DNA of 64,000 nucleotides, from the IMG/VR virus record IMGVR_UViG_3300018472_000401, positions 26,563 through 90,562 of that record; one strand, given 5' to 3'. Position 1 is the first letter of the stretch, and each line of letters begins with the position of its first letter. This DNA is from a virus (lineage: Duplodnaviria > Caudoviricetes). Under the pieces are notes generated by a model, which was given only the letters and a program-made list of their open reading frames with translations, was not told the DNA's origin and did no database searches. The position numbers were made by a program, and so were the translations under genes. Below, in pieces: positions 1-64,000 of this stretch.

Positions 1-1
1 C

Positions 2-637
2 CAAGTACGGGTTTTTCTCCTCGCCCTTGCCACCAGCTGCACCTGCTTTCGGTCTTGTTACGACACCGCCCTTTGCTTGGTACTCATTCGTGATGGCTTC
101 GACATCAGGAGTGATTTCCCCAATCCAGTTGTTGAAATCTTCATCATCCTTGAATGTCATACGTGCAAAGTCCTTTTCGTAACGCTGACGGATTTTTTCG
201 GGAGCGTCTTTCAGGATTGCGTCAAGCGATGATTTACGGCTTGTGGCAATCTTTTCGCCTTTCATGGCAGCGACCTCGCAAAGAAGTTGCTCGTTGGACT
301 TAACCAACGCTTTAGCCCAAGCAGGCATTTCCTCCTCACCGGGCTTCGTTTCCTCGTTAGGCTTTGGCTGCTCCGTAGGTTTCGGCTCTTCGACCTTTTT
401 TCCGTCTTTCAGACCATGTTTTTTCTCGTAGTTGGTGACTGCGGTCTGCTGCGCTTCCGTAGCACGGCTGTCCCCGTAACTTTCGAGAACTTGCTGGAAT
501 GTTACCCCCTCGACAGCGGTTGCAACATCTTCCTGCTTTGTTACAGTCTTGGCGAGTTTGTCGGCAATCCTGTTCAAAATTGCTTCACTGACCCCCTCAA
601 ATTTGGCTTTCAGTGCCTCTAAAATTTCCTTTTTCAT
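2..637 (-). CDS. Capsid scaffolding protein (truncated by the window edge)
   Basis: Hand-translated open frame from ATG at 637 (MKKEILEALKAKFEGVSEAILNRIADKLAK...) to the edge; helical and charged; follows portal/MuF and has its own promoter; absent from the ORF track. Confidence 0.7.
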   Translation of the reverse strand, partial: MKKEILEALKAKFEGVSEAILNRIADKLAKTVTKQEDVATAVEGVTFQQVLESYGDSRATEAQQTAVTNYEKKHGLKDGKKVEEPKPTEQPKPNEETKPGEEEMPAWAKALVKSNEQLLCEVAAMKGEKIATSRKSSLDAILKDAPEKIRQRYEKDFARMTFKDDEDFNNWIGEITPDVEAITNEYQAKGGVVTRPKAGAAGGKGEEKNPYL

Positions 638-660
638 GCTTATAAACTAATTAGTTTATG

Positions 661-668
661 CAAAGGTA
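661..668 (-). promoter_or_regulatory. -7 promoter box (TACCTTTG) for the capsid operon
   Basis: Matches Bacteroidetes TAnnTTTG, 24 nt upstream of the scaffold ATG. Confidence 0.65.
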
Positions 669-686
669 ACACAAAATTTGCGAAAC

Positions 687-701
687 GCTTATATTACAAG
701 C
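687..701. promoter_or_regulatory. Palindromic operator-like site GCTTA-N5-CAAGC
   Basis: CGCTT ATATTAC AAGCG inverted repeat; related copies at 836-850 and 12931-12945. Confidence 0.45.
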
Positions 702-797
702 GGAAAATTTGTTTATTTCGGGGATTTTTATAATAGCCAAGAAACTTGGAAGTTATACAAAATCAATAAAAAAGTTTATAAAAAAGTTCCGAAAAAG

Positions 798-829
798 TTT
801 GGTTATTTCAAAATAAAGCACGAACTTCG
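798..829 (+). promoter_or_regulatory. Promoter of the counter-oriented small-gene cassette
   Basis: TTTG (798-801), 20 nt spacer, degenerate -7 box GAACTTCG (822-829). Confidence 0.5.
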
Positions 830-835
830 CGGTGT

Positions 836-850
836 GCTTACAAAATAAGC
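836..850. promoter_or_regulatory. Perfect palindrome GCTTA-CAAAA-TAAGC at the predicted transcription start
   Basis: GTGCTTA CAAAA TAAGCAC just after the -7 box. Confidence 0.45.
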
Positions 851-878
851 ACCTCCACAACAACAAAAAATTGAAGAA

Positions 879-1121
879 ATGAAAAAGAGTAGCGTTTTGA
901 AGTACACTAAGAGTTTCATAAATAGAAACTACCGTTTGAAAGTTTATGGTATGGATGCCAACGGCAACCGCATCAACAAGTTGGTCGGTGTTGCAGGGCT
1001 TATCGCCCTTATCGGAATTGAGTTCGTGAACAAATTTATCGAAAGGGCAGAAAAGGCTATGGCTGACAAGTGCGTGTGCAAACTTCGCAGAGGATTACAG
1101 GTATCACTTTACAGCAAATAA
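879..1121 (+). CDS. Hypothetical phage protein (80 aa)
   Basis: First ORF of a tightly packed + strand cassette, A-rich leader. Confidence 0.75.
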   Translation: MKKSSVLKYTKSFINRNYRLKVYGMDANGNRINKLVGVAGLIALIGIEFVNKFIERAEKAMADKCVCKLRRGLQVSLYSK

Positions 1122-1125
1122 TCTT

Positions 1126-1335
1126 ATGGCAATCAATTACAGAAAATTAAAGGCTCAAATTAAGCCTTTTAAGCCGGAAGCAAAGCACTCCGGCTACATC
1201 TTCCTCGCAACTGACGAGCAAAAACGTAACGGCATTGATACCATTGCAAAGCCGGGTAGCAAACGTAGTTTCGTCAAGGTTATGACGTGGTTTGTAAACA
1301 ACTATAAAGAATATCGGGAGGAGTTCAGCCTATGA
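1126..1335 (+). CDS. Hypothetical phage protein (69 aa)
   Basis: Operonic spacing; ATGA overlap with the next gene. Confidence 0.7.
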   Translation: MAINYRKLKAQIKPFKPEAKHSGYIFLATDEQKRNGIDTIAKPGSKRSFVKVMTWFVNNYKEYREEFSL

Positions 1336-1634
1336 AAACCTACACCGTATATTTCAGCGAACCCGTCTGCCATAAGTATATCGGGGACAGGTTCAACAAG
1401 GAATTGAAGAGGTGGGAGTATGATGTTGAGTGCGAAGAGTGGAACGACACGTTCACTTTCCACTCGCTTACCCCAGCAAAGAAACTTATCAAAGCCAATC
1501 TTGATAAGTATAAAGGCTCTTGCATCACAAAGACTTGGGCTAACGGAGATTGGGAAAACCTTGGGGAAATAAACCTCAACGGCTCTAACAAAACATTCAT
1601 TGCAAACACCAAGCAAAAGAAAGCAAATTATTGA
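1332..1634 (+). CDS. Hypothetical phage protein (100 aa)
   Basis: ATGA-coupled to the upstream gene. Confidence 0.75.
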   Translation: MKTYTVYFSEPVCHKYIGDRFNKELKRWEYDVECEEWNDTFTFHSLTPAKKLIKANLDKYKGSCITKTWANGDWENLGEINLNGSNKTFIANTKQKKANY

Positions 1635-1680
1635 TAGGTCACGCCCGGTCTAACCAGCCGGGCATAACTCCGCAACAACA

Positions 1681-2076
1681 ATGACGGAAAATCAAGCAAT
1701 GCTCGTGGTAGCCGAACAGACAGCAAAGAAACTGGGCTACATCGAAGTAAGCAAGAACTCCCATAACGCCCTCCGGGACAGATTTTGGGGCAACAGGGCG
1801 GTGGCTGCAATGGCTGGCAAGCCCGTAGTGATAACAACCTGCAAGTACATCCTCCCGATGTTCGAGGAGGACAAGGACGATAGCAAGCGCAGACCCAAAA
1901 TTGAGATTGATATGTTTTGGGGCAGACCCCGGCTGGGGATTGACCTGCCCGATGGAACATTCTGCTGCCTCACTTACCGGGACGGCATCTGTAGTGAGGC
2001 GCAAGCATTCGGGGACAAGGGGATTGCCTTTGCAGCCTCAATCAAAGAGAAAATCGACTATTACATCAACCAATAA
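1681..2076 (+). CDS. Hypothetical phage protein (131 aa)
   Basis: Preceded by the CTCCGCAACAACA motif. Confidence 0.75.
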   Translation: MTENQAMLVVAEQTAKKLGYIEVSKNSHNALRDRFWGNRAVAAMAGKPVVITTCKYILPMFEEDKDDSKRRPKIEIDMFWGRPRLGIDLPDGTFCCLTYRDGICSEAQAFGDKGIAFAASIKEKIDYYINQ

Positions 2077-2089
2077 ACTCCACAACAAC

Positions 2090-2824
2090 ATGGAAAATAA
2101 AGACATCAAAACAATTCAGACAACAAAGGGCGAACTGCGTTACTACCGTGATTGGGATAGATACGAGGGAGGCATCTGCATGATGAACCCCGTAACGATT
2201 AAACGCTACCGGGAAATACAGGATATGCAGCCCGATGCCGACAAGTGCGGTGTGTTCTTCGCTTTCAGCAACAGCCAGTTTCACGAGGGGTACGACCACC
2301 TCGTAGAATTGGGGCATATCAAAAAGGGCGACAAGGTCGTTCAGACGGGCATAGGCGGTATGTTTGGAACGAAAGAGGGCATCGACAAGTTCCTTGACTT
2401 CTATAAGGACAGGAACAAGGAGGTTGCTGCCGAGTGCGACCCCCAAGAGGTTTATTTCTACGAGTACAACAACCACGAGAGCATGATTGCTTGGGACGGG
2501 GACTTGGAGGCTATCAAACTCATCATCGACCTGTTTGGCGTTGATGAAGCCCGTAAAATCAAGCGTTACAACGCCTCCGAGAGCATCGAGAACTTGGTGC
2601 GCAAACCTATCAAGGTGAGCGGTCTGTACTTCCTGAATGACGGGGTAAAGGAAACGCCAAGCAGCGTTTGGTTCAACGACCAATCAGGATTGTGCTACAC
2701 GATGTATGCCTCTACGTTGTACCCCGTATGCGATGCAGACGGCAAGCAATACGTTATGCCGGAACTGGCTGGCGTTTCCGCTTACTATGACGGCAAGGAA
2801 CTCTACAAATTCTATAACGAATAG
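2090..2824 (+). CDS. Hypothetical phage protein with FFAFSNxQF and YEYxNHE motifs
   Basis: Likely start is ATG 2090 (MENKDIK) after CTCCACAACAAC, not 1901. Confidence 0.75.
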   Translation: MENKDIKTIQTTKGELRYYRDWDRYEGGICMMNPVTIKRYREIQDMQPDADKCGVFFAFSNSQFHEGYDHLVELGHIKKGDKVVQTGIGGMFGTKEGIDKFLDFYKDRNKEVAAECDPQEVYFYEYNNHESMIAWDGDLEAIKLIIDLFGVDEARKIKRYNASESIENLVRKPIKVSGLYFLNDGVKETPSSVWFNDQSGLCYTMYASTLYPVCDADGKQYVMPELAGVSAYYDGKELYKFYNE

Positions 2825-2833
2825 GAGGGCATC

Positions 2834-3139
2834 ATGGTAACAGACGAAAGAATAGAACTTGAAAAGAATGCGCCTTTTGAAGAGATTGGCAAAGACTGGT
2901 ACGTTCACCTCCTCGAATGTGTACCGCCCGAAAGGTGGTGCAACCCGTACCGGGAGGGCGGTTGGTTCTTCACGGGCGAACCCCACAGCCACGACTGGGA
3001 CACTGGGGAAGCATATCACTACCTCTGCTTTGAGTATGCAGGTAAGTATTATGCAGGATGCAGGAGCATCGGAATGAGAAACGGTGATATTGAGCGTGAA
3101 ATATCTAAATTCTGCTGCGAGTTAGATTTGGGGGCTTGA
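2834..3139 (+). CDS. Hypothetical protein with LECVPP...GEP..H motif
   Basis: 9 nt gap after the previous gene; followed by hairpin GGGGCT-TGATTT-AGCCCC. Confidence 0.7.
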   Translation: MVTDERIELEKNAPFEEIGKDWYVHLLECVPPERWCNPYREGGWFFTGEPHSHDWDTGEAYHYLCFEYAGKYYAGCRSIGMRNGDIEREISKFCCELDLGA

Positions 3140-3234
3140 TTTAGCCCCTCTCGCACAATATCTACCTTTGAGGCAATAAGTTTATCAACCGCAGGGCAAT
3201 CGTTGCTTTCGCACAAAATTCAAAGAAAATAACT

Positions 3235-3474
3235 ATGAGCAATTCAGAATTAAAGAAACAAGCAGAGGAATGGGTAAAGAGTGGCAAACCTTGTATCTAC
3301 CGCTACGGCTGGGCATACAAAGGAGCAGGAGCAAGAGAGATAACAACCGAAAAGGCACAGGCATTGCTTCCTCAATACTCTTTCGGTGTGGGCTTCTACG
3401 AACTTTCATTCACCAAGCACAACGGACAGGAGGTGCTTCAATTTAACGAACTTTCCGAAAACGATTTGTACTAA
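3235..3474 (+). CDS. Hypothetical phage protein (79 aa)
   Basis: A-rich leader, cassette context. Confidence 0.7.
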   Translation: MSNSELKKQAEEWVKSGKPCIYRYGWAYKGAGAREITTEKAQALLPQYSFGVGFYELSFTKHNGQEVLQFNELSENDLY

Positions 3475-3475
3475 T

Positions 3476-3709
3476 ATGGCAGAGAATGAAACTATCATCA
3501 AAGTGAATTTTCACGCCCCGGTAAACGGGAGCAGTGAGCATTACTTCGGGTCGCTTGCCGCAATATACGATGTATTCACCCCCGAACAGATAGGGTGTCA
3601 GTTGGGTACTCTTTGGGACTTCGGGATTTCCGTAGGCAAACCGAAATTGACCAAGTTCTGCGTGATTTCCAAGCATCGGGTGCATCGTAAACCGCAGAAA
3701 AATAAGTAA
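3476..3709 (+). CDS. Hypothetical phage protein (77 aa)
   Basis: ATG 1 nt after the upstream stop (MAENETII). Confidence 0.65.
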   Translation: MAENETIIKVNFHAPVNGSSEHYFGSLAAIYDVFTPEQIGCQLGTLWDFGISVGKPKLTKFCVISKHRVHRKPQKNK

Positions 3710-3714
3710 CTTTG
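3707..3714 (+). promoter_or_regulatory. -7 box TAACTTTG giving a near-leaderless transcript
   Basis: Consensus box ends 4 nt before ATG 3719. Confidence 0.55.
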
Positions 3715-3718
3715 CATC

Positions 3719-3940
3719 ATGGAAACTGTATTTGACTACAACATCACCCCCGAAGAGTGCCAGTATATCGGCTTGCCCGACAAAGGTTTTTACTTGGAAA
3801 ACTGCACCAAGGACGATGCCAATATGGATTTGGCTTACCTCTTCCATTTACGGAACGAGAGGGAGAAAGCCAGCAGTTACGCTGACAAACTCCCTCTCGA
3901 AATGAGAAACGAATTTTGGCGGACGGTCACGCACCCGTGA
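3719..3940 (+). CDS. Small acidic protein, candidate immunity partner of the MuF C-terminal domain
   Basis: Own promoter; 3' end overlaps the MuF stop by 14 nt; function inferred. Confidence 0.6.
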   Translation: METVFDYNITPEECQYIGLPDKGFYLENCTKDDANMDLAYLFHLRNEREKASSYADKLPLEMRNEFWRTVTHP

Positions 3941-5840
3941 GTATCTTGCCAAACATATCATCAGAATGCCGGAGTGCTTTAATTAGCATTTCGGCTTTTT
4001 GTTTCTTTACCCCTTTTCCCACAAGGAACTTCACGATGCCCTCTGATACGTTCTCGTATGGCTCAACCATTATCAGTTTACTGAAATGTGCGTAAGCCTC
4101 CGAACTGGATATGTTCATAGATGCAAGCATTTCATCAAAATGCCGTACAGACCTGCTATAGCCGTAACCGCTTTTGATGATTTCCTTTTTGTGAGATACG
4201 CTGCCGCCAATAGCCCGGAGGAACTTCCCATAGGAGCGGCGTGCGCAGAACTGGTTTATACACTCCATTGCTGCTGTCAATTCAGGGGTACTCTTGCTCA
4301 CATCTTTCCAGCCGACAGCCCCTGCGTGGCGTATCTCGTGCCACAGGCTTTCAATGGCATATTCCTGATTAAATGTCAGAGGCGTTTTCCCGGCAATAGC
4401 CCTCATCGCTCCCTTGACCTCGTGGAGAGGGTTAAAAACAACCGATTTCCCTTGTGGGTCAATAACATGGTGGTCAGTATTGTATATCTTGATAGTGTTC
4501 CCATTCTCTTTGGCATAAGTACCTGTTTTCCTGCTATAAAAACGCTCGCAACACATCATTGCCCCGTCTTTGGCTTTTGACATCTTCACGGCTTTCAGCC
4601 CTCCGTAAAAGTCGCCCGGCTCTGCATCTGCATATTTCTCAATCATGGTGCGAACCTCTTTTTCAGTGATGAATGTCGGGTCTTTAATCTTGATTATCGC
4701 CTCCCTGACATCGGTAATAAGCCCCTTGTTTCCTCCTTTCGCCATAGAGCCGATGCCGTCCACCCAATCTTTCGGGATATATTTGCCGTTGTCCCTGATG
4801 AAGTACGGGACGGAGGTAGTAGTTTTTACACGCTCCCGGTTGCGTTCAAGCCACGCATTGAAATTCTCCGGCACATCCTTTACCGCCCCCGAAAACTTGT
4901 AATTGCTTACATCTTCTCCGGCAAGTATCTTCTGCTGGTAGTCCAAGAACTCCTCTTCCTTTGCCCGGATAGCGACTGCGGCACACTTGCAAAACGGATG
5001 CCAGCCCAGCCAAACAAAGTCTTTCGGATAATCGCCTTGCAGTTCATCGCAAATGTCATATATCGGGTGGCTGTTGTGGGATATGGAGATACGGATGCCG
5101 ACAACAAAGGGTATCTGCTTCCACCGCTCGCTGTCTGCCATACGGTACGCCATGTTGTTTTCCGTAGCGGTAAGCCGGAGGGCGTTCTTGTAACTGGAGC
5201 GGTACACGCCCTGTCCAGGGTGGTAGGCTTTCGCTGCCTTTGACAGACGGAGGACACCGTGCTTGTCCTTGACCCTGCGGAACAACTTGTTTGGCTCATT
5301 GAGATACTTGCGGACATCCCTTGAAAGGTCTGCGGCACTCTTACCCTCGCCAAGCCCCAAGTCAAGAGCAAGTTCCAGTTCCTCCTTGAACTGCTCCGTG
5401 ATGTTCCACACCCGGTTGGATAGCATCATCCCGGCTTCCTTGCGGAGTTGAAAGGCTGATAAAGCCTCCAAATTTGGCTGTTTCCATTGTGAAATTACGT
5501 CTTTCGGTAGCCCGGTTGAGGAAGTTATTGCATCAACCATAGCATTGTTTTTCTCGCAAGATAAAAGCCATTCCTCACGGTCGCCCGTTTCTATCACTCC
5601 TTGCAGCCCACGCCCAACGGAGCGCATGAGGTCGTTTATACGCTCCTGCACTGCCGGGTAGTCCGAAAGGTAAAAGGGCTTGTCGGGGTCTTTGAAGCCG
5701 GAAGCCTCGCCAATCCGTGCGCCCTCCGTTATGGCAGCATCGAACAAGGCATCAATCGCTTTCAGGCGTTTCTTGATGCTGGCGATGTGCTTCTTGTCGA
5801 ACACCCCGTAACTGAATTTGGTTGCATCTTTCTTTGCCAT
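3927..5840 (-). CDS. MuF / SPP1 gp7-like head morphogenesis protein with C-terminal HExxH metallopeptidase-like extension
   Basis: RLTATE...CDELQG.YPKDF.WLGWHPFCKC MuF signature; extension with WHEIRH and downstream E; next to portal. Confidence 0.8.
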   Translation of the reverse strand: MAKKDATKFSYGVFDKKHIASIKKRLKAIDALFDAAITEGARIGEASGFKDPDKPFYLSDYPAVQERINDLMRSVGRGLQGVIETGDREEWLLSCEKNNAMVDAITSSTGLPKDVISQWKQPNLEALSAFQLRKEAGMMLSNRVWNITEQFKEELELALDLGLGEGKSAADLSRDVRKYLNEPNKLFRRVKDKHGVLRLSKAAKAYHPGQGVYRSSYKNALRLTATENNMAYRMADSERWKQIPFVVGIRISISHNSHPIYDICDELQGDYPKDFVWLGWHPFCKCAAVAIRAKEEEFLDYQQKILAGEDVSNYKFSGAVKDVPENFNAWLERNRERVKTTTSVPYFIRDNGKYIPKDWVDGIGSMAKGGNKGLITDVREAIIKIKDPTFITEKEVRTMIEKYADAEPGDFYGGLKAVKMSKAKDGAMMCCERFYSRKTGTYAKENGNTIKIYNTDHHVIDPQGKSVVFNPLHEVKGAMRAIAGKTPLTFNQEYAIESLWHEIRHAGAVGWKDVSKSTPELTAAMECINQFCARRSYGKFLRAIGGSVSHKKEIIKSGYGYSRSVRHFDEMLASMNISSSEAYAHFSKLIMVEPYENVSEGIVKFLVGKGVKKQKAEMLIKALRHSDDMFGKILTGA

Positions 5841-5842
5841 GA

Positions 5843-6010
5843 TTACAGCCTCCTTTTGAATTGTCCGCATCCGTCACGGGTGAGGAAACGGCTGCGCTCC
5901 TTATGCAGTTTGCACCGACACAGGAACGGCTTGCCGTTTGCCCCAATCTCGTGCGGCTCGTAGGAATAGATACATTCCTTGCAGTGAATATCAAGTTTCT
6001 TCTTTGCCAT
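5843..6010 (-). CDS. Small Cys-rich (zinc-binding) protein
   Basis: CKEC...CRC...C pattern, packed between portal and MuF. Confidence 0.6.
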   Translation of the reverse strand: MAKKKLDIHCKECIYSYEPHEIGANGKPFLCRCKLHKERSRFLTRDGCGQFKRRL

Positions 6011-6014
6011 GTCC

Positions 6015-7394
6015 TTATACGGTTGGTTCATCGAACAGGCTCACGGAACTTTCCTGCGCTATCAGTTCCATTTCCTTGTCAATGTCATCTACATAGCCGA
6101 GGTTCTGAACTGCGGTGCGCTGGCTCATAATAGGCTTGCCGCCCGTGGCGTTGGAAAGGTTGCTGATACGCTCTGCCTCGTCCCGTATCTGATACGGGGT
6201 AATAACGACCTCAACCTGTAGGCTGTCAATGGCAGCGGAAAGTGAGGGGTACATCTTCTTCATGAACGCCCGGATAACATTGATTTCACGGTCGAACAAC
6301 TCCAGCCAAATGCCGCTCTCGTCAGTAACTTTCAACTGGGCATCAATGAACATCATTTTACGGGCTTCTCCTGACATCGGGGTTGCTTTCATGTTCTCCA
6401 TAGACATATCCGGGAGTTGAAGCTGCATGAAGAAGTCCTTTTTGATTTCTCCGACATGGAATTTGATGCTATCAATAGCCTGTTGCCACGTCTTGTACTC
6501 TGCCTTGTCGTTCTGCCCGTATTGCAGTACGTTACGCCCTGCGTTGTCATTGGTTGGCTCTTGCCCAAATTTCACCTTGCCGTCCGAGAACACCACCCAG
6601 TTAGGTCTTGCGTTCTTGCGGATGTAGTTGCCGTTGCGTGAAAGCGTCCATTCGGCTTCATAGACATTGCCTGACTGGTCTTCCCAAATAGGCTCGTCAC
6701 GGTGGATATATACACCCGTAATCTTGCCCACCTCGATTTTCTCCCGAAGTTCCTCTACGGTTTCCCCTACGCCCGTGCGCCAACGTATATGCTCGTCAGC
6801 GGTGTACGTGTCGAAGTAGGTAATTGTGTTTACCCCCTCTTTCCTCGTGTACTCAATGGAAAGGGCAATCATATCATCGTACTCGTCAAACAACGGGTAC
6901 AACTTATCGCCTTTCATCGGTGAGTAGTTCTTGCAGCGCAACTTCAAAAGGCTCTTCTGTCCGGCATACACGGTTTCCTGTTCCTGCGAGTACCACAGCG
7001 TGATTGTTTCGCAGGAGGCAAACAGGCTCTTTCCACGGTCAATGTTCAGGCTGTCGATGCGGTTCTTTTGGAAGATAGCCTCCATAATCTCCGCAACCTG
7101 CTTTTCTTGGTCGTTTTCCGGCTTATAGATGCGCTGCACGGGAATGGCGAACATTAGTTCCGTCATGCGCTTTACTGCCAGTTTCTGCAAGCCCAGCGTG
7201 TAACGTGTGACCTTTTCAATGCCCCTCTTGGTAACTTTGTCCTTGTAGGTCTTATCGGTCATTACCGGGTGTTCTTTCGGCTCGTACTCCTTACGGAGCA
7301 ATGCCCACGGCTTCACCGATACCGTCTTGTACTTCAAATCTGAAATGATGCTCTGTGCATTTCTTTCAGGCGATGTAATCTCCTTGATATTCAT
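6015..7394 (-). CDS. Portal protein, SPP1 gp6-like
   Basis: 459 aa, follows terminase; SGEARKMMF and IMSQRTA motifs typical of this family. Confidence 0.85.
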   Translation of the reverse strand: MNIKEITSPERNAQSIISDLKYKTVSVKPWALLRKEYEPKEHPVMTDKTYKDKVTKRGIEKVTRYTLGLQKLAVKRMTELMFAIPVQRIYKPENDQEKQVAEIMEAIFQKNRIDSLNIDRGKSLFASCETITLWYSQEQETVYAGQKSLLKLRCKNYSPMKGDKLYPLFDEYDDMIALSIEYTRKEGVNTITYFDTYTADEHIRWRTGVGETVEELREKIEVGKITGVYIHRDEPIWEDQSGNVYEAEWTLSRNGNYIRKNARPNWVVFSDGKVKFGQEPTNDNAGRNVLQYGQNDKAEYKTWQQAIDSIKFHVGEIKKDFFMQLQLPDMSMENMKATPMSGEARKMMFIDAQLKVTDESGIWLELFDREINVIRAFMKKMYPSLSAAIDSLQVEVVITPYQIRDEAERISNLSNATGGKPIMSQRTAVQNLGYVDDIDKEMELIAQESSVSLFDEPTV

Positions 7395-7406
7395 ATATTT
7401 ACGTTT

Positions 7407-9017
7407 TTAATAGAGTATATCGTCAATATCTTCATCCCCGTAATTCGGGAGTGCGTTTACACCAGTCATTTCAACCGCTTTCGGGTGGAACGTGTTAGCC
7501 AGTGCATCAAACTCGTCTATGGAGTGTCCCAGCCGCTCCTTGATGTCTTCTTTCGGCTCGATGATTATCTTGCCATTGGAAAGGAACGACCACTTGATTT
7601 CCGTTGCCTCCTCCATGAAGCTGCCGCCCGGTGGGAGCATCGCCCCGGTGTTGTTGTCGGGGTTGAGCCAATCCCGGACTGCCCAAAACAGGTACGCCCT
7701 CATGTTGGCAAAGGTGTACTGCCCGGTGATGTCCGTTAGGTCTTTTCCGCTGCTGGTCTTTGCGCCCTCGCTATACTTACAACTGATGATTGTTTCCTCG
7801 TCCAGTTTTCCGTTGCTCTCTTGGCATATCTCGACCGCACGTGAGTAAACCCCTGCACCCTCTCCAATCGTATCAATAGACACGCTGTAACCGCTGTGTA
7901 TGGTGATTTCATTCTTGATGCGCCCGGCTACTTTCATGTGGTCTGCCTTGCCGCCTGAATTGTGCTTGTCGAAACTCTCAACGTAGTTGTCGAAACGCTT
8001 ACAATACACGGTGCAGTCCCGACCCATACCTGCCACATCGACACCGAGAATAGCGTTATTGTGGCTCGTCAGTTTGTAGTGCTTCCAGCGTTCCTGCGCA
8101 ATCTCTACCCACTTCTGCGGTATCAAGATGTCCTCGTCCACTTTCGGGAACTCACCGAGAACTTTCTTGCGGAAGAGGTCGGAGGGGCGATACCACTTGC
8201 CCTCAAAGCAAAAGTCGTTCTCACTCTCTTTCACTTCCTCCTCCGTTATCGGCTCGCACCAGTTCTCCACCTTGTCAACGACCCAGTCGTAGTCCACCTG
8301 TCCGGGGATGCTGATTTTCTTCTCAACGACATTGGGGGCTGTCAGGCTGTTCAGGCAGAAACGCTCCCAGCGTGGGGACTTTTGGGAACGGGCGGCATAG
8401 CCTACGGTGGTGTTCGGGTTGAATACAAGCAGAAGCCTCGAATTGCCCTGCAAGTTACCCTCAATAGCCGTGTAGGTATCATCGAGAATACCCGTAGCCT
8501 CCGTAACGACAAACATCGTGTTCACGGCATGGAAGCCCGACCACGCCTCGTGATTGTTCTCGTCAGCCTTAAAGCCCGTCAAGAACCATTCCTCATTGTC
8601 TGTGCGGATGTCGTAGGCGTTGAGCCTACCGGGGAGCGTGAAACCACGCCTCTTTGCACGGTTGAATAGTCTTGAAATTTCAGGCATCATGATGTTTTTT
8701 ACTTGTCGGTCGGTCGGAGCGGTGAGAGCAACTTTCGTGTTCTCGACAAGTTCCATTTTGCCGTTGGGATTCTTTTTCCACTTCGGGGTGAGATACAGGA
8801 AGCACACAGCGATACAAGCAGCGACAAAATCCTTGCCCCGTGCCGTACCGCTGCGGACTGATACCAACTTCTTGTGCTGGACGGCTGTAACGATGGCTTG
8901 CTGTTCCTCATCCAACGTGACCCCAAGAGCCTCGCTGATAAACTTGTTCCAGTCGTTACGCCATTCAGCGAATAGTTTGGCAGCGTTCTTGCGTATCTGT
9001 ACCTCATTCCTCGCCAT
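7407..9017 (-). CDS. terL: Terminase large subunit
   Basis: Walker A-like RSGTARGKD, VVTEA Walker B, GVDVAGMGRD and DEFDA nuclease motifs. Confidence 0.9.
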   Translation of the reverse strand: MARNEVQIRKNAAKLFAEWRNDWNKFISEALGVTLDEEQQAIVTAVQHKKLVSVRSGTARGKDFVAACIAVCFLYLTPKWKKNPNGKMELVENTKVALTAPTDRQVKNIMMPEISRLFNRAKRRGFTLPGRLNAYDIRTDNEEWFLTGFKADENNHEAWSGFHAVNTMFVVTEATGILDDTYTAIEGNLQGNSRLLLVFNPNTTVGYAARSQKSPRWERFCLNSLTAPNVVEKKISIPGQVDYDWVVDKVENWCEPITEEEVKESENDFCFEGKWYRPSDLFRKKVLGEFPKVDEDILIPQKWVEIAQERWKHYKLTSHNNAILGVDVAGMGRDCTVYCKRFDNYVESFDKHNSGGKADHMKVAGRIKNEITIHSGYSVSIDTIGEGAGVYSRAVEICQESNGKLDEETIISCKYSEGAKTSSGKDLTDITGQYTFANMRAYLFWAVRDWLNPDNNTGAMLPPGGSFMEEATEIKWSFLSNGKIIIEPKEDIKERLGHSIDEFDALANTFHPKAVEMTGVNALPNYGDEDIDDILY

Positions 9018-9570
9018 TTATTGCACTCGTTTCCATAAGGAGGCTGGCAAATGACAGGTCGCCCGTGACCTCTTTCTTTTCGGGGCTGTAAAGCCCAAGC
9101 AACTTGCGCCTCTCCACCAAATTTTTGTGAATGACCTCCAAATAACGGGGGTCGCCATAGCAAATAACCTCCTCCTTTTGCTGTTCCATTTTCACGGTAA
9201 CAACACCGCCCTCGCCACTTTCGGCATCACCGCCCGGAATACCCTGCTGCTTGGCTTTCTTGCGCTCATAGTCGGTCTTGGATTTCTCCCAAGCCGCCCA
9301 AGCCTCCTTAATCACCTCGTCAATGCGTTCCAGTTCCAGTTGCACGGCAAGGTCGGTGTTGTCAATGCGTGTTTCCCTCCATTCAGCCAGCAAGCGGTTC
9401 ACGTCCTTGTGAACCGTTTGGAGGCTGTAGGCTTGCAGGTCTAAACGTGCCATTACTTCCTCCCTGATTTCCCGGTAGGAGTAGCCACGCTTATACAACT
9501 GCGCTATGATGTCAAGCCGCACGATTTGCGCCTGACGGTAATCTTTCATTTTCTTTCCCGGTGCGCCCAT
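9004..9570 (-). CDS. terS: Terminase small subunit
   Basis: N-terminal HTH, coiled coil, overlaps the terL start. Confidence 0.7.
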   Translation of the reverse strand: MGAPGKKMKDYRQAQIVRLDIIAQLYKRGYSYREIREEVMARLDLQAYSLQTVHKDVNRLLAEWRETRIDNTDLAVQLELERIDEVIKEAWAAWEKSKTDYERKKAKQQGIPGGDAESGEGGVVTVKMEQQKEEVICYGDPRYLEVIHKNLVERRKLLGLYSPEKKEVTGDLSFASLLMETSAINGEE

Positions 9571-9573
9571 TGA

Positions 9574-10827
9574 TTAGAATTTTGCTCCGTTGTACTTGTA
9601 AACGAGGTTGTCATTCTCGTCCTTGCCGATAGGTGCAAGTGCGCCCTCGAACAACTTGTAGGGCGACTGCCCTGCTTGTGGGTTGTTCCACAGCCAACGC
9701 ATATAGTCAGCCATTGTCATACCCTCGAACTTGGCACGTTTCTCCGATGAATTGCAGTTGTACCCGGTCGCCCTTATCCACTGGAACTGCGACACAAGCC
9801 CGTTGATGTCCTTGCAGACATCGTCCCAGCGCACGATGTGTTCGGGTGAGTTCTTGGCAATCTGCAGAGCCTCGCACCACTGCCCACGTGAGTAGTTCCA
9901 GTTGGCAGGAAGCCCACAGCAAGAGCCGTTACAGCACAACTCCTTGAAGTGCGCATCGGAAACGTAGAAACGCATACCCAGTTCCTCGCAAAGTTGCTTC
10001 ATGTTCCGCATAAAAGGCTCTTTGACTTTGCGGTTCAATCGGAGATACCCAGTGCTTACGCTGAACTTCTTGTAGAAGTCCATGAAGTCAAAGCCGCACA
10101 ACTCGTTGAAAGTCGGCATCCATTGTTTCAGGGTCGGGCTGCGCTGCTCCACGCACATAAATTCCGTACTCATGGCGGTTGCACCACGGTTGGAAGCCTC
10201 TCTAATCAAGTCGAGGTATGACGGGGTAGAAATGCCGATGATGAACGGACGTAGCCGGAGCGTTGCGCCCCCGGCATCTGCCTCCGCAATCTTGCGGATT
10301 GCTTCAAGCCTCTGCATAGGGGTTGGCACACCTCGCTCAATCACGTGCGCCTTGTGTTCGTCCAGCGTGATGATTGAGAACTTGAAGTTCCAGTTTTTCT
10401 GTCCCCGTATGAGTTCCATGTAACGCTCATCCTCCGTGAACCAGGTAGCCTTGGTTGAGAAGCAGAGAGGGTAGTCAATCTCCTTGAAGAAACGGAGAAG
10501 TTCAAGCGTGATGCCGTACTTGCGCTCGAAGCCGTCGAACTGGTCGGACAAGCCGCCCCACTGCATAACCTTACGCTGCTTGATGTACTCCTTGAACTGC
10601 CCTCCGTACTTGTCGGGGTCGGTGAACATACGCTTGATTTTGTCAACCGACACGTGCTTCACGTCTTTGTGCAGATAGTTTTCTTTCGCCCCACCAATCC
10701 CTCGCTGGAACTGGGAGAAACAATACATACAGCCAAATGAGCAATTCGAGTAGGTGTCGAATGTCATTGGCATAGAGCAATCGGCAATCTCGTTGCTCCA
10801 TCTTGGACTTTGGTAATAATCAGCCAT
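9574..10827 (-). CDS. Radical SAM enzyme, spore-photoproduct-lyase (SplB)-like
   Basis: CSFGCMYC (CxxxCxxC); GGLSDQFD..E...TLELL...P...STK as in the SPL-like family. Confidence 0.8.
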   Translation of the reverse strand: MADYYQSPRWSNEIADCSMPMTFDTYSNCSFGCMYCFSQFQRGIGGAKENYLHKDVKHVSVDKIKRMFTDPDKYGGQFKEYIKQRKVMQWGGLSDQFDGFERKYGITLELLRFFKEIDYPLCFSTKATWFTEDERYMELIRGQKNWNFKFSIITLDEHKAHVIERGVPTPMQRLEAIRKIAEADAGGATLRLRPFIIGISTPSYLDLIREASNRGATAMSTEFMCVEQRSPTLKQWMPTFNELCGFDFMDFYKKFSVSTGYLRLNRKVKEPFMRNMKQLCEELGMRFYVSDAHFKELCCNGSCCGLPANWNYSRGQWCEALQIAKNSPEHIVRWDDVCKDINGLVSQFQWIRATGYNCNSSEKRAKFEGMTMADYMRWLWNNPQAGQSPYKLFEGALAPIGKDENDNLVYKYNGAKF

Positions 10828-10829
10828 AA

Positions 10830-11402
10830 CTATTTGTTGATAAATTCTAATACTTGTGAAACTAATTCATTCAGAGGCGTTGTCGCTGTGTTCACCTGTA
10901 ACACCCTTACGCCTATCTCCTGCCACTTCTTTGCGGCTCTCATACAACGCAACTGCTTATCGAATACCTTTCTCACGCTTTGAGCTGTTCTCTTCCCATT
11001 CTTTCCGTTGCTCCTGTTCCCCAGTCGGTTGAAAATGGTAAGGTTGTCGGCATAAAGCGATATTACATACTGCTGTTCTGCCTTGAATAAAGCGTTCATG
11101 AGGTTCATCCCGAAAGTGTCTAAAAAACTACCCTCGCAGATGATTATATCACGATGCTTCAACCCCTCTTCTACGACTTCCGCAAGGCGTGAAGTACAGG
11201 AAGAGCCTTTATCGTTAGTTATTCGGTCAACACCTCCGTATCTCGTTTCTCCGTATCTTCCTGCAAAGCAGATGATGCCCTCCTTGCAGTATGAAACATC
11301 GTTAGTTATTCGGTCAACACCTCCGTATCTCGTTATGATAGCCCACGCCAAAGAGGATTTGCCGGAACAATTTGTACCCGTTATGAACACGCACTTTTTC
11401 AT
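10830..11402 (-). CDS. P-loop nucleotide-kinase-fold protein
   Basis: GTNCSGKS Walker A, IICEG Walker B, RxxxR lid; start MKKCVF at 11402 is ATGA-coupled to the upstream gene. Confidence 0.75.
   Translation of the reverse strand: MKKCVFITGTNCSGKSSLAWAIITRYGGVDRITNDVSYCKEGIICFAGRYGETRYGGVDRITNDKGSSCTSRLAEVVEEGLKHRDIIICEGSFLDTFGMNLMNALFKAEQQYVISLYADNLTIFNRLGNRSNGKNGKRTAQSVRKVFDKQLRCMRAAKKWQEIGVRVLQVNTATTPLNELVSQVLEFINK
11211..11334. repeat. Perfect 37-bp direct repeat inside the kinase gene
   Basis: ATCGTTAGTTATTCGGTCAACACCTCCGTATCTCGTT at 11211-11247 and 11298-11334; encodes TRYGGVDRITND twice. Confidence 0.95.
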
Positions 11403-12073
11403 AGCAAACTGACAATGAGGTTTTCCCACTCGCAGCCCTTGATGTCTTCCAACAGCCTTTCGGTGTAAAAGCCGTTCCAACGTGTCCCCTTGCGAATTTT
11501 CTCAACGGCACACAGGCTTGTTTCGAGGGCAAACACGTTGTCCCCAGTATCACGTTTGGCATCCTCTATGAACTGCGTTAATTTTCCCCGATTTTGCGTT
11601 CTCGCAACTATCTCAGCACCCCTTGTATAGTTTTCCTTTCGCTCGAATTTAAGTGCGAGGTCGTCAATTATTTGCTTTCCGCTGACCTTTGCCCACACTT
11701 CGAGAAAGAGGAAAGCAGCGTACCGCCCGAAGAAGTACCACGATGTAACGATGTTGTATTGCTCCGTTGTGGTCTGCGCCCGGTCAAGTTGCTCCAGCAT
11801 ACCGGGGTTCAAGTTCTGCATAATACGGTCAAAAGTGTCACCAATGCGGACATACCTGCGGTCGGTTCTAAACTTTAATTCGCCTTTCGGTGTATTGTGG
11901 TTGCGCAGGAGCATCAATGCGCTGGGGATATGGTACGTTGTAGCGTAGTAATATACAAGCCGGAAGCTGTTCCAGCGTGACAAATGGAAGTGTGCCGAAA
12001 GTGAGGCAATCATTTTCTCCTCAACTCCGGCATCGCCTCCCATGTGGTATTGTATGTACTCTGCGTAATCCAT
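11399..12073 (-). CDS. Amino acid:DNA transferase-like protein (aGPT-pyrophosphorylase clade 2)
   Basis: GD...; YATTYHIPSA; FRTDRRY; FGRYAAFLFLE; LETSLC..K; RWNGFY..R motifs recalled from this family; needs HMM confirmation. Confidence 0.7.
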   Translation of the reverse strand: MDYAEYIQYHMGGDAGVEEKMIASLSAHFHLSRWNSFRLVYYYATTYHIPSALMLLRNHNTPKGELKFRTDRRYVRIGDTFDRIMQNLNPGMLEQLDRAQTTTEQYNIVTSWYFFGRYAAFLFLEVWAKVSGKQIIDDLALKFERKENYTRGAEIVARTQNRGKLTQFIEDAKRDTGDNVFALETSLCAVEKIRKGTRWNGFYTERLLEDIKGCEWENLIVSLL

Positions 12074-12085
12074 AGGGCAAGTACG

Positions 12086-12880
12086 TTATTCTGCACCCTC
12101 TATTGAGGGGATAATCTCTTCAAGACGGTACACGACCTTGTCAATGGACGGCATACCGAGAAGTTGTGCCAACTCCGGCAGACGCTCTTTGGGGTACACG
12201 ATGATAACACGCTCCATAGCCGTTTCATCCGTTCCCTCAATCTTAGGCAGGGTGTCCGGGTTAATGTCAACGCCCTGCAATTCCGGGGGCAGCGCATCCT
12301 GAAAGGCATCCGCTGGGTTGTCCTCCTCGCTTGCATCAGGCATAGCCGGGGTAGGTTGTGCCGGGGACGGGGTTGCGCCCATAGGGGTAAAGGCGGTGGG
12401 GTTAGCGTTCCACACATCAAGTCCCCAGTCGCCAAGTTTGGCTTCATCCCACTTGTTGGCAAGGGCATCGAAGTCCCACTGACCGAAACTTGCGTTGTCC
12501 TTAATCATGAACTGCTTGCGCTCCGATGCGGATAACTCACTGGCGTTGATAACAAGGGCTGTCGGCTTCTCCAGCCATTTTTCCCAGTAATCGACAAGCA
12601 CCTTGCGCTCGCCATCTGACTTCTCCACAAAGTCGGCTATAGTCAAGAGCCTGTTGGAAATATCCCCTGCGCTCATCTTTGCGATTGCTCGCAATGCCTC
12701 CGTGCGCATATTACCGCCAAGGGCACACATCTTGTTGTCCACAACGATTGGGCGCAACTCCAGCATCTTTGGCAGCACAAGGATTGAGTTGATTAGCTTG
12801 CCGAATTTCTCTTTGGTGATGGTACGGGGGTTGTCCCCGTTGAGTTTCACTTGTGAGAGTTTTACCTGTTCTACTTTCAT
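12086..12880 (-). CDS. ParB N-terminal domain protein
   Basis: NPRTIT...LINSI...RPIVVD...LGGNMR and IKDN motifs; first gene of the packaging operon. Confidence 0.8.
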   Translation of the reverse strand: MKVEQVKLSQVKLNGDNPRTITKEKFGKLINSILVLPKMLELRPIVVDNKMCALGGNMRTEALRAIAKMSAGDISNRLLTIADFVEKSDGERKVLVDYWEKWLEKPTALVINASELSASERKQFMIKDNASFGQWDFDALANKWDEAKLGDWGLDVWNANPTAFTPMGATPSPAQPTPAMPDASEEDNPADAFQDALPPELQGVDINPDTLPKIEGTDETAMERVIIVYPKERLPELAQLLGMPSIDKVVYRLEEIIPSIEGAE

Positions 12881-12913
12881 TATTTATAAATCTTTTAGTT
12901 TACTCTTTTGGCG

Positions 12914-12945
12914 CAAAGTTACACAAATATGTTTGTATTATAAGC
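12914..12945 (-). promoter_or_regulatory. Promoter of the ParB-to-terminase operon with adjacent operator-like site
   Basis: TAACTTTG (12914-12921); GCTTA-TAATA-CAAAC on the minus strand at 12931-12945. Confidence 0.55.
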
Positions 12946-12963
12946 GTTTGAATGGAAAAACAT

Positions 12964-13518
12964 CTATTTTTTAGTTGATTTTCTCACAACTTTCACAGGT
13001 AAGCCGCTCCATTCCCATGCGATTAGAGCCGCATCACGCCCCTCTTGGTTCGTTCTGCCCATTATCCCGGTAAAGGCTGAAAGTTCCTCCTGCGTTATCT
13101 TTCCGTCCTTTCCCTGCCACAGATTTACACCCCCGACTTTCAGGGCAAGGGGCTTTATCAATTCGTAGGGTATCTGCCAGTGTTCGCACATTTCGGCTAT
13201 CTTTCTGCCAACCTCATGATTGCGCCCGGCTGCGTTCCCCTTTGCTGCTGCACTCTGTTTCGTGTCCTTGGGAAGCAGATGCCAGTGAGCCTTATTCAGC
13301 CATCCAGCTTCAATGATTACACGGACATTCTTTTGGGTTACTTCGGACTGCCTTTTGATATAACGCAGGAAGTCTAACAGGTCAGGAAAGGTGAGCGTGG
13401 AAATTTCCAGCTTACGTGTAGCCACTTCGAGGTAGGCGCACCCTGACTTTTCTACATCGGGGTCAATCCCGACCACACAATCAACCTTTATAGGCTTTTT
13501 TGATGGTATTCTAATCAT
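12964..13518 (-). CDS. RuvC-like Holliday junction resolvase
   Basis: VGIDPD, IIEAGW and RDAALIA acidic motifs. Confidence 0.7.
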   Translation of the reverse strand: MIRIPSKKPIKVDCVVGIDPDVEKSGCAYLEVATRKLEISTLTFPDLLDFLRYIKRQSEVTQKNVRVIIEAGWLNKAHWHLLPKDTKQSAAAKGNAAGRNHEVGRKIAEMCEHWQIPYELIKPLALKVGGVNLWQGKDGKITQEELSAFTGIMGRTNQEGRDAALIAWEWSGLPVKVVRKSTKK

Positions 13519-13612
13519 ATTTTGTTGATATTCAATTATTTATGCGTTATTATTGCACATTTGTGATTATTTTTTATGTTCGGACGGCAAGACAAGAGAG
13601 GGCATTTTTTCG

Positions 13613-13641
13613 CCCCCTCCCCCCTATAGTCCCCCCTCCCC
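13613..13641 (-). other. Intergenic G-tract cluster (potential G-quadruplex)
   Basis: GGGG-A-GGGGGG-ACTATA-GGGGGG-A-GGGGG on the transcribed strand. Confidence 0.6.
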
Positions 13642-13656
13642 ATTGCGAACGGGGTA

Positions 13657-14754
13657 TCAGAACACGGAAAATTCGATGCTGTCAATGCGGTTTTTTATCA
13701 CTTTCATTGCCGTTACGACATTCTGTTCCCGATAGTCAAATTTACCCTCAACCCCGGCAAAGGCGACCATGCCCGTGTGGAGGTGCTGGGTGAGCGGTGG
13801 TACGATGCTTGGAGCAAGGTTGCGGTCGTTCAGTTTCTCCGCAAGAAGTTTATCCATATCCCGGTTGTGCTGCTTCAACAGGTCGATAAACAGCGTGGAA
13901 ATAATAGCGTATGTCCGCTGCTCGTCAAAGCCGTACTGCGGCACTTTCCGCTTCAACTCCTGATTTACGGAGAAATAGAGTATTGTCAAGTCCCGGCTTA
14001 TCTCGTCCATGCACATTTCGGTCTGCTTGACTACGTTCTGCAGGTGGTTGTAGTCAAGTTCCCTGCGCAACTCCTCGTTGTACTTCTGATGCACCATTTT
14101 CAGTGTCCGGCTCAACTTCTTTAGCAGAGTGACCTTGTCACGGGCAGCACACGCCATAGCCTTGTCAGCGTACACCCAAGCAAGGTGAGTGATGATGAGC
14201 GGAACGAAAGAAACACGCATCTGTTCGTCCAGCGTGAGCCGTTCCATCATCTTGCGAGTTCTTTCCGAAACATCGTCCCGGAACTTCTTTTCCTGCAACT
14301 CTTTAATGTCGGGCATCTTCGGTTGCTGCCGGGGCTTCTCCGTCTTCGGCTGTGGCAATTCCCCGTCATAGTCCCAAAAGGACAATTTGCCTTTCACGCC
14401 CGTAATCGGTTCGGGAAACATGACCGGGTTAACCAGTACCCAGTTCCATACTCCTTTTTCTGCCCATAGTGATGGGTGGTTCTGAACACAATCGACAATC
14501 TCAACGCTGCCGATGATTGCGCCCTTTGGCAAGTCCTCGTTGCTTCCGTAGAGTTTATCCTTGTGTCCTGACACCTTATCCAACTGCTCCTTGTTTAGCG
14601 CACTCCAGCCCTCCTTCACCGGGGTCTTTGCAGCATGAATAAGCACACGTCCCCGGAAGTTGGTTTTCCATGTCCTGTTTTCTATGTTTTTCAGCCCGGA
14701 CACAATCAGGCTCGCCCACGGCTGTTTAATCGTTATTACTTTCATGCTTTTCAT
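13657..14754 (-). CDS. ASCH domain protein with a long helical C-terminal region
   Basis: ITIKQPWASLI...IENRTW...RG.VLIHA...GAIIGSVEIVD ASCH signature. Confidence 0.8.
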   Translation of the reverse strand: MKSMKVITIKQPWASLIVSGLKNIENRTWKTNFRGRVLIHAAKTPVKEGWSALNKEQLDKVSGHKDKLYGSNEDLPKGAIIGSVEIVDCVQNHPSLWAEKGVWNWVLVNPVMFPEPITGVKGKLSFWDYDGELPQPKTEKPRQQPKMPDIKELQEKKFRDDVSERTRKMMERLTLDEQMRVSFVPLIITHLAWVYADKAMACAARDKVTLLKKLSRTLKMVHQKYNEELRRELDYNHLQNVVKQTEMCMDEISRDLTILYFSVNQELKRKVPQYGFDEQRTYAIISTLFIDLLKQHNRDMDKLLAEKLNDRNLAPSIVPPLTQHLHTGMVAFAGVEGKFDYREQNVVTAMKVIKNRIDSIEFSVF

Positions 14755-14944
14755 ATTCTTCGATGTCATTGATTTTATCCTTAATCAGTTGATAGAAGTT
14801 ATCAGCTTCTTTTGCTTTATGCGAAATGTTCCACCTGAAATAATCAGCAGTCATATATTCGGGGTCTTCCGGCACATGTTCATAAGTAAAAACAGCCCAT
14901 TTGTCGGCAAATAGTATTCGCCATATAGCGCATAATTTTCTCAT
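14726..14944 (-). CDS. Hypothetical phage protein (72 aa)
   Basis: Overlap-coupled with neighbours. Confidence 0.55.
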   Translation of the reverse strand: MRKLCAIWRILFADKWAVFTYEHVPEDPEYMTADYFRWNISHKAKEADNFYQLIKDKINDIEEYEKHESNND

Positions 14945-15246
14945 TCCATACCTCCTTTCTTCAACTCCGCAATAAGAGCATTAGCACCGCTTACGCTCCA
15001 TTCTGCCAATGTTCCAATCTTTGCATCCACAAGCATATTATGCGGATTAGTAGCGAAGCCTCTCATAAGTTCTTTTGCAATCTCGTACCTGCGCTGCTCC
15101 CAGTCAATCTCTGTTTCAAATTCAAGAGCAAACATAGGAAACTTACGACCGTTCTCTGTTTCGTAGAATGCAAGGCGTACATTGAGGGGTTCACTGCAAG
15201 GTCTAACATCTACGACCTCGCCTGTATCTTTAACTCTTGCTTTCAT
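14941..15246 (-). CDS. Hypothetical phage protein
   Basis: MKARVKDTG...IDWEQRRYEIAKE...ANALIAELKK pattern seen in phage early genes. Confidence 0.7.
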   Translation of the reverse strand: MKARVKDTGEVVDVRPCSEPLNVRLAFYETENGRKFPMFALEFETEIDWEQRRYEIAKELMRGFATNPHNMLVDAKIGTLAEWSVSGANALIAELKKGGME

Positions 15247-15248
15247 AA

Positions 15249-15962
15249 TCACTTGTTTTTATGTTCAACACCATACCCAAACAGGGCAAAATCACCTCTT
15301 GCCGGGTCATTAGGGAATATCTCACGCATTGCGTTAGTAATCTCAACAGCCGTTTTCATGTCCGCTTGCTTCCGGCTCGTCAAGCCAAGTTCCAGTGCCA
15401 TTCTATGCACGTGCGTATCAAGCGGAATTATAAGGCTATCAGGGCTGACCTTTCGCCAAATGCCCATATCCACCGGGCTACCCGTCCGAACTATCCACCG
15501 CAGGAACATACAGAGCCGCTTGCAGGCAGAGCCCTTGTCGTAGTCGGGAATACCGTTGATGCCGTTGAAGTAGGCAGAGAGGGCTTGCACGGGCGTTTTA
15601 TCAGACCAAGCCACTACCATATCCTCCATACGCTCAAAATCCTCATACAGCCTGTATAGGCGGTCGCCCAGCCTGTATAAATCATCGTAGGACAGGAAAC
15701 GGTAAAACTTCCTGTGGTCGTTGTAGTAGAGGTTGTACTGCTTCGTCATTAGCCAGCAATAGGGGTCATCGCAAAAGTCCTTATCCAGCCAGTCAGCCGC
15801 CTTGATGATTGCCTTGCGGTTTCCAAAGGAGAGCCAAGAGGTAATGAAACCGCTGATTTCGGCTCGTTTCCCTATGTGCTTCCGGGGGAACTGCACGGGG
15901 TCATTGGCTATAAAGCCCTCGACCTCGTATTTGTCAGCCCATTCTATCAATTTGCGCTTCAT
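15249..15962 (-). CDS. TIGR02757-like protein (HhH-GPD-related)
   Basis: DPVQFP, ACKRLCMFLRW.VR, D.GIW, IPLDTHV, DP.RGDFALFG. Confidence 0.8.
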   Translation of the reverse strand: MKRKLIEWADKYEVEGFIANDPVQFPRKHIGKRAEISGFITSWLSFGNRKAIIKAADWLDKDFCDDPYCWLMTKQYNLYYNDHRKFYRFLSYDDLYRLGDRLYRLYEDFERMEDMVVAWSDKTPVQALSAYFNGINGIPDYDKGSACKRLCMFLRWIVRTGSPVDMGIWRKVSPDSLIIPLDTHVHRMALELGLTSRKQADMKTAVEITNAMREIFPNDPARGDFALFGYGVEHKNK

Positions 15963-15966
15963 AACT

Positions 15967-16248
15967 TTACCCTTTAACCCGTCCTAAAAATGCCAGCCTC
16001 AATACATCGTACTGCTGACCGACTACCGCAACTTCAATCATCGCCTCTTCATCGGCAACATCATTTACCCGTAAGAGGGGATATTCAGCCCCGTTGGAGG
16101 TTTTCAAAAACTCCTGCATTGCATCGTCCGTTATCTGCTCATCACTTTGGGTGAAATACTTATCGAGGCTCGCAATGATGTGTTTGTTCAAGTAGTCCTC
16201 ACTGTAAGCTGCTGCAATCTTCTGCTTGTTTCGGAGTGAGTATCTCAT
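15967..16248 (-). CDS. Hypothetical phage protein (93 aa)
   Basis: Operonic position. Confidence 0.65.
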   Translation of the reverse strand: MRYSLRNKQKIAAAYSEDYLNKHIIASLDKYFTQSDEQITDDAMQEFLKTSNGAEYPLLRVNDVADEEAMIEVAVVGQQYDVLRLAFLGRVKG

Positions 16249-16301
16249 TTTGTGCCTCCTTTCAGTAGTTCGGGGTTATCTCTGAATTTAATCTGTCTCA
16301 T
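16245..16301 (-). pseudogene. Internally deleted YopX-like remnant (18 aa)
   Basis: MRQIKFR fused to DNPELLK, the typical first and last motifs of YopX proteins. Confidence 0.55.
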
Positions 16302-16443
16302 CGTCAGCCTCCCTTCCTGTTTCGTGGTGAATTATATCGGAGAAGTCGCAAGCATCAGCCGGGACATTCCCGAATTTTCCTTTTACACACTCTTCGTAAT
16401 ACTTGCAGTCAGCGCAACTACGTTTTTCTTTTGAATTTTCCAT
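16288..16443 (-). CDS. Small Cys-rich protein (51 aa)
   Basis: Hand-translated MENSKEKRSCADCKYYEEC...C; TAATG-coupled to the methyltransferase. Confidence 0.55.
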   Translation of the reverse strand: MENSKEKRSCADCKYYEECVKGKFGNVPADACDFSDIIHHETGREADDETD

Positions 16444-18047
16444 TATATTGCCTTTTTAAGTTCGTTCTTGGATAATGTCTTGCAAAGAGCCTCGCAGAGA
16501 ACTCGTGCCATGTTTACCTCAACCGCATTGCCGATAAACTTCTTTTGGTCTGCCTGTGAGCCTACCAGCACGTAATCTTCGGGAAAGCCCATAATCTTTT
16601 TCAGTTCGGGTATTTTCAGCATACGCATCTTGATGTCGATAATTCCGTAGAGAGCCATAAACTCCTTGATTTTAGCCGTCATCGGGCTATCAGTTGAATA
16701 GACTTCAATAAACACCTCGCCCGTTTCCGCTGTAACAAGATAAGGTGGCATTTTATCCATTCTTGCAATCAGGGTGAAACATGGCTTTTCGACTGAGCCT
16801 CCGACATTCTTGTATTGAGGGTTCATCAAGTAGTGGCGTTTGACCGTTACAAGGTTGAATTTCGGGTTGGTCGTTACAGTATTAGCCGGGACATCCACGG
16901 AAGCTGCCGTACCATTCCCGTACTGCATATCAATGAATTGTTCTGAACGAATAAGGGCTAACCTGTCTTTCGTTGTAACGGTGGGAGAGGGCATTTCAAC
17001 GGAATGGTTATTCCCGTTTCCGTAGTATGCCGATATAAACGCATGGTGGTCTATGGTCGTGATAGTCCCAGCTGGCTCGTTTACGGAGGTGTTCTTGCTG
17101 TCAGGATGTCCGCTGTACTGCTTTGAGAGGAAAGCGACCTGTGCGACCCCAAGCCTATTTTGCGTTGCCACCGTAGGACAAGGTTCATCAATACCTGGTG
17201 CATTATATTTCCCGGTTCTGCTCATGGAATTGTATTTAACAAGAAACGCCTCCTTGCCTCCTGCAATGAATTTTACCAGCCCAGCATATATACGCTCCAG
17301 TGTCTTTTCCGACAACGGTTTATCCCTGAATATCGTTTTGCCCTCGTCTGCGAAGTCAAGAACATCCTTGACGGGCTTCCACTTCGCCAAAGAGCCGAAC
17401 AGCGTATTTGTCCCGTTCTTGTCGTGGGTCTGACGTGGGAAGACAATAGGCAAGCCACCCTTTGCGAAGATGCCAAAAAAGCGTTTCCGGCTTGTGTATG
17501 CACCATAATCAGCAGCGTTGAGTATGCGGTGGTCAAACCTGTAACCGTATGATTTTACTTTGCGCACCCAACGGGTATAACTCTTGCCCTTATCCATAGA
17601 CACGGGCTTGCCGTTCTCGTCCACCTCACCCCAACTCATAAATTCCTCCACGTTCTCAATCTGAATATAGTCCGGGGCTATGGCTTCGATGTATCGGAAC
17701 AAATGTTCGGCAAGTGTCCGGCTGTCGGCATCCCTTGGCTGACCTCCCTTTGCTTTCGAGAAGTTGGTACATTCAAGTGAAGCCCACAAGACTACCAGCG
17801 CACCGGGATTGTCCTCACGGCACTTTTTCAGATGCTCTACAAGTGGGGACAATTCAAGCGTCCTGATGTCCTCCGTGAAGTGCAGCGCATCGGGGTGGTT
17901 TGAAGCGTGGGAGGCTATCGCATTTGCATCGTGGTTTACGCAAGCAATCACATCAGCGCATTGCTCACCGTTCAATCGTGCGGAATTTACGCCCGTGGAA
18001 GTTCCACCAGCACCGCAAAAGAGGTCTATGTATAATAACTTTTTCAT
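16443..18047 (-). CDS. dcm: C5-cytosine DNA methyltransferase
   Basis: IDLFCGAGG (motif I), SLECTNFS (motif IV, EC instead of PC), IENVEEF, R.RFF, IGNAV. Confidence 0.9.
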   Translation of the reverse strand: MKKLLYIDLFCGAGGTSTGVNSARLNGEQCADVIACVNHDANAIASHASNHPDALHFTEDIRTLELSPLVEHLKKCREDNPGALVVLWASLECTNFSKAKGGQPRDADSRTLAEHLFRYIEAIAPDYIQIENVEEFMSWGEVDENGKPVSMDKGKSYTRWVRKVKSYGYRFDHRILNAADYGAYTSRKRFFGIFAKGGLPIVFPRQTHDKNGTNTLFGSLAKWKPVKDVLDFADEGKTIFRDKPLSEKTLERIYAGLVKFIAGGKEAFLVKYNSMSRTGKYNAPGIDEPCPTVATQNRLGVAQVAFLSKQYSGHPDSKNTSVNEPAGTITTIDHHAFISAYYGNGNNHSVEMPSPTVTTKDRLALIRSEQFIDMQYGNGTAASVDVPANTVTTNPKFNLVTVKRHYLMNPQYKNVGGSVEKPCFTLIARMDKMPPYLVTAETGEVFIEVYSTDSPMTAKIKEFMALYGIIDIKMRMLKIPELKKIMGFPEDYVLVGSQADQKKFIGNAVEVNMARVLCEALCKTLSKNELKKAI

Positions 18048-18394
18048 TTTACAATCTTGTTAGGTGTCATATCAATATCCCAGTCGAGGATGTTAGGTGC
18101 GCTCGCATGGATTTCACCGCAGCGCATCCCGAAACTATCTTTCACGATTTGCTTTGCCTCCTCCTTTGAGGTTGCGTACACTTTCGCCTCACCCTCGAAC
18201 ACAAAGCGGATTTTCACCATATAGTCCTGCCGCTGCTCCACCGGGAGGTTGAGCCGGAACAACTTGTTTTCAACGTACCTCCTCTTCCGGGCAATCTTCT
18301 TTCGTTCTTGTTCAGAACTGGCTGCACTCTCTTCCTGCTCCAACTCCTTAATGCGTTTTACATACGCTTCTCTTTTGATTTTAATCTCTTCCAT
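18044..18394 (-). CDS. Hypothetical coiled-coil protein
   Basis: Preceded by TCCACAACAACA. Confidence 0.65.
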   Translation of the reverse strand: MEEIKIKREAYVKRIKELEQEESAASSEQERKKIARKRRYVENKLFRLNLPVEQRQDYMVKIRFVFEGEAKVYATSKEEAKQIVKDSFGMRCGEIHASAPNILDWDIDMTPNKIVK

Positions 18395-18472
18395 TGTTGT
18401 TGTGGATTGTTATTTTCTTCAAATCTCAAGCGAGCGCAACTAAATACGCTCGCTTGGAACATTCGTTGCTTT

Positions 18473-19276
18473 TTACTTTTTCGTTGCATTAGGCGCAAGA
18501 TTTCGCCACTTCCTGCGGTCTTCTCCCCGTATCTCGAAATAGTTGCACATTTCGCTTAATCGGCTTGCTACACGGTCGCCATAGCGGTTAAGCAGCTTGT
18601 CGCCTCCCAGTTTTAGGTTGGTGGTAATCAGCGTGAGGCAGTCCGACCTGTCGCCCCGGTACTCAATCAGGGAGCGCATCACCTCCAACCTGTTGCCCAT
18701 ATAAAGCGACTCCAGCGGCTCGCTGCCGAAGTCCTGCACGGAAAGGATATTGCGTTGCTTGAACCTCCGTATGTCCCCGGTTTCGGTATAGGTGTCGCAG
18801 AGGGCATCGGCACGGACGGAGTTCCACGACAATGGGCAGGTGTCCCGTTCCTCGACATATTTCACCTTGAAACCCATTACCCGGCAATACGCTTGCATAA
18901 TATCCAAGCACCAAGACTTTCCCGTGCCAGTCGCCCCGGCTATGTAGATGCCGTGCCTGAGATTTCCCGGTATCACCTGCGATGTTTCGGGGTGTAGGCA
19001 CTGCATCTTCGTGTCGCAGCGGCACCAGCGTATGAAGTTCTCATACGTGAAGCGGTTTTCATCGTCAATCACGAAATACGGGGTGCGGCTCTTGCCGATT
19101 GCCTCAATTATCTGCATTTCCTCCTCCATGTCGTAGTCGAGGTACTGATAACGGGTTATCTGCGCAAACAAGCCCCTTTCCCGGATTGCATTCAGAATGA
19201 GGTCAATTTTCGGGGTCTGCACTTTCACGGTTTTCTCGTTACCGTTCTTGTCCTTGATGTTTTTCGTTACTTCCAT
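18473..19276 (-). CDS. DnaC/IstB-like ATPase (helicase loader)
   Basis: GATGTGKS, QDFGSE, ITTNL, R..SRL.EMC; follows the initiator. Confidence 0.75.
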   Translation of the reverse strand: MEVTKNIKDKNGNEKTVKVQTPKIDLILNAIRERGLFAQITRYQYLDYDMEEEMQIIEAIGKSRTPYFVIDDENRFTYENFIRWCRCDTKMQCLHPETSQVIPGNLRHGIYIAGATGTGKSWCLDIMQAYCRVMGFKVKYVEERDTCPLSWNSVRADALCDTYTETGDIRRFKQRNILSVQDFGSEPLESLYMGNRLEVMRSLIEYRGDRSDCLTLITTNLKLGGDKLLNRYGDRVASRLSEMCNYFEIRGEDRRKWRNLAPNATKK

Positions 19277-20148
19277 TCGTCATTGCAATTTCTGTTGTTA
19301 GCATTATATCTCTTGGCAGCAGCCTGTTCGGGCTTGTTGTCGTAATTTCCCTCATAGACCTTGACCCAGTTCTTGTCGTTCTCGAAAAGCCAGTCGAAAG
19401 ATGCTTTCCAGCCTCGCTTGTTGTCGCCTTTCAGGAACTTGCTCTGCTGCATCTTCTCGAAAATCTGCTTAATCAACGGGAGAGCCTTTTCCAAGCCGCC
19501 CATTTCCGCAATGCGGATGCGCATCTTGTTTTTACGTGGTTCGGAGAGCGTGTACAATTTCGGGAAGCCCGTGCAGGTTTCATTCCACATAGCCTTTATG
19601 TCCTTAAATGGCAATTTCTCTGCTTTGGGCTTTTCCGGCTCAACGGCTTGTGCCTCGTCAGAGGCAGAAGAAAGTTGGTCGTTAGACCCACTCTCTTGCT
19701 TAATATCTTTGATATTATATTCTTTACTTCTTATATTCTTTACTTCTGTACTTGTGGTCGTTTGGCTGGTCGTTTTGTCGGTCGTTTGCAGGTCGTTTGT
19801 TAGTCGCTCTGCTGGTCTTTCTGCTGGTCGATTGATAACATCATCACTTTGGTATTCATCATATTTACAAATAGTTATGACCGAATATTTGTTGGTCGCT
19901 TTGATGGATATTTCGCCAGTCGTTTTCAGTCGTGAAAGGCACGTCCTTATCTTACGGTCTGTCAGTCGTAAATCCTTGCACATTTTATCACGGCTGGTTA
20001 TCAACTGACCACGCTTTATGGTAACGCCCCTCCAAACAACATCCTTGTAGTTTGCGTTCAGCAATAGATACAGGAACAACTGCACCATTTCTGCAATATC
20101 GAACCATTCCCATTGCAGAAACTTATTGTATATTTTAATCCATGCCAT
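19267..20148 (-). CDS. Phage replication initiator
   Basis: N-terminal wHTH (LFLYLLLNAN...RGQLITS), internal iterons, C-terminal W.ASFDWL. Confidence 0.8.
   Translation of the reverse strand: MAWIKIYNKFLQWEWFDIAEMVQLFLYLLLNANYKDVVWRGVTIKRGQLITSRDKMCKDLRLTDRKIRTCLSRLKTTGEISIKATNKYSVITICKYDEYQSDDVINRPAERPAERLTNDLQTTDKTTSQTTTSTEVKNIRSKEYNIKDIKQESGSNDQLSSASDEAQAVEPEKPKAEKLPFKDIKAMWNETCTGFPKLYTLSEPRKNKMRIRIAEMGGLEKALPLIKQIFEKMQQSKFLKGDNKRGWKASFDWLFENDKNWVKVYEGNYDNKPEQAAAKRYNANNRNCNDEWK
19700..19837. repeat. Replication origin: seven GGTCGTTT-type 11-12 bp iterons plus AT-rich tract
   Basis: Copies begin at 19756, 19768, 19780, 19791, 19802, 19814 and 19826; TATATTCTTTACTTCT occurs twice in the adjacent AT-rich stretch. 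Confidence 0.7.
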
Positions 20149-20157
20149 ATCGCTAAC

Positions 20158-21312
20158 TTATTTTCTAAAGTAAACATTCGTCAGTTGCCTATACCCGGAG
20201 AATACAGCCCATATACCCGGCTTTGTCTGCCGCATCATCAACTCGTCAACCCTGCCGAAACGCTTGTAGTTTCCGCATAAATCAACCACCCAACTGACCT
20301 TATCCTTGTACGGACGGATAGCCCTGCCGCACATCTGATAATACAGAGCCAGCGACATAGTCGGTCGGGCAAGTACCACGGTGGAAAGTTCCGGGAAGTC
20401 GAAACCCGTTGTCAGGACACCCACATTTGCCACTACGCTGATTTTTTTCTGCTTGAACAACCGAAGTATTGCCTCACGGTCTGCCTTGCTCGTATCGCTG
20501 CTTACGACTGCCGCAGAAGCACCGCAGTTCCTCGCCACATACTCCGCTTCCTCGATGAACCGGGTAAACACCAGTATCGAAGTCCTCCCGGCTACCAAGA
20601 GCCGCTGGATGATGTTCTCCAACGTGTCGTTGAACTTGATTTCCCGATAGTATCGCCTTACGCTGGCATCGGTATAATCAGCCCCGGTGCTGTTTACTTT
20701 CAGTCGGCTGGTATCTACCACGTTCAACTGGTAATAGTTCATGTTGGCGAGGTAGCCCCGGTTCAGGAGCGTTTTCACGTCCACGTGGTAAAGCACATCA
20801 TTGAAAATTCTTGGGTTCGTCCTCGTGATGAAACGGAGCATTGAACCGTAGAACCTGTTTGAGTAAAGGCGGTACGGGGTTGCCGTCAGTCCTAAAACCT
20901 TGCACTGGATTGTTTCGATGAAGTCCTTGTACATTCCTGCCTCTGCATTGACATAGTGGCACTCGTCAATGATAACGTAGCGGAAACGCCTGAAATAGTC
21001 CTTGCAGTTCTTTACGCTCCCTATGGTCGCAAAGGTGATTTTCTGAACCTCCTTGCGGTTGAATGAAGCCGAGAATATCCCGACATGGAAAACACCGTAG
21101 GAGCAAAGTTTCTCGTAGTTCTGCTCCAATATCTCCTTTGAGGGCTGGAATATCAGCACCGGGGCATCAAGCCGGGCGGCAATATCTGCAATGACAAGGC
21201 TTTTCCCTGCGCCCGTTGGAAGCACAATGATACCGTTTTTCTTGTCGTTCCGCTGAAAGAACGACACTGCGGCATCGGAAGCCTGTTGTTGATAATCTCT
21301 TAACTGATACAT
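20158..21312 (-). CDS. Superfamily 2 DEAD/DEAH-type helicase
   Basis: LRDYQ, PTGAGKS, DECH, LTATP, TTGFD, QMCGR. Confidence 0.9.
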   Translation of the reverse strand: MYQLRDYQQQASDAAVSFFQRNDKKNGIIVLPTGAGKSLVIADIAARLDAPVLIFQPSKEILEQNYEKLCSYGVFHVGIFSASFNRKEVQKITFATIGSVKNCKDYFRRFRYVIIDECHYVNAEAGMYKDFIETIQCKVLGLTATPYRLYSNRFYGSMLRFITRTNPRIFNDVLYHVDVKTLLNRGYLANMNYYQLNVVDTSRLKVNSTGADYTDASVRRYYREIKFNDTLENIIQRLLVAGRTSILVFTRFIEEAEYVARNCGASAAVVSSDTSKADREAILRLFKQKKISVVANVGVLTTGFDFPELSTVVLARPTMSLALYYQMCGRAIRPYKDKVSWVVDLCGNYKRFGRVDELMMRQTKPGIWAVFSGYRQLTNVYFRK

Positions 21313-21328
21313 ATATTGTTGTCTAAAT

Positions 21329-21384
21329 TAGTGCCGTAGGCAGGGGTCAAACCTGCAATCGCTGTCAAAGTCCAGCCCTACGGC
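21329..21384 (-). ncRNA. D-armless tRNA-like element
   Basis: 7-bp acceptor GCCGUAG/CUACGGC, 5-bp T-arm GCAGG-UUUGACC-CCUGC, small central arm containing CUUUGAC. Confidence 0.5.
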
Positions 21385-21406
21385 TACCGTTTAGTTCACG
21401 GCTCGT

Positions 21407-22150
21407 TTACTGCTCGATAATCACGATGTCCGGACAGCGTTCCTTGATGCGCTCCAGCACGGCATCAATCTCACGGTCACGCATTTCTTCCACGAGGTCG
21501 TTTGCCTCCGGGGAAACGAGTGTGCAGGAGAAGTCGGACGGGTTCACGTACACCTCCACAGCGATTGTCTGCTTGGCAGTTCCCTTGAAGATGGGCAGAA
21601 TGAGGGTGAACGCCTCCGGCAGATTGTGTTCCACAGCCTGGTTAATCAGGATGCGTCTGTCGCCACGGTTGTTGTTGCTCTGCTCAATCTCCTTATCGAC
21701 CTTTGCCTTGAAGTTCTGCAAGTCCGTTACCAGCTTCATGGCGACTGACTTGTTCTCGAAGAATGAGCGGTTCATCTTGATGAGTTCAGCCATTTCAAAA
21801 TTGGTGATGTACTCTCCCTCATTGATGCCGAAACGCTTGTACTCCGGGGAGAGGGTCAGAGAGCCAACAACGAGAGTGCCGTAGTGGTTATTCTCGTTGC
21901 ACTGCAGGGCGATTGTCAACTGCTCACGGTTCACAATCACGTGGCAGGTCTTTTCCTTGATGCAGTCGAAACGTGTTTCCAGCCAACGGGCAGCGGCATC
22001 AATCGTACCCTGTATCTTAACCTTGACAGGCTCTTTCAGTTCCACTGCCTTACCCTCACGGATAACGATTTCACCCACGCCAGCAGGAAGTCCGTTGGCT
22101 ACCATTTCAGCAATCTGCTTCTTTACTTCTTCTTTGATTTTCTGTTCCAT
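21407..22150 (-). CDS. Conserved phage early protein (possibly DUF2303/YfdQ-like)
   Basis: 247 aa; C-terminal PEAFTL.LPIFKG. Confidence 0.5.
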   Translation of the reverse strand: MEQKIKEEVKKQIAEMVANGLPAGVGEIVIREGKAVELKEPVKVKIQGTIDAAARWLETRFDCIKEKTCHVIVNREQLTIALQCNENNHYGTLVVGSLTLSPEYKRFGINEGEYITNFEMAELIKMNRSFFENKSVAMKLVTDLQNFKAKVDKEIEQSNNNRGDRRILINQAVEHNLPEAFTLILPIFKGTAKQTIAVEVYVNPSDFSCTLVSPEANDLVEEMRDREIDAVLERIKERCPDIVIIEQ

Positions 22151-22185
22151 TTTGATGTAATTTTGAATGTTTATAAATTGGTTGA

Positions 22186-22614
22186 TTAGCCCTCAGTGCC
22201 AGTTCTCAAAACCGGGGAAAACATGCTCTTCTGCATTTCCTCCGGGCGACCGGGGCGGCAGTAAACAAGCAAGCCCTCACGGTTGTAGTAGCCCACTTCA
22301 CGGGTTTCCGTGTCAACGAACTTGAAGCAAGCCTCCGTGACAAACTCACTCTTGGCTTTCAGTTTCCCGGTTACTTCATCGTTGCTCTCCTCCAACTGCT
22401 TGATTTGGTCGTTGAACTCCTTGTTGGCGGCTTTCTTGTCGGCACGGACATCACGCAGTTGGATGTTGTTCTCAACAAGGCGGTCTTTCAGTGCCTCGAT
22501 TTCCTCATTCGGAAGCTGCTTCGTGTAGCCCAAATCCTCGACCGCATCGCAGTTGTCACGCAGAAAGTCAATTCTTGCCTTTCCCTCGTACTCTTGTCCT
22601 AAAACTTTATCCAT
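22186..22614 (-). CDS. Hypothetical coiled-coil phage protein
   Basis: Operonic, A-rich leader. Confidence 0.7.
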   Translation of the reverse strand: MDKVLGQEYEGKARIDFLRDNCDAVEDLGYTKQLPNEEIEALKDRLVENNIQLRDVRADKKAANKEFNDQIKQLEESNDEVTGKLKAKSEFVTEACFKFVDTETREVGYYNREGLLVYCRPGRPEEMQKSMFSPVLRTGTEG

Positions 22615-22630
22615 ATTGAATTGAATTTAT

Positions 22631-22652
22631 GGGGCAGCGGAATTGCCGCCCC
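22631..22652. other. GC-rich hairpin downstream of the DGR-like target gene
   Basis: GGGGCAGC-GGAATT-GCCGCCCC. Confidence 0.6.
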
Positions 22653-22663
22653 GGTTAGTAATC

Positions 22664-23212
22664 TTATTTCTCTTCCTCCGGCTTGAAAACATAATCAGCC
22701 CAAATCTCAACGAACTGGCGACCTGCGTATTCCGAAAGTTCACTTGTCTTGAAGGCAAGCCGAGAACCAATGCCCGTGCTCGTGTCCGATGAATCGTTGT
22801 ACGTGAGCGCATACGCAACACCGCCATACGCATTCGCATAGCCGTCCGACCGATACACCACACGGCTTTTCTCTTCCTCACTCATTTCGTCAATCTCCGA
22901 CTGGGTATAGAGGTAGAACCACGGGAAATAGCGGTATTCATCCGTAGTGAACTGGGGCTTCCAGCCCTCGTTGAGAGCCGCTGCGATGATGCGCAGTTTC
23001 AGGTAGGCGATTACATCGGCTTCAAGTCCGAGGTCTTTCTTGTCCTGCACCCACTTGTCATGCTCAATGCCTAATTCATTACAGGCATCCTTGAATGTCT
23101 TGACACGCTCCATTACGTTTTGGGGCTTCTCGTCCACGAGTGTTAGCACTCCGTTTACCCATTCGGGCTTCTTGCCGTTAGGCACTTCGATTTCAATCTT
23201 TTTTGAGTTCAT
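22664..23212 (-). CDS. Early phage protein with a DGR variable-repeat-like C-terminus
   Basis: YRSDGYANAYGGVAYALTYNDSSDTSTGIGSRLAF; codon pattern consistent with an AAY-rich template. Confidence 0.65.
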   Translation of the reverse strand: MNSKKIEIEVPNGKKPEWVNGVLTLVDEKPQNVMERVKTFKDACNELGIEHDKWVQDKKDLGLEADVIAYLKLRIIAAALNEGWKPQFTTDEYRYFPWFYLYTQSEIDEMSEEEKSRVVYRSDGYANAYGGVAYALTYNDSSDTSTGIGSRLAFKTSELSEYAGRQFVEIWADYVFKPEEEK

Positions 23213-23393
23213 CTTTTAATCGTTTTACAAGTTGATAATCAATTTCTTTGTTGTCTTTTAACTTCCTGACAAGCAATCCAGCACGGCGTTTGAGGTTATA
23301 CACCCGATTGCTGCCCTTATCGGCTGTCAACTCGATAAATGAGGTCAGGAAGTCAATAACATCTTGCCGCTGCTGGTTGCTTATCATGTGCAT
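23193..23393 (-). CDS. Hypothetical phage protein (66 aa)
   Basis: Operonic position. Confidence 0.6.
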   Translation of the reverse strand: MHMISNQQRQDVIDFLTSFIELTADKGSNRVYNLKRRAGLLVRKLKDNKEIDYQLVKRLKDELKKD

Positions 23394-23404
23394 ATCTTCG
23401 GACT

Positions 23405-23695
23405 TTAGAATGGCAAATCATCCTCATTGCCGGAAGCGGTGGAAGCACCTTGCGCTCCCGTAGCGTTATTGTTCTGATAACTGCTTGGCTTCAATTCCCC
23501 AATGTAGTAGTTCACGCCCTCACGCTGCTGCTCCTTTTTGCAGTGAGCCTTGACATAGTGGGTCATTCCGAACTGCGATACCTCTCTGCGCTTGTTTACC
23601 ACGATATTGAGGTACTTCTTGCCGTTCTTGCCGACCGTGATAAGTTCTTTTGGAATGTCCGTCAGGCATAGGCTTCCGTACAGGTTCTCTTCCAT
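23405..23695 (-). CDS. Single-stranded DNA-binding-like protein
   Basis: Acidic EDDLPF tail; follows the exonuclease. Confidence 0.6.
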   Translation of the reverse strand: MEENLYGSLCLTDIPKELITVGKNGKKYLNIVVNKRREVSQFGMTHYVKAHCKKEQQREGVNYYIGELKPSSYQNNNATGAQGASTASGNEDDLPF

Positions 23696-24675
23696 TATTT
23701 GAGCAAAAATCTACGTGAACCGGGAACTTGATACTGGTAGTTTGCGTAGAGTTCCGGTTTGTCTGCTGCAAACTGCTTTTCGTTAAACTTCGTGCTGTCC
23801 TTTGCCGCTTTCCATGTGGCGAGGATGGTTGGCTTTGCTTTGTTCACTCCGGGAGCAACAAGAGCCTCCGCATCACCGATAGCCATCTTGATGGTATTTT
23901 CAAGTTCTTTCTTGCGGCTGTCAAGCCCTCCAAGTTCCTCCTTGATGGTCTTTAGTTCTGAACACATGGCAATCAGTTCATCGTCTGCCTCCACGCTCTT
24001 GCCGACAACGTGTCTTGGGTTCTTCAGGAGGACATCTTCAACACTGGAAAGGAGCGGTTCTTGCTTGCCCACGATGTTGTCAGTCCAAAACTTATCAACC
24101 TCCTCAATCATGTAGTCGTAAAATTCCTTGTCGAACATCATATCACGGTAGCCGAACTCACGCCCCATAGTGAGCCATGCAAGCGCACCCTGTTCCAGTT
24201 CTGCAACGCCCAACTGATACTGGAGTTGGCAGAACCAGTGCTGCGGCAGGCTGTCCGCATCGACCTCCATCTGTGTTGTCTTGCACTCCAAGATACCCTT
24301 GTTGCGGTCTGACTTGGGTCTGCCCGGTATCCAAAACGTGCGGTCAGGGGACACACGCAGGTACTGCTTTTCGTTATTTACTATAAGCCAGTCCCCAGCG
24401 GAAGCCTTGATAATCTCCTTGCCTGTCTCATCACGGTAGAAAAGGCTTACGGCATCTTCGAGGTAATGCCCGGCTTTCATTGCGAAGTTCTCTTGCTTCG
24501 GAGCGTCCAGCCCCATTTTCCTGCGCCATAACTGATACGGGGTTTCAAACGGGTTCAAGCCGAGGATTGTTCCTACTTCCGATGAACCGATACCGCTCTC
24601 ACGGTGTTTCAACCACTCTTGGCGGTCTTTTGGTCTGATGATTGTGTAGCTCATATTATCTGCAAAGTTTTTCAA
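23695..24675 (-). CDS. YqaJ-like viral exonuclease
   Basis: WL..R..GIGSSE, G..LE, SPDR, LECKT, QLQYQL. Confidence 0.85.
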   Translation of the reverse strand: MKNFADNMSYTIIRPKDRQEWLKHRESGIGSSEVGTILGLNPFETPYQLWRRKMGLDAPKQENFAMKAGHYLEDAVSLFYRDETGKEIIKASAGDWLIVNNEKQYLRVSPDRTFWIPGRPKSDRNKGILECKTTQMEVDADSLPQHWFCQLQYQLGVAELEQGALAWLTMGREFGYRDMMFDKEFYDYMIEEVDKFWTDNIVGKQEPLLSSVEDVLLKNPRHVVGKSVEADDELIAMCSELKTIKEELGGLDSRKKELENTIKMAIGDAEALVAPGVNKAKPTILATWKAAKDSTKFNEKQFAADKPELYANYQYQVPGSRRFLLK

Positions 24676-24910
24676 GTAACATACTCATATCAGCATCACG
24701 GAAGATTTTAGCGGCTACACCGCCATCCATCTTTGTTCGCTTCACGGCTTCAACAAGGAGTTTTCCACTACCCATTACGGCAACAGAAGTTTTGCACTTT
24801 GTTTCCTCCTCATTGCGTTCTTTTTCTTCGATTGCAATTACCAAGATTTCACGTTTTTTACCCTCTTCATTCTGCCAAGTCTCAATGGCTGATTTCAAAT
24901 TTTCTGTCAT
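24656..24910 (-). CDS. Hypothetical phage protein (84 aa)
   Basis: Preceded by CTCCACAACAACA. Confidence 0.6.
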   Translation of the reverse strand: MTENLKSAIETWQNEEGKKREILVIAIEEKERNEEETKCKTSVAVMGSGKLLVEAVKRTKMDGGVAAKIFRDADMSMLLEKLCR

Positions 24911-24949
24911 AATTTTGATGTTGTTGTGGAGCTTGCGCCCCGGTTGATA

Positions 24950-25831
24950 TTATTGTTTAATTTCTCCTGTTTCCTTATCGACATTTTCCGGCACATCGTC
25001 ACTCTTCGTCTTGCCCTGTCGCTTTTGAGCCGCCAAAGCCTTTTCCTTGGCTTCCTCCGACTTCTTCTTTGCTTCGGCAGCTTGTCGCTTCTCCTGAATA
25101 GGCTTCATGAAACTTTCCTCAACGGTGGTCGTTCCCTCCTTGATAGCGTTGGCGGTAGCACGGAGTTCAAACACTGCCTCCTTGTCGATTTCCTCACGCT
25201 TCTTCAATCCGAGATATTCAAGCAGAAGTTCCTCTGACACTCCGAGTTTAGCGAAGTATTGTATCATGTTCTGACGGCTTGTTTCGAGGTCGAGGGACTG
25301 ACCGAGCGCAACTTGCTTGACATCGGCAATTACTCGCTTGGTAACAGCTTTAGGCACGATTTTCAAGACGGCATTACGGAAAGCAATCGCACTGGCAGCA
25401 TTACCCGTAACCACCTGCATATCCTCCGAAAAAGTTTTGCCGTACTTGTCGGTAATTCTGCGCTTGACCTCAACGCTCACGGCTACGTTGGTTTCGAGGT
25501 CGTGGCAGATGCCCTGCGCTGTTACCGTCTTGCCGTCATTGCCGATGATGCGTGTCTGAACACGGAGGTTTCCCCACGCCCCAGCAATGATTTCAGCCAT
25601 ACGGACGGACAACCCCTCAATGGTATTGCTTCCGTTCTGACCGCCTCTGCGAAGCACATAGAAACAGTCAGAGGCTGTTTCAGTGTCCATAGTTGCGTAG
25701 GTCGCAATCTTGTTAAGAACTTCCGGCAGGTTGCGAGGGTACTGCTTTGCCGTTGATACCTGCATATCAATCTCGCTGCGATTGATAGCCTGCAAGACTT
25801 CCGCTTGCTTGATTTCGATAATTTCGCTCAT
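24950..25831 (-). CDS. Putative single-strand annealing recombinase
   Basis: AK.YPR, FY.L.RG, IEG.S.R.AE...AWGN, A.DLETN; near the YqaJ exonuclease. Confidence 0.55.
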   Translation of the reverse strand: MSEIIEIKQAEVLQAINRSEIDMQVSTAKQYPRNLPEVLNKIATYATMDTETASDCFYVLRRGGQNGSNTIEGLSVRMAEIIAGAWGNLRVQTRIIGNDGKTVTAQGICHDLETNVAVSVEVKRRITDKYGKTFSEDMQVVTGNAASAIAFRNAVLKIVPKAVTKRVIADVKQVALGQSLDLETSRQNMIQYFAKLGVSEELLLEYLGLKKREEIDKEAVFELRATANAIKEGTTTVEESFMKPIQEKRQAAEAKKKSEEAKEKALAAQKRQGKTKSDDVPENVDKETGEIKQ

Positions 25832-25870
25832 ATCTCTAAAATTTTATGCCTTGCGGCTGTTTGTTGTTTC

Positions 25871-26071
25871 TTATAGTTGCGACCTCCAAAATTTAAGTAT
25901 CTCACGACCTGCGTAGAACTTCCGTGCCGTCAGTTTTCGGAAGCCGCATTTGATTAGTCCCTGCTCAGTGTACTTGCGGAGGGAGTTGCGGTGGATGCCC
26001 AGCACGTTACAGGTTTCAGTTACGGAGTACCTGCCCGTGTCGCTTACTTGTGGCTCAATGGATGTAATCAT
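25871..26071 (-). CDS. Excisionase-like HTH protein
   Basis: YSVTETCNVLGIHRNSLRKY. Confidence 0.65.
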   Translation of the reverse strand: MITSIEPQVSDTGRYSVTETCNVLGIHRNSLRKYTEQGLIKCGFRKLTARKFYAGREILKFWRSQL

Positions 26072-26277
26072 TTCTTGCCTCCTTTCAGTTCTTTCAGTTC
26101 TGCGACCGAGAGGTGCAGCAATCCGTAGGAGAGGAACAGCATAGCCGCAAAGCAGACAATGTAGAATACTTCCGAGCGCATAAACAATGCTCTAACGATT
26201 TGAAATAGCGAGAACAGCACAAAGAATACTGATGCCACTACCTGAAACCAACTTCCGATTTTCTCAAACATATCCAT
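26068..26277 (-). CDS. Two-TM membrane protein
   Basis: Two hydrophobic segments. Confidence 0.6.
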   Translation of the reverse strand: MDMFEKIGSWFQVVASVFFVLFSLFQIVRALFMRSEVFYIVCFAAMLFLSYGLLHLSVAELKELKGGKK

Positions 26278-26294
26278 AGCGTAATCTAATTGGT

Positions 26295-26504
26295 TTACTT
26301 GTTGCTCTTACATTGATACAGACCGTTATCAATGATAATCTTTTTCACTCCGGGAATGGTCATTCCCACACTTTCCGCTATCAGCCCGAAGATGCGATGC
26401 GGTCTGCAATCCGGCATTTCGTTAGATAGCTTCAAGAAACTATTGCAGATACGTTTGTTCCGCTCGTCCCTTGCCTTTTCAATGGGTGTTCTTACATCAA
26501 TCAT
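26295..26504 (-). CDS. Small DNA-binding (Cro-like) protein
   Basis: IAESVGMTIPGVKKII HTH-like segment. Confidence 0.5.
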   Translation of the reverse strand: MIDVRTPIEKARDERNKRICNSFLKLSNEMPDCRPHRIFGLIAESVGMTIPGVKKIIIDNGLYQCKSNK

Positions 26505-26522
26505 ATCTATCTACTTTTTAAG

Positions 26523-26732
26523 TTATTTATTCAGAGAGGGGTCGCCATAGTTGGCAACGTGTTCCATTATCCACTCGTAACTATCTTCACCAGGCAAGCA
26601 AGCCTGAATGAAATTTGTCTTATCCTTGAACCAGCATCCAATGCCTTTTACAGCGTATTGTTTTAGGATTTCCCGAAGCTGTCCGAGGTTGTCCCCAGTG
26701 AAGTCCGATTTCCAAAATGTTGCTATAATCAT
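26523..26732 (-). CDS. Hypothetical first early gene
   Basis: First ORF after the leftward promoter. Confidence 0.55.
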   Translation of the reverse strand: MIIATFWKSDFTGDNLGQLREILKQYAVKGIGCWFKDKTNFIQACLPGEDSYEWIMEHVANYGDPSLNK

Positions 26733-26773
26733 ATTTTCTGCTCAACTTTTTAGTTTACTTTAAATTTTATTTG

Positions 26774-26881
26774 TATTTTTGAAACCGTTTTATAAACCAG
26801 TTTAGAAACACGATGCAAAATTAGAGAATTGTTCCGACATTACAAAATAATTTCGGAACTTTTTTCTAAAATAATTTAGAA
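26774..26881. promoter_or_regulatory. Lysis/lysogeny switch: face-to-face promoters and three 18-bp operators
   Basis: -7 boxes TATTTTTG (+, 26774-81) and TAATTTTG (-, 26816-23); TTATAAA-N4-TTTAGAA 26790, TTACAAA-N4-TTTCGGA 26840, TTCTAAA-N4-TTTAGAA 26864. Confidence 0.6.
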
Positions 26882-26904
26882 CAACGTGCTAATAGATTGA
26901 AAAT

Positions 26905-27282
26905 ATGACGATTAAAGAAAGAACATACTCATTTATAGAGTACAAGGGCATTACGGTGAAGAAATTTGAGGAACTTTGCGGTCTCTCAAACGGCTATATT
27001 TCGTCCATGCGGAAAGGTTTTGGAACTGATAAATTGAACAATGTTCTAACAATGTTCCCCGAACTTAATAGAGAATGGTTGCTGTATGGAGAGGGCGAAA
27101 TGTTGAATCCCAAAGTCATTCAGAACAATCAGAATGGAGATAACATACAGGGACATTCCGTAACCGTAAACAAAACCGAGAAAGACTATTTGGAAATTAT
27201 CAAGAGGCAGTCGGAGCAGTTGAGCAAGAGCCAAGAGCAAATCGACCGCCTCCTATCAATTATTGAGAATTTCGGGAAATGA
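26905..27282 (+). CDS. CI-like XRE HTH repressor (no S24 domain)
   Basis: FEELCGLSNGYIS...LNREWLLYGEGEML; C-terminal coiled coil. Confidence 0.8.
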   Translation: MTIKERTYSFIEYKGITVKKFEELCGLSNGYISSMRKGFGTDKLNNVLTMFPELNREWLLYGEGEMLNPKVIQNNQNGDNIQGHSVTVNKTEKDYLEIIKRQSEQLSKSQEQIDRLLSIIENFGK

Positions 27283-27797
27283 TATATGTCCTATTATTTT
27301 TAGCGTTTGTCTTTGCTGTTGCATTTTTTCAAGCAAGCCACAAGAAAAAGCATCAGCCGGATATTGCAGCGTTCAGCGTGGAAGCCCCTAACCGAATACG
27401 CATATACAATGAAAGTATGCACCTGCTTGAAACGACAAATGTAGCTAAGACTTTCATCGGGCGTGTCCGTGATGTATGCGAGTTTCAGGACTGGGCAGCG
27501 GTTCAGGTGCGAATGGGGATGCCGCTAAAGATAGATGGCAACATATTATCTGCCCGTAGAGATTGCTACGAGTTCATCAACCGCAACGCCCTCCGGGTCG
27601 CCCTTGCCGAGGTCGCCCTGTTCAGCAAAGTAGAAAGGGTAAGCGGTACGAGAATAGACAAGGCTGCGGCACGGGCTTTCGAGGCTATAGACGGGCTTTC
27701 TGCTTGCCTTAAGCCAGCAGACAATCAAGGTGAGATTAAATCGGAATTAGAGAACATGAGAAACTTAGTTGAAGACATCTATTCAAATATACAATGA
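27279..27797 (+). CDS. Membrane-anchored lysogenic cargo protein
   Basis: N-terminal TM; ATGA-coupled to the repressor. Confidence 0.65.
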   Translation: MIYVLLFLAFVFAVAFFQASHKKKHQPDIAAFSVEAPNRIRIYNESMHLLETTNVAKTFIGRVRDVCEFQDWAAVQVRMGMPLKIDGNILSARRDCYEFINRNALRVALAEVALFSKVERVSGTRIDKAAARAFEAIDGLSACLKPADNQGEIKSELENMRNLVEDIYSNIQ

Positions 27798-28246
27798 TAC
27801 ACGAGCGGTTACTTGACATCATACAATACAAGACCTCCGGCAAGCAAGCGGACTTTGCCGAGATTATGGGCTGGTCGCCCCAGTACCTCAACAGGCTGAC
27901 AAAAGGGGAGAGCGGCATCGGCATACGCCCGATAGTTTCCCTGCTTGAAAAGTTCCCAGAACTTAATGCCCGGTGGCTGTTGCTTGGGGAGGGAGCAATG
28001 ATAACCTCTGCTGCTGATGAAGTGCGGAAACGCCTTGCCCGGCTGCTGGAGATTGAGAAGTATATGCCTGTTATGACCCCCGATGAACTCCGGGAGGTCA
28101 CGGAGGGAAACTGCCAGTTTGATTTGCAGAGCATAAACAAGTGGAATGCGCTGCTTGAAAAGAGAAACAAGGAAATCAACGACCGCTTTGCAGCGGCATA
28201 TAAAAAGCAGGAGGAACTATGCAGACAGGACAAAGCCAAGTCATAA
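27794..28246 (+). CDS. XRE HTH protein
   Basis: QADFAEIMGWSPQYLNRL...NARWLLLGEG. Confidence 0.75.
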   Translation: MIHERLLDIIQYKTSGKQADFAEIMGWSPQYLNRLTKGESGIGIRPIVSLLEKFPELNARWLLLGEGAMITSAADEVRKRLARLLEIEKYMPVMTPDELREVTEGNCQFDLQSINKWNALLEKRNKEINDRFAAAYKKQEELCRQDKAKS

Positions 28247-28566
28247 TAAAACGCTTCTTTGATGCGTTGCAGATTTTGATTGAGAACAAGGTTATCCGGG
28301 GCAAACAAACTTTCGCCACACGGTACGGGATAAACCGCAGAAATATGTACTCACTGGAGAAAGAGCCGGGACGGGACATATTTCAGGTGGCGTGGCTGGA
28401 ATATCTTGCCAACGACTACATGGTGTCCCCGGTGTGGCTGCTTACCGGGAAAGGCTCATTTTTCGCTGACGGCTGGGATGCCGACCGGGTCAAGTCAAAG
28501 GTGAAGAGCGAGCAGGAAAATAGCGAAAAACTGCAAGAAAACTGCAAATGCGAAAACGATATATAA
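28219..28566 (+). CDS. HTH DNA-binding protein
   Basis: FATRYGINRRNMY...VSPVWLLTGKG. Confidence 0.7.
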   Translation: MQTGQSQVIIKRFFDALQILIENKVIRGKQTFATRYGINRRNMYSLEKEPGRDIFQVAWLEYLANDYMVSPVWLLTGKGSFFADGWDADRVKSKVKSEQENSEKLQENCKCENDI

Positions 28567-28617
28567 TAATATAATAATAATCAGTGAGTTGCGAGTTGAT
28601 TTGCAACTCCTTTGCAA
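28529..28617. other. Candidate tyrosine-integrase att region of prophage 1
   Basis: AACTGCAA twice 11 bp apart, IHF-type AATCAGTGAGTTG (28579-91), inverted GAGTT-N7-AACTC (28593-609). Confidence 0.4.
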
Positions 28618-28638
28618 TATGACAAATGAGTGAATCTA

Positions 28639-28935
28639 ATGAGAATATTTACAGAACAAGCTATAAAGGAATATGCAGAGACGCATCCTGATGCAAAGGT
28701 AGCTTTACAAGAATGGACTACCATAGTCAAGAAAAGCGAATGGACTTGCTTTGCAGACGTAAAAAAGACCTTCAATAGTGTTGATAATGTGGGTAACCAA
28801 CATTATGTATTCAATATTAAAGGAAATAATTACAGGCTGATTGTTGTGATAAGATTCACTATAAAGTTTGTTTATATTCGTTTCATTGGCACTCATACTG
28901 AATATGATAGAATAGCTGATTGTTCAGTTTTATAA
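28639..28935 (+). CDS. higB: HigB family toxin (RelE fold)
   Basis: W....K..W..F.DVKKTF.SVD.V....VFNIKGN.YRLI...F...YIRFIGTH.EYD. Confidence 0.9.
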   Translation: MRIFTEQAIKEYAETHPDAKVALQEWTTIVKKSEWTCFADVKKTFNSVDNVGNQHYVFNIKGNNYRLIVVIRFTIKFVYIRFIGTHTEYDRIADCSVL

Positions 28936-28972
28936 TTAAACCGAATCGGCGGTTACCGATTACCAAAGAACT

Positions 28973-29338
28973 ATGACAAAGATAGAAACAAAAGCTCAAT
29001 ACGACTGGGCTGTAAAAAGGGTTGAGAAATTACTTCCGCTGGTTACAGATGAAACCCCTCTCGATGACCCAAATAGCATAGAGTTGGAATTACTTTCTAA
29101 CCTTGTTGCTGACTATTCAGAAGAACATTTTGCACTGGGAGAACCAACCCTTGTTGATGTTCTCAAACTCCGTATGTATGAAATGGGGCTTAACCAAAAA
29201 GCGCTGGCTGAATTAATTGGTGTTAGCCCTTCCCGATTGAGCGATTATATATCCGGTAAATGTGAACCTACTTTGAAGGTTGCTCGTGAAATAAGCCAAA
29301 AATTAAATATTGATGCTAATATAGTGCTAGGTGTTTGA
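28973..29338 (+). CDS. higA: HigA antitoxin
   Basis: ELELLS.LV.DY.EEH then Cro/C1 HTH. Confidence 0.9.
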   Translation: MTKIETKAQYDWAVKRVEKLLPLVTDETPLDDPNSIELELLSNLVADYSEEHFALGEPTLVDVLKLRMYEMGLNQKALAELIGVSPSRLSDYISGKCEPTLKVAREISQKLNIDANIVLGV

Positions 29339-29402
29339 TTGAATATGAGAGCTGTTGAAGCAATAGTTGAGAATACGTTGATCTAGGGGCATCAGAACGA
29401 AT

Positions 29403-29497
29403 TGTGTAAGATAGAACGGCGGCAAAAATGTTGTTACAGTTTGTTTATCAGCAAGTTAAACGAATACGGGCTTTCATGCGAACGCAAAACGAAATGT
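29403..29497 (+). other. Left end: 5'-TG terminus, two transposase-site candidates and an IHF site
   Basis: TG at 29403 or 29405; GAACG-N7-AAATGT at 29414-31 and 29480-97; TATCAGCAAGTTA at 29446-58. Confidence 0.55.
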
Positions 29498-29726
29498 GAC
29501 ATTACTTTACATCGGCTTTACATCTAAACGGCCTAAACGCGGGCTTTAAATACGTTTTTGTTACATCACCCTATAAATATCACCTAAACGGGGCTGGAAT
29601 AGGCTGTAAAGGCTTATTTCGGCCTTTTTCATATCTGTTTAGGCGTTTAGAAATCTGTTTAAGTGCCCATTTAGACAGGAAAAACAAGCGGTTTCAAAAT
29701 CCCTCTCTTAAATGTTAAAAAAGGGG

Positions 29727-29805
29727 TTGGGCATACCTTTGGGCATACTAGTTGGGCATACCCTTTTTTATTCATTTTATGCAAAAAATAAAAAGTTGGG
29801 CATAC
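29727..29805 (+). repeat. Four direct TTGGGCATAC repeats
   Basis: Starts at 29727, 29739, 29752 and 29796. Confidence 0.95.
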
Positions 29806-30018
29806 CTTTTTAACAGTTTCCCGACCATGTATTAGATAAGAGATTACTTTCTGTGTATGTGATTAAGCTGTTTTAGTCGTTATTTTGGTATGGATAGTAT
29901 TATATATTTTCGGATTGATTACGCTGCAAAATTAACGTAAAGTACTGATTTATAGTGTCGGTTTGGGTGATAATGCGTATTTTTACGGTGAAAACGTGTG
30001 TGTGCGTGTAGAAATGAT

Positions 30019-30098
30019 GCAGAATAGCTCAGAAGGTAGAGCAAACAGTACTGGACGCCTGCTGTTTTGTCCCTGGTTCGAGTCCGGGTTCTGCCCCA
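30019..30098 (+). tRNA. tRNA-like gene with enlarged anticodon arm (non-canonical)
   Basis: GCAGAA/TTCTGC acceptor, TAGCTCAG..GGTAGAGC D arm, CCTGG-TTCGAGT-CCGGG T arm, ends C-CCA; 13 nt between the 5-bp anticodon stem halves. Confidence 0.7.
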
Positions 30099-30146
30099 AT
30101 ACTTTTGTGAATTTGCGTTTTTATAGGTATTTGGTTTAAGGTGAAC

Positions 30147-30177
30147 GCTCCCGGTGAAAGTCCGGGAGCTTATTTTT
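30147..30177 (+). terminator. Rho-independent terminator after the tRNA-like gene
   Basis: GCTCCCGG-TGAAAGT-CCGGGAGC followed by TTATTTTT. Confidence 0.75.
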
Positions 30178-30183
30178 AAGGAT

Positions 30184-30426
30184 ATGGGAAAGAATCTGAT
30201 TCGTACAATACTGGATGATCATCGTGATGCGGCTTTGTATAAGGCAGCAGCCAATCAGTTTCTGGCCATGCTTACTCTTGATAATATTTCCCCTTATTAT
30301 AACACAGACGACCATCTGTTAGACAGCATTGGGCTTAAAATTTTACGCCTCAAAATGGAGAATCAAAAATTGAAAGAGGAAATTTCATTACTTAAAAAGA
30401 CCAATCAGACTAATGAGGGTTCCTAA
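30184..30426 (+). CDS. Hypothetical protein
   Basis: ATG after the terminator; C-terminal coiled coil. Confidence 0.5.
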   Translation: MGKNLIRTILDDHRDAALYKAAANQFLAMLTLDNISPYYNTDDHLLDSIGLKILRLKMENQKLKEEISLLKKTNQTNEGS

Positions 30427-30840
30427 ATAAGCCCAATAAGAATTATAATCCTTGGTAATTAAAAGGTATAAAACTGAGGCTATCAGTAAGATACATGATG
30501 CGGATTTGTAGAACTTTTTCTTTTTTCTATCTTCTTCAAGCCGCCTTAACACTTCTGCTTCTCTTTGTTTGCGATTTTCTTCTTCACGTTTCATTTCAGC
30601 TTCTATAACGGCTGAATATCCTCCGTTATCTACAAATAATCTCCCTTTTGGAGTGAGCATTATAGGCATTTCAAATTGACTTCCTAATATTCTAATATAG
30701 CCGTCGTTCTGTAAGATGCCAAGCAAACTATAGACAGTATTAAATTCAGATTCGTCATGTGTCTTAATAACTGTTGTATAGTTGTCTGATGGGAATAATT
30801 TCAGAATATCGTCCAGTTGTTTAGCCAAATTTTTATTCAT
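30388..30840 (-). CDS. wHTH + coiled coil + C-terminal TM cargo protein
   Basis: LTPKGRLF wing motif, charged helix, two hydrophobic segments; AT-rich. Confidence 0.65.
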   Translation of the reverse strand: MNKNLAKQLDDILKLFPSDNYTTVIKTHDESEFNTVYSLLGILQNDGYIRILGSQFEMPIMLTPKGRLFVDNGGYSAVIEAEMKREEENRKQREAEVLRRLEEDRKKKKFYKSASCILLIASVLYLLITKDYNSYWAYLGTLISLIGLFK

Positions 30841-30892
30841 CTTAATCAGCATTTAAATATTGGTTATTTCACTACATCTATAATATTACAGC

Positions 30893-31558
30893 TTACTCCA
30901 GCCGTATAACCCCGATAACCAGGGCCACATGATAAATCCTGTCCAAAGGTAATTCGAATGGCTCGTAACGTTCATTGTCCGATACGATGAGGACGTGTTC
31001 TTTGTCGGATCCGGGCTTTACCCGTTTGATAAGGGGGCCCTGATCTGTATCCAATACATATACTTTATTCCATTGGAAGAAAAGCTCATCCATCGGCAAA
31101 CGCTTGCAGGCTACAATATCTCCGCTGTTATATTTAGGATACATGCTGCTTCCTTTCACGCTGATCAGGAACTCGGCTCCCTTGAATGTGGGAACAACAA
31201 AGCGTTCGCATTCGTATTCCAGTACGGTCTGTTCACCGGTGAATGTTCCTGCCATTGCGCTGATGGGAATCAAGGGGATGCCCTCCATGGGCGAATCGGA
31301 TGGATGGGCTACCGGTATGTTTTCTTCCTTTCCAGACTCCGTACGGAGCATGTTGCCTTCGCCTGTAAGGAGCCAATTTATATTTATATCGAAACTTCTT
31401 GCGATTTTCTCCAAAAAGTCAGCTTTAGGCATTACTCCGTTTTTGTAATTCCTTACATTAGCTTCGCTAACTCCTATTAATGAGGCGAATACTGTGTTTT
31501 TTCCATTTCCAAATTTTTCTACGATAGTAGAGATTCTGTCGAAAATAGTTTCGTTCAT
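30893..31558 (-). CDS. CI/LexA-type repressor with S24 autopeptidase
   Basis: XRE HTH, Ala-Gly site (AMAG), GSSMYP serine and LIKRV lysine. Confidence 0.9.
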   Translation of the reverse strand: MNETIFDRISTIVEKFGNGKNTVFASLIGVSEANVRNYKNGVMPKADFLEKIARSFDININWLLTGEGNMLRTESGKEENIPVAHPSDSPMEGIPLIPISAMAGTFTGEQTVLEYECERFVVPTFKGAEFLISVKGSSMYPKYNSGDIVACKRLPMDELFFQWNKVYVLDTDQGPLIKRVKPGSDKEHVLIVSDNERYEPFELPLDRIYHVALVIGVIRLE

Positions 31559-31667
31559 ACCTATTGTTTTTAGATTAAATCGAAAAATAATTCGAGTATT
31601 TCTTGTTTAATTCGAAATATGTTTCGATATTTGCAGAGTCTTCAATACCGAAGACGCCCTAAAGGTA
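31539..31667. promoter_or_regulatory. Switch region with three TCGAA-N6-TTCG(A/T) operators
   Basis: Sites at 31539, 31580 and 31612; -7-like boxes GATATTTG (+, 31626) and TACCTTTA (-, 31660-67). Confidence 0.65.
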
Positions 31668-31693
31668 GAAAATAATATTTAAAAACGCAAATT

Positions 31694-31972
31694 ATGGATA
31701 AAATCAATGAAAACGTATCGGAAAACATCGCCGTTAGAGCACTTGTGGTGGAGGTGACTTATAAGGTAAGCTTAAGTAATGCAAAAATACCAAAAGAGGT
31801 ATATGAAGAATTAACGAGAATGATTAAAAACACTGAGACACTTCCTGAACCGGAAGAATTGGCATTTGATGAGGAAGAAAGTCGGAAAATGACATCTCGT
31901 TGGTTATCGGAACACATTCATGAAGATGGATCTTTCCAGAGAGAATACATGGTAGATTTCATAACTAAATAA
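31694..31972 (+). CDS. Hypothetical first early protein
   Basis: A-rich leader after the early promoter. Confidence 0.65.
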   Translation: MDKINENVSENIAVRALVVEVTYKVSLSNAKIPKEVYEELTRMIKNTETLPEPEELAFDEEESRKMTSRWLSEHIHEDGSFQREYMVDFITK

Positions 31973-31984
31973 ATCAATAACGAA

Positions 31985-32203
31985 ATGGCAGAAACAAGAA
32001 AACTCATCAAAGCAAGCCGAGAGCTGAAAGAAGAAATCGCCCGGAAACTAAATGTTACAACCCGTACAGTGGATGCCGCACTGGCATACGACACTAAAAG
32101 TCCTACAGCAAGACTTATCCGCTCGTATGCCTTGAATCACGGAGCGGAACTCTACGAGCTGAAGAAATTGGAAAACCCGTATGAGGAAGTTATTAACCTT
32201 TAA
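31985..32203 (+). CDS. Ner/Cro-like HTH protein
   Basis: EIARKLNVTTRTVDAAL...ARLIR..AL. Confidence 0.65.
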   Translation: MAETRKLIKASRELKEEIARKLNVTTRTVDAALAYDTKSPTARLIRSYALNHGAELYELKKLENPYEEVINL

Positions 32204-32213
32204 AATAATCTGT

Positions 32214-32408
32214 ATGAATTTTACAAAATACTCCTTTAAGAACATTGAATCCCAGCTTGAACATGTATGCGGACTGATAGACTTGGTAAAAGGCGACAGA
32301 GGATTTCGCGAAGCTATTCAAGATGAAGAGTTTTGCATGCTGATAAAGATGCAGGCACAACTGTTTGAGGAAATTAAGAAAAGAGAAAGACATCAACCAA
32401 CTGCATAA
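32214..32408 (+). CDS. Hypothetical protein
   Basis: Operonic position. Confidence 0.55.
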   Translation: MNFTKYSFKNIESQLEHVCGLIDLVKGDRGFREAIQDEEFCMLIKMQAQLFEEIKKRERHQPTA

Positions 32409-32474
32409 ATGATTGCTCATTGCTATTCCGGTTCGCGAGAATAGGGATGGCACCAAACTCAAAACCATTGAATC

Positions 32475-32690
32475 ATGAAACGAATCAATACAACCACACG
32501 CTATCTGCTGCTGATACTGGCAGCAGCCATACTGAACCGGCTGACAGACGGTACAATGAACCTGATTATAACAACCTGCCTCTGCCTTGCACTCATACCT
32601 GCTGCAATACGGATGGACAAGGAGGATAAAGAATACCAGGAATGGATGGATGAAGAAATAAAGAAGCGGGAAGCACAGAAAAAGGAATAA
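32475..32690 (+). CDS. Small two-TM protein
   Basis: Two hydrophobic helices plus a charged tail. Confidence 0.6.
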   Translation: MKRINTTTRYLLLILAAAILNRLTDGTMNLIITTCLCLALIPAAIRMDKEDKEYQEWMDEEIKKREAQKKE

Positions 32691-32798
32691 ATCACACACG
32701 GCTTGCAGAACTTCACACATTCAGGATAACGACTGTAATTTGACATATTGGGCTGTTTTCAATAGGAATTGGGAATATGGTAAAAAGAAGGAGTGAAG

Positions 32799-32830
32799 CG
32801 GCTGCCGTCCGGGTTCAAGTCCCGGAGCCG
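32799..32830 (+). ncRNA. tRNA T-arm-like hairpin in the transposase leader
   Basis: TCCGGG-TTCAAGT-CCCGGA closed by CGGC/GCCG. Confidence 0.4.
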
Positions 32831-32854
32831 GACTACAATCTTAACGAATTAATC

Positions 32855-34948
32855 ATGGAAATGTACGGAAACACATTATGCGTCAGCTTTACGGAACTTG
32901 TGGGGAGCGGACTTATCAGTAAGCCCACTTACGACAAGTATGTACGTAAAGGCAAGCTTACCCTCCTCCAGCGGGGAGGTAACGGACGCGAGGCCCTGAT
33001 TGCCTACCGCTCCATGCCGGAACGGCTCCGTGCAGCATACGATGACACATTCAAGAATGCATACGAAGAAATGAAACAGCGTGAGCAGGAAAAGTACATC
33101 AACACACAGATTCGGTTCGATGCCGAAGCGGTACGGTTCTTCAAGGAATTTGAGCCGCGTATCGAGCCATCCAGACAGCTGGAATACATCTTGAACGCCC
33201 AGGTGATGAACGAGATGGTGCGTACGGAGAAGGCACGCAGTGTGGAACACGCCAAAGGAGGCTTTGCCCGCCGTGCGGAAACATGGAGCAGTGTGCAGAT
33301 CTGCTGTGAGCGTCTTCGCGAAATTACAGGTCACACACTGCCGAAGAATCCGGCACGATTGCGTGAGAAGTTCAATGCTTACAAGCGTGAGGGATACGTG
33401 GTGCTGGTTAGCGGTAACTTGGGCAACAGTGCCGCACGCCGCATCGGAAAGGCCGAAGGTGCTCTTCTGCTGAAGCTTCGCCGAAGCAAGTTCCCTGTCT
33501 ACACCGATATGCAGCTCTTTGAGGAATACAACCGTCAGGCGGTGCTTCGCGGACTGAAAACCATCAAGAGTCCTACTACGATGCACAGTTACTTGAACGA
33601 TCCGGCGGTAATGGTTTGGTGGTTTTCTGCTGTTCACGGAGAAAGGGAATTCAAGAACAAGTATATGCCAACCTTCGATACGGTAATGCCGTCCATGCCT
33701 AACTCGCTGTGGTATTCAGACGGTACGAAGATAAACCTTTACTACCGTGCGTACGATGACAGGCAGAAGCGATGGGTGGCACGAACCACGGATGTGTACG
33801 AGGTGATGGATGCCTGCACGGAACTGTTCCTCGGCTACTTTATCGGTGACGGTGAAAATTTCTTCAACCAGTACATGGCGTACCGGATGGCACTCCAGAC
33901 ATGGAAGGTGAAGCCTTACGAGATAGTTACCGATAACCAGGGAGGGCATAAGAAACTGGCTTCGCAGGGATTCTTCAAGAAACTCTGCCATCTTCACAAA
34001 ACCACGATGCCGCACAACGGCCAGTCCAAATCCATCGAGTCCGCTTTCGGACGATTCCAGCAGCAGGTTCTTCACAAGATGTACAACTTCACCGGTCAGA
34101 ACATCACGGCCAGGAAGCTTTCAAGCCGCGCGAATATCGACCTGGTAATGGCAAACATCGACCTTCTTCCCACGCTGGAGGAACTGAAACAGCAGTATGC
34201 CGACTGCCGCGAAGAATGGAACTTGATGCAGCATCCTACCAGCCTTACCGGCATGACCCGACTGGAAATGTACACCGCCATCGAGAATCCGAAAGCTCAA
34301 CCGCTGGATGATTACGAAGCACACGAAATCTTCATGCTGTTCTCTCAGGCTCCGGTGCAATACACCAGGGAAGGTTTCAATTTCCGCATGAACAAGCAGG
34401 AATACAGCTACATGGTGTATGGCGACGACGGGCTGATAGATATGAACTTCCACCTGCAGAACGTAGGCCGTCAGTTCCTCTACCGCTACGATCCGGAAGA
34501 CATGACCCGCATCGAGCTATGGGCGGTGACTGACACGGGAGCCAAGTATGCGGCCATCGCTACACCGAAAGTCACGATCCATCGTGCCACTCAGGAACGC
34601 ACCGAAGAGGAAAACGCTTATCTGTTTGCCCAGCTGGATGCCAACCGTCGCACTCGTGCAGCCATGCACATCGCCCAGGAAGACCTTTTCATGGAGGAAG
34701 CCATGGGCGAAGCATACACAAAGCTTCGTTTGCCGCGTCCGGTGGCTGTGAGCGAAAAGCAGCTTGACGGATACCGCGAAGAAATGAAGCGTGGCACACT
34801 GGAAGCTCCGGTACCGATGCCCGAAACGGATATTCCGGAAGAGCCTGTACTGGCAGATGAACCGCTGACCTTCGCATCATCAGGAGACTGGACAAAGAAA
34901 GTATCGAACCTGACGTTTGATGAACTGGACAGCTTGGGAAAATTCTAA
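32855..34948 (+). CDS. MuA-like DDE transposase
   Basis: WYSDGT (D), VTDNQGG (D), SKSIES (E); probable start ATG 32855. Confidence 0.9.
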   Translation: MEMYGNTLCVSFTELVGSGLISKPTYDKYVRKGKLTLLQRGGNGREALIAYRSMPERLRAAYDDTFKNAYEEMKQREQEKYINTQIRFDAEAVRFFKEFEPRIEPSRQLEYILNAQVMNEMVRTEKARSVEHAKGGFARRAETWSSVQICCERLREITGHTLPKNPARLREKFNAYKREGYVVLVSGNLGNSAARRIGKAEGALLLKLRRSKFPVYTDMQLFEEYNRQAVLRGLKTIKSPTTMHSYLNDPAVMVWWFSAVHGEREFKNKYMPTFDTVMPSMPNSLWYSDGTKINLYYRAYDDRQKRWVARTTDVYEVMDACTELFLGYFIGDGENFFNQYMAYRMALQTWKVKPYEIVTDNQGGHKKLASQGFFKKLCHLHKTTMPHNGQSKSIESAFGRFQQQVLHKMYNFTGQNITARKLSSRANIDLVMANIDLLPTLEELKQQYADCREEWNLMQHPTSLTGMTRLEMYTAIENPKAQPLDDYEAHEIFMLFSQAPVQYTREGFNFRMNKQEYSYMVYGDDGLIDMNFHLQNVGRQFLYRYDPEDMTRIELWAVTDTGAKYAAIATPKVTIHRATQERTEEENAYLFAQLDANRRTRAAMHIAQEDLFMEEAMGEAYTKLRLPRPVAVSEKQLDGYREEMKRGTLEAPVPMPETDIPEEPVLADEPLTFASSGDWTKKVSNLTFDELDSLGKF

Positions 34949-34986
34949 CGATTTGATTAAACAATACTTAAATACCTATTAAAACA

Positions 34987-35880
34987 ATGAAAGGATTAAC
35001 AACAGAAATGAAAGAACAGGTACGCAGCGCACTGATTGCCTACCGTTCCAATTACCCTACGTTGAACCGTGCCGCAGAAAGTTTGCAGGGTGTAAGTTCG
35101 GCCACCGTGAGCCAGCTTTGCAACGGAAAGTATGAACTGATCAGTGATGAAATGTTTATCCGTATCGCTTCGCAGATAGGCTTTGCCTTCGACTCATGGA
35201 ACCTTCACGAAGGAAAGACTTTCAAGGAAATCACTTTTGCACTGAGTGACGCACAGGCATACAAGAACGTGACATGGATTGTGGGTGATGCCGGATGCGG
35301 AAAAACCACAGCAGCCATTGAATACCGCCGTACGCACCGCAACGTGTTCTACATCCTCTGTTCGGAAGATATGCGACGCTCAGACTTTGTGCGTGAGATA
35401 GCCAAACAGGTAGGCGCACCTACCGACACGACCAACCTCCGCGATATGCTGGAGAATGCCATCAGCATGATTTCTTTCCTGGGAAATCCGTTGCTGGTAT
35501 TCGATGAAGGCGACAAGCTTACTGACAGCGTGTTCAACTACTTCATCAGCATTTACAACCGTCTGGAAGGTCACTCCGGCATCATATTTCTCAGCACAGA
35601 CTACATCAAACGCCGTATGGAAGCCGGACTTCGCTACAACAAAAAAGGTTACAAGGAAATAAACAGCCGCATCGGACGTCGTTTCTTCGATGTATCTCCC
35701 ACAGAACAGAATGACATCTACGCCATCTGTCAGGCTAATAACCTGACCGACCGCGCCGATATAGAAGAGGTGCTGAAGGATGCCAGGCGAAGCGACAACG
35801 ACCTTCGCCGCGTGAAACGATGCATCCACCGTCAGAAACGTATTATCGAAGCAAGAAGGAAAGGAGGAAGCAATGAATAA
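34987..35880 (+). CDS. MuB-like AAA transposition ATPase
   Basis: N-terminal HTH, GDAGCGKT, LVFDEGD, SRIG. Confidence 0.9.
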   Translation: MKGLTTEMKEQVRSALIAYRSNYPTLNRAAESLQGVSSATVSQLCNGKYELISDEMFIRIASQIGFAFDSWNLHEGKTFKEITFALSDAQAYKNVTWIVGDAGCGKTTAAIEYRRTHRNVFYILCSEDMRRSDFVREIAKQVGAPTDTTNLRDMLENAISMISFLGNPLLVFDEGDKLTDSVFNYFISIYNRLEGHSGIIFLSTDYIKRRMEAGLRYNKKGYKEINSRIGRRFFDVSPTEQNDIYAICQANNLTDRADIEEVLKDARRSDNDLRRVKRCIHRQKRIIEARRKGGSNE

Positions 35881-36541
35881 AGAGGATACTACACCGCCCC
35901 CACAGAAAAAGAAGTTCACTTTCGACCGCAATGCGAAAGGGGTTCGTGAGCTTCTTTCCATGAAGTTTGACGTGATGCAGTTTGACGGTTCCTGGTATGA
36001 TGCATTCGGCACTCCGGAACGCCGGGGAGTCTGGATCATCTGGGGAAACTCCGGTAGCGGAAAGACCAGTTTTGCCCTCCAGCTCTGCAAGTATTTGTGC
36101 CGTTTTGGCCGTGTGGCATACGACAGCATGGAGGAAGGTGCCTGCCGCACCATGCAGGATGCCATCCGCCGAACCGGGATGATGGAAGTAAACAAGAAGT
36201 TCCTGCTGATCGACAACGAGAATATGGATGAACTCAGCATACGACTCCGCCGGCAGAAAAGCCCGGACATCGTGGTTATCGATTCCTTCCAGTACACACG
36301 AATGACGTACCGTCAGTACATTGACTTTAAGGAACAACATAAGCGGAAGCTGCTCATCTTCATCAGCCACGCCGAAGGCCAGTTACCCAACGGACGTGCC
36401 GCCAAAGGAGTGATGTACGATGCCTCGCTGAAGATCTACGTGGAAGGCTTCAGGGCCTTTTCAAAAGGACGCTTTATCGGTCCCGTAGGACATTACGATA
36501 TCGTGCCGGAGAAAGCCCGGCAATATTACGGAGAAGAATAA
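35873..36541 (+). CDS. Second P-loop ATPase (RecA/AAA-like)
   Basis: GNSGSGKT, VVIDSFQY. Confidence 0.8.
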   Translation: MNKEDTTPPPQKKKFTFDRNAKGVRELLSMKFDVMQFDGSWYDAFGTPERRGVWIIWGNSGSGKTSFALQLCKYLCRFGRVAYDSMEEGACRTMQDAIRRTGMMEVNKKFLLIDNENMDELSIRLRRQKSPDIVVIDSFQYTRMTYRQYIDFKEQHKRKLLIFISHAEGQLPNGRAAKGVMYDASLKIYVEGFRAFSKGRFIGPVGHYDIVPEKARQYYGEE

Positions 36542-36573
36542 TCTTTTCAATTTACAATTCATAATCAGAATAC

Positions 36574-37017
36574 ATGAGAACAATGATGAAAGACCGTCCA
36601 ATCACACCGCAGCAGGTGAAGGCGCTGCACGCTCAGTTCCGGAAAATGGGATTTGATGATGATGACCGCCATGGTTTTATCAGCCAGTTCACGGAAGGAA
36701 GAACCGACAGCACCGCCGGACTGACCAAAGAAGAAGCCGGACTGTTGCTAACACGGTTCAACCGTGAGGAAGCTGACCGCATCCATCGTGAGGCACGCAA
36801 AGTAGTGAAACAGATTTTTTCCCTTTCGTTTCATATCTCCTGTCTGAACAAGAATTACACGAACGAAACGGAAGCGGATTTTGAAATGAACAAAGCGAAG
36901 ATAAACCAGTTCTGCCGTACACGCAGCAAGTTCCGCAAGCCTCTTACGGAAATGTCGCTGGAGGAACTGAAGGAAGTGAAACGACAATTTGAGGCAATGG
37001 CAAGAAAGGAGGAATGA
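36574..37017 (+). CDS. GemA-like (DUF1018-like) protein
   Basis: Q.K.LH......DDD.R....T.G.T.S...LT pattern; Mu early position. Confidence 0.5.
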   Translation: MRTMMKDRPITPQQVKALHAQFRKMGFDDDDRHGFISQFTEGRTDSTAGLTKEEAGLLLTRFNREEADRIHREARKVVKQIFSLSFHISCLNKNYTNETEADFEMNKAKINQFCRTRSKFRKPLTEMSLEELKEVKRQFEAMARKEE

Positions 37018-37018
37018 T

Positions 37019-37609
37019 ATGAGAAAGCAATCAGAAATAAATCGTGCAATAGCGTATCTGGAAGAACGTAATTACGATCCGATATGTCGCATACAGAGGG
37101 AAGTTTTAGAAGAAAAACGCAGCGAATCATGGGTATTCAATCGGTATGTGCGCGACGTTCCGGAAGACGAGCGCAACGAAACTCTTTTCTATGCCGCACG
37201 CGATGCAGCCCAGTTCCTTGCCGGAAAGATTGGTATCAGTTCCATCTGTCCGGATCTGGAAGACGAACCGGAAGAAGAGGAAGAGCAGGAAGAAACAATT
37301 ACTCTGAGCCTTTCGGAGTACAAAAAGCTGCTTCTTCGCCTGGATAGAGTGGAACGCAGGTTAGGACTGAGAGTGGGCGATGTGGCTCCTGCACCGCGTA
37401 AAGACATATCGGAAGCCCCCGATGAACTGATAGGTCAGGCCGATGCGTGCCGGCTGATTGGATGCGCAAAGACTACCATAAAGCAGTGGGCCAACAAAGG
37501 GTTAATCACCCGATATCAGAAAGGGTATAACGTGTACTACAGCAGACGTGAGCTGCTCGGAAGCTCGGTAGTAAGAGATTACAAGGACAGTAAATCAAAC
37601 AAGGAATAG
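37019..37609 (+). CDS. Protein with C-terminal excisionase-type HTH
   Basis: IGQADACRLIGCAKTTIKQW...Y.R.EL. Confidence 0.65.
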   Translation: MRKQSEINRAIAYLEERNYDPICRIQREVLEEKRSESWVFNRYVRDVPEDERNETLFYAARDAAQFLAGKIGISSICPDLEDEPEEEEEQEETITLSLSEYKKLLLRLDRVERRLGLRVGDVAPAPRKDISEAPDELIGQADACRLIGCAKTTIKQWANKGLITRYQKGYNVYYSRRELLGSSVVRDYKDSKSNKE

Positions 37610-37611
37610 CT

Positions 37612-37788
37612 ATGGAACAGGCAATCGAACAAATTCAGAATGACATTATGAACCGCATGCAGCAGTTTGATTTCGGCGACCGCGTAACGATACTCCGCGA
37701 ACTGGAGAACTTCTGCGGACAACAGGCTGATGAGACCATGAAACTGGAATACGATTTGGCGGCAATGGAGGACATGAGGGATGAATAG
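37612..37788 (+). CDS. Hypothetical acidic protein (58 aa)
   Basis: Hand-translated; fills the operon gap. Confidence 0.55.
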   Translation: MEQAIEQIQNDIMNRMQQFDFGDRVTILRELENFCGQQADETMKLEYDLAAMEDMRDE

Positions 37789-37951
37789 GAAGAAATACAT
37801 CGTATGGAGGATCATTTATTCTTTCCACGACAGACCGAATAAAAGCATCCGCTCATGCTGGCGAACCGACAACTTGACGGATGTAAGGAAATTGGCACAA
37901 GGGATTAATCCAGAAGCAAAAATACGTTTGTGTTATACAGAATTTAAATAA
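37781..37951 (+). CDS. Hypothetical protein (56 aa)
   Basis: Hand-translated; overlaps the previous stop. Confidence 0.5.
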   Translation: MNRKKYIVWRIIYSFHDRPNKSIRSCWRTDNLTDVRKLAQGINPEAKIRLCYTEFK

Positions 37952-37970
37952 CGATTAAAACTCAATTAAA

Positions 37971-38504
37971 ATGGCAACAAAAAGAACCAAGAAAACAGTA
38001 ATCAGCGGAGTAAGCCGCGAACAGTACGAACAGGCATTTGCCGAGTTTGCAATGGCCGACGCAAAGGCCCAGTCACTTACCGCAAAGATGGACCAGGAGA
38101 TGACTAAGATCCGTGAGAAGTACGCCGACCAGCTGGCCGAACTGAACGAAACCAAAGATCGTACATTCGAAGTGATGCAGACCTACGCCACTGAGAATAA
38201 GGATACGCTTTTCAGTAAGAAAAAGAGTCTGGAATCGGCACACGGTATCATCGGATTCCGCACAGGTAACCCGAAACTGAAGAATCGGAAAGGCTTCACC
38301 TGGGCAGCTGTAACCAACCTTTGCAAAGAGTTTCTTCCTGATTATATCCGCACCACGGAGGAACTGGCAAAAGACAAGCTGCTTGCCGACCGTGACGTAC
38401 CGGAAGTTGCAGAACAGTTTGCCAATATCGGCGTAGAGGTGGTGCAGGATGAATCTTTCTACGTAGAACCCAAAAAGGAAAGCGATGCAGTCCAGACGGC
38501 CTAA
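37971..38504 (+). CDS. gam: Mu Gam-like host-nuclease inhibitor
   Basis: Coiled coil then KS....G.IGFRTG.PKL...EELAKDKL. Confidence 0.85.
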   Translation: MATKRTKKTVISGVSREQYEQAFAEFAMADAKAQSLTAKMDQEMTKIREKYADQLAELNETKDRTFEVMQTYATENKDTLFSKKKSLESAHGIIGFRTGNPKLKNRKGFTWAAVTNLCKEFLPDYIRTTEELAKDKLLADRDVPEVAEQFANIGVEVVQDESFYVEPKKESDAVQTA

Positions 38505-38664
38505 GTACAGTTATTCCCGCCGTGGAAATCTATGGATCGTATATCGGAATGAATACACTCAGTCCACATGCACAGGCACTCCCGTCGCGGAGTGCCGATC
38601 CAAAGAGGAAGCACGGGATAAGGTTTATGAACTTAATGGATGGAAAAATGAAAAGAAAGTCTAA
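38485..38664 (+). CDS. Hypothetical protein (59 aa)
   Basis: Hand-translated; ends EEARDKVYELNGW. Confidence 0.5.
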   Translation: MQSRRPKYSYSRRGNLWIVYRNEYTQSTCTGTPVAECRSKEEARDKVYELNGWKNEKKV

Positions 38665-38824
38665 ATGCAAATGGTATGCAATATGGACTGTATACTGCAT
38701 ACTGATTATTCCATTGTTAATTGTGGCAATGTTTGCTTACTTTTTAAAGCTTCCATTTGAATTACTGGTTGAAAGGGTAGAAAAAGTAAAATGGTGGCTT
38801 GTGAATAGATATAAACCTGATTGA
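38648..38824 (+). CDS. Small TM protein
   Basis: Hydrophobic segment after MKRKSK. Confidence 0.5.
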   Translation: MKRKSKCKWYAIWTVYCILIIPLLIVAMFAYFLKLPFELLVERVEKVKWWLVNRYKPD

Positions 38825-38825
38825 T

Positions 38826-39113
38826 ATGGCTGAATTAACCTTTAGAACCAACATCCGGCGCGACAAGTGGCCGCGCTGGATGAAACAATTACACGAATAT
38901 ATTAGTCGTGTTACTCAAGACAAAGAACTGGAAGCAACCCGCGAAGAATACCAACGCCTGAAAATGATCATGGATGGATACATTAACAGCATCAAGTATA
39001 GCGGGCACATACGAAGAGCTTCAATACGTGTCTTACTTGGGTTGGATTACGATCAGTTTACCTTGTTTGTGATCAGGAAGAATTTTATTGTAACATGTTA
39101 CTACATAGAATAA
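38826..39113 (+). CDS. Hypothetical protein
   Basis: Operonic position. Confidence 0.6.
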   Translation: MAELTFRTNIRRDKWPRWMKQLHEYISRVTQDKELEATREEYQRLKMIMDGYINSIKYSGHIRRASIRVLLGLDYDQFTLFVIRKNFIVTCYYIE

Positions 39114-39307
39114 TGAATAAGCTCAAGAAAATAATAATGTTATTCCTGTCTGTCTTTATTGTATGTCCATTGATAATTATAGGCTATATGCTTCAGGTTT
39201 TTGCAGCATTGCTTGATATACTCGGATGGATATTCTGGATGGACGGGAGGATGGTGAGGAACAAATGGAGTGTATTAACCGATAAAATTTTGTCAGTATG
39301 GAATTAG
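39113..39307 (+). CDS. Small TM protein
   Basis: TAATG coupling; hydrophobic. Confidence 0.55.
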   Translation: MNKLKKIIMLFLSVFIVCPLIIIGYMLQVFAALLDILGWIFWMDGRMVRNKWSVLTDKILSVWN

Positions 39308-39498
39308 CGATAGGTGAAACATTTGAATATGATGGGCATTTATTGAAAGCCTCACCGGTAGAAAGTGAGCATATAGCATGTGAAGGTTGCTATTTCTATG
39401 AGAATAATATTTGTTGTTACCACTTGGAACAGTCCTGTACTGACGATTCAAGAAGTGATCAGCAAAACGTAATTTTTAAAGAAATTAAAAACAAGTAA
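39298..39498 (+). CDS. Small Cys-rich protein
   Basis: CEGCYF...C.....R.D..NVIF. Confidence 0.6.
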   Translation: MELAIGETFEYDGHLLKASPVESEHIACEGCYFYENNICCYHLEQSCTDDSRSDQQNVIFKEIKNK

Positions 39499-39500
39499 TT

Positions 39501-39980
39501 ATGATGCACAATTGGTTTACATGTAAAATCCGTTTCGAAAAGACATTGGAAAACGGAATGAATAAGAAAGTAACTGAACTTTATCTGGTAGACGCGCTCA
39601 GCTTTACCGAAGCAGAGTCTCGCATTATCGAAGAAATGACTCCTTTTATTAGTGGTGAGTTCGAGGTGTCTGGAGTCGCAAAAGCGAATTACAATGAACT
39701 GTTCCCGTCCGAAGAAGGAGCAGCCGACCGCTGGTTTAAGTGCAAACTTTGGTTTGTCACTCTCGATGAGAAGACCGGAGCAGAAAAGCGTACTGCCAGC
39801 AATGTACTGGTACAAGCTTCCGATCTGCGTGATGCCATCAAGAAGCTGGATGAAGGCATGAAAGGAACTTTGGCAGACTATGTGATAGCTTCCGTATCGG
39901 AAACCGCCATTATGGACGTTTACCCCTACGAAGCAGAACCCGATGTGAAACCTGAATTTAATGATGCAGACAGAAGATGA
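39501..39980 (+). CDS. DUF4494-like protein
   Basis: WFTCK.R.EK...YLVDALSFTEAE.RI..EM...ET.IMDV. Confidence 0.75.
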   Translation: MMHNWFTCKIRFEKTLENGMNKKVTELYLVDALSFTEAESRIIEEMTPFISGEFEVSGVAKANYNELFPSEEGAADRWFKCKLWFVTLDEKTGAEKRTASNVLVQASDLRDAIKKLDEGMKGTLADYVIASVSETAIMDVYPYEAEPDVKPEFNDADRR

Positions 39981-40186
39981 AAACAGAAAAGACTTATATC
40001 CATCGCCGTGTATGCCTTTGCCGCCAGTGCGGAGGAACCGGCTCAGTAACCGTATATGCAGAGAAAGATGTGCGCCGGGAATATCCCCAGCAGAAAGTGT
40101 GTCCGCAATGCCAGGGCAGCGGACGGATCTGGTTGAGTGGACAGGTCGTTAAAAACATAGAACCCTATGCAGAACCAGAACCTTAA
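39977..40186 (+). CDS. DnaJ-type zinc-finger small protein
   Basis: CRQCGGTG ... CPQCQGSG. Confidence 0.7.
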   Translation: MKTEKTYIHRRVCLCRQCGGTGSVTVYAEKDVRREYPQQKVCPQCQGSGRIWLSGQVVKNIEPYAEPEP

Positions 40187-40409
40187 TCTGTTCAGACCTC
40201 GCAGAGTGGCGGCTAAGATTCATTACAGCATGATCAGCCAGTTTATGTTCATCTGGGTGAAGTGGAACCGCCCCTGCGATCTGAAGGTACAACGATCACA
40301 GCAGAACCCGGAATTACTGGGTATCTGCTTTGACGTCGAGAACAATGATACACTTGATATGATTCGGGAACTGAAGCGTGATTTGAAGATTGAAATTATT
40401 GATTTATAA
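40167..40409 (+). CDS. Hypothetical protein
   Basis: Operonic position. Confidence 0.6.
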   Translation: MQNQNLNLFRPRRVAAKIHYSMISQFMFIWVKWNRPCDLKVQRSQQNPELLGICFDVENNDTLDMIRELKRDLKIEIIDL

Positions 40410-40420
40410 GTGAAGTAATT

Positions 40421-40669
40421 ATGGAGAAAGATAAATTTGAAAAAGCAATAGAACTCAACAAAGAAATAGAAGAGCTTAAATCACATAAGATAGCACTTGA
40501 AAATTCAATGATACGATATGGTGGCGGACTTATTTTTACATATAATAGAATGCACAATGATGTATCATTAAAAAGAGAATTATACGGAGATAAAGATTTC
40601 TTTGAAAACTATATGAATGCTTTGGATAGTAAAATAGATGCACTTTTAAAACAATTTGATGAATTATGA
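40421..40669 (+). CDS. Hypothetical protein (AT-rich)
   Basis: ATGA coupling with the next gene. Confidence 0.6.
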   Translation: MEKDKFEKAIELNKEIEELKSHKIALENSMIRYGGGLIFTYNRMHNDVSLKRELYGDKDFFENYMNALDSKIDALLKQFDEL

Positions 40670-40962
40670 AAAAAGAAGATATTGAGAAAGCAGCAGAAGA
40701 ATACGAAGATAGTTTAACGTATTCTTCAGTTAAGGAACAATATGACGTTCAAAAAGCTTTTGAAGCCGGTGCTAAATGGAGAGTTAATTCAGTTTGGCAT
40801 AATACTAGCGAAAAACCGAAAAACGGAGCAATGATTGTCGCTTTGAGAAGTAAATATTCTCCGATTATTTGCGGACCTTTTAATTTTGATTGGACGGAGA
40901 CAGTGGAAGATTTCCGCTTGAAGAAATGGGCATACGTGGAGGATTTATTACCTAATATGTAA
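40666..40962 (+). CDS. Hypothetical phage protein
   Basis: AFEAGAKW...WH...P...WAY.EDLLP pattern. Confidence 0.65.
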   Translation: MKKEDIEKAAEEYEDSLTYSSVKEQYDVQKAFEAGAKWRVNSVWHNTSEKPKNGAMIVALRSKYSPIICGPFNFDWTETVEDFRLKKWAYVEDLLPNM

Positions 40963-40978
40963 AGACAGAAGATCAAAA

Positions 40979-41167
40979 ATGAATATCAGACGTACACACT
41001 TGTCAGAAATGAGTAAATTCCATACTGGAGAAAGCCAAGGCAGCCCGCTATAACTATTAAGATACCAGCTCAGGGATAATTCCAGGATCAGTGCTGCCCT
41101 TTGATCTGCATACCTGGTCGCCAAATTGGAATTGCAGGACATGCGTCATCATCCCGGTGTGGCTTGA
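40979..41167 (+). pseudogene. Decayed small ORF upstream of dcm
   Basis: Coding-like fragments in different frames (LEKAKAARYNY*; LRYQLRDNSRISAAL*; VAKLELQDMRHHPGVA*). Confidence 0.35.
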
Positions 41168-41197
41168 CCGCCTATCCGGGATTAAAAACTAAATAAT

Positions 41198-42808
41198 ATG
41201 GTAAAATTGCTTTATATAGATTTATTTTGTGGTGCAGGAGGTACAAGTACAGGAGTTGAAAGTGCACGATTTGAAGGTCAGCAATGTGCAAAAGTAATAG
41301 CTTGTGTAAACCATGATGCAAATGCCATCGCTAGTCATGCGGCTAATCACCCAGATGCATTACACTTCACAGAGGATATCAGAACACTGGAATTATCTTC
41401 TTTAATATCACACGTGAAGAAAATGAAGAAGTTGTATGCTGAATCATTGGTTGTATTATGGGCTAGTCTCGAATGTACCAATTTCAGTAAAGCCAAAGGT
41501 GGCCAGCCGCGAGACGCAGACAGCCGGACACTGGCTGAGCATCTTTTCCGATACATTGAAGCCATAGATCCTGACTATATTCAAATAGAAAACGTTGAGG
41601 AGTTTATGTCATGGGGAGATATGGATGAAAAAGGTCACCCGATCAGTAAGGATAAAGGACGTTGTTATGAAAAGTGGAAACGAAATGTCAAGAAGTACGG
41701 ATATGATTTTGACTGGCGAATTCTGAATGCTGCTGATTTTGGGGCATACACAACCCGTAAGCGTTTCTTTGGAATATTTGCCAAGCGAGGTCTTCCAATT
41801 GTATTTCCAGAACCGACACACTGTAAAGATGGAAAGTCTGATATGTTTGGAAAACTGGAGAAATGGAAACCTGTCAGAGAAGTGCTAGATTTTTCAGATG
41901 AAGGCGAAAGTATATTTTGTCGGAAGAAGCCGCTGGCCGAAAAAACTCTTGAACGTATTTATGCCGGACTTATCAAATTTGTAGCAGGAGGTAAAGATGC
42001 TTTCATTGTAAAGTATAATTCTATGAGCCGGAATGGGAAATACCAGCCGCCTAGCATTGAAGAACCATGTCCAGTAGTAGCCACACAAGGGAGACTGGCA
42101 TTAGCCAAAGTAAGCTTTCTTTCCAAACAATTCAGTGGACAGCCAGATTGCAAGAACATTTCAGTAGACGTTCCTGCCGGGACAATTACCTGTAAAGATC
42201 ATCATGCTTTTGTCTCAGTGTATTATGGAAACGGTTATAATCATTCGGTAGAACAACCTGCTCCAACCGTCACAACTAAAGACAAGCTATCCTTAATAAC
42301 GCCGTTTTTTATGAATTATTATTCCGGAGGAGGTCAACTTGGAAGTGTTGAGACGCCATGCCCTGCTATAACTACAATACCTAAACAGAATCTTATTACC
42401 CCTATAACTTCAAGAAAAAGCAAATGGCATTATCTGATGAATCCTCAGTTTACCAGCGCAGGAAGATCAGTAAATAGTCCTTGTTTTACACTTATAGCCA
42501 GAATGGACAAGATGCCTCCTTATTTAGTGGAAGTAGAAGGAGGTATCGGAGCAAAGGTTACACCGGAAGATACTCCAATGACCATTAAGATAAAGTATTT
42601 TATGGATCTTTATGGTATCATTGACATCAAGATGCGTATGTTACGGATAACAGAACTCAAGAAAATAATGGGATTTCCGGAAAACTATGTACTGATTGGA
42701 CCACAGTCAGACCAAAAGAAGTTTATCGGGAACGCCGTTGAAGTGAACATGGCTAGAGTTCTATGTGAGTCTATTTATAAATCCATAAGAAAAAAAAATG
42801 TTGCTTAA
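41198..42808 (+). CDS. dcm: C5-cytosine DNA methyltransferase (homologue of 16443-18047)
   Basis: Same motif I, SLECTNFS, IENVEEF and IGNAVEV motifs. Confidence 0.9.
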   Translation: MVKLLYIDLFCGAGGTSTGVESARFEGQQCAKVIACVNHDANAIASHAANHPDALHFTEDIRTLELSSLISHVKKMKKLYAESLVVLWASLECTNFSKAKGGQPRDADSRTLAEHLFRYIEAIDPDYIQIENVEEFMSWGDMDEKGHPISKDKGRCYEKWKRNVKKYGYDFDWRILNAADFGAYTTRKRFFGIFAKRGLPIVFPEPTHCKDGKSDMFGKLEKWKPVREVLDFSDEGESIFCRKKPLAEKTLERIYAGLIKFVAGGKDAFIVKYNSMSRNGKYQPPSIEEPCPVVATQGRLALAKVSFLSKQFSGQPDCKNISVDVPAGTITCKDHHAFVSVYYGNGYNHSVEQPAPTVTTKDKLSLITPFFMNYYSGGGQLGSVETPCPAITTIPKQNLITPITSRKSKWHYLMNPQFTSAGRSVNSPCFTLIARMDKMPPYLVEVEGGIGAKVTPEDTPMTIKIKYFMDLYGIIDIKMRMLRITELKKIMGFPENYVLIGPQSDQKKFIGNAVEVNMARVLCESIYKSIRKKNVA

Positions 42809-42811
42809 AGC

Positions 42812-42847
42812 GCAATCCCCGGCACCGAAACCGATGCCGGGGATTGC
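42812..42847. terminator. Hairpin between convergent genes
   Basis: 13-bp stem GCAATCCCCGGCA/TGCCGGGGATTGC. Confidence 0.7.
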
Positions 42848-42862
42848 TGTCTGTGTATGGTA

Positions 42863-43072
42863 TCATTCTCCCGGTTCACCCAGGAACTCAACGAAGGCGG
42901 CATGTTGCAGGGGAGTCAGTGCGCGCTGTCCTTTCTGGTAGTGCAGTTCGGTCAGACGCTGCTGAAGTTCAGAGTTGAGATTCACCCAGCGGCGAAGTTG
43001 GGAAACGGCACTTCGCGGGGTGCTGTGAGGAAAATAGAGCAGGGCCAGATCGGTCAGGTAAATGGCATTCAT
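42863..43072 (-). CDS. DUF4248-like small DNA-binding protein
   Basis: LALLYFPH...A...LRRW...L...GY-like...LTP.Q.......GEP. Confidence 0.7.
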   Translation of the reverse strand: MNAIYLTDLALLYFPHSTPRSAVSQLRRWVNLNSELQQRLTELHYQKGQRALTPLQHAAFVEFLGEPGE

Positions 43073-43137
43073 GGGTTGCTTGTGTTGTTTTTAAGAGTTA
43101 ATGAATCAACTATAAAGTTACTAAATTCAAATGAAAA

Positions 43138-43228
43138 AACTACCCCGTAGTAAATTATTAATTACCGCAGGGTAGTTGGATCACTACCTGGCAGTAATGT
43201 CGCAGTCACTGCCAGGTAGTCGGTGATC
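43138..43228. repeat. Tandem hairpins downstream of the HU gene
   Basis: AACTACCC/GGGTAGTT (43138-43177) and ACTACCTGGCAGT/ACTGCCAGGTAGT (43183-43220). Confidence 0.8.
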
Positions 43229-43664
43229 AGGCTCCCAGACCGCCTTCTTCCTCTTCCGCAGCCGGAGCATTCAGCGGCTTCACTTTGTGAAACGTCAGGT
43301 TGTCAAGGCTGAGCTGACCGCGAAGACCGATACCGGGACGGAACTGAAGCGATACCTTCCGGATGTTGGCGGTGCTGAATTCTTCTTCAGCTTCTGCGCC
43401 ATCGCTGGAGATTTGCGCCTGGAAGCTGCCCAGATTTTCCAGTTTCACAATTTCACCCTTGGAAATATGCTTGTTGATCTGTTTCACCAGGGCACGGATC
43501 ACGTTCAGCACGTCTCCGTCGGTAAGGGTAGTGGAGTACGAGATTTCTTCGGCCAGTTCGTTGATGTCAACGCTTCCGGATGCCTGTGCCTTCGCATAAT
43601 ACTTTGCCGGTGCCCCCTTGTCATTGGGGTTTTTCATCTGTGCAATGCTGTAATTGATAGCCAT
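43227..43664 (-). CDS. HU/IHF-family DNA-binding protein (Bacteroidales long form)
   Basis: ELAEEI...TLT.GDV..VI.AL......G..V.L..LGSF...LQFRPG. Confidence 0.85.
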   Translation of the reverse strand: MAINYSIAQMKNPNDKGAPAKYYAKAQASGSVDINELAEEISYSTTLTDGDVLNVIRALVKQINKHISKGEIVKLENLGSFQAQISSDGAEAEEEFSTANIRKVSLQFRPGIGLRGQLSLDNLTFHKVKPLNAPAAEEEEGGLGA

Positions 43665-43828
43665 AGTCAGTAATGTTTTTGAGGGTTGATAAATCAGTTG
43701 TTTCTGTCATGACGCTGTAAAATTACGGCAGGCAGCGGCAGTCCTGTCGTCCAAAGTGCCGGAAGAGGTGATTCAAGGCATAAAGTGTTGATTTTTATGC
43801 GGTTTTTTGTATCTTTGCGGATATATAA

Positions 43829-44155
43829 ATGGATATTGACATGCCTAAAGGAAGGGACTCAGAATTAATAGCGATGCGAAATGAAGAATTGCTCCGCAGA
43901 TATTACTACTGGACGGAGATAAAACGTCTGCGCTTTGACGATACCTTTCATCAGTTGTCTACCAGAGAATTTTTTATTAGCGAGGAACGCATCCGTACTA
44001 TCGTGAACCAGAATTACGAATTTCTCCAGGAACTGGATCGCGAATACCGTTCGGGTAAAAACATGGAAGAGAAGCCGCCCATGCCTTCCAAGAGAAAGCG
44101 CGGACGGCAGGCCGGTGTGAAATACGGCAAGCGTGTGTCTGTCATACCTGAGTAG
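43829..44155 (+). CDS. Putative late regulator (Mor/C-like position)
   Basis: Own promoter TATCTTTG (43810-17); LS..EFF.SE.RI HTH-like segment. Confidence 0.45.
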   Translation: MDIDMPKGRDSELIAMRNEELLRRYYYWTEIKRLRFDDTFHQLSTREFFISEERIRTIVNQNYEFLQELDREYRSGKNMEEKPPMPSKRKRGRQAGVKYGKRVSVIPE

Positions 44156-44612
44156 CGTCTTCTATCATGCGGCACTCATAGTTCAATTCATACACTTTTA
44201 TTCCCTTTGTCATCGTCTGGCTACGGCTGGTCTTGCGGTCAAGCGGTGAAGATGAATGCATGGGCATCCATCCCTGCAGCAGTGAATGAAGCTCGTGCAC
44301 CTTGTCCGCACGTTCCTGAGCCTTGTCGGCTGTTCCGCTGGTGAAATGCGTATCGTCGTAACAGTCCATTGCCAGTTTCACGTTGACGGTTACCGTGCCC
44401 GACTGCACTTTACCGAAAGCTCCTCCCATGGTAGTCCATGAGGTTTCAGGTATGTCTATCAGCACAAGAGGGAAGGTGAGAGGATAGGTGTCGGAGTCTT
44501 CGTCGTCGCGGTAAAGCATTTCAAGCTGTCCGTAGTCTTCGTCCACGTTTCTGTCGAGCCATTCAATCTTGTCTGCCACAAGTTGCTGTATCTGGTTGAA
44601 TAATGTTTCCAT
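44142..44612 (-). CDS. Tail-completion / head-tail joining protein
   Basis: FPLVLID...H..LQG...LDR..S...KVYE pattern; follows gpG. Confidence 0.55.
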   Translation of the reverse strand: METLFNQIQQLVADKIEWLDRNVDEDYGQLEMLYRDDEDSDTYPLTFPLVLIDIPETSWTTMGGAFGKVQSGTVTVNVKLAMDCYDDTHFTSGTADKAQERADKVHELHSLLQGWMPMHSSSPLDRKTSRSQTMTKGIKVYELNYECRMIEDATQV

Positions 44613-44648
44613 GTAATTCAATGAATAATTAATAGTTAATAATTAAAA

Positions 44649-45287
44649 TCACGTCAGGCTTCCGAGTCTTGTTTCCATTACTTTGAGCAGTTCCTTTTCG
44701 GCTTCTTCCTGTAGCTTCTCGGTCAGTTCCTTGCTTTGTCCGAGGAACCTTCGCTGTGGTATTTGTGCGGTTACGTTGAGCCTTGACTTCTTGCTCAGGG
44801 CAATGGCTTTCCACATACGGGCTTCAGGAGGTGCAGCAGCGTCTTTCTTCTTCCGGGTTTTTGAGGAAGTTCCACGCCGTATGCCTGCCGCCTTGAAATA
44901 CCGTGCCCATGCCATTTTCCGGAGCTTGGGCGTAATGCGCGGATGGGTGCTGACGGTTCCTCCTTCATTGTGTATTGCGGCGTATTCTACCGTATTCCGC
45001 ACAATGACCTTTCCTTTCATCGGCACATCGTAGGTGGCTCCCATGAGCCGTTTCCGGCTGCTGAGCAGAGGGCCGTAACGGTCGGAAGCTTTCTTGCTTC
45101 CCGACTGCTGCCGTCGGGTCGGCTTCCATGGCTGGAGTCCTCCGTTGCGGAAACCTCCGTCACGGAAGTTCTGGCGTGTATGGTTCACGGCCAGCACGCC
45201 TGCCTTCCGGGGCAGCGTGTCATTGATGGTTTTCTGCAAGTCACGCTCCAGCTGTTTCAGTGTCTTTTTCAAATCGGAAATATTCAT
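44649..45287 (-). CDS. Virion morphogenesis protein (Mu gpG-like)
   Basis: NFRDGG...W.P, YAAIHNEGG, IPQRRFLG. Confidence 0.8.
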   Translation of the reverse strand: MNISDLKKTLKQLERDLQKTINDTLPRKAGVLAVNHTRQNFRDGGFRNGGLQPWKPTRRQQSGSKKASDRYGPLLSSRKRLMGATYDVPMKGKVIVRNTVEYAAIHNEGGTVSTHPRITPKLRKMAWARYFKAAGIRRGTSSKTRKKKDAAAPPEARMWKAIALSKKSRLNVTAQIPQRRFLGQSKELTEKLQEEAEKELLKVMETRLGSLT

Positions 45288-45319
45288 GGTGAATTGTTTG
45301 GTAGTTTCAAATTTTGTTG

Positions 45320-45480
45320 TACTTTTGTCGGTGCACTCACATACCATTCTTGGGCAAATAAATCTATCAGACTTTATTTTGAACAGGATATTTTAGAATA
45401 GCCCTCTATGGTGGCCGTGCGGAAACTATCGGCTGCATCCGCCCAGCGTATGTGGAGTGCACACCTACGGAGGGCTTTTC
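45320..45480 (+). promoter_or_regulatory. Promoter and structured leader RNA of the KilA-N cassette
   Basis: TACTTTTG at 45320; 45331-44 pairs with 45448-62; 45400-13 pairs with 45462-76, followed by a T-rich tract. Confidence 0.55.
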
Positions 45481-45504
45481 TTTTATATCGCAATTCTTAT
45501 AAAT

Positions 45505-46257
45505 ATGCACTCTAATAAGAATTTGATTGAAATCCTCAACATCGAGGGCAACGAAGTGGCGGTGTCCCGCCAAGGTATCAACAACTGCATGGTGAACCTC
45601 ACCCAAATGGCGAAGCCGTATGGAAAGGGGAAACAGGTATCGAACTGGTTGCGCAGAAGAGAAACGATAGAGTATCTTCAATACCGTTCCTCGAAAATGA
45701 GGAACGAAGACCGATTGCTGGAGTGTTACGGGAATTCGAGGAACGCTTTTGATGAAACCTACGGCGGACAAATCATCATGGTGCAGGGAGGTAACGCAAA
45801 AGAGCAAGGCACATGGTGTACCGATTTTCACATCGCCCTTGATTTCGCCCTTTGGCTCGATCCTGTAAAGAAAGACGTAGTTTACGACCACTTCATCAAG
45901 TTCCTCACCGGACGCAATGTCGGCACGCTGGTAAACACTCGTAATCTTCCGGCTCCTAAACACCGTGAGGGCTTCCGTAAACTGGAGGCTATCCTGCGCA
46001 GGTACACTTCGCTGGCCAACCTGAAAGAGATTGCGAAACGGCACAAGGTGACGCTCCATCACGTGAAGGACGTGCTTGCCGGAAACAGTGTGAGCAACCC
46101 CGTACTCCAGTCCATCATCGACATTGCCAAGGAAAACAAGAACAAGGGCATCACTTTCCCCGACTGGCGCATCCGCAAGAAAGGTATCGACTACGGCCAG
46201 ACGCTCTTCGACTTCGAGCCGCAGGATATTGTGGAACTTAACGCAAAGGAGGACTGA
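45505..46257 (+). CDS. KilA-N domain protein
   Basis: VNLTQMAK.YG...SNWLR...QGTW...IALDFALWL.P. Confidence 0.85.
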   Translation: MHSNKNLIEILNIEGNEVAVSRQGINNCMVNLTQMAKPYGKGKQVSNWLRRRETIEYLQYRSSKMRNEDRLLECYGNSRNAFDETYGGQIIMVQGGNAKEQGTWCTDFHIALDFALWLDPVKKDVVYDHFIKFLTGRNVGTLVNTRNLPAPKHREGFRKLEAILRRYTSLANLKEIAKRHKVTLHHVKDVLAGNSVSNPVLQSIIDIAKENKNKGITFPDWRIRKKGIDYGQTLFDFEPQDIVELNAKED

Positions 46258-46260
46258 GCC

Positions 46261-46473
46261 ATGAAGACACAATACGACATGACCATGCTCGAAAGCGTGG
46301 TGGCGGACAACACCCCGAAAGAACTGGCAGCCGCCCTGCAGGCCATCCTGCTCGATTCCTGCGTGTATTACACCGACGTGGCGAGCCGTGGCTGCCCCGA
46401 CAGTACCGACGGAAGCAACATCATCCTGGTGCGGCAACTGCTCGTAGCCTTGCAGGAAACTCATCAGAAATAG
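46261..46473 (+). CDS. Hypothetical protein (70 aa)
   Basis: 3 nt after the KilA-N stop. Confidence 0.65.
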   Translation: MKTQYDMTMLESVVADNTPKELAAALQAILLDSCVYYTDVASRGCPDSTDGSNIILVRQLLVALQETHQK

Positions 46474-46502
46474 CGTATTTATTGTATTTATTGTCATTAC
46501 GG

Positions 46503-46533
46503 TTTGTTTTTTAACGGATTAATCGTATATTTG
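46503..46533 (+). promoter_or_regulatory. Full-consensus Bacteroidetes promoter
   Basis: TTTG (46503-06), 19 nt, TATATTTG (46526-33). Confidence 0.75.
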
Positions 46534-46537
46534 CATA

Positions 46538-46612
46538 AAACAAAGGCATTGCCCGCAGTTGTCCCGCGCGAAAGCACACAGGGAAGAGACGGGGCGGTGC
46601 CTTTATTCTTTC
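46538..46612 (+). ncRNA. Candidate small RNA antisense to the MuF 3' end
   Basis: 13-bp stem 46542-54/46592-604 with two G-U pairs, inner TCCC/GGGA and GAAA tetraloop, T-rich end. Confidence 0.5.
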
Positions 46613-47808
46613 AGCAATCTCATATAATGCAGGAAATACCCGTCGTTATTAACCTTACATTTAAACTCTACAATGCCATACTCAGTTTCATATTCGTAAA
46701 CCTTGAACATGCTGGCATCTTCATGGTCTCTGGATACTTCGTCACGCACATGTTTTGCTTTAGGGAAAATCAGATGTGCCTGTCTTGCAAGTTCCAGCCT
46801 TTTTGCATATTCCGGAGAGTCTTTATACTTTGACGCCGTTTCTTCATAAAAGTTTCTGTTTATAATAGTCCGTATCGGCTCTTCAGGTGTTGCGACCTCA
46901 AATCTCTTCATCTCCATTTTCCCGACTTTTACCGCAGGCAAATTTTCCTTGTACCATTTTTCAAGCCTTTTTCTTAAGGCTTTAGGATTGTTACTGTCAT
47001 TTATAACCTTTTCCACTGCCTTCTCTGCCCCCGGATACGCTTTCGTATAGTACGGATGAGTATGGCTGAACAGTTCAGGCTCCAGTCCCGGGTTGCTGTC
47101 CAGTCCGGGCGAAGGCTTGTAGTCCACCTCAGGGATGATTCCCGTGACGGGGTCGTCCGTCTCCTCCAGGTCACACTTGCATCCCCAGCGGTCGTGCGGA
47201 TGGTGGCTTTTCCAGAAGGGGTGTGTCTTTGGAAGCGTCAGCCCGATTCGCCAGTATTCCATGTGGAACACGTCGGGGTCGGCACTGGTGGTGGGCATCC
47301 ATTTCAGGTTGGGCAGGATGTCGGCATTACGTGAGAAACGTTTCCAGTCGGCGGCATAGCGGGCACGGAGTACGGCTGTGTCGTATTCCGTACGCAGCCA
47401 GTGGTTGTTGTAGGTGCCGATGACAGACTCAGCATCTTCCTGGAAGCGCCGGAACTCCTTCAGCTTTCCGTTTTCATCAAGCAGCTGCGAAGCGATGTCG
47501 TTCTGCATGCGGTGTGTGCGGAAGGCGGCAAACACGTCGGCATCGTCTTTCAGTGCCTGACGGAAAAGGGTGTCGGCATCATCTACATCCTCTATGGGGT
47601 ATCCTTCCTGAAGGGCACGTTCAAAGGTGTCGCGTGCGGCTTCATACAGTTCCGGATAGATGTCTTCCTCCACATTGAAGGTTTTCGCGTAAATGTCGGC
47701 CAGCAGGCGTGCCATCAGTTCCGGAGTAAATGAGGCGGAGACGGATGCTTCATTTCTGGGATGAGCATGATGACAGCAGGAACAAGTCTGTCCGTACAGC
47801 TCATTCAT
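46603..47808 (-). CDS. MuF head morphogenesis protein with C-terminal extension
   Basis: WLRTEY.TA, LP..H.FW...P.D.WGCKC; extra ~130 aa AT-rich domain. Confidence 0.85.
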   Translation of the reverse strand: MNELYGQTCSCCHHAHPRNEASVSASFTPELMARLLADIYAKTFNVEEDIYPELYEAARDTFERALQEGYPIEDVDDADTLFRQALKDDADVFAAFRTHRMQNDIASQLLDENGKLKEFRRFQEDAESVIGTYNNHWLRTEYDTAVLRARYAADWKRFSRNADILPNLKWMPTTSADPDVFHMEYWRIGLTLPKTHPFWKSHHPHDRWGCKCDLEETDDPVTGIIPEVDYKPSPGLDSNPGLEPELFSHTHPYYTKAYPGAEKAVEKVINDSNNPKALRKRLEKWYKENLPAVKVGKMEMKRFEVATPEEPIRTIINRNFYEETASKYKDSPEYAKRLELARQAHLIFPKAKHVRDEVSRDHEDASMFKVYEYETEYGIVEFKCKVNNDGYFLHYMRLLKE

Positions 47809-49160
47809 CACCACCCTAAAGCCCCGCTTTTCGGGGCGCGGACGAAAAAACGGCGGAGGTGGTTGTAGAATCTGGTTAAATAGTTTTTACTTTCCGTTTG
47901 AGAATCGTTTAAATCCTTCCATTTCTCTTCTTTTCTTTGTGCAGTTTTGCTGTCAGGCGTGTCTTTCTTATCAGGTACTACGGCATTCCGTTTTTCCTGC
48001 TGTTCGGCTTTCAGCAAGTCGTAATTCTCAGGCTTGGGTATTCCGGTAAGTTCATAAAACGTGTCGTCGGATACGGGTGTTCCTGCGTTTCGCATCTTGG
48101 TTATCACATCGGCAATGACCGTGATGTTTGTTTCTTTCGGTTCTACGTACACGAATTCTCCTCCGCGTGTGTTGTATCCCATGCTTTCGAAGATGTCCGT
48201 CATGTCGTAGTTCAGCACGTTCAGGATAAGCTGGCGGTCGGATTCATTGATTTTCTTTTCTCCTTTCTCCTGCACGGTTCCCAGCGACTGGGTTCCACGT
48301 TCGGAGGCTTCGGTGGTAAGCGTATTGCCCAGAAATATTTTGCTTATCTCATTGTTGCACCGCTCATACAGCTTGTCATACAGGTCGGATGAACCGCTTT
48401 TACCGGCACTTTCCAGCAGCTTCAGCTCACTGCCTTTCGGGTGGATGAAGCATGCGGCTGCTCCCTGCTCATTCATGTCGTCAAGAATTTGCAGGCGTGC
48501 CTCTTCATCTTCCGCATCGTAGGTATATTCGCGTATGGGCATTCCGAATATTTCACAGAACTGTGCCCAGTCGGCCATGTCGTTACGCTTGAAGATGACG
48601 TAGGGTGCAGCGTTGGCCAGTTTTCCCAATGCACGCGGCTTGCCCACAAAAAGCACATCGCGGAAGTCAGTCCAGGGAGTTCCGGCAATATCGCTCTGAC
48701 GGTGAAGAATAAGCCCGCGAACCGGATCAACATTCTTTCTGGGTATCAGTTCGTAATTAATCCATCCGCTTTTGTCGCGGTAGAACTGGAAAAGAGAGAA
48801 GCCCCAGAATACGGAGTCTATCAGGTCTTCGATGAAATGGAAAAACCAGGGCGAGCGCAGCATCACGTTGATTTCCTCGTCCGGTTTCCCGTTACGTCGG
48901 AACTCTATCTGAATGTTTCGTGCCGAAGCGATTCGCTTGTCACGCACACTGCTCAGGTGTCCGTCAATCAGGATGTCTTCGTACATGTCGTACAGGCGTA
49001 CGCGGTTGGTGAAGTCTACGTTTTCGGCCCCGCGTATGCCGCTCATGTATTTCTGCATGTCGAGGAAAAAACGCTGCGGCTGGGTAATGATGACCGTTCG
49101 TGCCGGACTTCCCTGCGGATTGATGTTTCCGCCTATGGTTATTTTTTTCTTCTTGCTCAT
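47808..49160 (-). CDS. Portal protein (Mu gp29/DUF935-like)
   Basis: D.HL.S....R, W.QFCE.FGMP, N.EISK..LG.TLT, G..SLG.V. Confidence 0.9.
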   Translation of the reverse strand: MSKKKKITIGGNINPQGSPARTVIITQPQRFFLDMQKYMSGIRGAENVDFTNRVRLYDMYEDILIDGHLSSVRDKRIASARNIQIEFRRNGKPDEEINVMLRSPWFFHFIEDLIDSVFWGFSLFQFYRDKSGWINYELIPRKNVDPVRGLILHRQSDIAGTPWTDFRDVLFVGKPRALGKLANAAPYVIFKRNDMADWAQFCEIFGMPIREYTYDAEDEEARLQILDDMNEQGAAACFIHPKGSELKLLESAGKSGSSDLYDKLYERCNNEISKIFLGNTLTTEASERGTQSLGTVQEKGEKKINESDRQLILNVLNYDMTDIFESMGYNTRGGEFVYVEPKETNITVIADVITKMRNAGTPVSDDTFYELTGIPKPENYDLLKAEQQEKRNAVVPDKKDTPDSKTAQRKEEKWKDLNDSQTESKNYLTRFYNHLRRFFVRAPKSGALGW

Positions 49161-49161
49161 A

Positions 49162-49587
49162 TCAGTATCGGGTGTTTCTTCGTGGATAACTTCGCATCTG
49201 GAATGCGGAATTTAACTTCGTGGAATCTTCGTCGAGTGCCGGTAGTCCTTCCACGCTTATCTCAAATTTTGACACGCCTTTCAGCCATTCCAGGCTTCGC
49301 TCGTAACGGTCTGTCCGTATCTTGGAAATCTTCTGCGGATTGTGTATGCAGAATACGTGATACAGCGTGATGTCTTTGGCGTACATCAGTACAAGCGGAT
49401 GGCGTTCGGAACCGGTGGCTGCAAAAATCCTGTCGCAGTCAAACCGTGAAGACAGGTATCCGCGCATTTCGGCGATGGCCTGGTCTTCGCATACTTCAAG
49501 AAGTGATTCGTCTTCACGTATGAGCGCATCGAGTATTTCACGGTGTATGGATGCGTCGTAATCTTCCGGGTTGATAAACTGGCTCAT
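49162..49587 (-). CDS. Neck protein (Mu gp36/DUF1320-like)
   Basis: A.AEMRGYL..RFD, DITLYH, RYE....WL..V. Confidence 0.8.
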   Translation of the reverse strand: MSQFINPEDYDASIHREILDALIREDESLLEVCEDQAIAEMRGYLSSRFDCDRIFAATGSERHPLVLMYAKDITLYHVFCIHNPQKISKIRTDRYERSLEWLKGVSKFEISVEGLPALDEDSTKLNSAFQMRSYPRRNTRY

Positions 49588-51113
49588 GTTCTGTATTTGT
49601 TTTTTTGCCGGATGGTCGTCCGGCTTACGGTTATTGTTTTTTGTAAGGATGCATTCTTGCGGTCGATGGCCCGGTTTCCTCCCTGTATGCAGTCGGGACC
49701 GTCGGCAGGATAAGGAAGCGTCATTTCAAAGAGGTCAAACTGGTTGATCAGTTCCTTCATGTGCGGATTGTCTTTTTCAGCCTCATTGAATATCAGCATT
49801 CCTTCACGATCCAGTGGTTCCAGGTCGGCTTCTATACGAGTAGCCTTGTCGGTCTTCTTGTCTTCATCCGGCTTGATGGAAAGCTGTTCGTTCCTCTTTC
49901 TGCGGATTCGTGCCAGGTGTCGTTTCAGTACCTGCTGGAAAAACGGGTCCTGAAGCTTGTTGTTCTCTACCATGCAGTAAAGGTTGGTCTTTCCGCCTAC
50001 GTATTCATTCAACAGGAAAAACCAGTTGATGAATTCTTCGTTTGTGGTATGGTCCAGAAAACCTTTAATGACATAAAGCACGCCCTGAATTTTGCCAAGC
50101 AGCCATACGGCCTTGAAGCTGGCACCTTTTTTCTTGCTTTCGCCCGGAGCAGGGTCGCCATACACCATGAGGAATTTGAATTTACGCAGAGGCGGAACCT
50201 TACCGAAAGCCAGCTTGGTAAATACGCTTCCTCCGGTGAGCGGGTTGTTGAAATATTCCTTCTGCTGTGCCTTTGTGCTGATTTTGGCAAGCACCTGGTC
50301 AATCTGTTCCTCACTGTTCTTGGCTGGCCACGTGGAATGTCCTTCCTTGTCGCGTATGTTAATCACGTCCCAGTGGTCGGCCTGCTTTCCGGCACGGGTG
50401 ATGCAGCAGTCGCGTGCAATGATGTTTCCGCAGAAGATTATCAGTGTGGGTATGGCCGTATCACGTGTTCCGTACAATGCTTCTTCCCACCATCCCCACA
50501 TCTTGTTTACCGTGTCAGGATTACGGCATGCTTCGTCCGTATCGAAGTCATCCACCAGCAGCACGTCGGGTCGGTCGGCCTCGTTACGGCTACCACGCGG
50601 GGCACTTCCTGCACCTACGGCACGAAACGCACATCCTCCTTTCGTAATGAACTCCTCTTCACTCCAGTTTCCAAGGTTCAGCTGTGTGCCGTAATAAGCC
50701 TTGATCAGTCCGTTCCGTTCAAACTGCTTCCGGTATGGGTCAAGCAGACGGACGGCACTGTCTTTCGTGGCCGATGCCATGATGACATTCCGTTTTCTTC
50801 CCGTAAGCACCAGGAACATGACAATGAACATCACGCAGGTACTCTTGGCCAGCGAACGTGCCCACGAAAGAACCTCAAACCATTCATCGTGTTCAATGCA
50901 GCGCGTGATGGCCTTAATCTGGAACGGGGCAAAGTCGAACTTGCAGAACTCCGGGAAGAAGAAACGTATCCACTCCAGCGGACGCTTTTCGAGCAATGCC
51001 TTGTGCCGTTCTATTTCGGCCCGGCTCTTGTTTACTATTACGACTCCCTTCCTGAGAGAATCCTGCTTGTAATCTTCCCAGATACGGAGTGCTTCTCTGT
51101 CCTGCTGTTTCAT
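49584..51113 (-). CDS. terL: Terminase large subunit
   Basis: RSLAKST, RGSR...RPD.LLVDD, DDGPD-like ADGPD. Confidence 0.88.
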   Translation of the reverse strand: MKQQDREALRIWEDYKQDSLRKGVVIVNKSRAEIERHKALLEKRPLEWIRFFFPEFCKFDFAPFQIKAITRCIEHDEWFEVLSWARSLAKSTCVMFIVMFLVLTGRKRNVIMASATKDSAVRLLDPYRKQFERNGLIKAYYGTQLNLGNWSEEEFITKGGCAFRAVGAGSAPRGSRNEADRPDVLLVDDFDTDEACRNPDTVNKMWGWWEEALYGTRDTAIPTLIIFCGNIIARDCCITRAGKQADHWDVINIRDKEGHSTWPAKNSEEQIDQVLAKISTKAQQKEYFNNPLTGGSVFTKLAFGKVPPLRKFKFLMVYGDPAPGESKKKGASFKAVWLLGKIQGVLYVIKGFLDHTTNEEFINWFFLLNEYVGGKTNLYCMVENNKLQDPFFQQVLKRHLARIRRKRNEQLSIKPDEDKKTDKATRIEADLEPLDREGMLIFNEAEKDNPHMKELINQFDLFEMTLPYPADGPDCIQGGNRAIDRKNASLQKTITVSRTTIRQKNKYRT

Positions 51114-51553
51114 AGGTTATCCTTGATAAACTGGTCAAACAATCGGATAAACGTCTTTGTCATATCCGGGTCCTGCGGGCGAAGCCAGTCGGAAAACCGC
51201 ATCCCCACACTGATAATGTCACTGATCCCCACATCGCTTTCCAGCTTCTTGATGGTGGCCGCGAGTTTTCCCAGCGTGTCGGCTTCAGACGGAGTGGCAT
51301 ATCGCTTTCCTTCTTCACGGCTCTGTATGGCCTTGTTTATTTCGGCCACCTGCCGGTGAAGTGCGGAAATCTGCTGTTCGCGTGTCAGCGTCATGCCAAT
51401 CTTCATCTCCTCCCATTTTTCCGAGTTGATCCATCGGGAAAGTGTCTGGCGTGACACGCCTGTCTTTTCTGCTATTTCCTGCTGAGTAAGGTTCTCTTTC
51501 AGGTAAAGCATGCGTGCATATTCCTTTTTTTGCGTGTTTGTCAATTCTGCCAT
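51110..51553 (-). CDS. terS: Terminase small subunit (DUF1804-like)
   Basis: KEYARMLY...TQQEIAEKTGVS..TLSRW. Confidence 0.75.
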   Translation of the reverse strand: MAELTNTQKKEYARMLYLKENLTQQEIAEKTGVSRQTLSRWINSEKWEEMKIGMTLTREQQISALHRQVAEINKAIQSREEGKRYATPSEADTLGKLAATIKKLESDVGISDIISVGMRFSDWLRPQDPDMTKTFIRLFDQFIKDNL

Positions 51554-51609
51554 GTCTTTTATATCTTATTTTGTGTTTTGCAAATTTCGCCCATAAATAC
51601 ATCATTCAC

Positions 51610-51669
51610 AATACGTTATTTTTATGATAACGTATTAAATCCTCATGATGACGTTTTAAAATATCATCA
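51610..51669. promoter_or_regulatory. Two inverted repeats in the divergent late promoter
   Basis: AATACGTTAT-N7-ATAACGTATT (51610-36) and ATGATG...CATCAT (51645-69). Confidence 0.55.
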
Positions 51670-51737
51670 TAAAATATCCGTCTTGACACGACTCCTTTTT
51701 CTTCCCAACTTTGCACCAGAACAGCAATAAAAGCAAA

Positions 51738-52793
51738 ATGAACAAACGATTTTTCAATATGATACCTTCGCCCGATGTGGCGTGTATTCTTCTGTACGGG
51801 GAGATAGGCGACAAGTGGGACGGCGTGACCGACGCGGACATCGTCCGTGAGCTTCGCGACTATGAATCATTGTACGGTAAGATTGATGTGCGCGTCAACA
51901 GCATCGGGGGAAGCGTATATGCCGGAATCGCCATCTTCAACGCGCTTCGTGAAAGCAAGGCAGACATTACCATTTACGTGGACGGGGTGGCCGCCAGCAT
52001 TGCAAGCGTGATTGCCATGTGCGGGAAGCCGGTGTACATGAGCCAGTACGCACGTCTGATGATTCACAATGTGCAGGGAGGATGCTGGGGTAACAAGGAG
52101 GAACTGAAGCAGACCATGGAACACATTGAACAGCTGGAGGAGACACTGGCAGACATCTATTCTTCGAAGACCGGAACAGACCGCGAAGAAATAAAGAAGA
52201 CTTACTTCGACGGTAAAGACCACTGGCTTACGGCCAGGGAGGCAAAGGATATGGGATTCGTGGACGGAATCTACGACGTGGAAGAAGCAGAACGACAGGA
52301 CGTGGAAAGTCCAGACAACGTGTACAAACTCTTTATGAACAGAATGAATAATAACCCATTAAACAACGATAAACAAATGTTTGAGGAACTGAAGAAACGT
52401 CCCTTGTTTGCCAACTGTGCAGATTCTGCCTCTGCGCTGGCCGTAATCGGGACACTGGAAAACAAAGCAGGGAAGTATGACACCCTGAAGGCGGAAAACG
52501 ACACACTGCGACAGAAGCTGAAAGGATTTGAGGATGCGGCTGCAGATGCACGCAAGAAAGAAATCGACACGATGCTGGAAAACGCGGTAAAGGAGGAACG
52601 CATCCGTCCGGCAGACAAGGACACATATCGTACCTTGCTGGAGAAGGACTTTGAAAATGCATCGAAGATTCTGGAAGGTTTGCCCCGGAAAAAGATGATT
52701 TCCGACGGACTGGACAAGAACGACCCCGAAAACAAAGGTGCATGGGAAAAGGAACAGGAAAACATCCGTGAAAGACGTTACGGAAAGAAGTAG
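51738..52793 (+). CDS. ClpP-like prohead protease fused to scaffold
   Basis: RVNS.GGSV, DG.AAS.AS, MIHN, WLTA.EA..MGFVD; helical C-terminal half. Confidence 0.9.
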   Translation: MNKRFFNMIPSPDVACILLYGEIGDKWDGVTDADIVRELRDYESLYGKIDVRVNSIGGSVYAGIAIFNALRESKADITIYVDGVAASIASVIAMCGKPVYMSQYARLMIHNVQGGCWGNKEELKQTMEHIEQLEETLADIYSSKTGTDREEIKKTYFDGKDHWLTAREAKDMGFVDGIYDVEEAERQDVESPDNVYKLFMNRMNNNPLNNDKQMFEELKKRPLFANCADSASALAVIGTLENKAGKYDTLKAENDTLRQKLKGFEDAAADARKKEIDTMLENAVKEERIRPADKDTYRTLLEKDFENASKILEGLPRKKMISDGLDKNDPENKGAWEKEQENIRERRYGKK

Positions 52794-52819
52794 TAAATAA
52801 CAATTAATCAAAACAAAAC

Positions 52820-54079
52820 ATGGCAATTCAGATTCAAAACACAGCCTATGACGGTGAGGTTCTTGAGAGACTGCTCACCAAAGCGGCTACCGGAAATGAA
52901 CTTGTACAGAAAGGACTGATCAAGCTTGTTCCGAATATCCGCAAGAAATACTCCATTCCCCGACTGAAGACGGGAACCATGTTGCAGAAACGCAAGGAAA
53001 TGCCTGAATCGAAGGATTCTAAGGGTGATTTCAATTACTCTGAGAAGGCTCTTGTTCCGCATGACTTTATGGCTTATACGGAATTTAACCCGAGAGCTTT
53101 TGAGGAAATCTGGCGCAAATATCAGCCGAAAGGAAACATGGTGTTCGACCAGCTTCCTCCTGAAGTGCAGAACCAGTTGCTGGATGCGATGTCCCGTCAG
53201 GTTAACTTCGAGCTGGGGTACCACTTCGTAAACGGTATCTATAAAGACGATGATGAAGACGATGATCATCTGTTCAACGGTATCCTGACTCAGATTATGG
53301 CCGACAGTGAAGTGATTCACGTGAAGTCTTCTTCTGCTGATTCAATGATTACCCGTTTGCAGAAGGTTCGTAAGGCTACTCCTCAGGTGCTTCGCAACAA
53401 TCCGAATTTCGTTTATATGATGTCTGTAGACGATGCAGACCGTTACGATGACGAACTGACACAACGCGATGCCAAGGGTGCCAACTGGACGGATACGAAC
53501 GCCGTACGCTTTAAAGGCACAAACATTGTTCCGCTGGCTGCCATTCCGGACGGTGTGATTATCGGTACCGTAGCCACTCCTGACGAAGACTCCAACACTT
53601 GGGGTGCAGTGAACCTGGTAGATGATTTCAACGTGATCCAGATTGACAAGGTGACCAACGCCGGTGAGAAGTATTTCTTCAAGATGCTCATGATGGCAGA
53701 TACCAACGTGGCTTTCGGAGAAGAAGTAGTGTTGCTGGATGTGCGTGAAGCTGCTACTGTATCGGCTTCAGGAACCAGCATTACGCTGACAGCTCAGGCA
53801 AGCAAGGTTTCGATTGAACCGGATTCAGACAGTAAGGCATATACTATTTCAGGAGATGACATTCTGATGGGTGCCATGCTGGAAATTACGAATACTCATG
53901 CAAGCAACAAACTTACGGTCAACTCGATTGAAGTTGCTGCTGGTGCTACCAAGAAAATCTACTACAGCGGAAAGTCCTGGTTTGACGCCAAAGAGGTAGA
54001 CGTAAAGATTACGCAGGTATCTCCTCAGCAAGTGCAGGTAGTGGGAACCGTGGAAACAACAACCAAAGAGCAGGCATAA
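52820..54079 (+). CDS. Major capsid protein with beta-rich C-terminal extension
   Basis: Follows the protease; last ~110 aa are Thr/Ser/Val-rich. Confidence 0.75.
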   Translation: MAIQIQNTAYDGEVLERLLTKAATGNELVQKGLIKLVPNIRKKYSIPRLKTGTMLQKRKEMPESKDSKGDFNYSEKALVPHDFMAYTEFNPRAFEEIWRKYQPKGNMVFDQLPPEVQNQLLDAMSRQVNFELGYHFVNGIYKDDDEDDDHLFNGILTQIMADSEVIHVKSSSADSMITRLQKVRKATPQVLRNNPNFVYMMSVDDADRYDDELTQRDAKGANWTDTNAVRFKGTNIVPLAAIPDGVIIGTVATPDEDSNTWGAVNLVDDFNVIQIDKVTNAGEKYFFKMLMMADTNVAFGEEVVLLDVREAATVSASGTSITLTAQASKVSIEPDSDSKAYTISGDDILMGAMLEITNTHASNKLTVNSIEVAAGATKKIYYSGKSWFDAKEVDVKITQVSPQQVQVVGTVETTTKEQA

Positions 54080-54092
54080 GGAGGACTGAAGG

Positions 54093-54491
54093 ATGAAACA
54101 CTTTACAATGGGTGAACTTTGTGCCAGCACCACCGCCGACGCTCATGGAATCAAGAATACACCGCCTCTTCAGGAGGCGGGTAATCTGAAAGCCCTGGCC
54201 GACAACGTGCTTGACCCGCTCCGCGAATGGTACGGGAAACCGATATCCGTCAACTCCGGGTACCGTTGTCCGCAACTGAACCGGCTGGTAGGAGGTAAGG
54301 CAAGCAGCCAGCATCTGAAAGGGGAGGCTGCCGACATTACGGCAGGAAGCAGGGAAGAGAACCGGAAACTCTTTGAGTACATCCGTGAGAATCTGCCTTT
54401 CGACCAGCTGATTGACGAAAAGAATTTTTCGTGGGTGCATGTGTCTTACAAGCGCGACGGAAACAACAGAAAACAGATATTGAAACTATAA
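54093..54491 (+). CDS. Endolysin, peptidase M15 family
   Basis: SGYRC..LN..VGG..SSQHL.GEAADI...WVHVSY. Confidence 0.9.
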   Translation: MKHFTMGELCASTTADAHGIKNTPPLQEAGNLKALADNVLDPLREWYGKPISVNSGYRCPQLNRLVGGKASSQHLKGEAADITAGSREENRKLFEYIRENLPFDQLIDEKNFSWVHVSYKRDGNNRKQILKL

Positions 54492-54536
54492 CCATGGCGT
54501 AGTACGCCAAATGCTACGCCAATAAAGCACAACAAA

Positions 54537-54923
54537 ATGAAACGGATTATCTTATTTTTCTGCCTGTGTCTGATTACAACACTGGCTTCATTTGCACAGA
54601 CCGTACTTCCGGCTGCAGAACCTGAAACATCGTTCCTTATCGATTTGGGAAGCTTTACGGGAATCGTAGCCCTGGTTTCTACCTTGGTGACACAGATTCT
54701 GAAAGTTGTTCCGGCTATTTCCGCAAGCAAGCTGGCCAAAATTTTGATTTCATGCGGTGTGGGCATGGTAGTATGTATTATTGCATGGCTTTTGCAGCTC
54801 ACTCCGTTACTTACAGGCTATATCTGGTGGCAGGTTCTGATTTACGGACTGGCGGCCGGATTGAGCGGATGCGGATTCTATGATGTGATTAAGGCTATCG
54901 GAGCATTGTTTAAAAAAGAGTAG
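54537..54923 (+). CDS. Holin-like multi-TM protein
   Basis: Signal-like N-terminus plus three TM segments, next to the endolysin. Confidence 0.65.
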   Translation: MKRIILFFCLCLITTLASFAQTVLPAAEPETSFLIDLGSFTGIVALVSTLVTQILKVVPAISASKLAKILISCGVGMVVCIIAWLLQLTPLLTGYIWWQVLIYGLAAGLSGCGFYDVIKAIGALFKKE

Positions 54924-54929
54924 AGCTTT

Positions 54930-55355
54930 ATGGATTGGACCCTGTTACAGTCACTATGGGACTGGCTTCTTCCTGCCGGATGGCTGGCTACTGCCATTGC
55001 CTGGTGGCGTGACAGGAAGGTGTATCAAGTCCGTGCGGTAAAAGAAACCGAAGGTACTTACAAGACTCTTTACGATGACCTCAGTGCCACGGTGTTGGAT
55101 ATAAGCAAACAACTACGAAAACAAAACGAACGGAATATCAATCATGAAACGGCTTTACGCAAATTACATACTTGCAAGTATGCTGACCGCTGTCCTGTCA
55201 TTATCTTCCTGCGCCAGCAGCAGAAAGGCCAGCTCGGAAACCGTCCGCTCGGACAGCCTCCGAACGAGCGTAACCGAGCAAACAACCTACGAGCCGGTCC
55301 CGAAGAGGACGGCGACCTGCTCGGTGAGTGCGGAGCAGTGGCTGAACCTGAGTAA
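54930..55355 (+). CDS. Inner-membrane spanin-like protein
   Basis: N-terminal TM then coiled coil with Cys pair. Confidence 0.5.
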   Translation: MDWTLLQSLWDWLLPAGWLATAIAWWRDRKVYQVRAVKETEGTYKTLYDDLSATVLDISKQLRKQNERNINHETALRKLHTCKYADRCPVIIFLRQQQKGQLGNRPLGQPPNERNRANNLRAGPEEDGDLLGECGAVAEPE

Positions 55356-55641
55356 GCTTCCTGCCGGATTCGGGCTGAGCTATCGGAATGACGGTCTGAA
55401 TATTGACATACAATCGGACGGAGAAGGTGGCGTGAACGTCACGGCTACAGCAGACAGTACAGGAAGACAGGTAACCATAACACGTACGGAAACCGACCAC
55501 CGCATACGCGATGAAACTGTGAGCAATGAATTGAAGGAAACACGCCCTGGAGTGCAGGGATGGCTGACAGGAACAGCCCTGACCCTGCTGGGGATTTTCC
55601 TTATCTGGCAACTGATTAAATATTATTTAAGCAAACATTAA
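55144..55641 (+). CDS. Lipoprotein, spanin-like
   Basis: LSLSSC lipobox and C-terminal TM; overlaps the previous gene by 212 nt. Confidence 0.6.
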   Translation: MKRLYANYILASMLTAVLSLSSCASSRKASSETVRSDSLRTSVTEQTTYEPVPKRTATCSVSAEQWLNLSKLPAGFGLSYRNDGLNIDIQSDGEGGVNVTATADSTGRQVTITRTETDHRIRDETVSNELKETRPGVQGWLTGTALTLLGIFLIWQLIKYYLSKH

Positions 55642-55654
55642 AAACGACAAGATT

Positions 55655-56191
55655 ATGGCAGATACAAGCAACGGACTGATGTATGGTGTGGCCGCCGTAA
55701 AGTTCAAGGCATCAGAAGGCGAGGAAAAGACGTTGGGCTGGCTGGATGAAAACGGGATGCAGCCGGCAGGGAATGCGCCTACCTTTATGGATGTGAATGC
55801 CGCACAGGTAACAGACGGACCGGTAGACAGCATTATGACCAATCCGGGAAGCGATGCGTTCACAATGAACCTTATCCAGCTGAAAGCGAAGAACATGGCC
55901 GACGTGTTCGGTGGTAAAGCGGAAGCAGACGGTTCTTATACGCCTCCAGAAAAATTTGTGGCAAATGGCGTTCTTACCATCGCCATGCATTCCGGTCACA
56001 ATTTCCGTGTATTCAACTCCCGATTGAGCCGTAACGGATGGCAGAACGGTATCAACATGCAGAATGTGCTGGCTATGGGCATCCGTGTGGATATGCTGAA
56101 ACCAACTGACGGGAAAGTACGTCGCTGGCGTACTTATCCTCCCGGAGTGACACCTGATACCGCAGACTCAACCGCAGACGCAGCAGGATAA
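55655..56191 (+). CDS. Major tail tube protein
   Basis: Beta-rich 178 aa, before the chaperones and TMP. Confidence 0.65.
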   Translation: MADTSNGLMYGVAAVKFKASEGEEKTLGWLDENGMQPAGNAPTFMDVNAAQVTDGPVDSIMTNPGSDAFTMNLIQLKAKNMADVFGGKAEADGSYTPPEKFVANGVLTIAMHSGHNFRVFNSRLSRNGWQNGINMQNVLAMGIRVDMLKPTDGKVRRWRTYPPGVTPDTADSTADAAG

Positions 56192-56193
56192 GT

Positions 56194-56673
56194 ATGAAGG
56201 CACAGGATATAGAACTGCTGGCAGGCATCTCTCTCAGTGACGGGGGAATCAGCCTGCCGCTTCATACGGTACTTCGGAAACGTCCGTTCCGCATTACGAT
56301 GAAGACACCTACCACACGCAGCCTGATACGAATCAGCAAGCGTTATCTCCGAATCGGGGTGACTCCGGAAGAATATGATGCATACAATCTGGACCAGCGC
56401 ATCCGGTTGATCTTCCTGCATGGGAAGGATATCAGCCGGATGGTGGCATACGGAATTGTTCGAGGCCCGGTACTGGGAAGGTTACTAAACCGCCCGGTGG
56501 CATGGATGCTTCGGGAACTGATGACACCCGACGAACTTTCATCCGCCTGGCGACAAATTCTGAACAGTACATCTACCACGTCTTTCGGGATTATTATCGC
56601 ATCGGCAGCAGCACTGAACAAGATGCAGCCCTTAGCGAGCCGGAACGAGAGCGAAAACGAAACGAGGAGTTAA
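56194..56673 (+). CDS. Tail assembly chaperone
   Basis: Position between tube and TMP. Confidence 0.65.
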   Translation: MKAQDIELLAGISLSDGGISLPLHTVLRKRPFRITMKTPTTRSLIRISKRYLRIGVTPEEYDAYNLDQRIRLIFLHGKDISRMVAYGIVRGPVLGRLLNRPVAWMLRELMTPDELSSAWRQILNSTSTTSFGIIIASAAALNKMQPLASRNESENETRS

Positions 56674-56969
56674 AGAAGGGACATACGGAACCTTCGCATA
56701 GCCTTTTCGGCGTAGTAGGTCAGCTGGCCACGGAAACAGGCTGGAGCATTGACTACATTCTGGATAAAGTGAATGTAGTAACCCTGCAAATGATGATGGC
56801 AGACATGCCGCACTGGGTTCCTCCTCAGAAGCCGGATATGATGCAACAGATCCGTGAAATGGAGGAACGGGAGAAACAAAGAAACAGTCACAAACAAACA
56901 GAAAATTCAAATGCGACAAAGGGAATGAATCCGATGGATTTCTTCACAAAATACGCAGTAAAAGATTAA
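56640..56969 (+). CDS. Tail assembly chaperone extension (-1 frame; start approximate)
   Basis: Open -1 frame overlapping the chaperone end; TGWS.DYIL...LQMMMAD. Confidence 0.5.
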   Translation, partial: PERERKRNEELKKGHTEPSHSLFGVVGQLATETGWSIDYILDKVNVVTLQMMMADMPHWVPPQKPDMMQQIREMEEREKQRNSHKQTENSNATKGMNPMDFFTKYAVKD

Positions 56970-56973
56970 GGAT

Positions 56974-59900
56974 ATGGCAGTACCTGTACAGCTTGAAATA
57001 TTCATGAAAGACCTTACCAAAGCCGGACTACAGAGCGTGGGTAAGAATGTGGATGATGTGGAAAATCAGACTCTGCAACTGATTGAAGCATTGAAGCAGG
57101 TACGTGCCGAACAAATCAAACAGCTTGAAGCGAACAAGCAAGCCGGGAAAAGCTATACGCAGGAAGCGGCCAACGTACAGGCTTTGACGGGGCAGATCAA
57201 CGGATTGAAGACAGGTCTGAAAGACTTGCAGAAAACGAAAGAAGAAACCGCAAAAACGCAGGCCATTGACATCGACACAGAAGCCGTTACCCGTAAGACA
57301 AACAACCTGAAGATGCAGTTCAGCCAGGTAGCAAGGGAACTTCCATCTTTGGCCATGGGGCCGCAGATGTTTATCCTCGCTATTTCCAACAACCTTCCTA
57401 TGCTGGCAGATGCCATTGCCGATGTGCGCAAGCAGAACGAACTATTGGGTAATAAAGGTGTACCAGTATGGAAACAGCTTGCAAGTGCTGTTTTCTCATG
57501 GCAGACTGCATTGGTAGCAGCTATATCTTTAGGTATTGTGTATGGAAAAGAAATTGGTAACTGGGTATCTTCTTTATTCAAGGCAAAAAAAGAGCTTATT
57601 GACACTCAAAAAATTCAGAATGAATTAAATAAAGTTCAAGTAGAAGGAGGAAAATCTGCGGCTGAAGAAGCGGCCAAACTTAAAATACTTTATGAAGCAA
57701 GTTTGGATATATCTAAATCAATGAAGGAAAGAAATAAAGCTGTCGACGAACTACAGAAAATGTATCCTTCTTATTTTGGGAAGTTAAGTAATGAGGAAAT
57801 TTTGGCAGGTAAGGCATCAGATGCCTATGATCGTCTTACAAAATCAATTATATCATCTGCTAAGGCAAGAGCAGCCATGAACAAAATTGTGGATGAACAA
57901 GGGAAGATCCTGGAAAATGAACAAAAGATAAATGATGCGTACTCCAGATTAGATCCTCTTTTACCAAAACTTGAAGCAGCAGAAAAAAAATTAAATATAG
58001 CAAAAACGTCTGCAAGTCTGAATGCAGGAAAACTTTCAACTTCCGGAACTAGAAATCTTTCAGTTGGAGGAAATGTCGCAGTTCAAAAGGCTCAATCAGA
58101 TTATGACCAGTTAAAGAAAGAAACAGATGCAATTTACGAAGAAATTGCAGGATACCGTGCAGCCATATATGAATCGAACAAGATTTCTAAGGAATTGGAA
58201 AAAAGCATTAAGGTAGATGACATTGTTACAGAGGAAAAAGGTAGTGGTACGGGTTCCGGAAAGACCGACTACGCCTCCCAGCTTGCCGATGCACGTATTC
58301 GTGCGCAGCAGACCACGGAGAAACTCCGCATCCAGATCATGCAGGAAGGTATTGCCAAGCGCATGGCACTGGCAAAGCAGGAATATGATGACAGTATTGC
58401 CGACATCGACAAGCAGGAACGGGATACACTGGCAAAGATGGATAAAGCACGCAAGCAGGGTGACAACATTCCGCAGAGCCAATATGATGCCGTAAAGGAA
58501 TCGGCTAAAAACAACCGTGTGCTGGCAGAACAGGTGTATAATGAACAGATCTATCAGATTGAGCAGGAATACCGCGACAAGGCTACACAGAGCCTTATCG
58601 ACTACAATAAACAATACGGCACGTATCAGGAGAAGCGTCTGGCTATCGCGATGGATTACGCGCGGAAGATTGCCGCTGCGGAAACAGAAGGTGAAGCTGA
58701 CGTATTGACTCGTGAACGTGACGACAAGCTGGCCAGCCTGGACTTCGAGGAAATGAAGAAAGGGATGGACTGGGATAAGATCTTCGGTGACCTGGATCGT
58801 GTGTCGACCGATACGCTGGAAAGCCTTCGCAAGAAGCTGAAGGAATACCTGGAAGGAATCGGTGATGACATCAGTCCGGAATCCTTCAAGGAGGTAATGG
58901 ATGCTTTCAAGGAGATAGACTCCGAGCTGGCCGACCGTTCCCCGTTCGAGGCAATGAAGAAGGGATACGAGGACTACAAGTCCGCCATGGAAGAGGTACG
59001 TACTGCTCAGAACCTGCTGCAACAGGCTCAGATGGGTGGAAGTGTCATCGTGGAAGAATATGACGAAGCAACAGGAACCCTTACCCGCAAGCTGGTCACA
59101 CAGGCCGAAGCGGAGGAAAGACTTCGTGCTGCTCAGGATAAACGATACAGTGCCCAGAAGAATCTGACAGAAGCGGCCAATTCTATCGGACAGAAAGGAA
59201 TGGCCATTGTTGATGCCGGAAATGATATCGTAGACATGCTGGGTAACCTTGGCGTAAAAGTTCCGGAAGCAGTCAGTGAAACATTGAACGGAGTCAGTCA
59301 GGTAATGAATGGACTGGAAAGCATTGACCTTACAAATCCATTCTCAGCCATATCCGGTGTAACTAAGGTTCTGACTGGAGTAGGCAATACAATCGCCGGA
59401 CTGTTTGGCTTCGGCGGTGCAGATTATTCCGGATATGAAAATCTGAAATCAAAGTATGAAGGGCTGATTGATATATGGGATGATCTTATTTCAAAGAAGC
59501 AGGAATACATCGACATCAACTACGGAGCAGAAGCGCAGAAGGCAGCAGAGGAAGCAAAAAAACTGGTAAACGTGCAGATTGAACGGCAGAGGCAGCTGGC
59601 CAATATGCTGGCGGGTAGCGGTGCAAGTATCGGATCCCACTCCCTGGGATATCGGGTGAATGACCGGATGTCGTCACAGGACTGGCAGCGATTGTCCGGA
59701 CTGGTCGGAGAGCAGGTCGGAAGTCTGGGTGATGTACTGGGGCTGGATGCAGGTATTATCGGGAATGTGCTTCAGGATGAGAAGTTTGTTTCCGTACTGA
59801 CGGATGTAAATTCTGAATTCATCGATTACATACAAAATATCGGTTCTTACGCGGATCAACTGGAAGAAATAGCCTCAAAGGAACAGGAAGCCATTACCGG

Positions 59901-60453
59901 AATCGGATTTGATGCGTTTAAGGATGGATACTTTGACCTTATATCTGATCTGGAATCTACCAACGAAGACCTGGCAGACAATCTGGAAAAGAATCTCCAG
60001 AATGCCTTCTTCCGCTCACTTATTGCGAATAAATACAACAGCCAGATTAAAGCCTTATACGACAACTGGGTAAAATTAGGCGAAGACGGACTGACCAGAG
60101 ATGAAGTGGATAATCTGAGGGAACAGAATCAGGCAATGGTGGATCAGATGATAAAAGACCGGGAAGAGCTGATGAATACTTTCGGATGGTCTGCATCCGG
60201 ATCGGGAAGCAGCCAGTCGCCCGGCAGTGGTGCACTTACAACAATGAGCCAGGACAGTATTTCTACATTCGAAGGCATAGGGCGTAACATGCAGACGCAT
60301 CTGGCAAATACTGACAAGTTCGTGCAGGAAATCCGAAACACGCAGAAGCAGGATAGCCAGACGCTGGCCACCATAGCCGGACACACGGCACATCTGGTGG
60401 AGATACACGAGATATTGAGTGACATGAAATTGAACGGTATAACACTGAAATGA
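56974..60453 (+). CDS. Tape measure protein
   Basis: 1159 aa helical; QVARELP...AISNNLP motif. Confidence 0.9.
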   Translation: MAVPVQLEIFMKDLTKAGLQSVGKNVDDVENQTLQLIEALKQVRAEQIKQLEANKQAGKSYTQEAANVQALTGQINGLKTGLKDLQKTKEETAKTQAIDIDTEAVTRKTNNLKMQFSQVARELPSLAMGPQMFILAISNNLPMLADAIADVRKQNELLGNKGVPVWKQLASAVFSWQTALVAAISLGIVYGKEIGNWVSSLFKAKKELIDTQKIQNELNKVQVEGGKSAAEEAAKLKILYEASLDISKSMKERNKAVDELQKMYPSYFGKLSNEEILAGKASDAYDRLTKSIISSAKARAAMNKIVDEQGKILENEQKINDAYSRLDPLLPKLEAAEKKLNIAKTSASLNAGKLSTSGTRNLSVGGNVAVQKAQSDYDQLKKETDAIYEEIAGYRAAIYESNKISKELEKSIKVDDIVTEEKGSGTGSGKTDYASQLADARIRAQQTTEKLRIQIMQEGIAKRMALAKQEYDDSIADIDKQERDTLAKMDKARKQGDNIPQSQYDAVKESAKNNRVLAEQVYNEQIYQIEQEYRDKATQSLIDYNKQYGTYQEKRLAIAMDYARKIAAAETEGEADVLTRERDDKLASLDFEEMKKGMDWDKIFGDLDRVSTDTLESLRKKLKEYLEGIGDDISPESFKEVMDAFKEIDSELADRSPFEAMKKGYEDYKSAMEEVRTAQNLLQQAQMGGSVIVEEYDEATGTLTRKLVTQAEAEERLRAAQDKRYSAQKNLTEAANSIGQKGMAIVDAGNDIVDMLGNLGVKVPEAVSETLNGVSQVMNGLESIDLTNPFSAISGVTKVLTGVGNTIAGLFGFGGADYSGYENLKSKYEGLIDIWDDLISKKQEYIDINYGAEAQKAAEEAKKLVNVQIERQRQLANMLAGSGASIGSHSLGYRVNDRMSSQDWQRLSGLVGEQVGSLGDVLGLDAGIIGNVLQDEKFVSVLTDVNSEFIDYIQNIGSYADQLEEIASKEQEAITGIGFDAFKDGYFDLISDLESTNEDLADNLEKNLQNAFFRSLIANKYNSQIKALYDNWVKLGEDGLTRDEVDNLREQNQAMVDQMIKDREELMNTFGWSASGSGSSQSPGSGALTTMSQDSISTFEGIGRNMQTHLANTDKFVQEIRNTQKQDSQTLATIAGHTAHLVEIHEILSDMKLNGITLK

Positions 60454-60454
60454 T

Positions 60455-60901
60455 ATGGATTTGACAGGATACCTAACAATTAACGGAACTGACGTATGGA
60501 CGGAATACGGTGCCTTCCTGGGCGAGACTGAAGAAGGTGGACACGTGAACATGGATGCCTTGCTTCGCATGCCCAAGGCGAAGGATATTACTACCGTAGA
60601 CTTCCGGGAACGGAACGGGGTAGAGCTTCCTCAGAACCCAAACGTGAAGCTGGGCAGCATCGAACGTACCTTGCAGTTCTGGCTTCGTGGAAGCTCCGCA
60701 GCCGACCGCCTGGACAAATACCAGCGCATGATGACGCTTATTACGTCCGGAATGCTTACGATAAATGTAAAGAATTACCGGACTTACAATATGGTGTATC
60801 AGGACATGCCGGCAGAACCGGACTGGTACGAAAGCTACGAAAGAGACCGGTTTTATGTGCTGTTTTCCGTCAAGTTTCTGGAACCGCAGCCATCCGTTTA
60901 G
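60455..60901 (+). CDS. Distal tail (Dit)-like protein
   Basis: LTING.D.W..YGA, P.AK, E.NG, RTL.L; directly after TMP. Confidence 0.7.
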   Translation: MDLTGYLTINGTDVWTEYGAFLGETEEGGHVNMDALLRMPKAKDITTVDFRERNGVELPQNPNVKLGSIERTLQFWLRGSSAADRLDKYQRMMTLITSGMLTINVKNYRTYNMVYQDMPAEPDWYESYERDRFYVLFSVKFLEPQPSV

Positions 60902-60934
60902 GAATTAATTAAACACAGATTAAATGACGATAAA

Positions 60935-63900
60935 ATGGAACTGAAAATATACGATAAAGCCAACAACCTTCGACTGACGGCCAGTCCGAACTCTTCTTCT
61001 ACCGTCACAGAGGAGATAGGAGGAGAGTGCAGTGTATCTGCATCCTTCACCCATACCGCATACGTTCCGCTGGATGTGGATGACTATATCGACCTGGAAG
61101 GTGTACGATACAAAGTGAAGTCCCGTTATCGTCCGAAACAGAAGAACACGCAGACTTACGAATACAGTGTAAAGTTCTATGCTCCGCTACACGATGCCGA
61201 AGATACGCTGATGTTGTTTCAGGAAGGAGGAACAACTTCTGAATTTTCTTATGACGGTGGTCCGCGGGAGCATCTGCAGTTATGGATTGACAACATGAAC
61301 CGGCGTGCCGGTGGTAACTTGTGGAGCATCGGAACAGTGATTACAGCCGATAACAAGACGATTGATTACCGCAATGTGAAGTGCTGGGATGCGGCTTTCG
61401 GAAGCAACGGAATCGCCGCTACATTCGAAACGGAAATGTGGGCGGACGGTTATGTGATTAACCTCTGCAAGGCTGAACGCGGAGAAATGGTAGAATTGGG
61501 ATATCTCCATGGCCTTACTAATCTGGCACAGGAAGACAACGGAGAAGTGAAGTTCTTTACCCGCCTGTTTCCGCTTGGTTCTACGAGAAACATAGATGCA
61601 ACCAAATACGGATATTCCCGTTTGCAACTTCCTGACCGTTCTCCTTATGTGGACAAGAACGTTGATCTGTACGGAGTGAAGGAAGAAACGGAAGAATCTG
61701 CGTTTTCCCAAATTTACCCCAAATATATCGGAACCGTTTCTTCGGTCCGTACGGAAGAACTGGAGAATGAAGACGGGCGCAAATACACGGTGTACTACAT
61801 CAAGGATGAAGGAATGAACTGGAATCCGAAAGATTACGAGATTCCGGATCTGGATTACATGCTAGAGTTCCAGACAGGAGAGCTAGCGGGGCGCGGAACT
61901 GACGGTTCTTTCCAGGCAGCATGGCATGAGGATACCAAAGAATGGGAAATCATCAATGTTTATCCGGATGATACGACTCAGATTCCCGGCGGTGCCATTG
62001 TTCCAAAACCGGGCGATCAGTATATTCCATGGAACTTTGCCCTGCCGCAGGAATACATTACCGCGGCAGAACAGGAATACAAGCAGGCAGTGGATGATTA
62101 TCTGGCAACCTACAGCTTCGATCCGAATAAATACACCGGAACCACCGACCGGAATTATATCGAGAAGAACGGCACACCACTCCGCATAGGGTGGAATGTG
62201 CGTTTACTGTCAGAACAGTATTTCGGCAGCACCGGAGGATACAAGGATACACGTATCATCAAGGTGCAACGCAAGTTGAATGATCTGTGCCAGGCTACGA
62301 TCACCTGTTCGGATGAGGTTGGTTCCGGATGGAAATCATCAGTAGATAATTCACTAGGGTCACTACAAGATGCTAACCACAACCTGTCTCAGTCGTACGA
62401 AAAATTACACAACGACATGATGGAGGGCTTCGCATCTATCAAAAACCTTTGGGAGCTTAAACAGGACGACTATGGCAACTATTATATCTATACGAAATAC
62501 AATATATTTGGAAGAAAAGGAATTACCTCCTACGTGGAAGCCGATGTGAAAGTTCCTTCTGTCTTTGACGGGCTTCCTTTAGATAACACAACTATCCGGA
62601 AGAATCCTGAAACAGGACTCATTGAAGTTATTGGAGGGACTGGAACTTCTTTCGATGAAAATGCCATGTGGTCTGCACTTTCCGGATCTTCGGACAACCA
62701 GATCAACAAGTCGCATCTAACCACGGCTTTGGATGGATATGCAACCCAGAATTGGGTTATAGAAAACTATGCCACCAAATCAGAGTTGTCAGCTGTGTCT
62801 AATAAGCTGAATGACTTCTTGGAAGGTTCTGATACTGACACGATCATAAACAAATGGAAGGAACTAGAAGCGTTTCTGTCCGGAATGGAAGAAACCGACA
62901 ACCTAGCTGAGATACTTGAAACAAAAGCTGATAAAAAATATGTAGACAGCACGTTTGTTACGTTGGCTACAAAGCAAACAATAACTGGGGAAAAGACATT
63001 TTCCTCTGTGATGAATACAGCCGCTATCAAGGCATCCGGAGCTATTACAGCACCTTCGCTGGCAGTATCGGATTGGGTTACTATTGCCGGAATTAAGCTT
63101 AGAAAGCTAGAAGATGGCGCGTTAATGCTAGAAGGAAATCTGGCATTAACAGGTGCTTTGACGATGTACGCTACCGACGGTCAAAGCTTTGACACAATTT
63201 ACGATGGGCTTCCGATCGACAATGATACTATATATTGGCAAGAAGTTGACGGATCAAGAGTTTTGAAAGCAAGAGAGGGTAGCGGATCATCCTTCGACAA
63301 GTCTGCCATGTGGACAGCATTGGCCGGATCTACCACGGAACAGATCAACAAGTCGCACCTTACTACTGCTTTGACAGGTTACGCAACCGAAAGTTGGGTG
63401 TCAGGAAAAAACTATGCTGTTAAAGCTACAACATTAGCTGGCTATGGTATAACAGATGGAATTAATGCTGTCAGTGTTACCGGAACAGGTAATGCCGTAA
63501 CTGCTGCATCTATTAGCGGTCACTCTCTTACTCTGACCAAAGGAGCTACATTTAACAATTACACGCATCCTACGGCTACAGCTACTACCATCACAGCCGC
63601 TAATGGAAAAGTCTTGTCCGCTATCACAGTTAATAATCAAGGACATGTAACATCTGTCAGCGGTAAAACACTAGCGGCAGCAGACATACCAACCTTAGAA
63701 ATATCAAAAATATCGGGTTTACAGGATTCACTGGATGCAAAGTTAGAATCTTCCGCATATACAGCAGCTGATGTTTTGGCCAAATTGAAAACCGTAGATG
63801 GTTCTAATAGCGGACTGGATGCCGATTTGTTGGACGGTACACATAAGACCGCTTTATTTACAGCTTTGACTTCATCCTCAGCGACTAACATTTCTATCAC

Positions 63901-64000
63901 GGTAGGAGGAACAACGAAAAGCATAGCTGACTTATTCGCGAACTCGGCAGCTAAACTTGAAACGGCCCGGACTATTTGGGGACAATCCTTTGACGGAACA
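60935..64000 (+). CDS. Tail hub (Tal-like) fused to fibre repeats (truncated by the window edge)
   Basis: Hand-translated frame open for 1022 codons from MELKIYD; FTRL.PLGS.RN hub motif, then repeated fibre modules and LDADLLDG, LETARTIWGQSFDGT; absent from the ORF track. Confidence 0.8.
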   Translation, partial: MELKIYDKANNLRLTASPNSSSTVTEEIGGECSVSASFTHTAYVPLDVDDYIDLEGVRYKVKSRYRPKQKNTQTYEYSVKFYAPLHDAEDTLMLFQEGGTTSEFSYDGGPREHLQLWIDNMNRRAGGNLWSIGTVITADNKTIDYRNVKCWDAAFGSNGIAATFETEMWADGYVINLCKAERGEMVELGYLHGLTNLAQEDNGEVKFFTRLFPLGSTRNIDATKYGYSRLQLPDRSPYVDKNVDLYGVKEETEESAFSQIYPKYIGTVSSVRTEELENEDGRKYTVYYIKDEGMNWNPKDYEIPDLDYMLEFQTGELAGRGTDGSFQAAWHEDTKEWEIINVYPDDTTQIPGGAIVPKPGDQYIPWNFALPQEYITAAEQEYKQAVDDYLATYSFDPNKYTGTTDRNYIEKNGTPLRIGWNVRLLSEQYFGSTGGYKDTRIIKVQRKLNDLCQATITCSDEVGSGWKSSVDNSLGSLQDANHNLSQSYEKLHNDMMEGFASIKNLWELKQDDYGNYYIYTKYNIFGRKGITSYVEADVKVPSVFDGLPLDNTTIRKNPETGLIEVIGGTGTSFDENAMWSALSGSSDNQINKSHLTTALDGYATQNWVIENYATKSELSAVSNKLNDFLEGSDTDTIINKWKELEAFLSGMEETDNLAEILETKADKKYVDSTFVTLATKQTITGEKTFSSVMNTAAIKASGAITAPSLAVSDWVTIAGIKLRKLEDGALMLEGNLALTGALTMYATDGQSFDTIYDGLPIDNDTIYWQEVDGSRVLKAREGSGSSFDKSAMWTALAGSTTEQINKSHLTTALTGYATESWVSGKNYAVKATTLAGYGITDGINAVSVTGTGNAVTAASISGHSLTLTKGATFNNYTHPTATATTITAANGKVLSAITVNNQGHVTSVSGKTLAAADIPTLEISKISGLQDSLDAKLESSAYTAADVLAKLKTVDGSNSGLDADLLDGTHKTALFTALTSSSATNISITVGGTTKSIADLFANSAAKLETARTIWGQSFDGT

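Follow-up and report, generated by a model that had tools for sequence, protein, structure and literature searches.

A run of four genes in a temperate Bacteroidales phage probably constitutes a late-operon DNA hypermodification unit, in which a radical SAM enzyme (rSAM) and a ParB-like protein would make 5-hydroxymethyluracil (5hmU) in DNA without oxygen, and a P-loop kinase and an amino acid:DNA transferase (AADT) would then add an amino acid. We give this reading as a whole a probability of roughly 0.6. It is based on gene content, folds and a comparative pattern, and its chemical steps are deduced. The genes lie in the window, which is the whole 64,000-nucleotide stretch of DNA analysed, part of a provirus record of 90,562 bp that is 100% complete (CheckV). 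Close relatives reside in gut and rumen genomes of Bacteroidales. The Bacteroidales hosts are strict anaerobes and do not sporulate.

The initial annotation described four tightly packed genes leading into the terminase genes terS and terL, and the coordinates, gaps and overlaps bear this out. The ParB-like, AADT, kinase and rSAM genes form a tightly coupled run on the minus strand, which continues directly into terS, terL and the portal gene. The features of the locus are:

16443..18047, minus strand: C5-cytosine DNA methyltransferase, also encoded by the prophage (phrog_116, E = 1e-79)
12914..12921, minus strand: promoter-like motif TAACTTTG, which matches the Bacteroidota -7 promoter consensus
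12086..12880, minus strand: ParB/Srx-like protein, 264 residues
11399..12073, minus strand: AADT-like protein of the clade-2 aGPT-Pplase type, 224 residues
10830..11402, minus strand: P-loop kinase of the 5-hmdU DNA kinase type, 190 residues, Walker A motif GTNCSGKS
9574..10827, minus strand: rSAM with the fold of spore photoproduct lyase (SPL), 417 residues
9004..9570, minus strand: terS, small terminase subunit, called from its position and size
7407..9017, minus strand: terL, large terminase subunit, identified with tblastn
6015..7394, minus strand: SPP1-type portal (PF05133, E = 9e-29)

The ParB-like and AADT genes are 12 nt apart, the kinase start overlaps the AADT stop by 4 nt (ATGA), and spacings of 2 nt between kinase and rSAM and 3 nt between rSAM and terS are followed by a 14-nt overlap of terS with terL. 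The kinase ATG at 11402 agrees with the N-termini of its homologues, and the mechanical open reading frame 10830-11480, which starts with TTG, was rejected as an over-extended version of the kinase gene. The terL product is 28.8% identical to an annotated terminase large subunit over 91% of its length (tblastn, E = 4e-42). The terS product matches phrog_645 (E = 4e-21), a family labelled 'Rnase E', and its N-terminus has a weak MerR-like helix-turn-helix match; a terS gene directly follows the rSAM gene in 58 of 80 related loci. The motif TAACTTTG precedes the ParB ATG by 33 nt and lies within the 83-nt gap after a RuvC-like gene. The -7 motif is found four times in the window against 2.4 expected, which is not above chance, so that only the position of TAACTTTG is suggestive.

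The proposed activity would give the rSAM the role held by TET/JBP thymine dioxygenases or dUMP hydroxymethylases in other phages. Neither type of enzyme was noticed in the window by the initial annotation, which left room for a canonical 5hmdU route outside it. The complete 90.6-kb provirus contains no match to PF00303 (thymidylate synthase) or PF12851 (TET/JBP), and the absence holds for the provirus as a whole. Nor does either domain occur in any of the 43 related viral records that carry the rSAM, 22 of which are at least 90% complete; the maker-free records of at least 90% completeness number 23, a count that depends on the sensitivity of the HMMs. The PF12851 search was checked on gp2 of mycobacteriophage Cooper (E = 4e-8) and also matched 37 of 42 other records; the domain model misses 5-17% of phage 5mYOX contigs (PNAS paper, PMC13229309). 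An unknown maker may always travel together with the rSAM.

The distribution of makers among relatives is either-or. Of 42 records with a related AADT, 37 encode a TET/JBP enzyme, two a ThyA homologue and three an rSAM of the window type, with no overlap and none left empty. By our own count, the chance that the three rSAM records are exactly the three that lack another maker is 1 in 11,480. Well-supported branches of the AADT tree imply at least three changes of state between rSAM and TET, and, with most rSAM-bearing records belonging to one Bacteroidales phage lineage, the independent swaps number only about three to four. A small replicate with TAGT, the TET-associated glycosyltransferase, shows the same split: all six other TAGT relatives occur with TET and without rSAM, and the four rSAM-linked TAGTs occur without TET. 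Surveyed within these AADT and TAGT samples, the pattern shows that the rSAM fills the niche of the maker; the product and the level of action are not fixed by it.

The rSAM, at least 68% identical over 80 viral loci, is combined with changing partners. In relatives, rSAM and ParB are constant (the ParB gene is upstream of the rSAM gene in 68 of the 80 loci), and the slot between them is occupied by AADT, kinase, GNAT, GATase or TAGT. The combinations found are AADT with kinase or with GNAT, GNAT alone, kinase alone, TAGT, and nothing. Orthologues with 70-82% identity occur without any AADT, beside GNAT only, kinase only or TAGT (77% identity, AADT absent), or as a ParB-rSAM pair alone. Fusion proteins of the types TAGT-rSAM, rSAM-TAGT and kinase-rSAM-TAGT were also found. 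The initial annotation had proposed that an SPL-like rSAM activates the C5 methyl group post-replicatively, as a replacement for TET or a hydroxymethylase, and this proposal is supported by the one-maker split, the at least three swaps and the fusions to TAGT and kinase.

The rSAM contains the cluster motif C29-x3-C33-x2-C36 (CxxxCxxC). The only further cysteines conserved throughout the family are C17, C303 and C304, and no auxiliary-cluster domain (SPASM or twitch) was found with Pfam. The match to PF04055 (Radical_SAM) reaches 26.1 bits (gathering cut-off 29.5), and the nearest NCBIfam models are PA0069 (57 bits, cut-off 360) and Rv2578c (39 bits, cut-off 430). A representative library contains 1323 relatives of the rSAM; phmmer and a profile search gave no PDB match at the sequence level. 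The predicted structure (pLDDT 95.7) has its best PDB fold matches in SPL (4FHC and 4K9R, E = 7.5e-9, about 307 aligned columns). SPL shares the radical SAM class and the fold with the window enzyme and acts in DNA on a C5-methylene radical of thymine. However, the window rSAM differs from SPL by an additional domain at the C-terminus and by a conserved CC pair, and it is found in a context of modification, not repair, in non-sporulating hosts. Membership of the SPL sequence family was rejected, since the fold alone agrees.

That the closest structural match is a repair enzyme would fit a cassette that leaves the phage DNA unmodified, in which the rSAM serves as an SPL-like repair enzyme or assists packaging, and the proteins resembling AADT and kinase act on other targets. 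We consider this very improbable, because the rSAM occurs in fusions with enzymes that modify DNA bases, its linkage with AADT, kinase, TAGT and ParB is strict, and it is distributed in a pattern complementary to TET/JBP; that the hosts do not form spores also speaks against it.

The 5-NedU cluster of Pseudomonas phage M6 encodes the AADT gp51, the PLP enzyme gp52, the rSAM isomerase gp53 and the kinase gp54, a 5-HMUDK (Lee et al., NAR 2021, PMC8989533). The tailoring isomerase gp53 is the sole characterised rSAM in thymidine hypermodification (PMC8989533). The initial annotation cites M6 but not this SPL-like rSAM of its cluster. The main alternative to our reading is that the window rSAM is a tailoring enzyme like gp53 and that 5hmU comes from an as yet unrecognised source. 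In both phages AADT, P-loop kinase and SPL-like rSAM adjoin one another; the M6 cluster combines them with a PLP enzyme, and the isomerase activity of gp53 is proven (PMC8989533). The core of the window rSAM is homologous to gp53, and Lee et al. took metavirome rSAM genes in such clusters for tailoring enzymes. The homology is distant, however (hhalign 97%, 17% identity, core only), and the window rSAM was rejected as a gp53 orthologue, since the identity of 17-20% is limited to residues 27-289 and the N- and C-terminal regions are unlike. A dependence of the gp53 type on an AADT product and a PLP decarboxylase was also rejected: the cassette has no PLP enzyme, and the orthologues mentioned above lack AADT. 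Furthermore, the M6 thymidylate-synthase homologue gp58 makes 5hmdU before replication, whereas the prophage has no such enzyme, none of the 23 nearly complete records contains a maker, and the rSAM excludes TET and ThyA rather than accompanying them. A tailoring role is therefore unlikely.

The assignment of 11399-12073 to the transferases in the initial annotation was upheld by profile-profile and fold tests, with an HMM score just short of the Pfam cut-off. The AADT scores 24.7 bits against PF18724 (ADDT; Pfam gathering cut-off 26.2) and has 532 homologues in a large protein database, many of which, 75-94% identical, are pre-annotated with PF18724. The alignment of the AADT clade with a 73-bit member of PF18724 has an hhalign probability of 96.8% (E = 2e-10). 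The AlphaFold model (pLDDT 93) predicts a glycosylase-like fold that consists of helices only, arranged in two bundles, and is shared with PaMx11 gp46. Its top three PDB matches are PaMx11 gp46/PUGT (8Z2N and 8Z2M, TM 0.68-0.71), the best of them with a TM of 0.71 normalised to the query and a probability of 1.00, followed by AGOG glycosylases (TM 0.34-0.42). PaMx11 gp46 is a 5-phosphomethyl-dU glycinyltransferase (PDB 8Z2M, 8Z2N; PMC11472151). The two proteins are only 16% identical, differ in length (291 residues in gp46 and 224 in the window AADT), and are not directly connected in sequence searches.

The AADT motif E184-T-S-L-C188 (ETSLC), with C188 invariant and E184 nearly invariant in alignment A4, aligns with VETVLC of M6 gp51 and ETTLC of the long clade. 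A conserved glutamate and a conserved cysteine are the proposed active-site residues of clade-2 transferases (PMC8989533). The cysteine of M6 gp51 equivalent to C188, which is kept in the ET.LC motif of the window AADT, is residue 247; the nucleoside-contacting cysteine reported for PaMx11 gp46, a protein of the same length as gp51, bears the same number, a correspondence by number and not by alignment. The kinase matches phrog_800 (E = 1.2e-11) and retains the catalytic columns of M6 gp54: in alignment A1, which includes gp54, 12 columns are invariant, among them G9, G14, K15, D59, E90, G91, R126 and R130. Slot kinases of relatives match PF18751 (Ploopntkinase3) with 42 and 33 bits, and the window kinase itself has no match to it at the Pfam cut-off. 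The AADT fold, the Glu/Cys motif, the hhalign result and the kinase alignment with gp54 mark the downstream enzymes as probably of the 5hmU-using kind. The substrates of characterised AADTs and 5-HMUDKs are 5hmU derivatives (PMC8989533).

PHROG ParB families match the ParB-like protein (E = 1e-13 to 4.5e-17) over its N-terminal nucleotide-binding domain, which spans roughly residues 1-160 and carries the NPR and GGNMR boxes. In a 24-sequence alignment (A3), the Pro/Ala/Ser linker after this domain varies and the C-terminal domain of some 65 residues is conserved, with the conserved block at about residues 196-258. No DNA-binding domain was recognised, and Pfam gives no helix-turn-helix. The closest known systems are the ParB-dependent 5mYOX (TET/JBP clade C1) thymine-hypermodification clusters (O'Toole et al., PNAS 2026, PMC13229309), in which ParB likewise consists of an N-terminal nucleotide-binding and a C-terminal domain with no evident DNA-binding domain. 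There, ParB activates phage thymine dioxygenases on double-stranded DNA, and the genes adjoin those for GATase, P-loop kinase and AADT (PMC13229309). The initial annotation had assigned ParB the function of steering modification to DNA under packaging, for which we found no support; the published parallel is a dioxygenase activator.

The 5mYOX clusters also have in common with the window cassette the P-loop kinase and AADT partners, with GATase and GNAT in relatives of the cassette, the adjacent terminase, and post-replicative modification, which is proposed for the cassette. The gene order of locus L228 (ParB-TET/JBP-GATase-AADT-P-loop-TerL) corresponds to that of the rSAM locus L181 (ParB-GATase-AADT-GNAT-rSAM-TerL). 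In contrast to the 5mYOX clusters, the window cassette has an SPL-fold rSAM instead of an Fe(II)/2OG TET/JBP dioxygenase, and its hosts are obligate anaerobes. The 5mYOX paper mentions neither radical SAM enzymes nor anaerobes (PMC13229309).

A mechanism of the modification can be proposed. After replication, the rSAM and ParB would turn thymine in DNA into 5hmU, or into a comparable C5 handle that bears a hydroxyl, without O2. A hydrogen of the C5 methyl would be lost to the 5'-deoxyadenosyl radical. The allylic radical left behind would give up one electron, which would pass back to the iron-sulfur cluster, and the cation so formed would take up water. By this route the oxidant would be SAM and the oxygen source water. 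The chances are about even that members of the rSAM family hydroxylate the C5 methyl of thymine in DNA in this way, independently of oxygen and assisted by ParB. The P-loop kinase would then phosphorylate the hydroxymethyl group, as its homology to the M6 and PaMx11 enzymes suggests, and the AADT would swap the phosphate for an amino acid or amine. The cassette contains no further tailoring gene.

Since the either-or pattern gives neither the product nor the level of action, the rSAM might give DNA a handle different from hydroxymethyl, or act pre-replicatively on nucleotides such as dTMP or dTTP, as ThyA-type makers act on nucleotides (PMC8989533). Both variants appear quite unlikely. The kinase and TAGT partners each require a hydroxyl, the rSAM has the fold of a DNA-lesion-flipping enzyme, and the known ParB partners are polymer-level dioxygenases (PMC13229309). 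Moreover, the nine open reading frames at 18044-25831 contain no polymerase or dNTP-pool domain according to Pfam, which identified a helicase and a YqaJ-type nuclease and gave no match for the other seven.

The initial annotation named thymine or 5-methylcytosine (5mC) as the substrate of the rSAM. The multispecific C5-methyltransferase of the prophage, 3.6 kb upstream of the cassette, has the motifs DLFCGAGG (I), ECTNFS (IV, with the cysteine kept) and ENV, and could supply 5mC for conversion by the rSAM to 5hmC, which the kinase and transferase would decorate. Phage 5mYOX enzymes are able to oxidise thymine and 5mC alike, according to the abstract of PMC13229309. Nevertheless, a PF00145 gene is present in only seven of 38 related rSAM-bearing records and in one of the 19 that are at least 90% complete, the rSAM is kept at an identity of at least 70% regardless, and 5hmU derivatives are used by the characterised AADTs and 5-HMUDKs (PMC8989533). 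The rarity of C5-methyltransferases in relatives makes thymine the likelier substrate, and decoration of 5hmC in this prophage is quite unlikely. Of the earlier proposal, 5mC is improbable as a general substrate; the methyltransferase is a possible, not required, source of 5mC as a second substrate.

We know of no radical SAM enzyme that hydroxylates DNA, and our literature search found no paper on a radical-SAM, oxygen-free start to thymine hypermodification. If the proposed pathway is true, the rSAM would be the anaerobic counterpart of TET/JBP and the first of the radical SAM enzymes to install a base modification in DNA rather than tailor one. Phages of gut and rumen anaerobes would obtain from it the 5hmU for modular decorations with amino acids, phosphate, sugars and acetyl groups.

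The candidate hypermodification cassette lies on the minus strand of the window (26,563–90,562 of the source record). The record has a length of 90,562 bp, is classed as a provirus in IMG/VR, and is 100% complete according to CheckV. The cassette encodes a ParB-like protein, an amino acid:DNA transferase (AADT), a P-loop kinase, and a radical SAM (rSAM) enzyme, and runs into the terminase and portal genes:

12880–12086, minus strand, ParB-like protein, 264 aa
12073–11399, minus strand, AADT-like protein, 224 aa
11402–10830, minus strand, P-loop kinase, 190 aa
10827–9574, minus strand, rSAM enzyme, 417 aa
9570–9004, minus strand, small terminase subunit (terS), 188 aa
9017–7407, minus strand, large terminase subunit (terL), 536 aa
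7394–6015, minus strand, SPP1-type portal, 459 aa

The distances between the ParB, AADT, kinase, rSAM, and terS genes are, in order, 12, −4 (an ATGA overlap), 2, and 3 nt, which bears out the tight, partly overlapping unit leading into terS-terL described in the initial annotation. The terS and terL genes overlap by 14 nt. The motifs claimed previously were all found: CxxxCxxC in rSAM, Walker A in the kinase, the NPR and GGNMR boxes in ParB, and ETSLC in the AADT. The kinase starts with the ATG at 11402, as in its homologues, and the upstream TTG of the mechanically called open reading frame is an over-extension. The sequence TAACTTTG, located 33 nt upstream of ParB, matches the Bacteroidota −7 box, and this motif is not enriched within the window. 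Contigs from RNA libraries span the cassette, and such contigs may originate from DNA. The presumed terS (9004–9570, minus strand) matches phrog_645, labeled ‘Rnase E’, with an E-value of 4e-21; this label seems to be a wrong annotation given to a terS family.

Upstream of the cassette are genes for a RuvC-like resolvase, an ASCH protein, a DUF2400/TIGR02757 protein, and a C5-methyltransferase. The DUF2400/TIGR02757 (15249–15962, minus strand, E 1e-62) and ASCH-domain (13657–14769, minus strand) genes, flanked by the methyltransferase and RuvC-like genes, are each present in just 5–9 of 80 related loci. A Pfam scan of the nine open reading frames at 18044–25831 identified an SF2 helicase and a YqaJ-type nuclease, and recognized no polymerase or dNTP-pool domain among the nine, seven of which lack any Pfam match.

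The AADT scores 24.7 bits against Pfam family PF18724, slightly below the cut-off of 26.2. It has 532 homologues in a large protein database, many of them pre-annotated as PF18724, and its clade aligns by hhalign to a PF18724 member scoring 73 bits with a probability of 96.8%. The three top PDB matches of its AlphaFold model (pLDDT 93) are structures of PaMx11 gp46/PUGT (TM 0.71), a 5-phosphomethyl-dU glycinyltransferase, and ordinary glycosylases rank far below them. The Glu/Cys pair, which is the defining feature of AADT clade 2 (PMC8989533), is kept in the ETSLC motif of the window AADT. BLASTP searches of the window AADT and kinase against gp51 (AADT) and gp54 (5-HMUDK) of phage M6 gave no significant match. 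The hhalign alignment of the AADT relatives to gp51 was limited to the ET.LC motif, and a profile search of these relatives against PDB sequences returned nothing relevant. The kinase has the Walker A sequence GTNCSGKS, matches phrog_800 (E 1.2e-11), and shares catalytic columns with M6 gp54; slot kinases of relatives, encoded between ParB and rSAM, reach PF18751. An internal duplication in the window kinase was ruled out, as the alignment shows a full-length copy in the window and an 87-bp in-frame deletion (11211–11297), between two direct repeats encoding RYGGVDRITND, in viral contig L003 and DNA sequencing run X3. The deletion removes 29 aa directly after the P-loop, and the X3 copy is located on a 56-kb contig.

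The rSAM enzyme contains the cluster motif C29-x3-C33-x2-C36. The top PDB matches of its predicted structure (pLDDT 95.7) are spore photoproduct lyases (E 7.5e-9). Sequence-level searches found no match to any solved structure or curated family, a profile search of the rSAM relatives against PDB sequences gave nothing relevant, and no SPASM or twitch domain was detected. Conservation of cysteine C17 and the pair C303-C304 stays at 90% or more even among sequences as low as 25% in identity, and about 65% of sequences keep C225 and C280. These additional cysteines could be ligands of a second cluster or participate in radical or covalent catalysis. Several rSAM homologues (P0128, P0131, P0137) carry inteins with Hint and LAGLIDADG domains near their N-terminal part. 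In the ParB-like protein, an N-terminal ParB/Srx domain with the NPR and GGNMR boxes is joined by a variable linker to a C-terminal block of about 65 aa that is conserved. The ParB proteins reported to activate phage thymine dioxygenases have this architecture (PMC13229309).

The known sources of 5hmdU in phages are a thymidylate-synthase homologue, which uses dUMP, and a TET/JBP dioxygenase, whose substrate is DNA (PMC8989533). The lack of a canonical 5hmdU pathway, claimed previously for the window, extends beyond it: six-frame HMM searches of the whole provirus gave no hit to PF00303 or PF12851. Because no canonical enzyme supplying 5hmU (hereafter maker) is present at the HMM level in the complete provirus, the proposed role of rSAM survives the test for a pathway outside the window. 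The two families are also absent, by six-frame HMM search, from 38 related viral records, 19 of them at least 90% complete, and from five more distant rSAM-bearing records, three of them at least 90% complete. All 23 high-quality rSAM-bearing records lack a recognized maker; a negative HMM search does not by itself prove that a gene is missing. The TET search was validated by its detection of gp2 of mycobacteriophage Cooper and of hits in 37 of 42 records with long AADTs. Cooper gp2 (NC_008195, 785–1753), annotated as ‘queuine tRNA-ribosyltransferase’, has a match to the oxygenase domain of TET/JBP (E 4e-8) and is flanked by terS and a ParB-like gene, the place taken by rSAM in the window.

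The rSAM gene occurs in 179 IMG/VR stretches at 68–100% identity, and a protein library clustered at 50% contains 1323 relatives. Close relatives come from Bacteroidaceae, Prevotella, Segatella copri, Phocaeicola, Duncaniella, and other gut and rumen genomes, and the cassette was found in bovine, pig, and bird gut metagenomes of several studies. The cultured-phage collection contained no AADT relatives and two weak rSAM matches, both in records of uncultured human-faecal phages. The best conserved gene of the 80 loci compared is rSAM. In most of them it is located immediately before terS and has ParB upstream, and the slot between ParB and rSAM is variable:

Contents of the slot between ParB and rSAM
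AADT + kinase: window
AADT + kinase + GNAT: most common form
GNAT alone: L030
kinase alone: L054
GATase + long AADT + kinase + GNAT: L037
cytidylyltransferase set: L035
TET-associated glycosyltransferase (TAGT): L053, L072
empty, ParB directly followed by rSAM: L107

An rSAM 77% identical to that of the window adjoins a TAGT, without an AADT. Fusions exist in both orders (TAGT-rSAM and rSAM-TAGT), together with kinase-rSAM-TAGT and rSAM-FkbM methyltransferase. Every AADT relative within the clade of the window AADT that has sufficient flanking DNA is followed by rSAM. Alternative slot genes without a Pfam family occur in other rSAM cassettes (L035:5735–8008, L026:5023–5730, L104:4707–5192) and encode proteins of 355, 266, and about 235 aa; some loci also have a cytidylyltransferase-like gene. 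Cultured Segatella copri has a cassette of this kind, ParB-X235-kinase-rSAM.

The comparison of loci indicates that rSAM is the constant component and the predicted adduct-makers are variable, whereas a tailoring enzyme would be expected to follow the adduct it acts on. This pattern argues against a tailoring role like that of M6 gp53, an isomerase and the only characterized rSAM enzyme of such pathways. The window rSAM is a distant homologue of gp53 (hhalign 97%), but the identity is 17% and restricted to the core, and we consider a tailoring function improbable.

The distribution of makers was analyzed in a sample of long AADTs, 44–63% identical to an AADT located beside a kinase and an rSAM-TAGT fusion, for which 42 longer records were searched whole.

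Makers in records with long AADTs (all records; records at least 90% complete)
TET/JBP: 37/42; 11/15
thymidylate-synthase homologue: 2/42; 1/15
rSAM family (whole-record profile search): 3/42; 3/15
more than one maker, or none: 0/42; 0/15

The three rSAM records are exactly the three without TET and ThyA, for which simple counting gives a chance of 1/C(42,3) = 1/11,480; one phage lineage accounts for most of the rSAM-bearing records. In a maximum-likelihood tree of 65 AADTs, those linked to rSAM occupy at least three separately supported places. The AADT of rSAM locus L181 is a sister of that of TET-linked L172 (support 99/93), the long-AADT clade of Bacteroidales groups as sister to TET-linked L190 (95/86) within a TET clade, and the clade of the window AADT stands separate. 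The well-supported branches force at least three swaps between rSAM and TET. The gene orders of L228 (ParB-TET/JBP-GATase-AADT-P-loop-TerL) and L181 (ParB-GATase-AADT-GNAT-rSAM-TerL) match. TAGTs provide a small replicate of the either-or pattern: four are linked to rSAM, one on the 6-kb contig of L072 and three in records that were searched and have no TET, and all six other TAGT relatives sit with TET and without rSAM. The either-or distribution is the signature of non-orthologous displacement, with rSAM predicted to fill the niche of the maker. Alternatively, a yet unrecognized maker that always accompanies rSAM may supply the 5hmU.

Based on these genomic comparisons, we assign a probability of about 0.5–0.6 to rSAM being an oxygen-free thymine hydroxylase acting on DNA. 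The chemistry of spore photoproduct lyase runs via a thymine C5-methylene (allylic) radical. In the proposed reaction, the 5′-deoxyadenosyl radical would take a hydrogen from the thymine methyl group, and one-electron oxidation, with return of the electron to the cluster, would produce an exocyclic-methylene cation. An exocyclic-methylene electrophile is also used by thymidylate-synthase-type hydroxymethylases and AADTs. The addition of water to the cation would give 5hmU. SAM would serve as the two-electron oxidant, so that the reaction balances and an external acceptor would not be strictly required. The kinase would then form 5-PmdU, to which the AADT would add an amino acid or amine; tailoring genes of the GNAT, PLP, or FAD type are absent from the window cassette. 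ParB may, by analogy, help rSAM act on duplex DNA. Nothing supports the previous suggestion that ParB targets DNA during packaging.

The C5-methyltransferase upstream of the cassette has motif I, motif IV (ECTNFS, with the Cys kept), and ENV. Such genes are present in 7 of the 38 related records, and in 1 of the 19 that are at least 90% complete, a rarity resembling that in 5mYOX pathways, for which 6% was reported (PMC13229309). Because C5-methyltransferases are rare among the related records, thymine is likely the general substrate. Thus, of the two substrates named in the initial annotation, T or 5mC, the former is retained and the latter is disfavored as a general substrate, although the enzyme of the window prophage may use 5mC secondarily. 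The window contains two C5-methyltransferase paralogues, 71.5% identical (16443–18047, minus strand; 41198–42802, plus strand), and motif IV, ECTNFS, has Glu where Pro normally precedes the catalytic Cys. The plus-strand copy belongs to an apparent second phage-like module of the record, with plus-strand structural genes at 52–64 kb, including a 1159-aa open reading frame (56974–60453) of tape-measure size.

Two routes to phage 5-hydroxymethylpyrimidines are known: a thymidylate-synthase-type hydroxymethylase together with a phage polymerase, and O2-dependent TET/JBP dioxygenases. Neither suits a temperate phage of the anoxic gut without a recognized polymerase or dNTP-pool gene. Post-replicative thymine hypermodification by ParB, kinase, and AADT beside the terminase is a known type of pathway, and the class of the initiating enzyme is its new part. 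The role of ParB as a dioxygenase activator was newly described in a 2026 PNAS paper, which mentions neither rSAM enzymes nor anaerobes (PMC13229309). None of the literature searched describes an rSAM enzyme that hydroxylates DNA, which does not prove that none has been published. The question is directly testable because the cultured Segatella copri strains HDE04 and H-2632 carry a related cassette (L104, L105).

If the proposed function is correct, C-H hydroxylation of a DNA base would be a new type of radical SAM reaction and an oxygen-free enzymatic means of writing 5hmU into DNA, and the activator role of ParB would reach beyond dioxygenases. Bacteroidales phages are among the most abundant in animal and human guts, and the rSAM route would explain how they hypermodify thymine. 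Such modifications can bias the sequencing of gut phages, and probably shape the escape from restriction and other defences in the gut virome.

Follow-up and report, generated by a model that had tools for sequence, protein, structure and literature searches.

The target gene and its variable repeat

The stretch of DNA analysed here (hereafter the window, 64,000 nucleotides) corresponds to C1:26563-90562, C1 being the contig of a 90,562-bp provirus record in IMG/VR, and carries on its minus strand a small open reading frame, ORF182, with a variable repeat (VR2) of the type employed by diversity-generating retroelements (DGRs) near its 3' end. The features recognized at this locus are the following:

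Window 22664-23212, minus strand: probable second DGR target gene of 182 amino acids (ORF182; phrog_11581 family), from the list of open reading frames
Window 22755-22865, minus strand: VR2, a 111-bp variable repeat homologous to the template repeat (TR) and to the first variable repeat (VR1), from alignment
Window 22771..22854, minus strand: mutagenised core of VR2, codons Y120 to I148, from column entropies in 116 homologues
Window 22751..22768, minus strand: IMH-like 3' boundary, GGTTCTCGGCTTGC followed by CTTC, from the TR/VR alignment and homologue columns
Window 22631..22652, minus strand: GC-rich hairpin with an 8-bp stem, GGGGCGGC/GCTGCCCC, and a 6-nt loop, from folding

The core of VR2 comprises 11 hypervariable codons templated by AAY and seven partly variable ones, whose templates are TAT, ACG, GAT or ATT. 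A first-pass annotation made from the letters of the window had singled out this string of codons, which is indeed present on the minus strand within the 182-residue frame, and had described it as an orphan repeat, having recognized neither a reverse transcriptase (RT) gene nor a template in the 64 kb. The window is in fact devoid of both, and to that extent the term is apt; it does not extend to the 90.5-kb record, which holds an RT and a TR, both located upstream of the window start by a search of the entire record. Inspection of the ORF182 translation by eye revealed no signal peptide or hydrophobic N-terminal stretch, and the protein is therefore presumed to be cytoplasmic.

The DGR cassette upstream of the window

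The remaining elements of the system are encoded 21 kb ahead of the window, where the tail module has its distal end, in the order tail-fibre gene with VR1, TR, and RT:

C1:3934-5361, minus strand: reverse transcriptase, 475 amino acids, single open reading frame (PF00078, phrog_1423)
C1 5683..5573, directly upstream of the RT gene: TR, 111 bp, rich in AAC and AAT, from alignment
C1 5959..5849, upstream of the TR: VR1, 111 bp, at the C-terminus of a 2212-residue tail fibre

A six-frame search of the 90.5-kb record with PF00078 returned exactly one RT, with a score of 34 bits that lies above the cut-off, and the same protein matches phrog_1423, annotated as “reverse transcriptase,” with E = 1e-83. 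Its translation reads IGLRSSQ and YCDD, conforming to the motif pair (I/L/V)GxxxSQ and YxDD by which the DGR clade is recognized. The near-copy of about 100 bp beside an RT gene that had been proposed as the thing to look for thus exists, at the TR coordinates given above, and the translation of this TR, RVVYRSNNNANANGGVAYANTNNDSSNTNTNIGSRL, is almost exactly the AAC/AAT-rich template that had been predicted from VR2. The distance between cassette and VR2 amounts to 43.6 kb in the integrated prophage, and to approximately 12 kb across the attachment site when the genome is circular.

The tail fibre that carries VR1 (L002:5782-12420, minus strand, outside the window) contains, in addition to the C-terminal VR, a Laminin_G_3 domain and a CotH kinase-like domain; CotH domains fused to hypervariable lectin domains have been mentioned as unstudied by Benler et al. 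(PMC8008677). The C-terminus of the fibre displays a faint match to FGE-sulfatase (E = 0.03-0.09), and an AF2 model of its last 215 residues, built with 30 sequences, reached a pLDDT of 40, which is too poor for fold comparison. An accessory gene, avd or HRDC, is a common component of DGRs, though not a universal one; in six frames of the 90.5-kb record there was no match to Avd (PF05635). Comparable phages devoid of Avd appear in the available Table S3 of Dahlman et al. 2025 (PMC12629997). In addition, the RT gene has at its 3' end an overlap with a DUF4376 open reading frame of 221 residues (L001:393-1058, minus strand, equivalent to C1:3438-4103), which is read in a different frame; the RT protein bears an extra C-terminal domain that matches phrog_19665, and the succession RT-DUF4376-integrase recurs in phage BT-TP2. 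The DUF4376 frame or the C-terminal extension of the RT could be an unrecognised DGR accessory factor or a tail-fibre chaperone. A megablast comparison of 22 kb around the target gene and of the DGR locus with 50,697 phage records produced no match.

Template, repeats and 3' boundary

Comparison of the TR with VR2 reveals 12 mismatches in 111 positions, all 12 falling on the 30 adenines of the TR (hypergeometric p = 2.2e-8), while the 81 positions that are not adenine in the TR are identical throughout. VR1 behaves in the same manner, with 13 of 13 mismatches at TR adenines (p = 4e-9) and none at the other 81 positions, and the 11 differences between VR1 and VR2 also lie exclusively at TR adenines. 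This restriction to adenines rules out chance or codon bias as the origin of the pattern.

At the 3' end, VR1 and VR2 both read GCTTGC-CTTC while the TR reads GCTTGC-AAAC, an IMH*-like sequence, and thus the recipients hold an IMH-like element that is distinct from the element of the donor, as expected of a DGR. Residue A153 is nearly invariant and F154 invariant in 116 alleles, despite the presence of TR adenines at these sites, and a sister lineage displays the same kind of fixed difference between its TR and all of its VRs at the 3' boundary. By analogy with the BPP-1 model (PMC3240598, PMC5758913), we infer that this boundary acts as an IMH. In the G015 lineage (L080 compared with L042), VR2 has in common with the TR only the ~77 nt at the 3' end of the latter, whereas VR1 shares a longer stretch; the 5' homology boundary is therefore not the same for both targets of a single DGR.

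The GC hairpin downstream of VR2 that had been reported at about 100 bp is real, its position being 12 nt past the stop codon of ORF182 and 102 nt past the end of VR2. It is kept in close relatives, in one of which (L006) a substitution perfects the stem, and a similar, imperfect hairpin is found ~98 nt past VR1. A GC-rich inverted repeat downstream of the VR accompanies about a third of DGRs. The cruciforms described for phage DGRs lie 4-34 bp from the VR and have 4-nt GRNA loops (Guo et al. 2011, PMC3240598); within that interval there is no GC cruciform beside VR2 or VR1, the nearest GC hairpins being those at 102 and ~98 nt. The hairpin after the gene is also absent in some RT-bearing relatives. 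Identification of this element as a DGR cruciform was consequently rejected as unproven, on account of its distance from the VR and its inconsistency among relatives that have an RT. It may be a terminator-like element devoid of a T-run, or else a distant DGR cruciform.

A single prophage carries the cassette and VR2

Matches to PHROG and Pfam profiles provide the gene order of the record. From the left, one finds an integrase (C1:1-1203, plus strand), an endolysin, the RT and the TR; these are followed on the minus strand by the VR1 tail fibre, a 1422-residue tail protein, the tape measure, the major head protein and a MuF-like head protein, and, beyond the latter, by further open reading frames, a C5 DNA methylase, a helicase, a DUF2303-like protein, ORF142 and ORF182 with VR2. 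ORF66, ORF96, a YqaJ exonuclease and a phrog_3657 protein come after ORF182. The prophage extends from C1:1 to approximately 54.7 kb, and is collinear over C1:1-54726, at 87-99% identity, with G001, a 56,192-bp IMG/VR genome rated as 100% complete that possesses its own RT, TR, VR1 and VR2. Owing to this collinearity, the cassette and VR2 can be assigned to the same temperate phage of ~56 kb.

To the right of ~54.7 kb, in the Mu-like part of the record, the six-frame search of the 90.5 kb with PF00078 detected no RT. The first-pass annotation had suggested that the target is hypermutated from a distant DGR, situated either in the tail region of this phage or in the neighbouring Mu-like phage. 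The general proposal agrees with the finding that the sole RT of the record sits in the prophage that also carries VR2, and the first of the two donors is the one that stands, whereas the Mu-like neighbour is rejected, since no RT lies in its part of the 90.5-kb record.

As a separate observation, the MuF-like head protein (647 residues, window 3927-5870, minus strand) also matches phrog_16625, “Bxa ADP-ribosyl transferase,” over residues 212-366 (E = 1.6e-81), a combination that suggests a fusion of the MuF-toxin type.

Population variation of VR2

The activity of VR2 was judged from variation in the population rather than from this particular lysogen. Clustered at 90% identity, the matches of a protein search with ORF182 number 5581; the 120 best are 90-96% identical to the query, and the VRs of 116 of these could be aligned. 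All 116 VR alleles are distinct. Variation per site amounts to 0.39 within residues 120-148, as compared to 0.016 elsewhere, and all columns whose entropy exceeds 0.8 bit are matched by adenine-containing codons in the TR (11 AAY, two TAT, three ACG, one GAT and one ATT). The 11 AAY-templated sites hold exclusively residues that are encoded by NNY codons in the 116 homologues. The variation among homologues is thereby confined to the first and second positions of NNY codons and to other adenine-containing codons, as had been anticipated for a genuine VR. The repertoire that these codons allow, 15^11 x 4^7, corresponds to about 1.4e17 variants.

Further evidence stems from G001, whose TR has T replaced by G at a non-adenine position (ATTGGGTCTCGG), a substitution also present in both of its VRs. 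Continued copying of TR information into both targets would produce such sharing, which, as read from the sequences, represents concerted evolution through homing. Taken together, the adenine-only mismatches, the 116 distinct alleles and the appearance of the G001 template change in both VRs indicate that VR2 is a live second target and not an orphan; in all probability, it is actively diversified, as a second target not adjacent to the cassette, by the DGR of the same ~56-kb temperate prophage, which is of siphovirus type and belongs to a gut Bacteroides.

In this scheme, TR RNA would be reverse-transcribed with adenine-specific infidelity, and the resulting cDNA would take the place of the corresponding 111 bp of VR1 or VR2. 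Anchoring of the cDNA would be due to the common 3' segment, GGTTCTCGGCTTGC with CTTC, by which the recipients would also be told from the donor, which reads AAAC. The expected outcome is the rewriting of 18 codons in a small, early-expressed and probably cytoplasmic protein.

One VR2 allele (L007:3325-3450) displays a 15-nt in-frame deletion that removes the residues equivalent to 128-132 of the query (A-Y-G-G-V), and reads SSSNAG-AYAITY.

Relatives that have no RT

An RT is present in only four of the 14 family-bearing records rated as at least 90% complete, the other 10 having given no match in a protein search with the sister RT. A VR-like segment nevertheless occurs in complete or near-complete genomes that have neither RT nor TR, namely those of loci L035 (G011), L037 (G013), L036, L045, L047 and L056. 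When the segments of G011 and G013 are compared with the TR of the related, RT-bearing G015 (L042/L080), 15-16 mismatches are found at adenines, and none at the 56 non-adenine positions. Some alleles recur unchanged across many samples: L011-L020 share one, while L045, L047 and L048 share another, of which L049 and L050 carry close variants. In some of the RT-less lineages, the VRs also contain changes at non-adenine positions. The simplest reading of these sequences is that loss of the DGR, or module exchange, left frozen VRs behind, although the VRs of such relatives might also be diversified in trans by co-resident phages.

These relatives bear on two other explanations for VR2. The first is that it is a fossil of past homing or gene conversion, in a lineage where diversification has ceased. 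The identical segments found across many samples indicate that frozen VRs do exist in the family, and non-adenine changes accumulate in some of the RT-less relatives. The VR2 of the window, on the contrary, equals the TR at all 81 non-adenine positions, the 116 close homologues all have different VRs, and the non-adenine change specific to the TR of sister G001 has been copied into its VR2, all of which renders a fossil very unlikely. The second explanation is that an element other than this phage, for instance the Mu-like prophage next to it or the host chromosome, holds a DGR that diversifies VR2 in trans. This explanation draws on the ability of DGR components to act in trans (PMC5758913) and on the adenine-only divergence of the complete, RT-less G011 and G013 from the TR of a sister phage; it is scarcely credible for VR2 itself, given that the only RT of the record shares a prophage with it and the Mu-like part has none, that the TR in cis is identical to VR2 at every non-adenine position, and that the TR and VRs co-vary within genomes. 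An active target of the resident DGR is thus the reading that is retained.

Family and fold of the target protein

ORF182 matches phrog_11581 over residues 28-177 (E = 1.3e-53), and an exhaustive search places the size of this family at 1899 representatives at 50% identity. An AF2 model built with 79 diverse homologues displays a mean pLDDT of 84 outside the VR and 46-60 for VR residues 120-148, and predicts an N-terminal beta-hairpin and several helices. No fold could be assigned by Foldseek comparison of this model with the PDB (best E = 2) or by VIA-align against 48,161 chains (best Z = 4.0), and a profile search of the PDB with ORF182 returned nothing below E = 0.03. Pfam searches with ORF182 and 79 family members yielded only noise (RxLR_effector at E = 0.009 and similar matches), none of the 79 members matching FGE-sulfatase, Lectin_C or DUF1566 at E <= 0.1. 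Matches in BFVD are limited to uncharacterised proteins of siphoviruses, podoviruses and crAss-like viruses, and those in the ESM Atlas to unnamed viral clusters with no structure. A C-type lectin family or fold, as in DGR variable proteins of the Mtd/TvpA/FGE-like kind, therefore finds no match for the 182-residue protein in Pfam, Foldseek or VIA-align, the VR part of the model being of low confidence. The lectin-fold label attached to the repeat in the first-pass annotation is accordingly tentative.

Both BLASTP and profile-profile alignment (hhalign) align ORF182 with the C-terminus of the tail fibre over ~40-44 residues of the VR only, and there is no detectable similarity between the ORF182 scaffold and the VR domain of the fibre outside this segment. 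A Pfam search of 10 longer, N-terminally extended homologues gave no informative fusion, but sub-threshold Tad2-like and DUF5886 matches; the Tad2-like match (Thoeris anti-defence 2) is that of P0173, an extended homologue of 244 residues, with E = 0.0011 and 19.9 bits for a cut-off of 25.

Genomic context and proposed function

The ORF182 gene is flanked on one side by the YqaJ exonuclease and the phrog_3657 protein, and on the other by a helicase. Comparison of 24 diverse IMG/VR loci placed the family gene within a recombination/replication module in at least 12 of them, the flanks consisting either of phrog_3657 protein, YqaJ exonuclease and helicase, or of SbcC-like recombinase, RecT, metal-dependent hydrolase and DnaD-like loader. 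Members of the family occupy such modules in numerous phages of Bacteroidota. In other loci (L036, L037, L045, L047, L056 and L032, compared with L042), only a ~620-bp gene is shared, at 86-93% identity, amid dissimilar flanks, which indicates transfer of the family gene as a cassette from one phage backbone to another. Two copies seem to be present at locus L022. In the isolate phage BT-TP2, the homologue comes after cro-like regulators, with the integrase between it and the RT, which is ~2.6 kb away. The context in BT-TP2 and the location within recombination/replication modules support an early, non-structural role for ORF182.

A C5 cytosine DNA methylase of 534 residues (window 16443-18047, minus strand; PF00145, E = 3.6e-30) is encoded 4.6 kb from the VR2 gene, a proximity in keeping with the published statement that counter-defence genes are found close to distal VRs.

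Gam sits in the Red module of phage lambda. By analogy with Gam and lambda Red, ORF182 could serve as a programmable intracellular binder in phage-host or phage-phage conflict, for example by neutralising variable host nucleases or defence proteins beside a RecT/exonuclease module; the only hint of such a function is the sub-threshold Tad2-like match in one extended homologue. A broader proposal, which is put forward tentatively and has a small chance of being right as a whole, is that phrog_11581 represents a new, non-lectin scaffold onto which the VR cassette of a tail fibre was grafted, yielding a DGR-programmable “intrabody” against variable host nucleases, defence proteins or rival phages, and that orphan copies are re-diversified in trans by co-resident DGR phages.

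The function could also be of another kind, the 182-residue protein being a virion-associated or secreted receptor-binding accessory despite the location of its gene. Nearly all characterised DGR targets of phages are tail or receptor-binding proteins (PMC8144416, PMC10743442), and a distant homologue in phage Versailles (29.6% identity) is annotated as “tail protein.” Nonetheless, the absence of a visible signal peptide or hydrophobic N-terminus, the embedding of the gene in recombination/replication modules of many unrelated phages, and the restriction of tail-fibre homology to 44 VR columns make a virion accessory distinctly improbable, and a protein acting inside the cell is the reading that is carried forward below.

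Comparison with known systems

Distal second VRs in gut prophages have already been published (Wu et al. 2018; Benler et al. 2021; Dahlman et al. 2025), and the present case adds to them. Wu et al. 2018 (PMC5758913) found that numerous DGRs associated with phages have two targets, one of them adjacent and the other non-adjacent but within 50 kb. The system described here is alike in that both targets belong to the same prophage, one beside the TR and RT and the other elsewhere within 50 kb, and in that the 3' boundary would here too be set by an IMH and the 5' one by the extent of homology; their survey neither characterises the phrog_11581 family nor assigns it a function.

Benler et al. 2021 (PMC8008677) described for Quimbyvirus a second, non-structural DGR target located among methyltransferases and a tRNA ligase, and assigned CLec domains to the Quimbyvirus targets by HHpred. 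Protein QVQ57199.1 of LoVEphage (MW660583.1), a phrog_11581 member, is 43% identical to ORF182 over residues 35-176 (tblastn), and a VR near the C-terminus of this homologue matches both a TR and the VR of a tail-collar fibre 15.5 kb away, beside a split RT. A family member with a VR close to its C-terminus, for which the TR is the one used by the VR of a tail fibre as well, is thus found in this phage, G001, G015 and LoVEphage. From its description, namely an RT split over several open reading frames and the gene neighbourhood, rather than from sequence comparison, LoVEphage can be equated with Quimbyvirus; if so, the published second target would belong to the same family as ORF182. The second target of LoVEphage is likewise non-structural and lies near DNA methyltransferases. 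The phage of the window differs in being an unrelated, integrase-bearing prophage of siphovirus type and ~56 kb, with an RT of 475 residues in a single open reading frame, a primary target that is a 2212-residue CotH/LamG tail fibre, a different TR sequence, and a RecT-like/YqaJ/helicase module in place of the methyltransferase/RtcB island.

The available text of Dahlman et al. 2025 (PMC12629997) describes four species of inducible gut prophage in which a second, distal VR is located close to genes of counter-defence. Among these, Bacteroides phage Shia, as listed in the available Table S3, measures 56.7-58 kb and has an integrase, an RT, no Avd and two VRs; by description, which is the level of the comparison, the phage studied here resembles it in size, in the presence of an integrase and of an RT with no Avd, and in having two VRs, the second near a DNA methyltransferase. 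The target family, its population diversity and its fold are not described in the available text and supplements of that work.

Compared with the Mtd/Avd/TR/Brt system of BPP-1, the likeness consists of adenine-specific mutagenic retrohoming from the TR to the C-terminal VR of a tail fibre, and of the IMH/IMH* distinction between recipient and donor. The differences are that no Avd was found in the record, that no cruciform lies within 4-34 bp of the VR (PMC3240598), and that an extra target exists in an early gene.

What the present analysis adds is a single, widespread family, of which the 1899 representatives reach as far as LoVEphage and crAss-like viruses, that is repeatedly embedded in RecT/exonuclease/replication modules, has only the VR in common with the tail fibre, and is retained, its VRs apparently frozen, by phages from which the DGR has been lost. 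If a hypervariable protein is indeed produced at an early stage within the cell, the phage would be diversifying a second interaction, this one intracellular. The family should offer an abundant and culturable system in which to study the role of non-structural DGR targets, with hosts that include strains of the B. thetaiotaomicron type, to judge from the hosts given in the available descriptions of the homologue-bearing isolates BT-TP2 and Shia.
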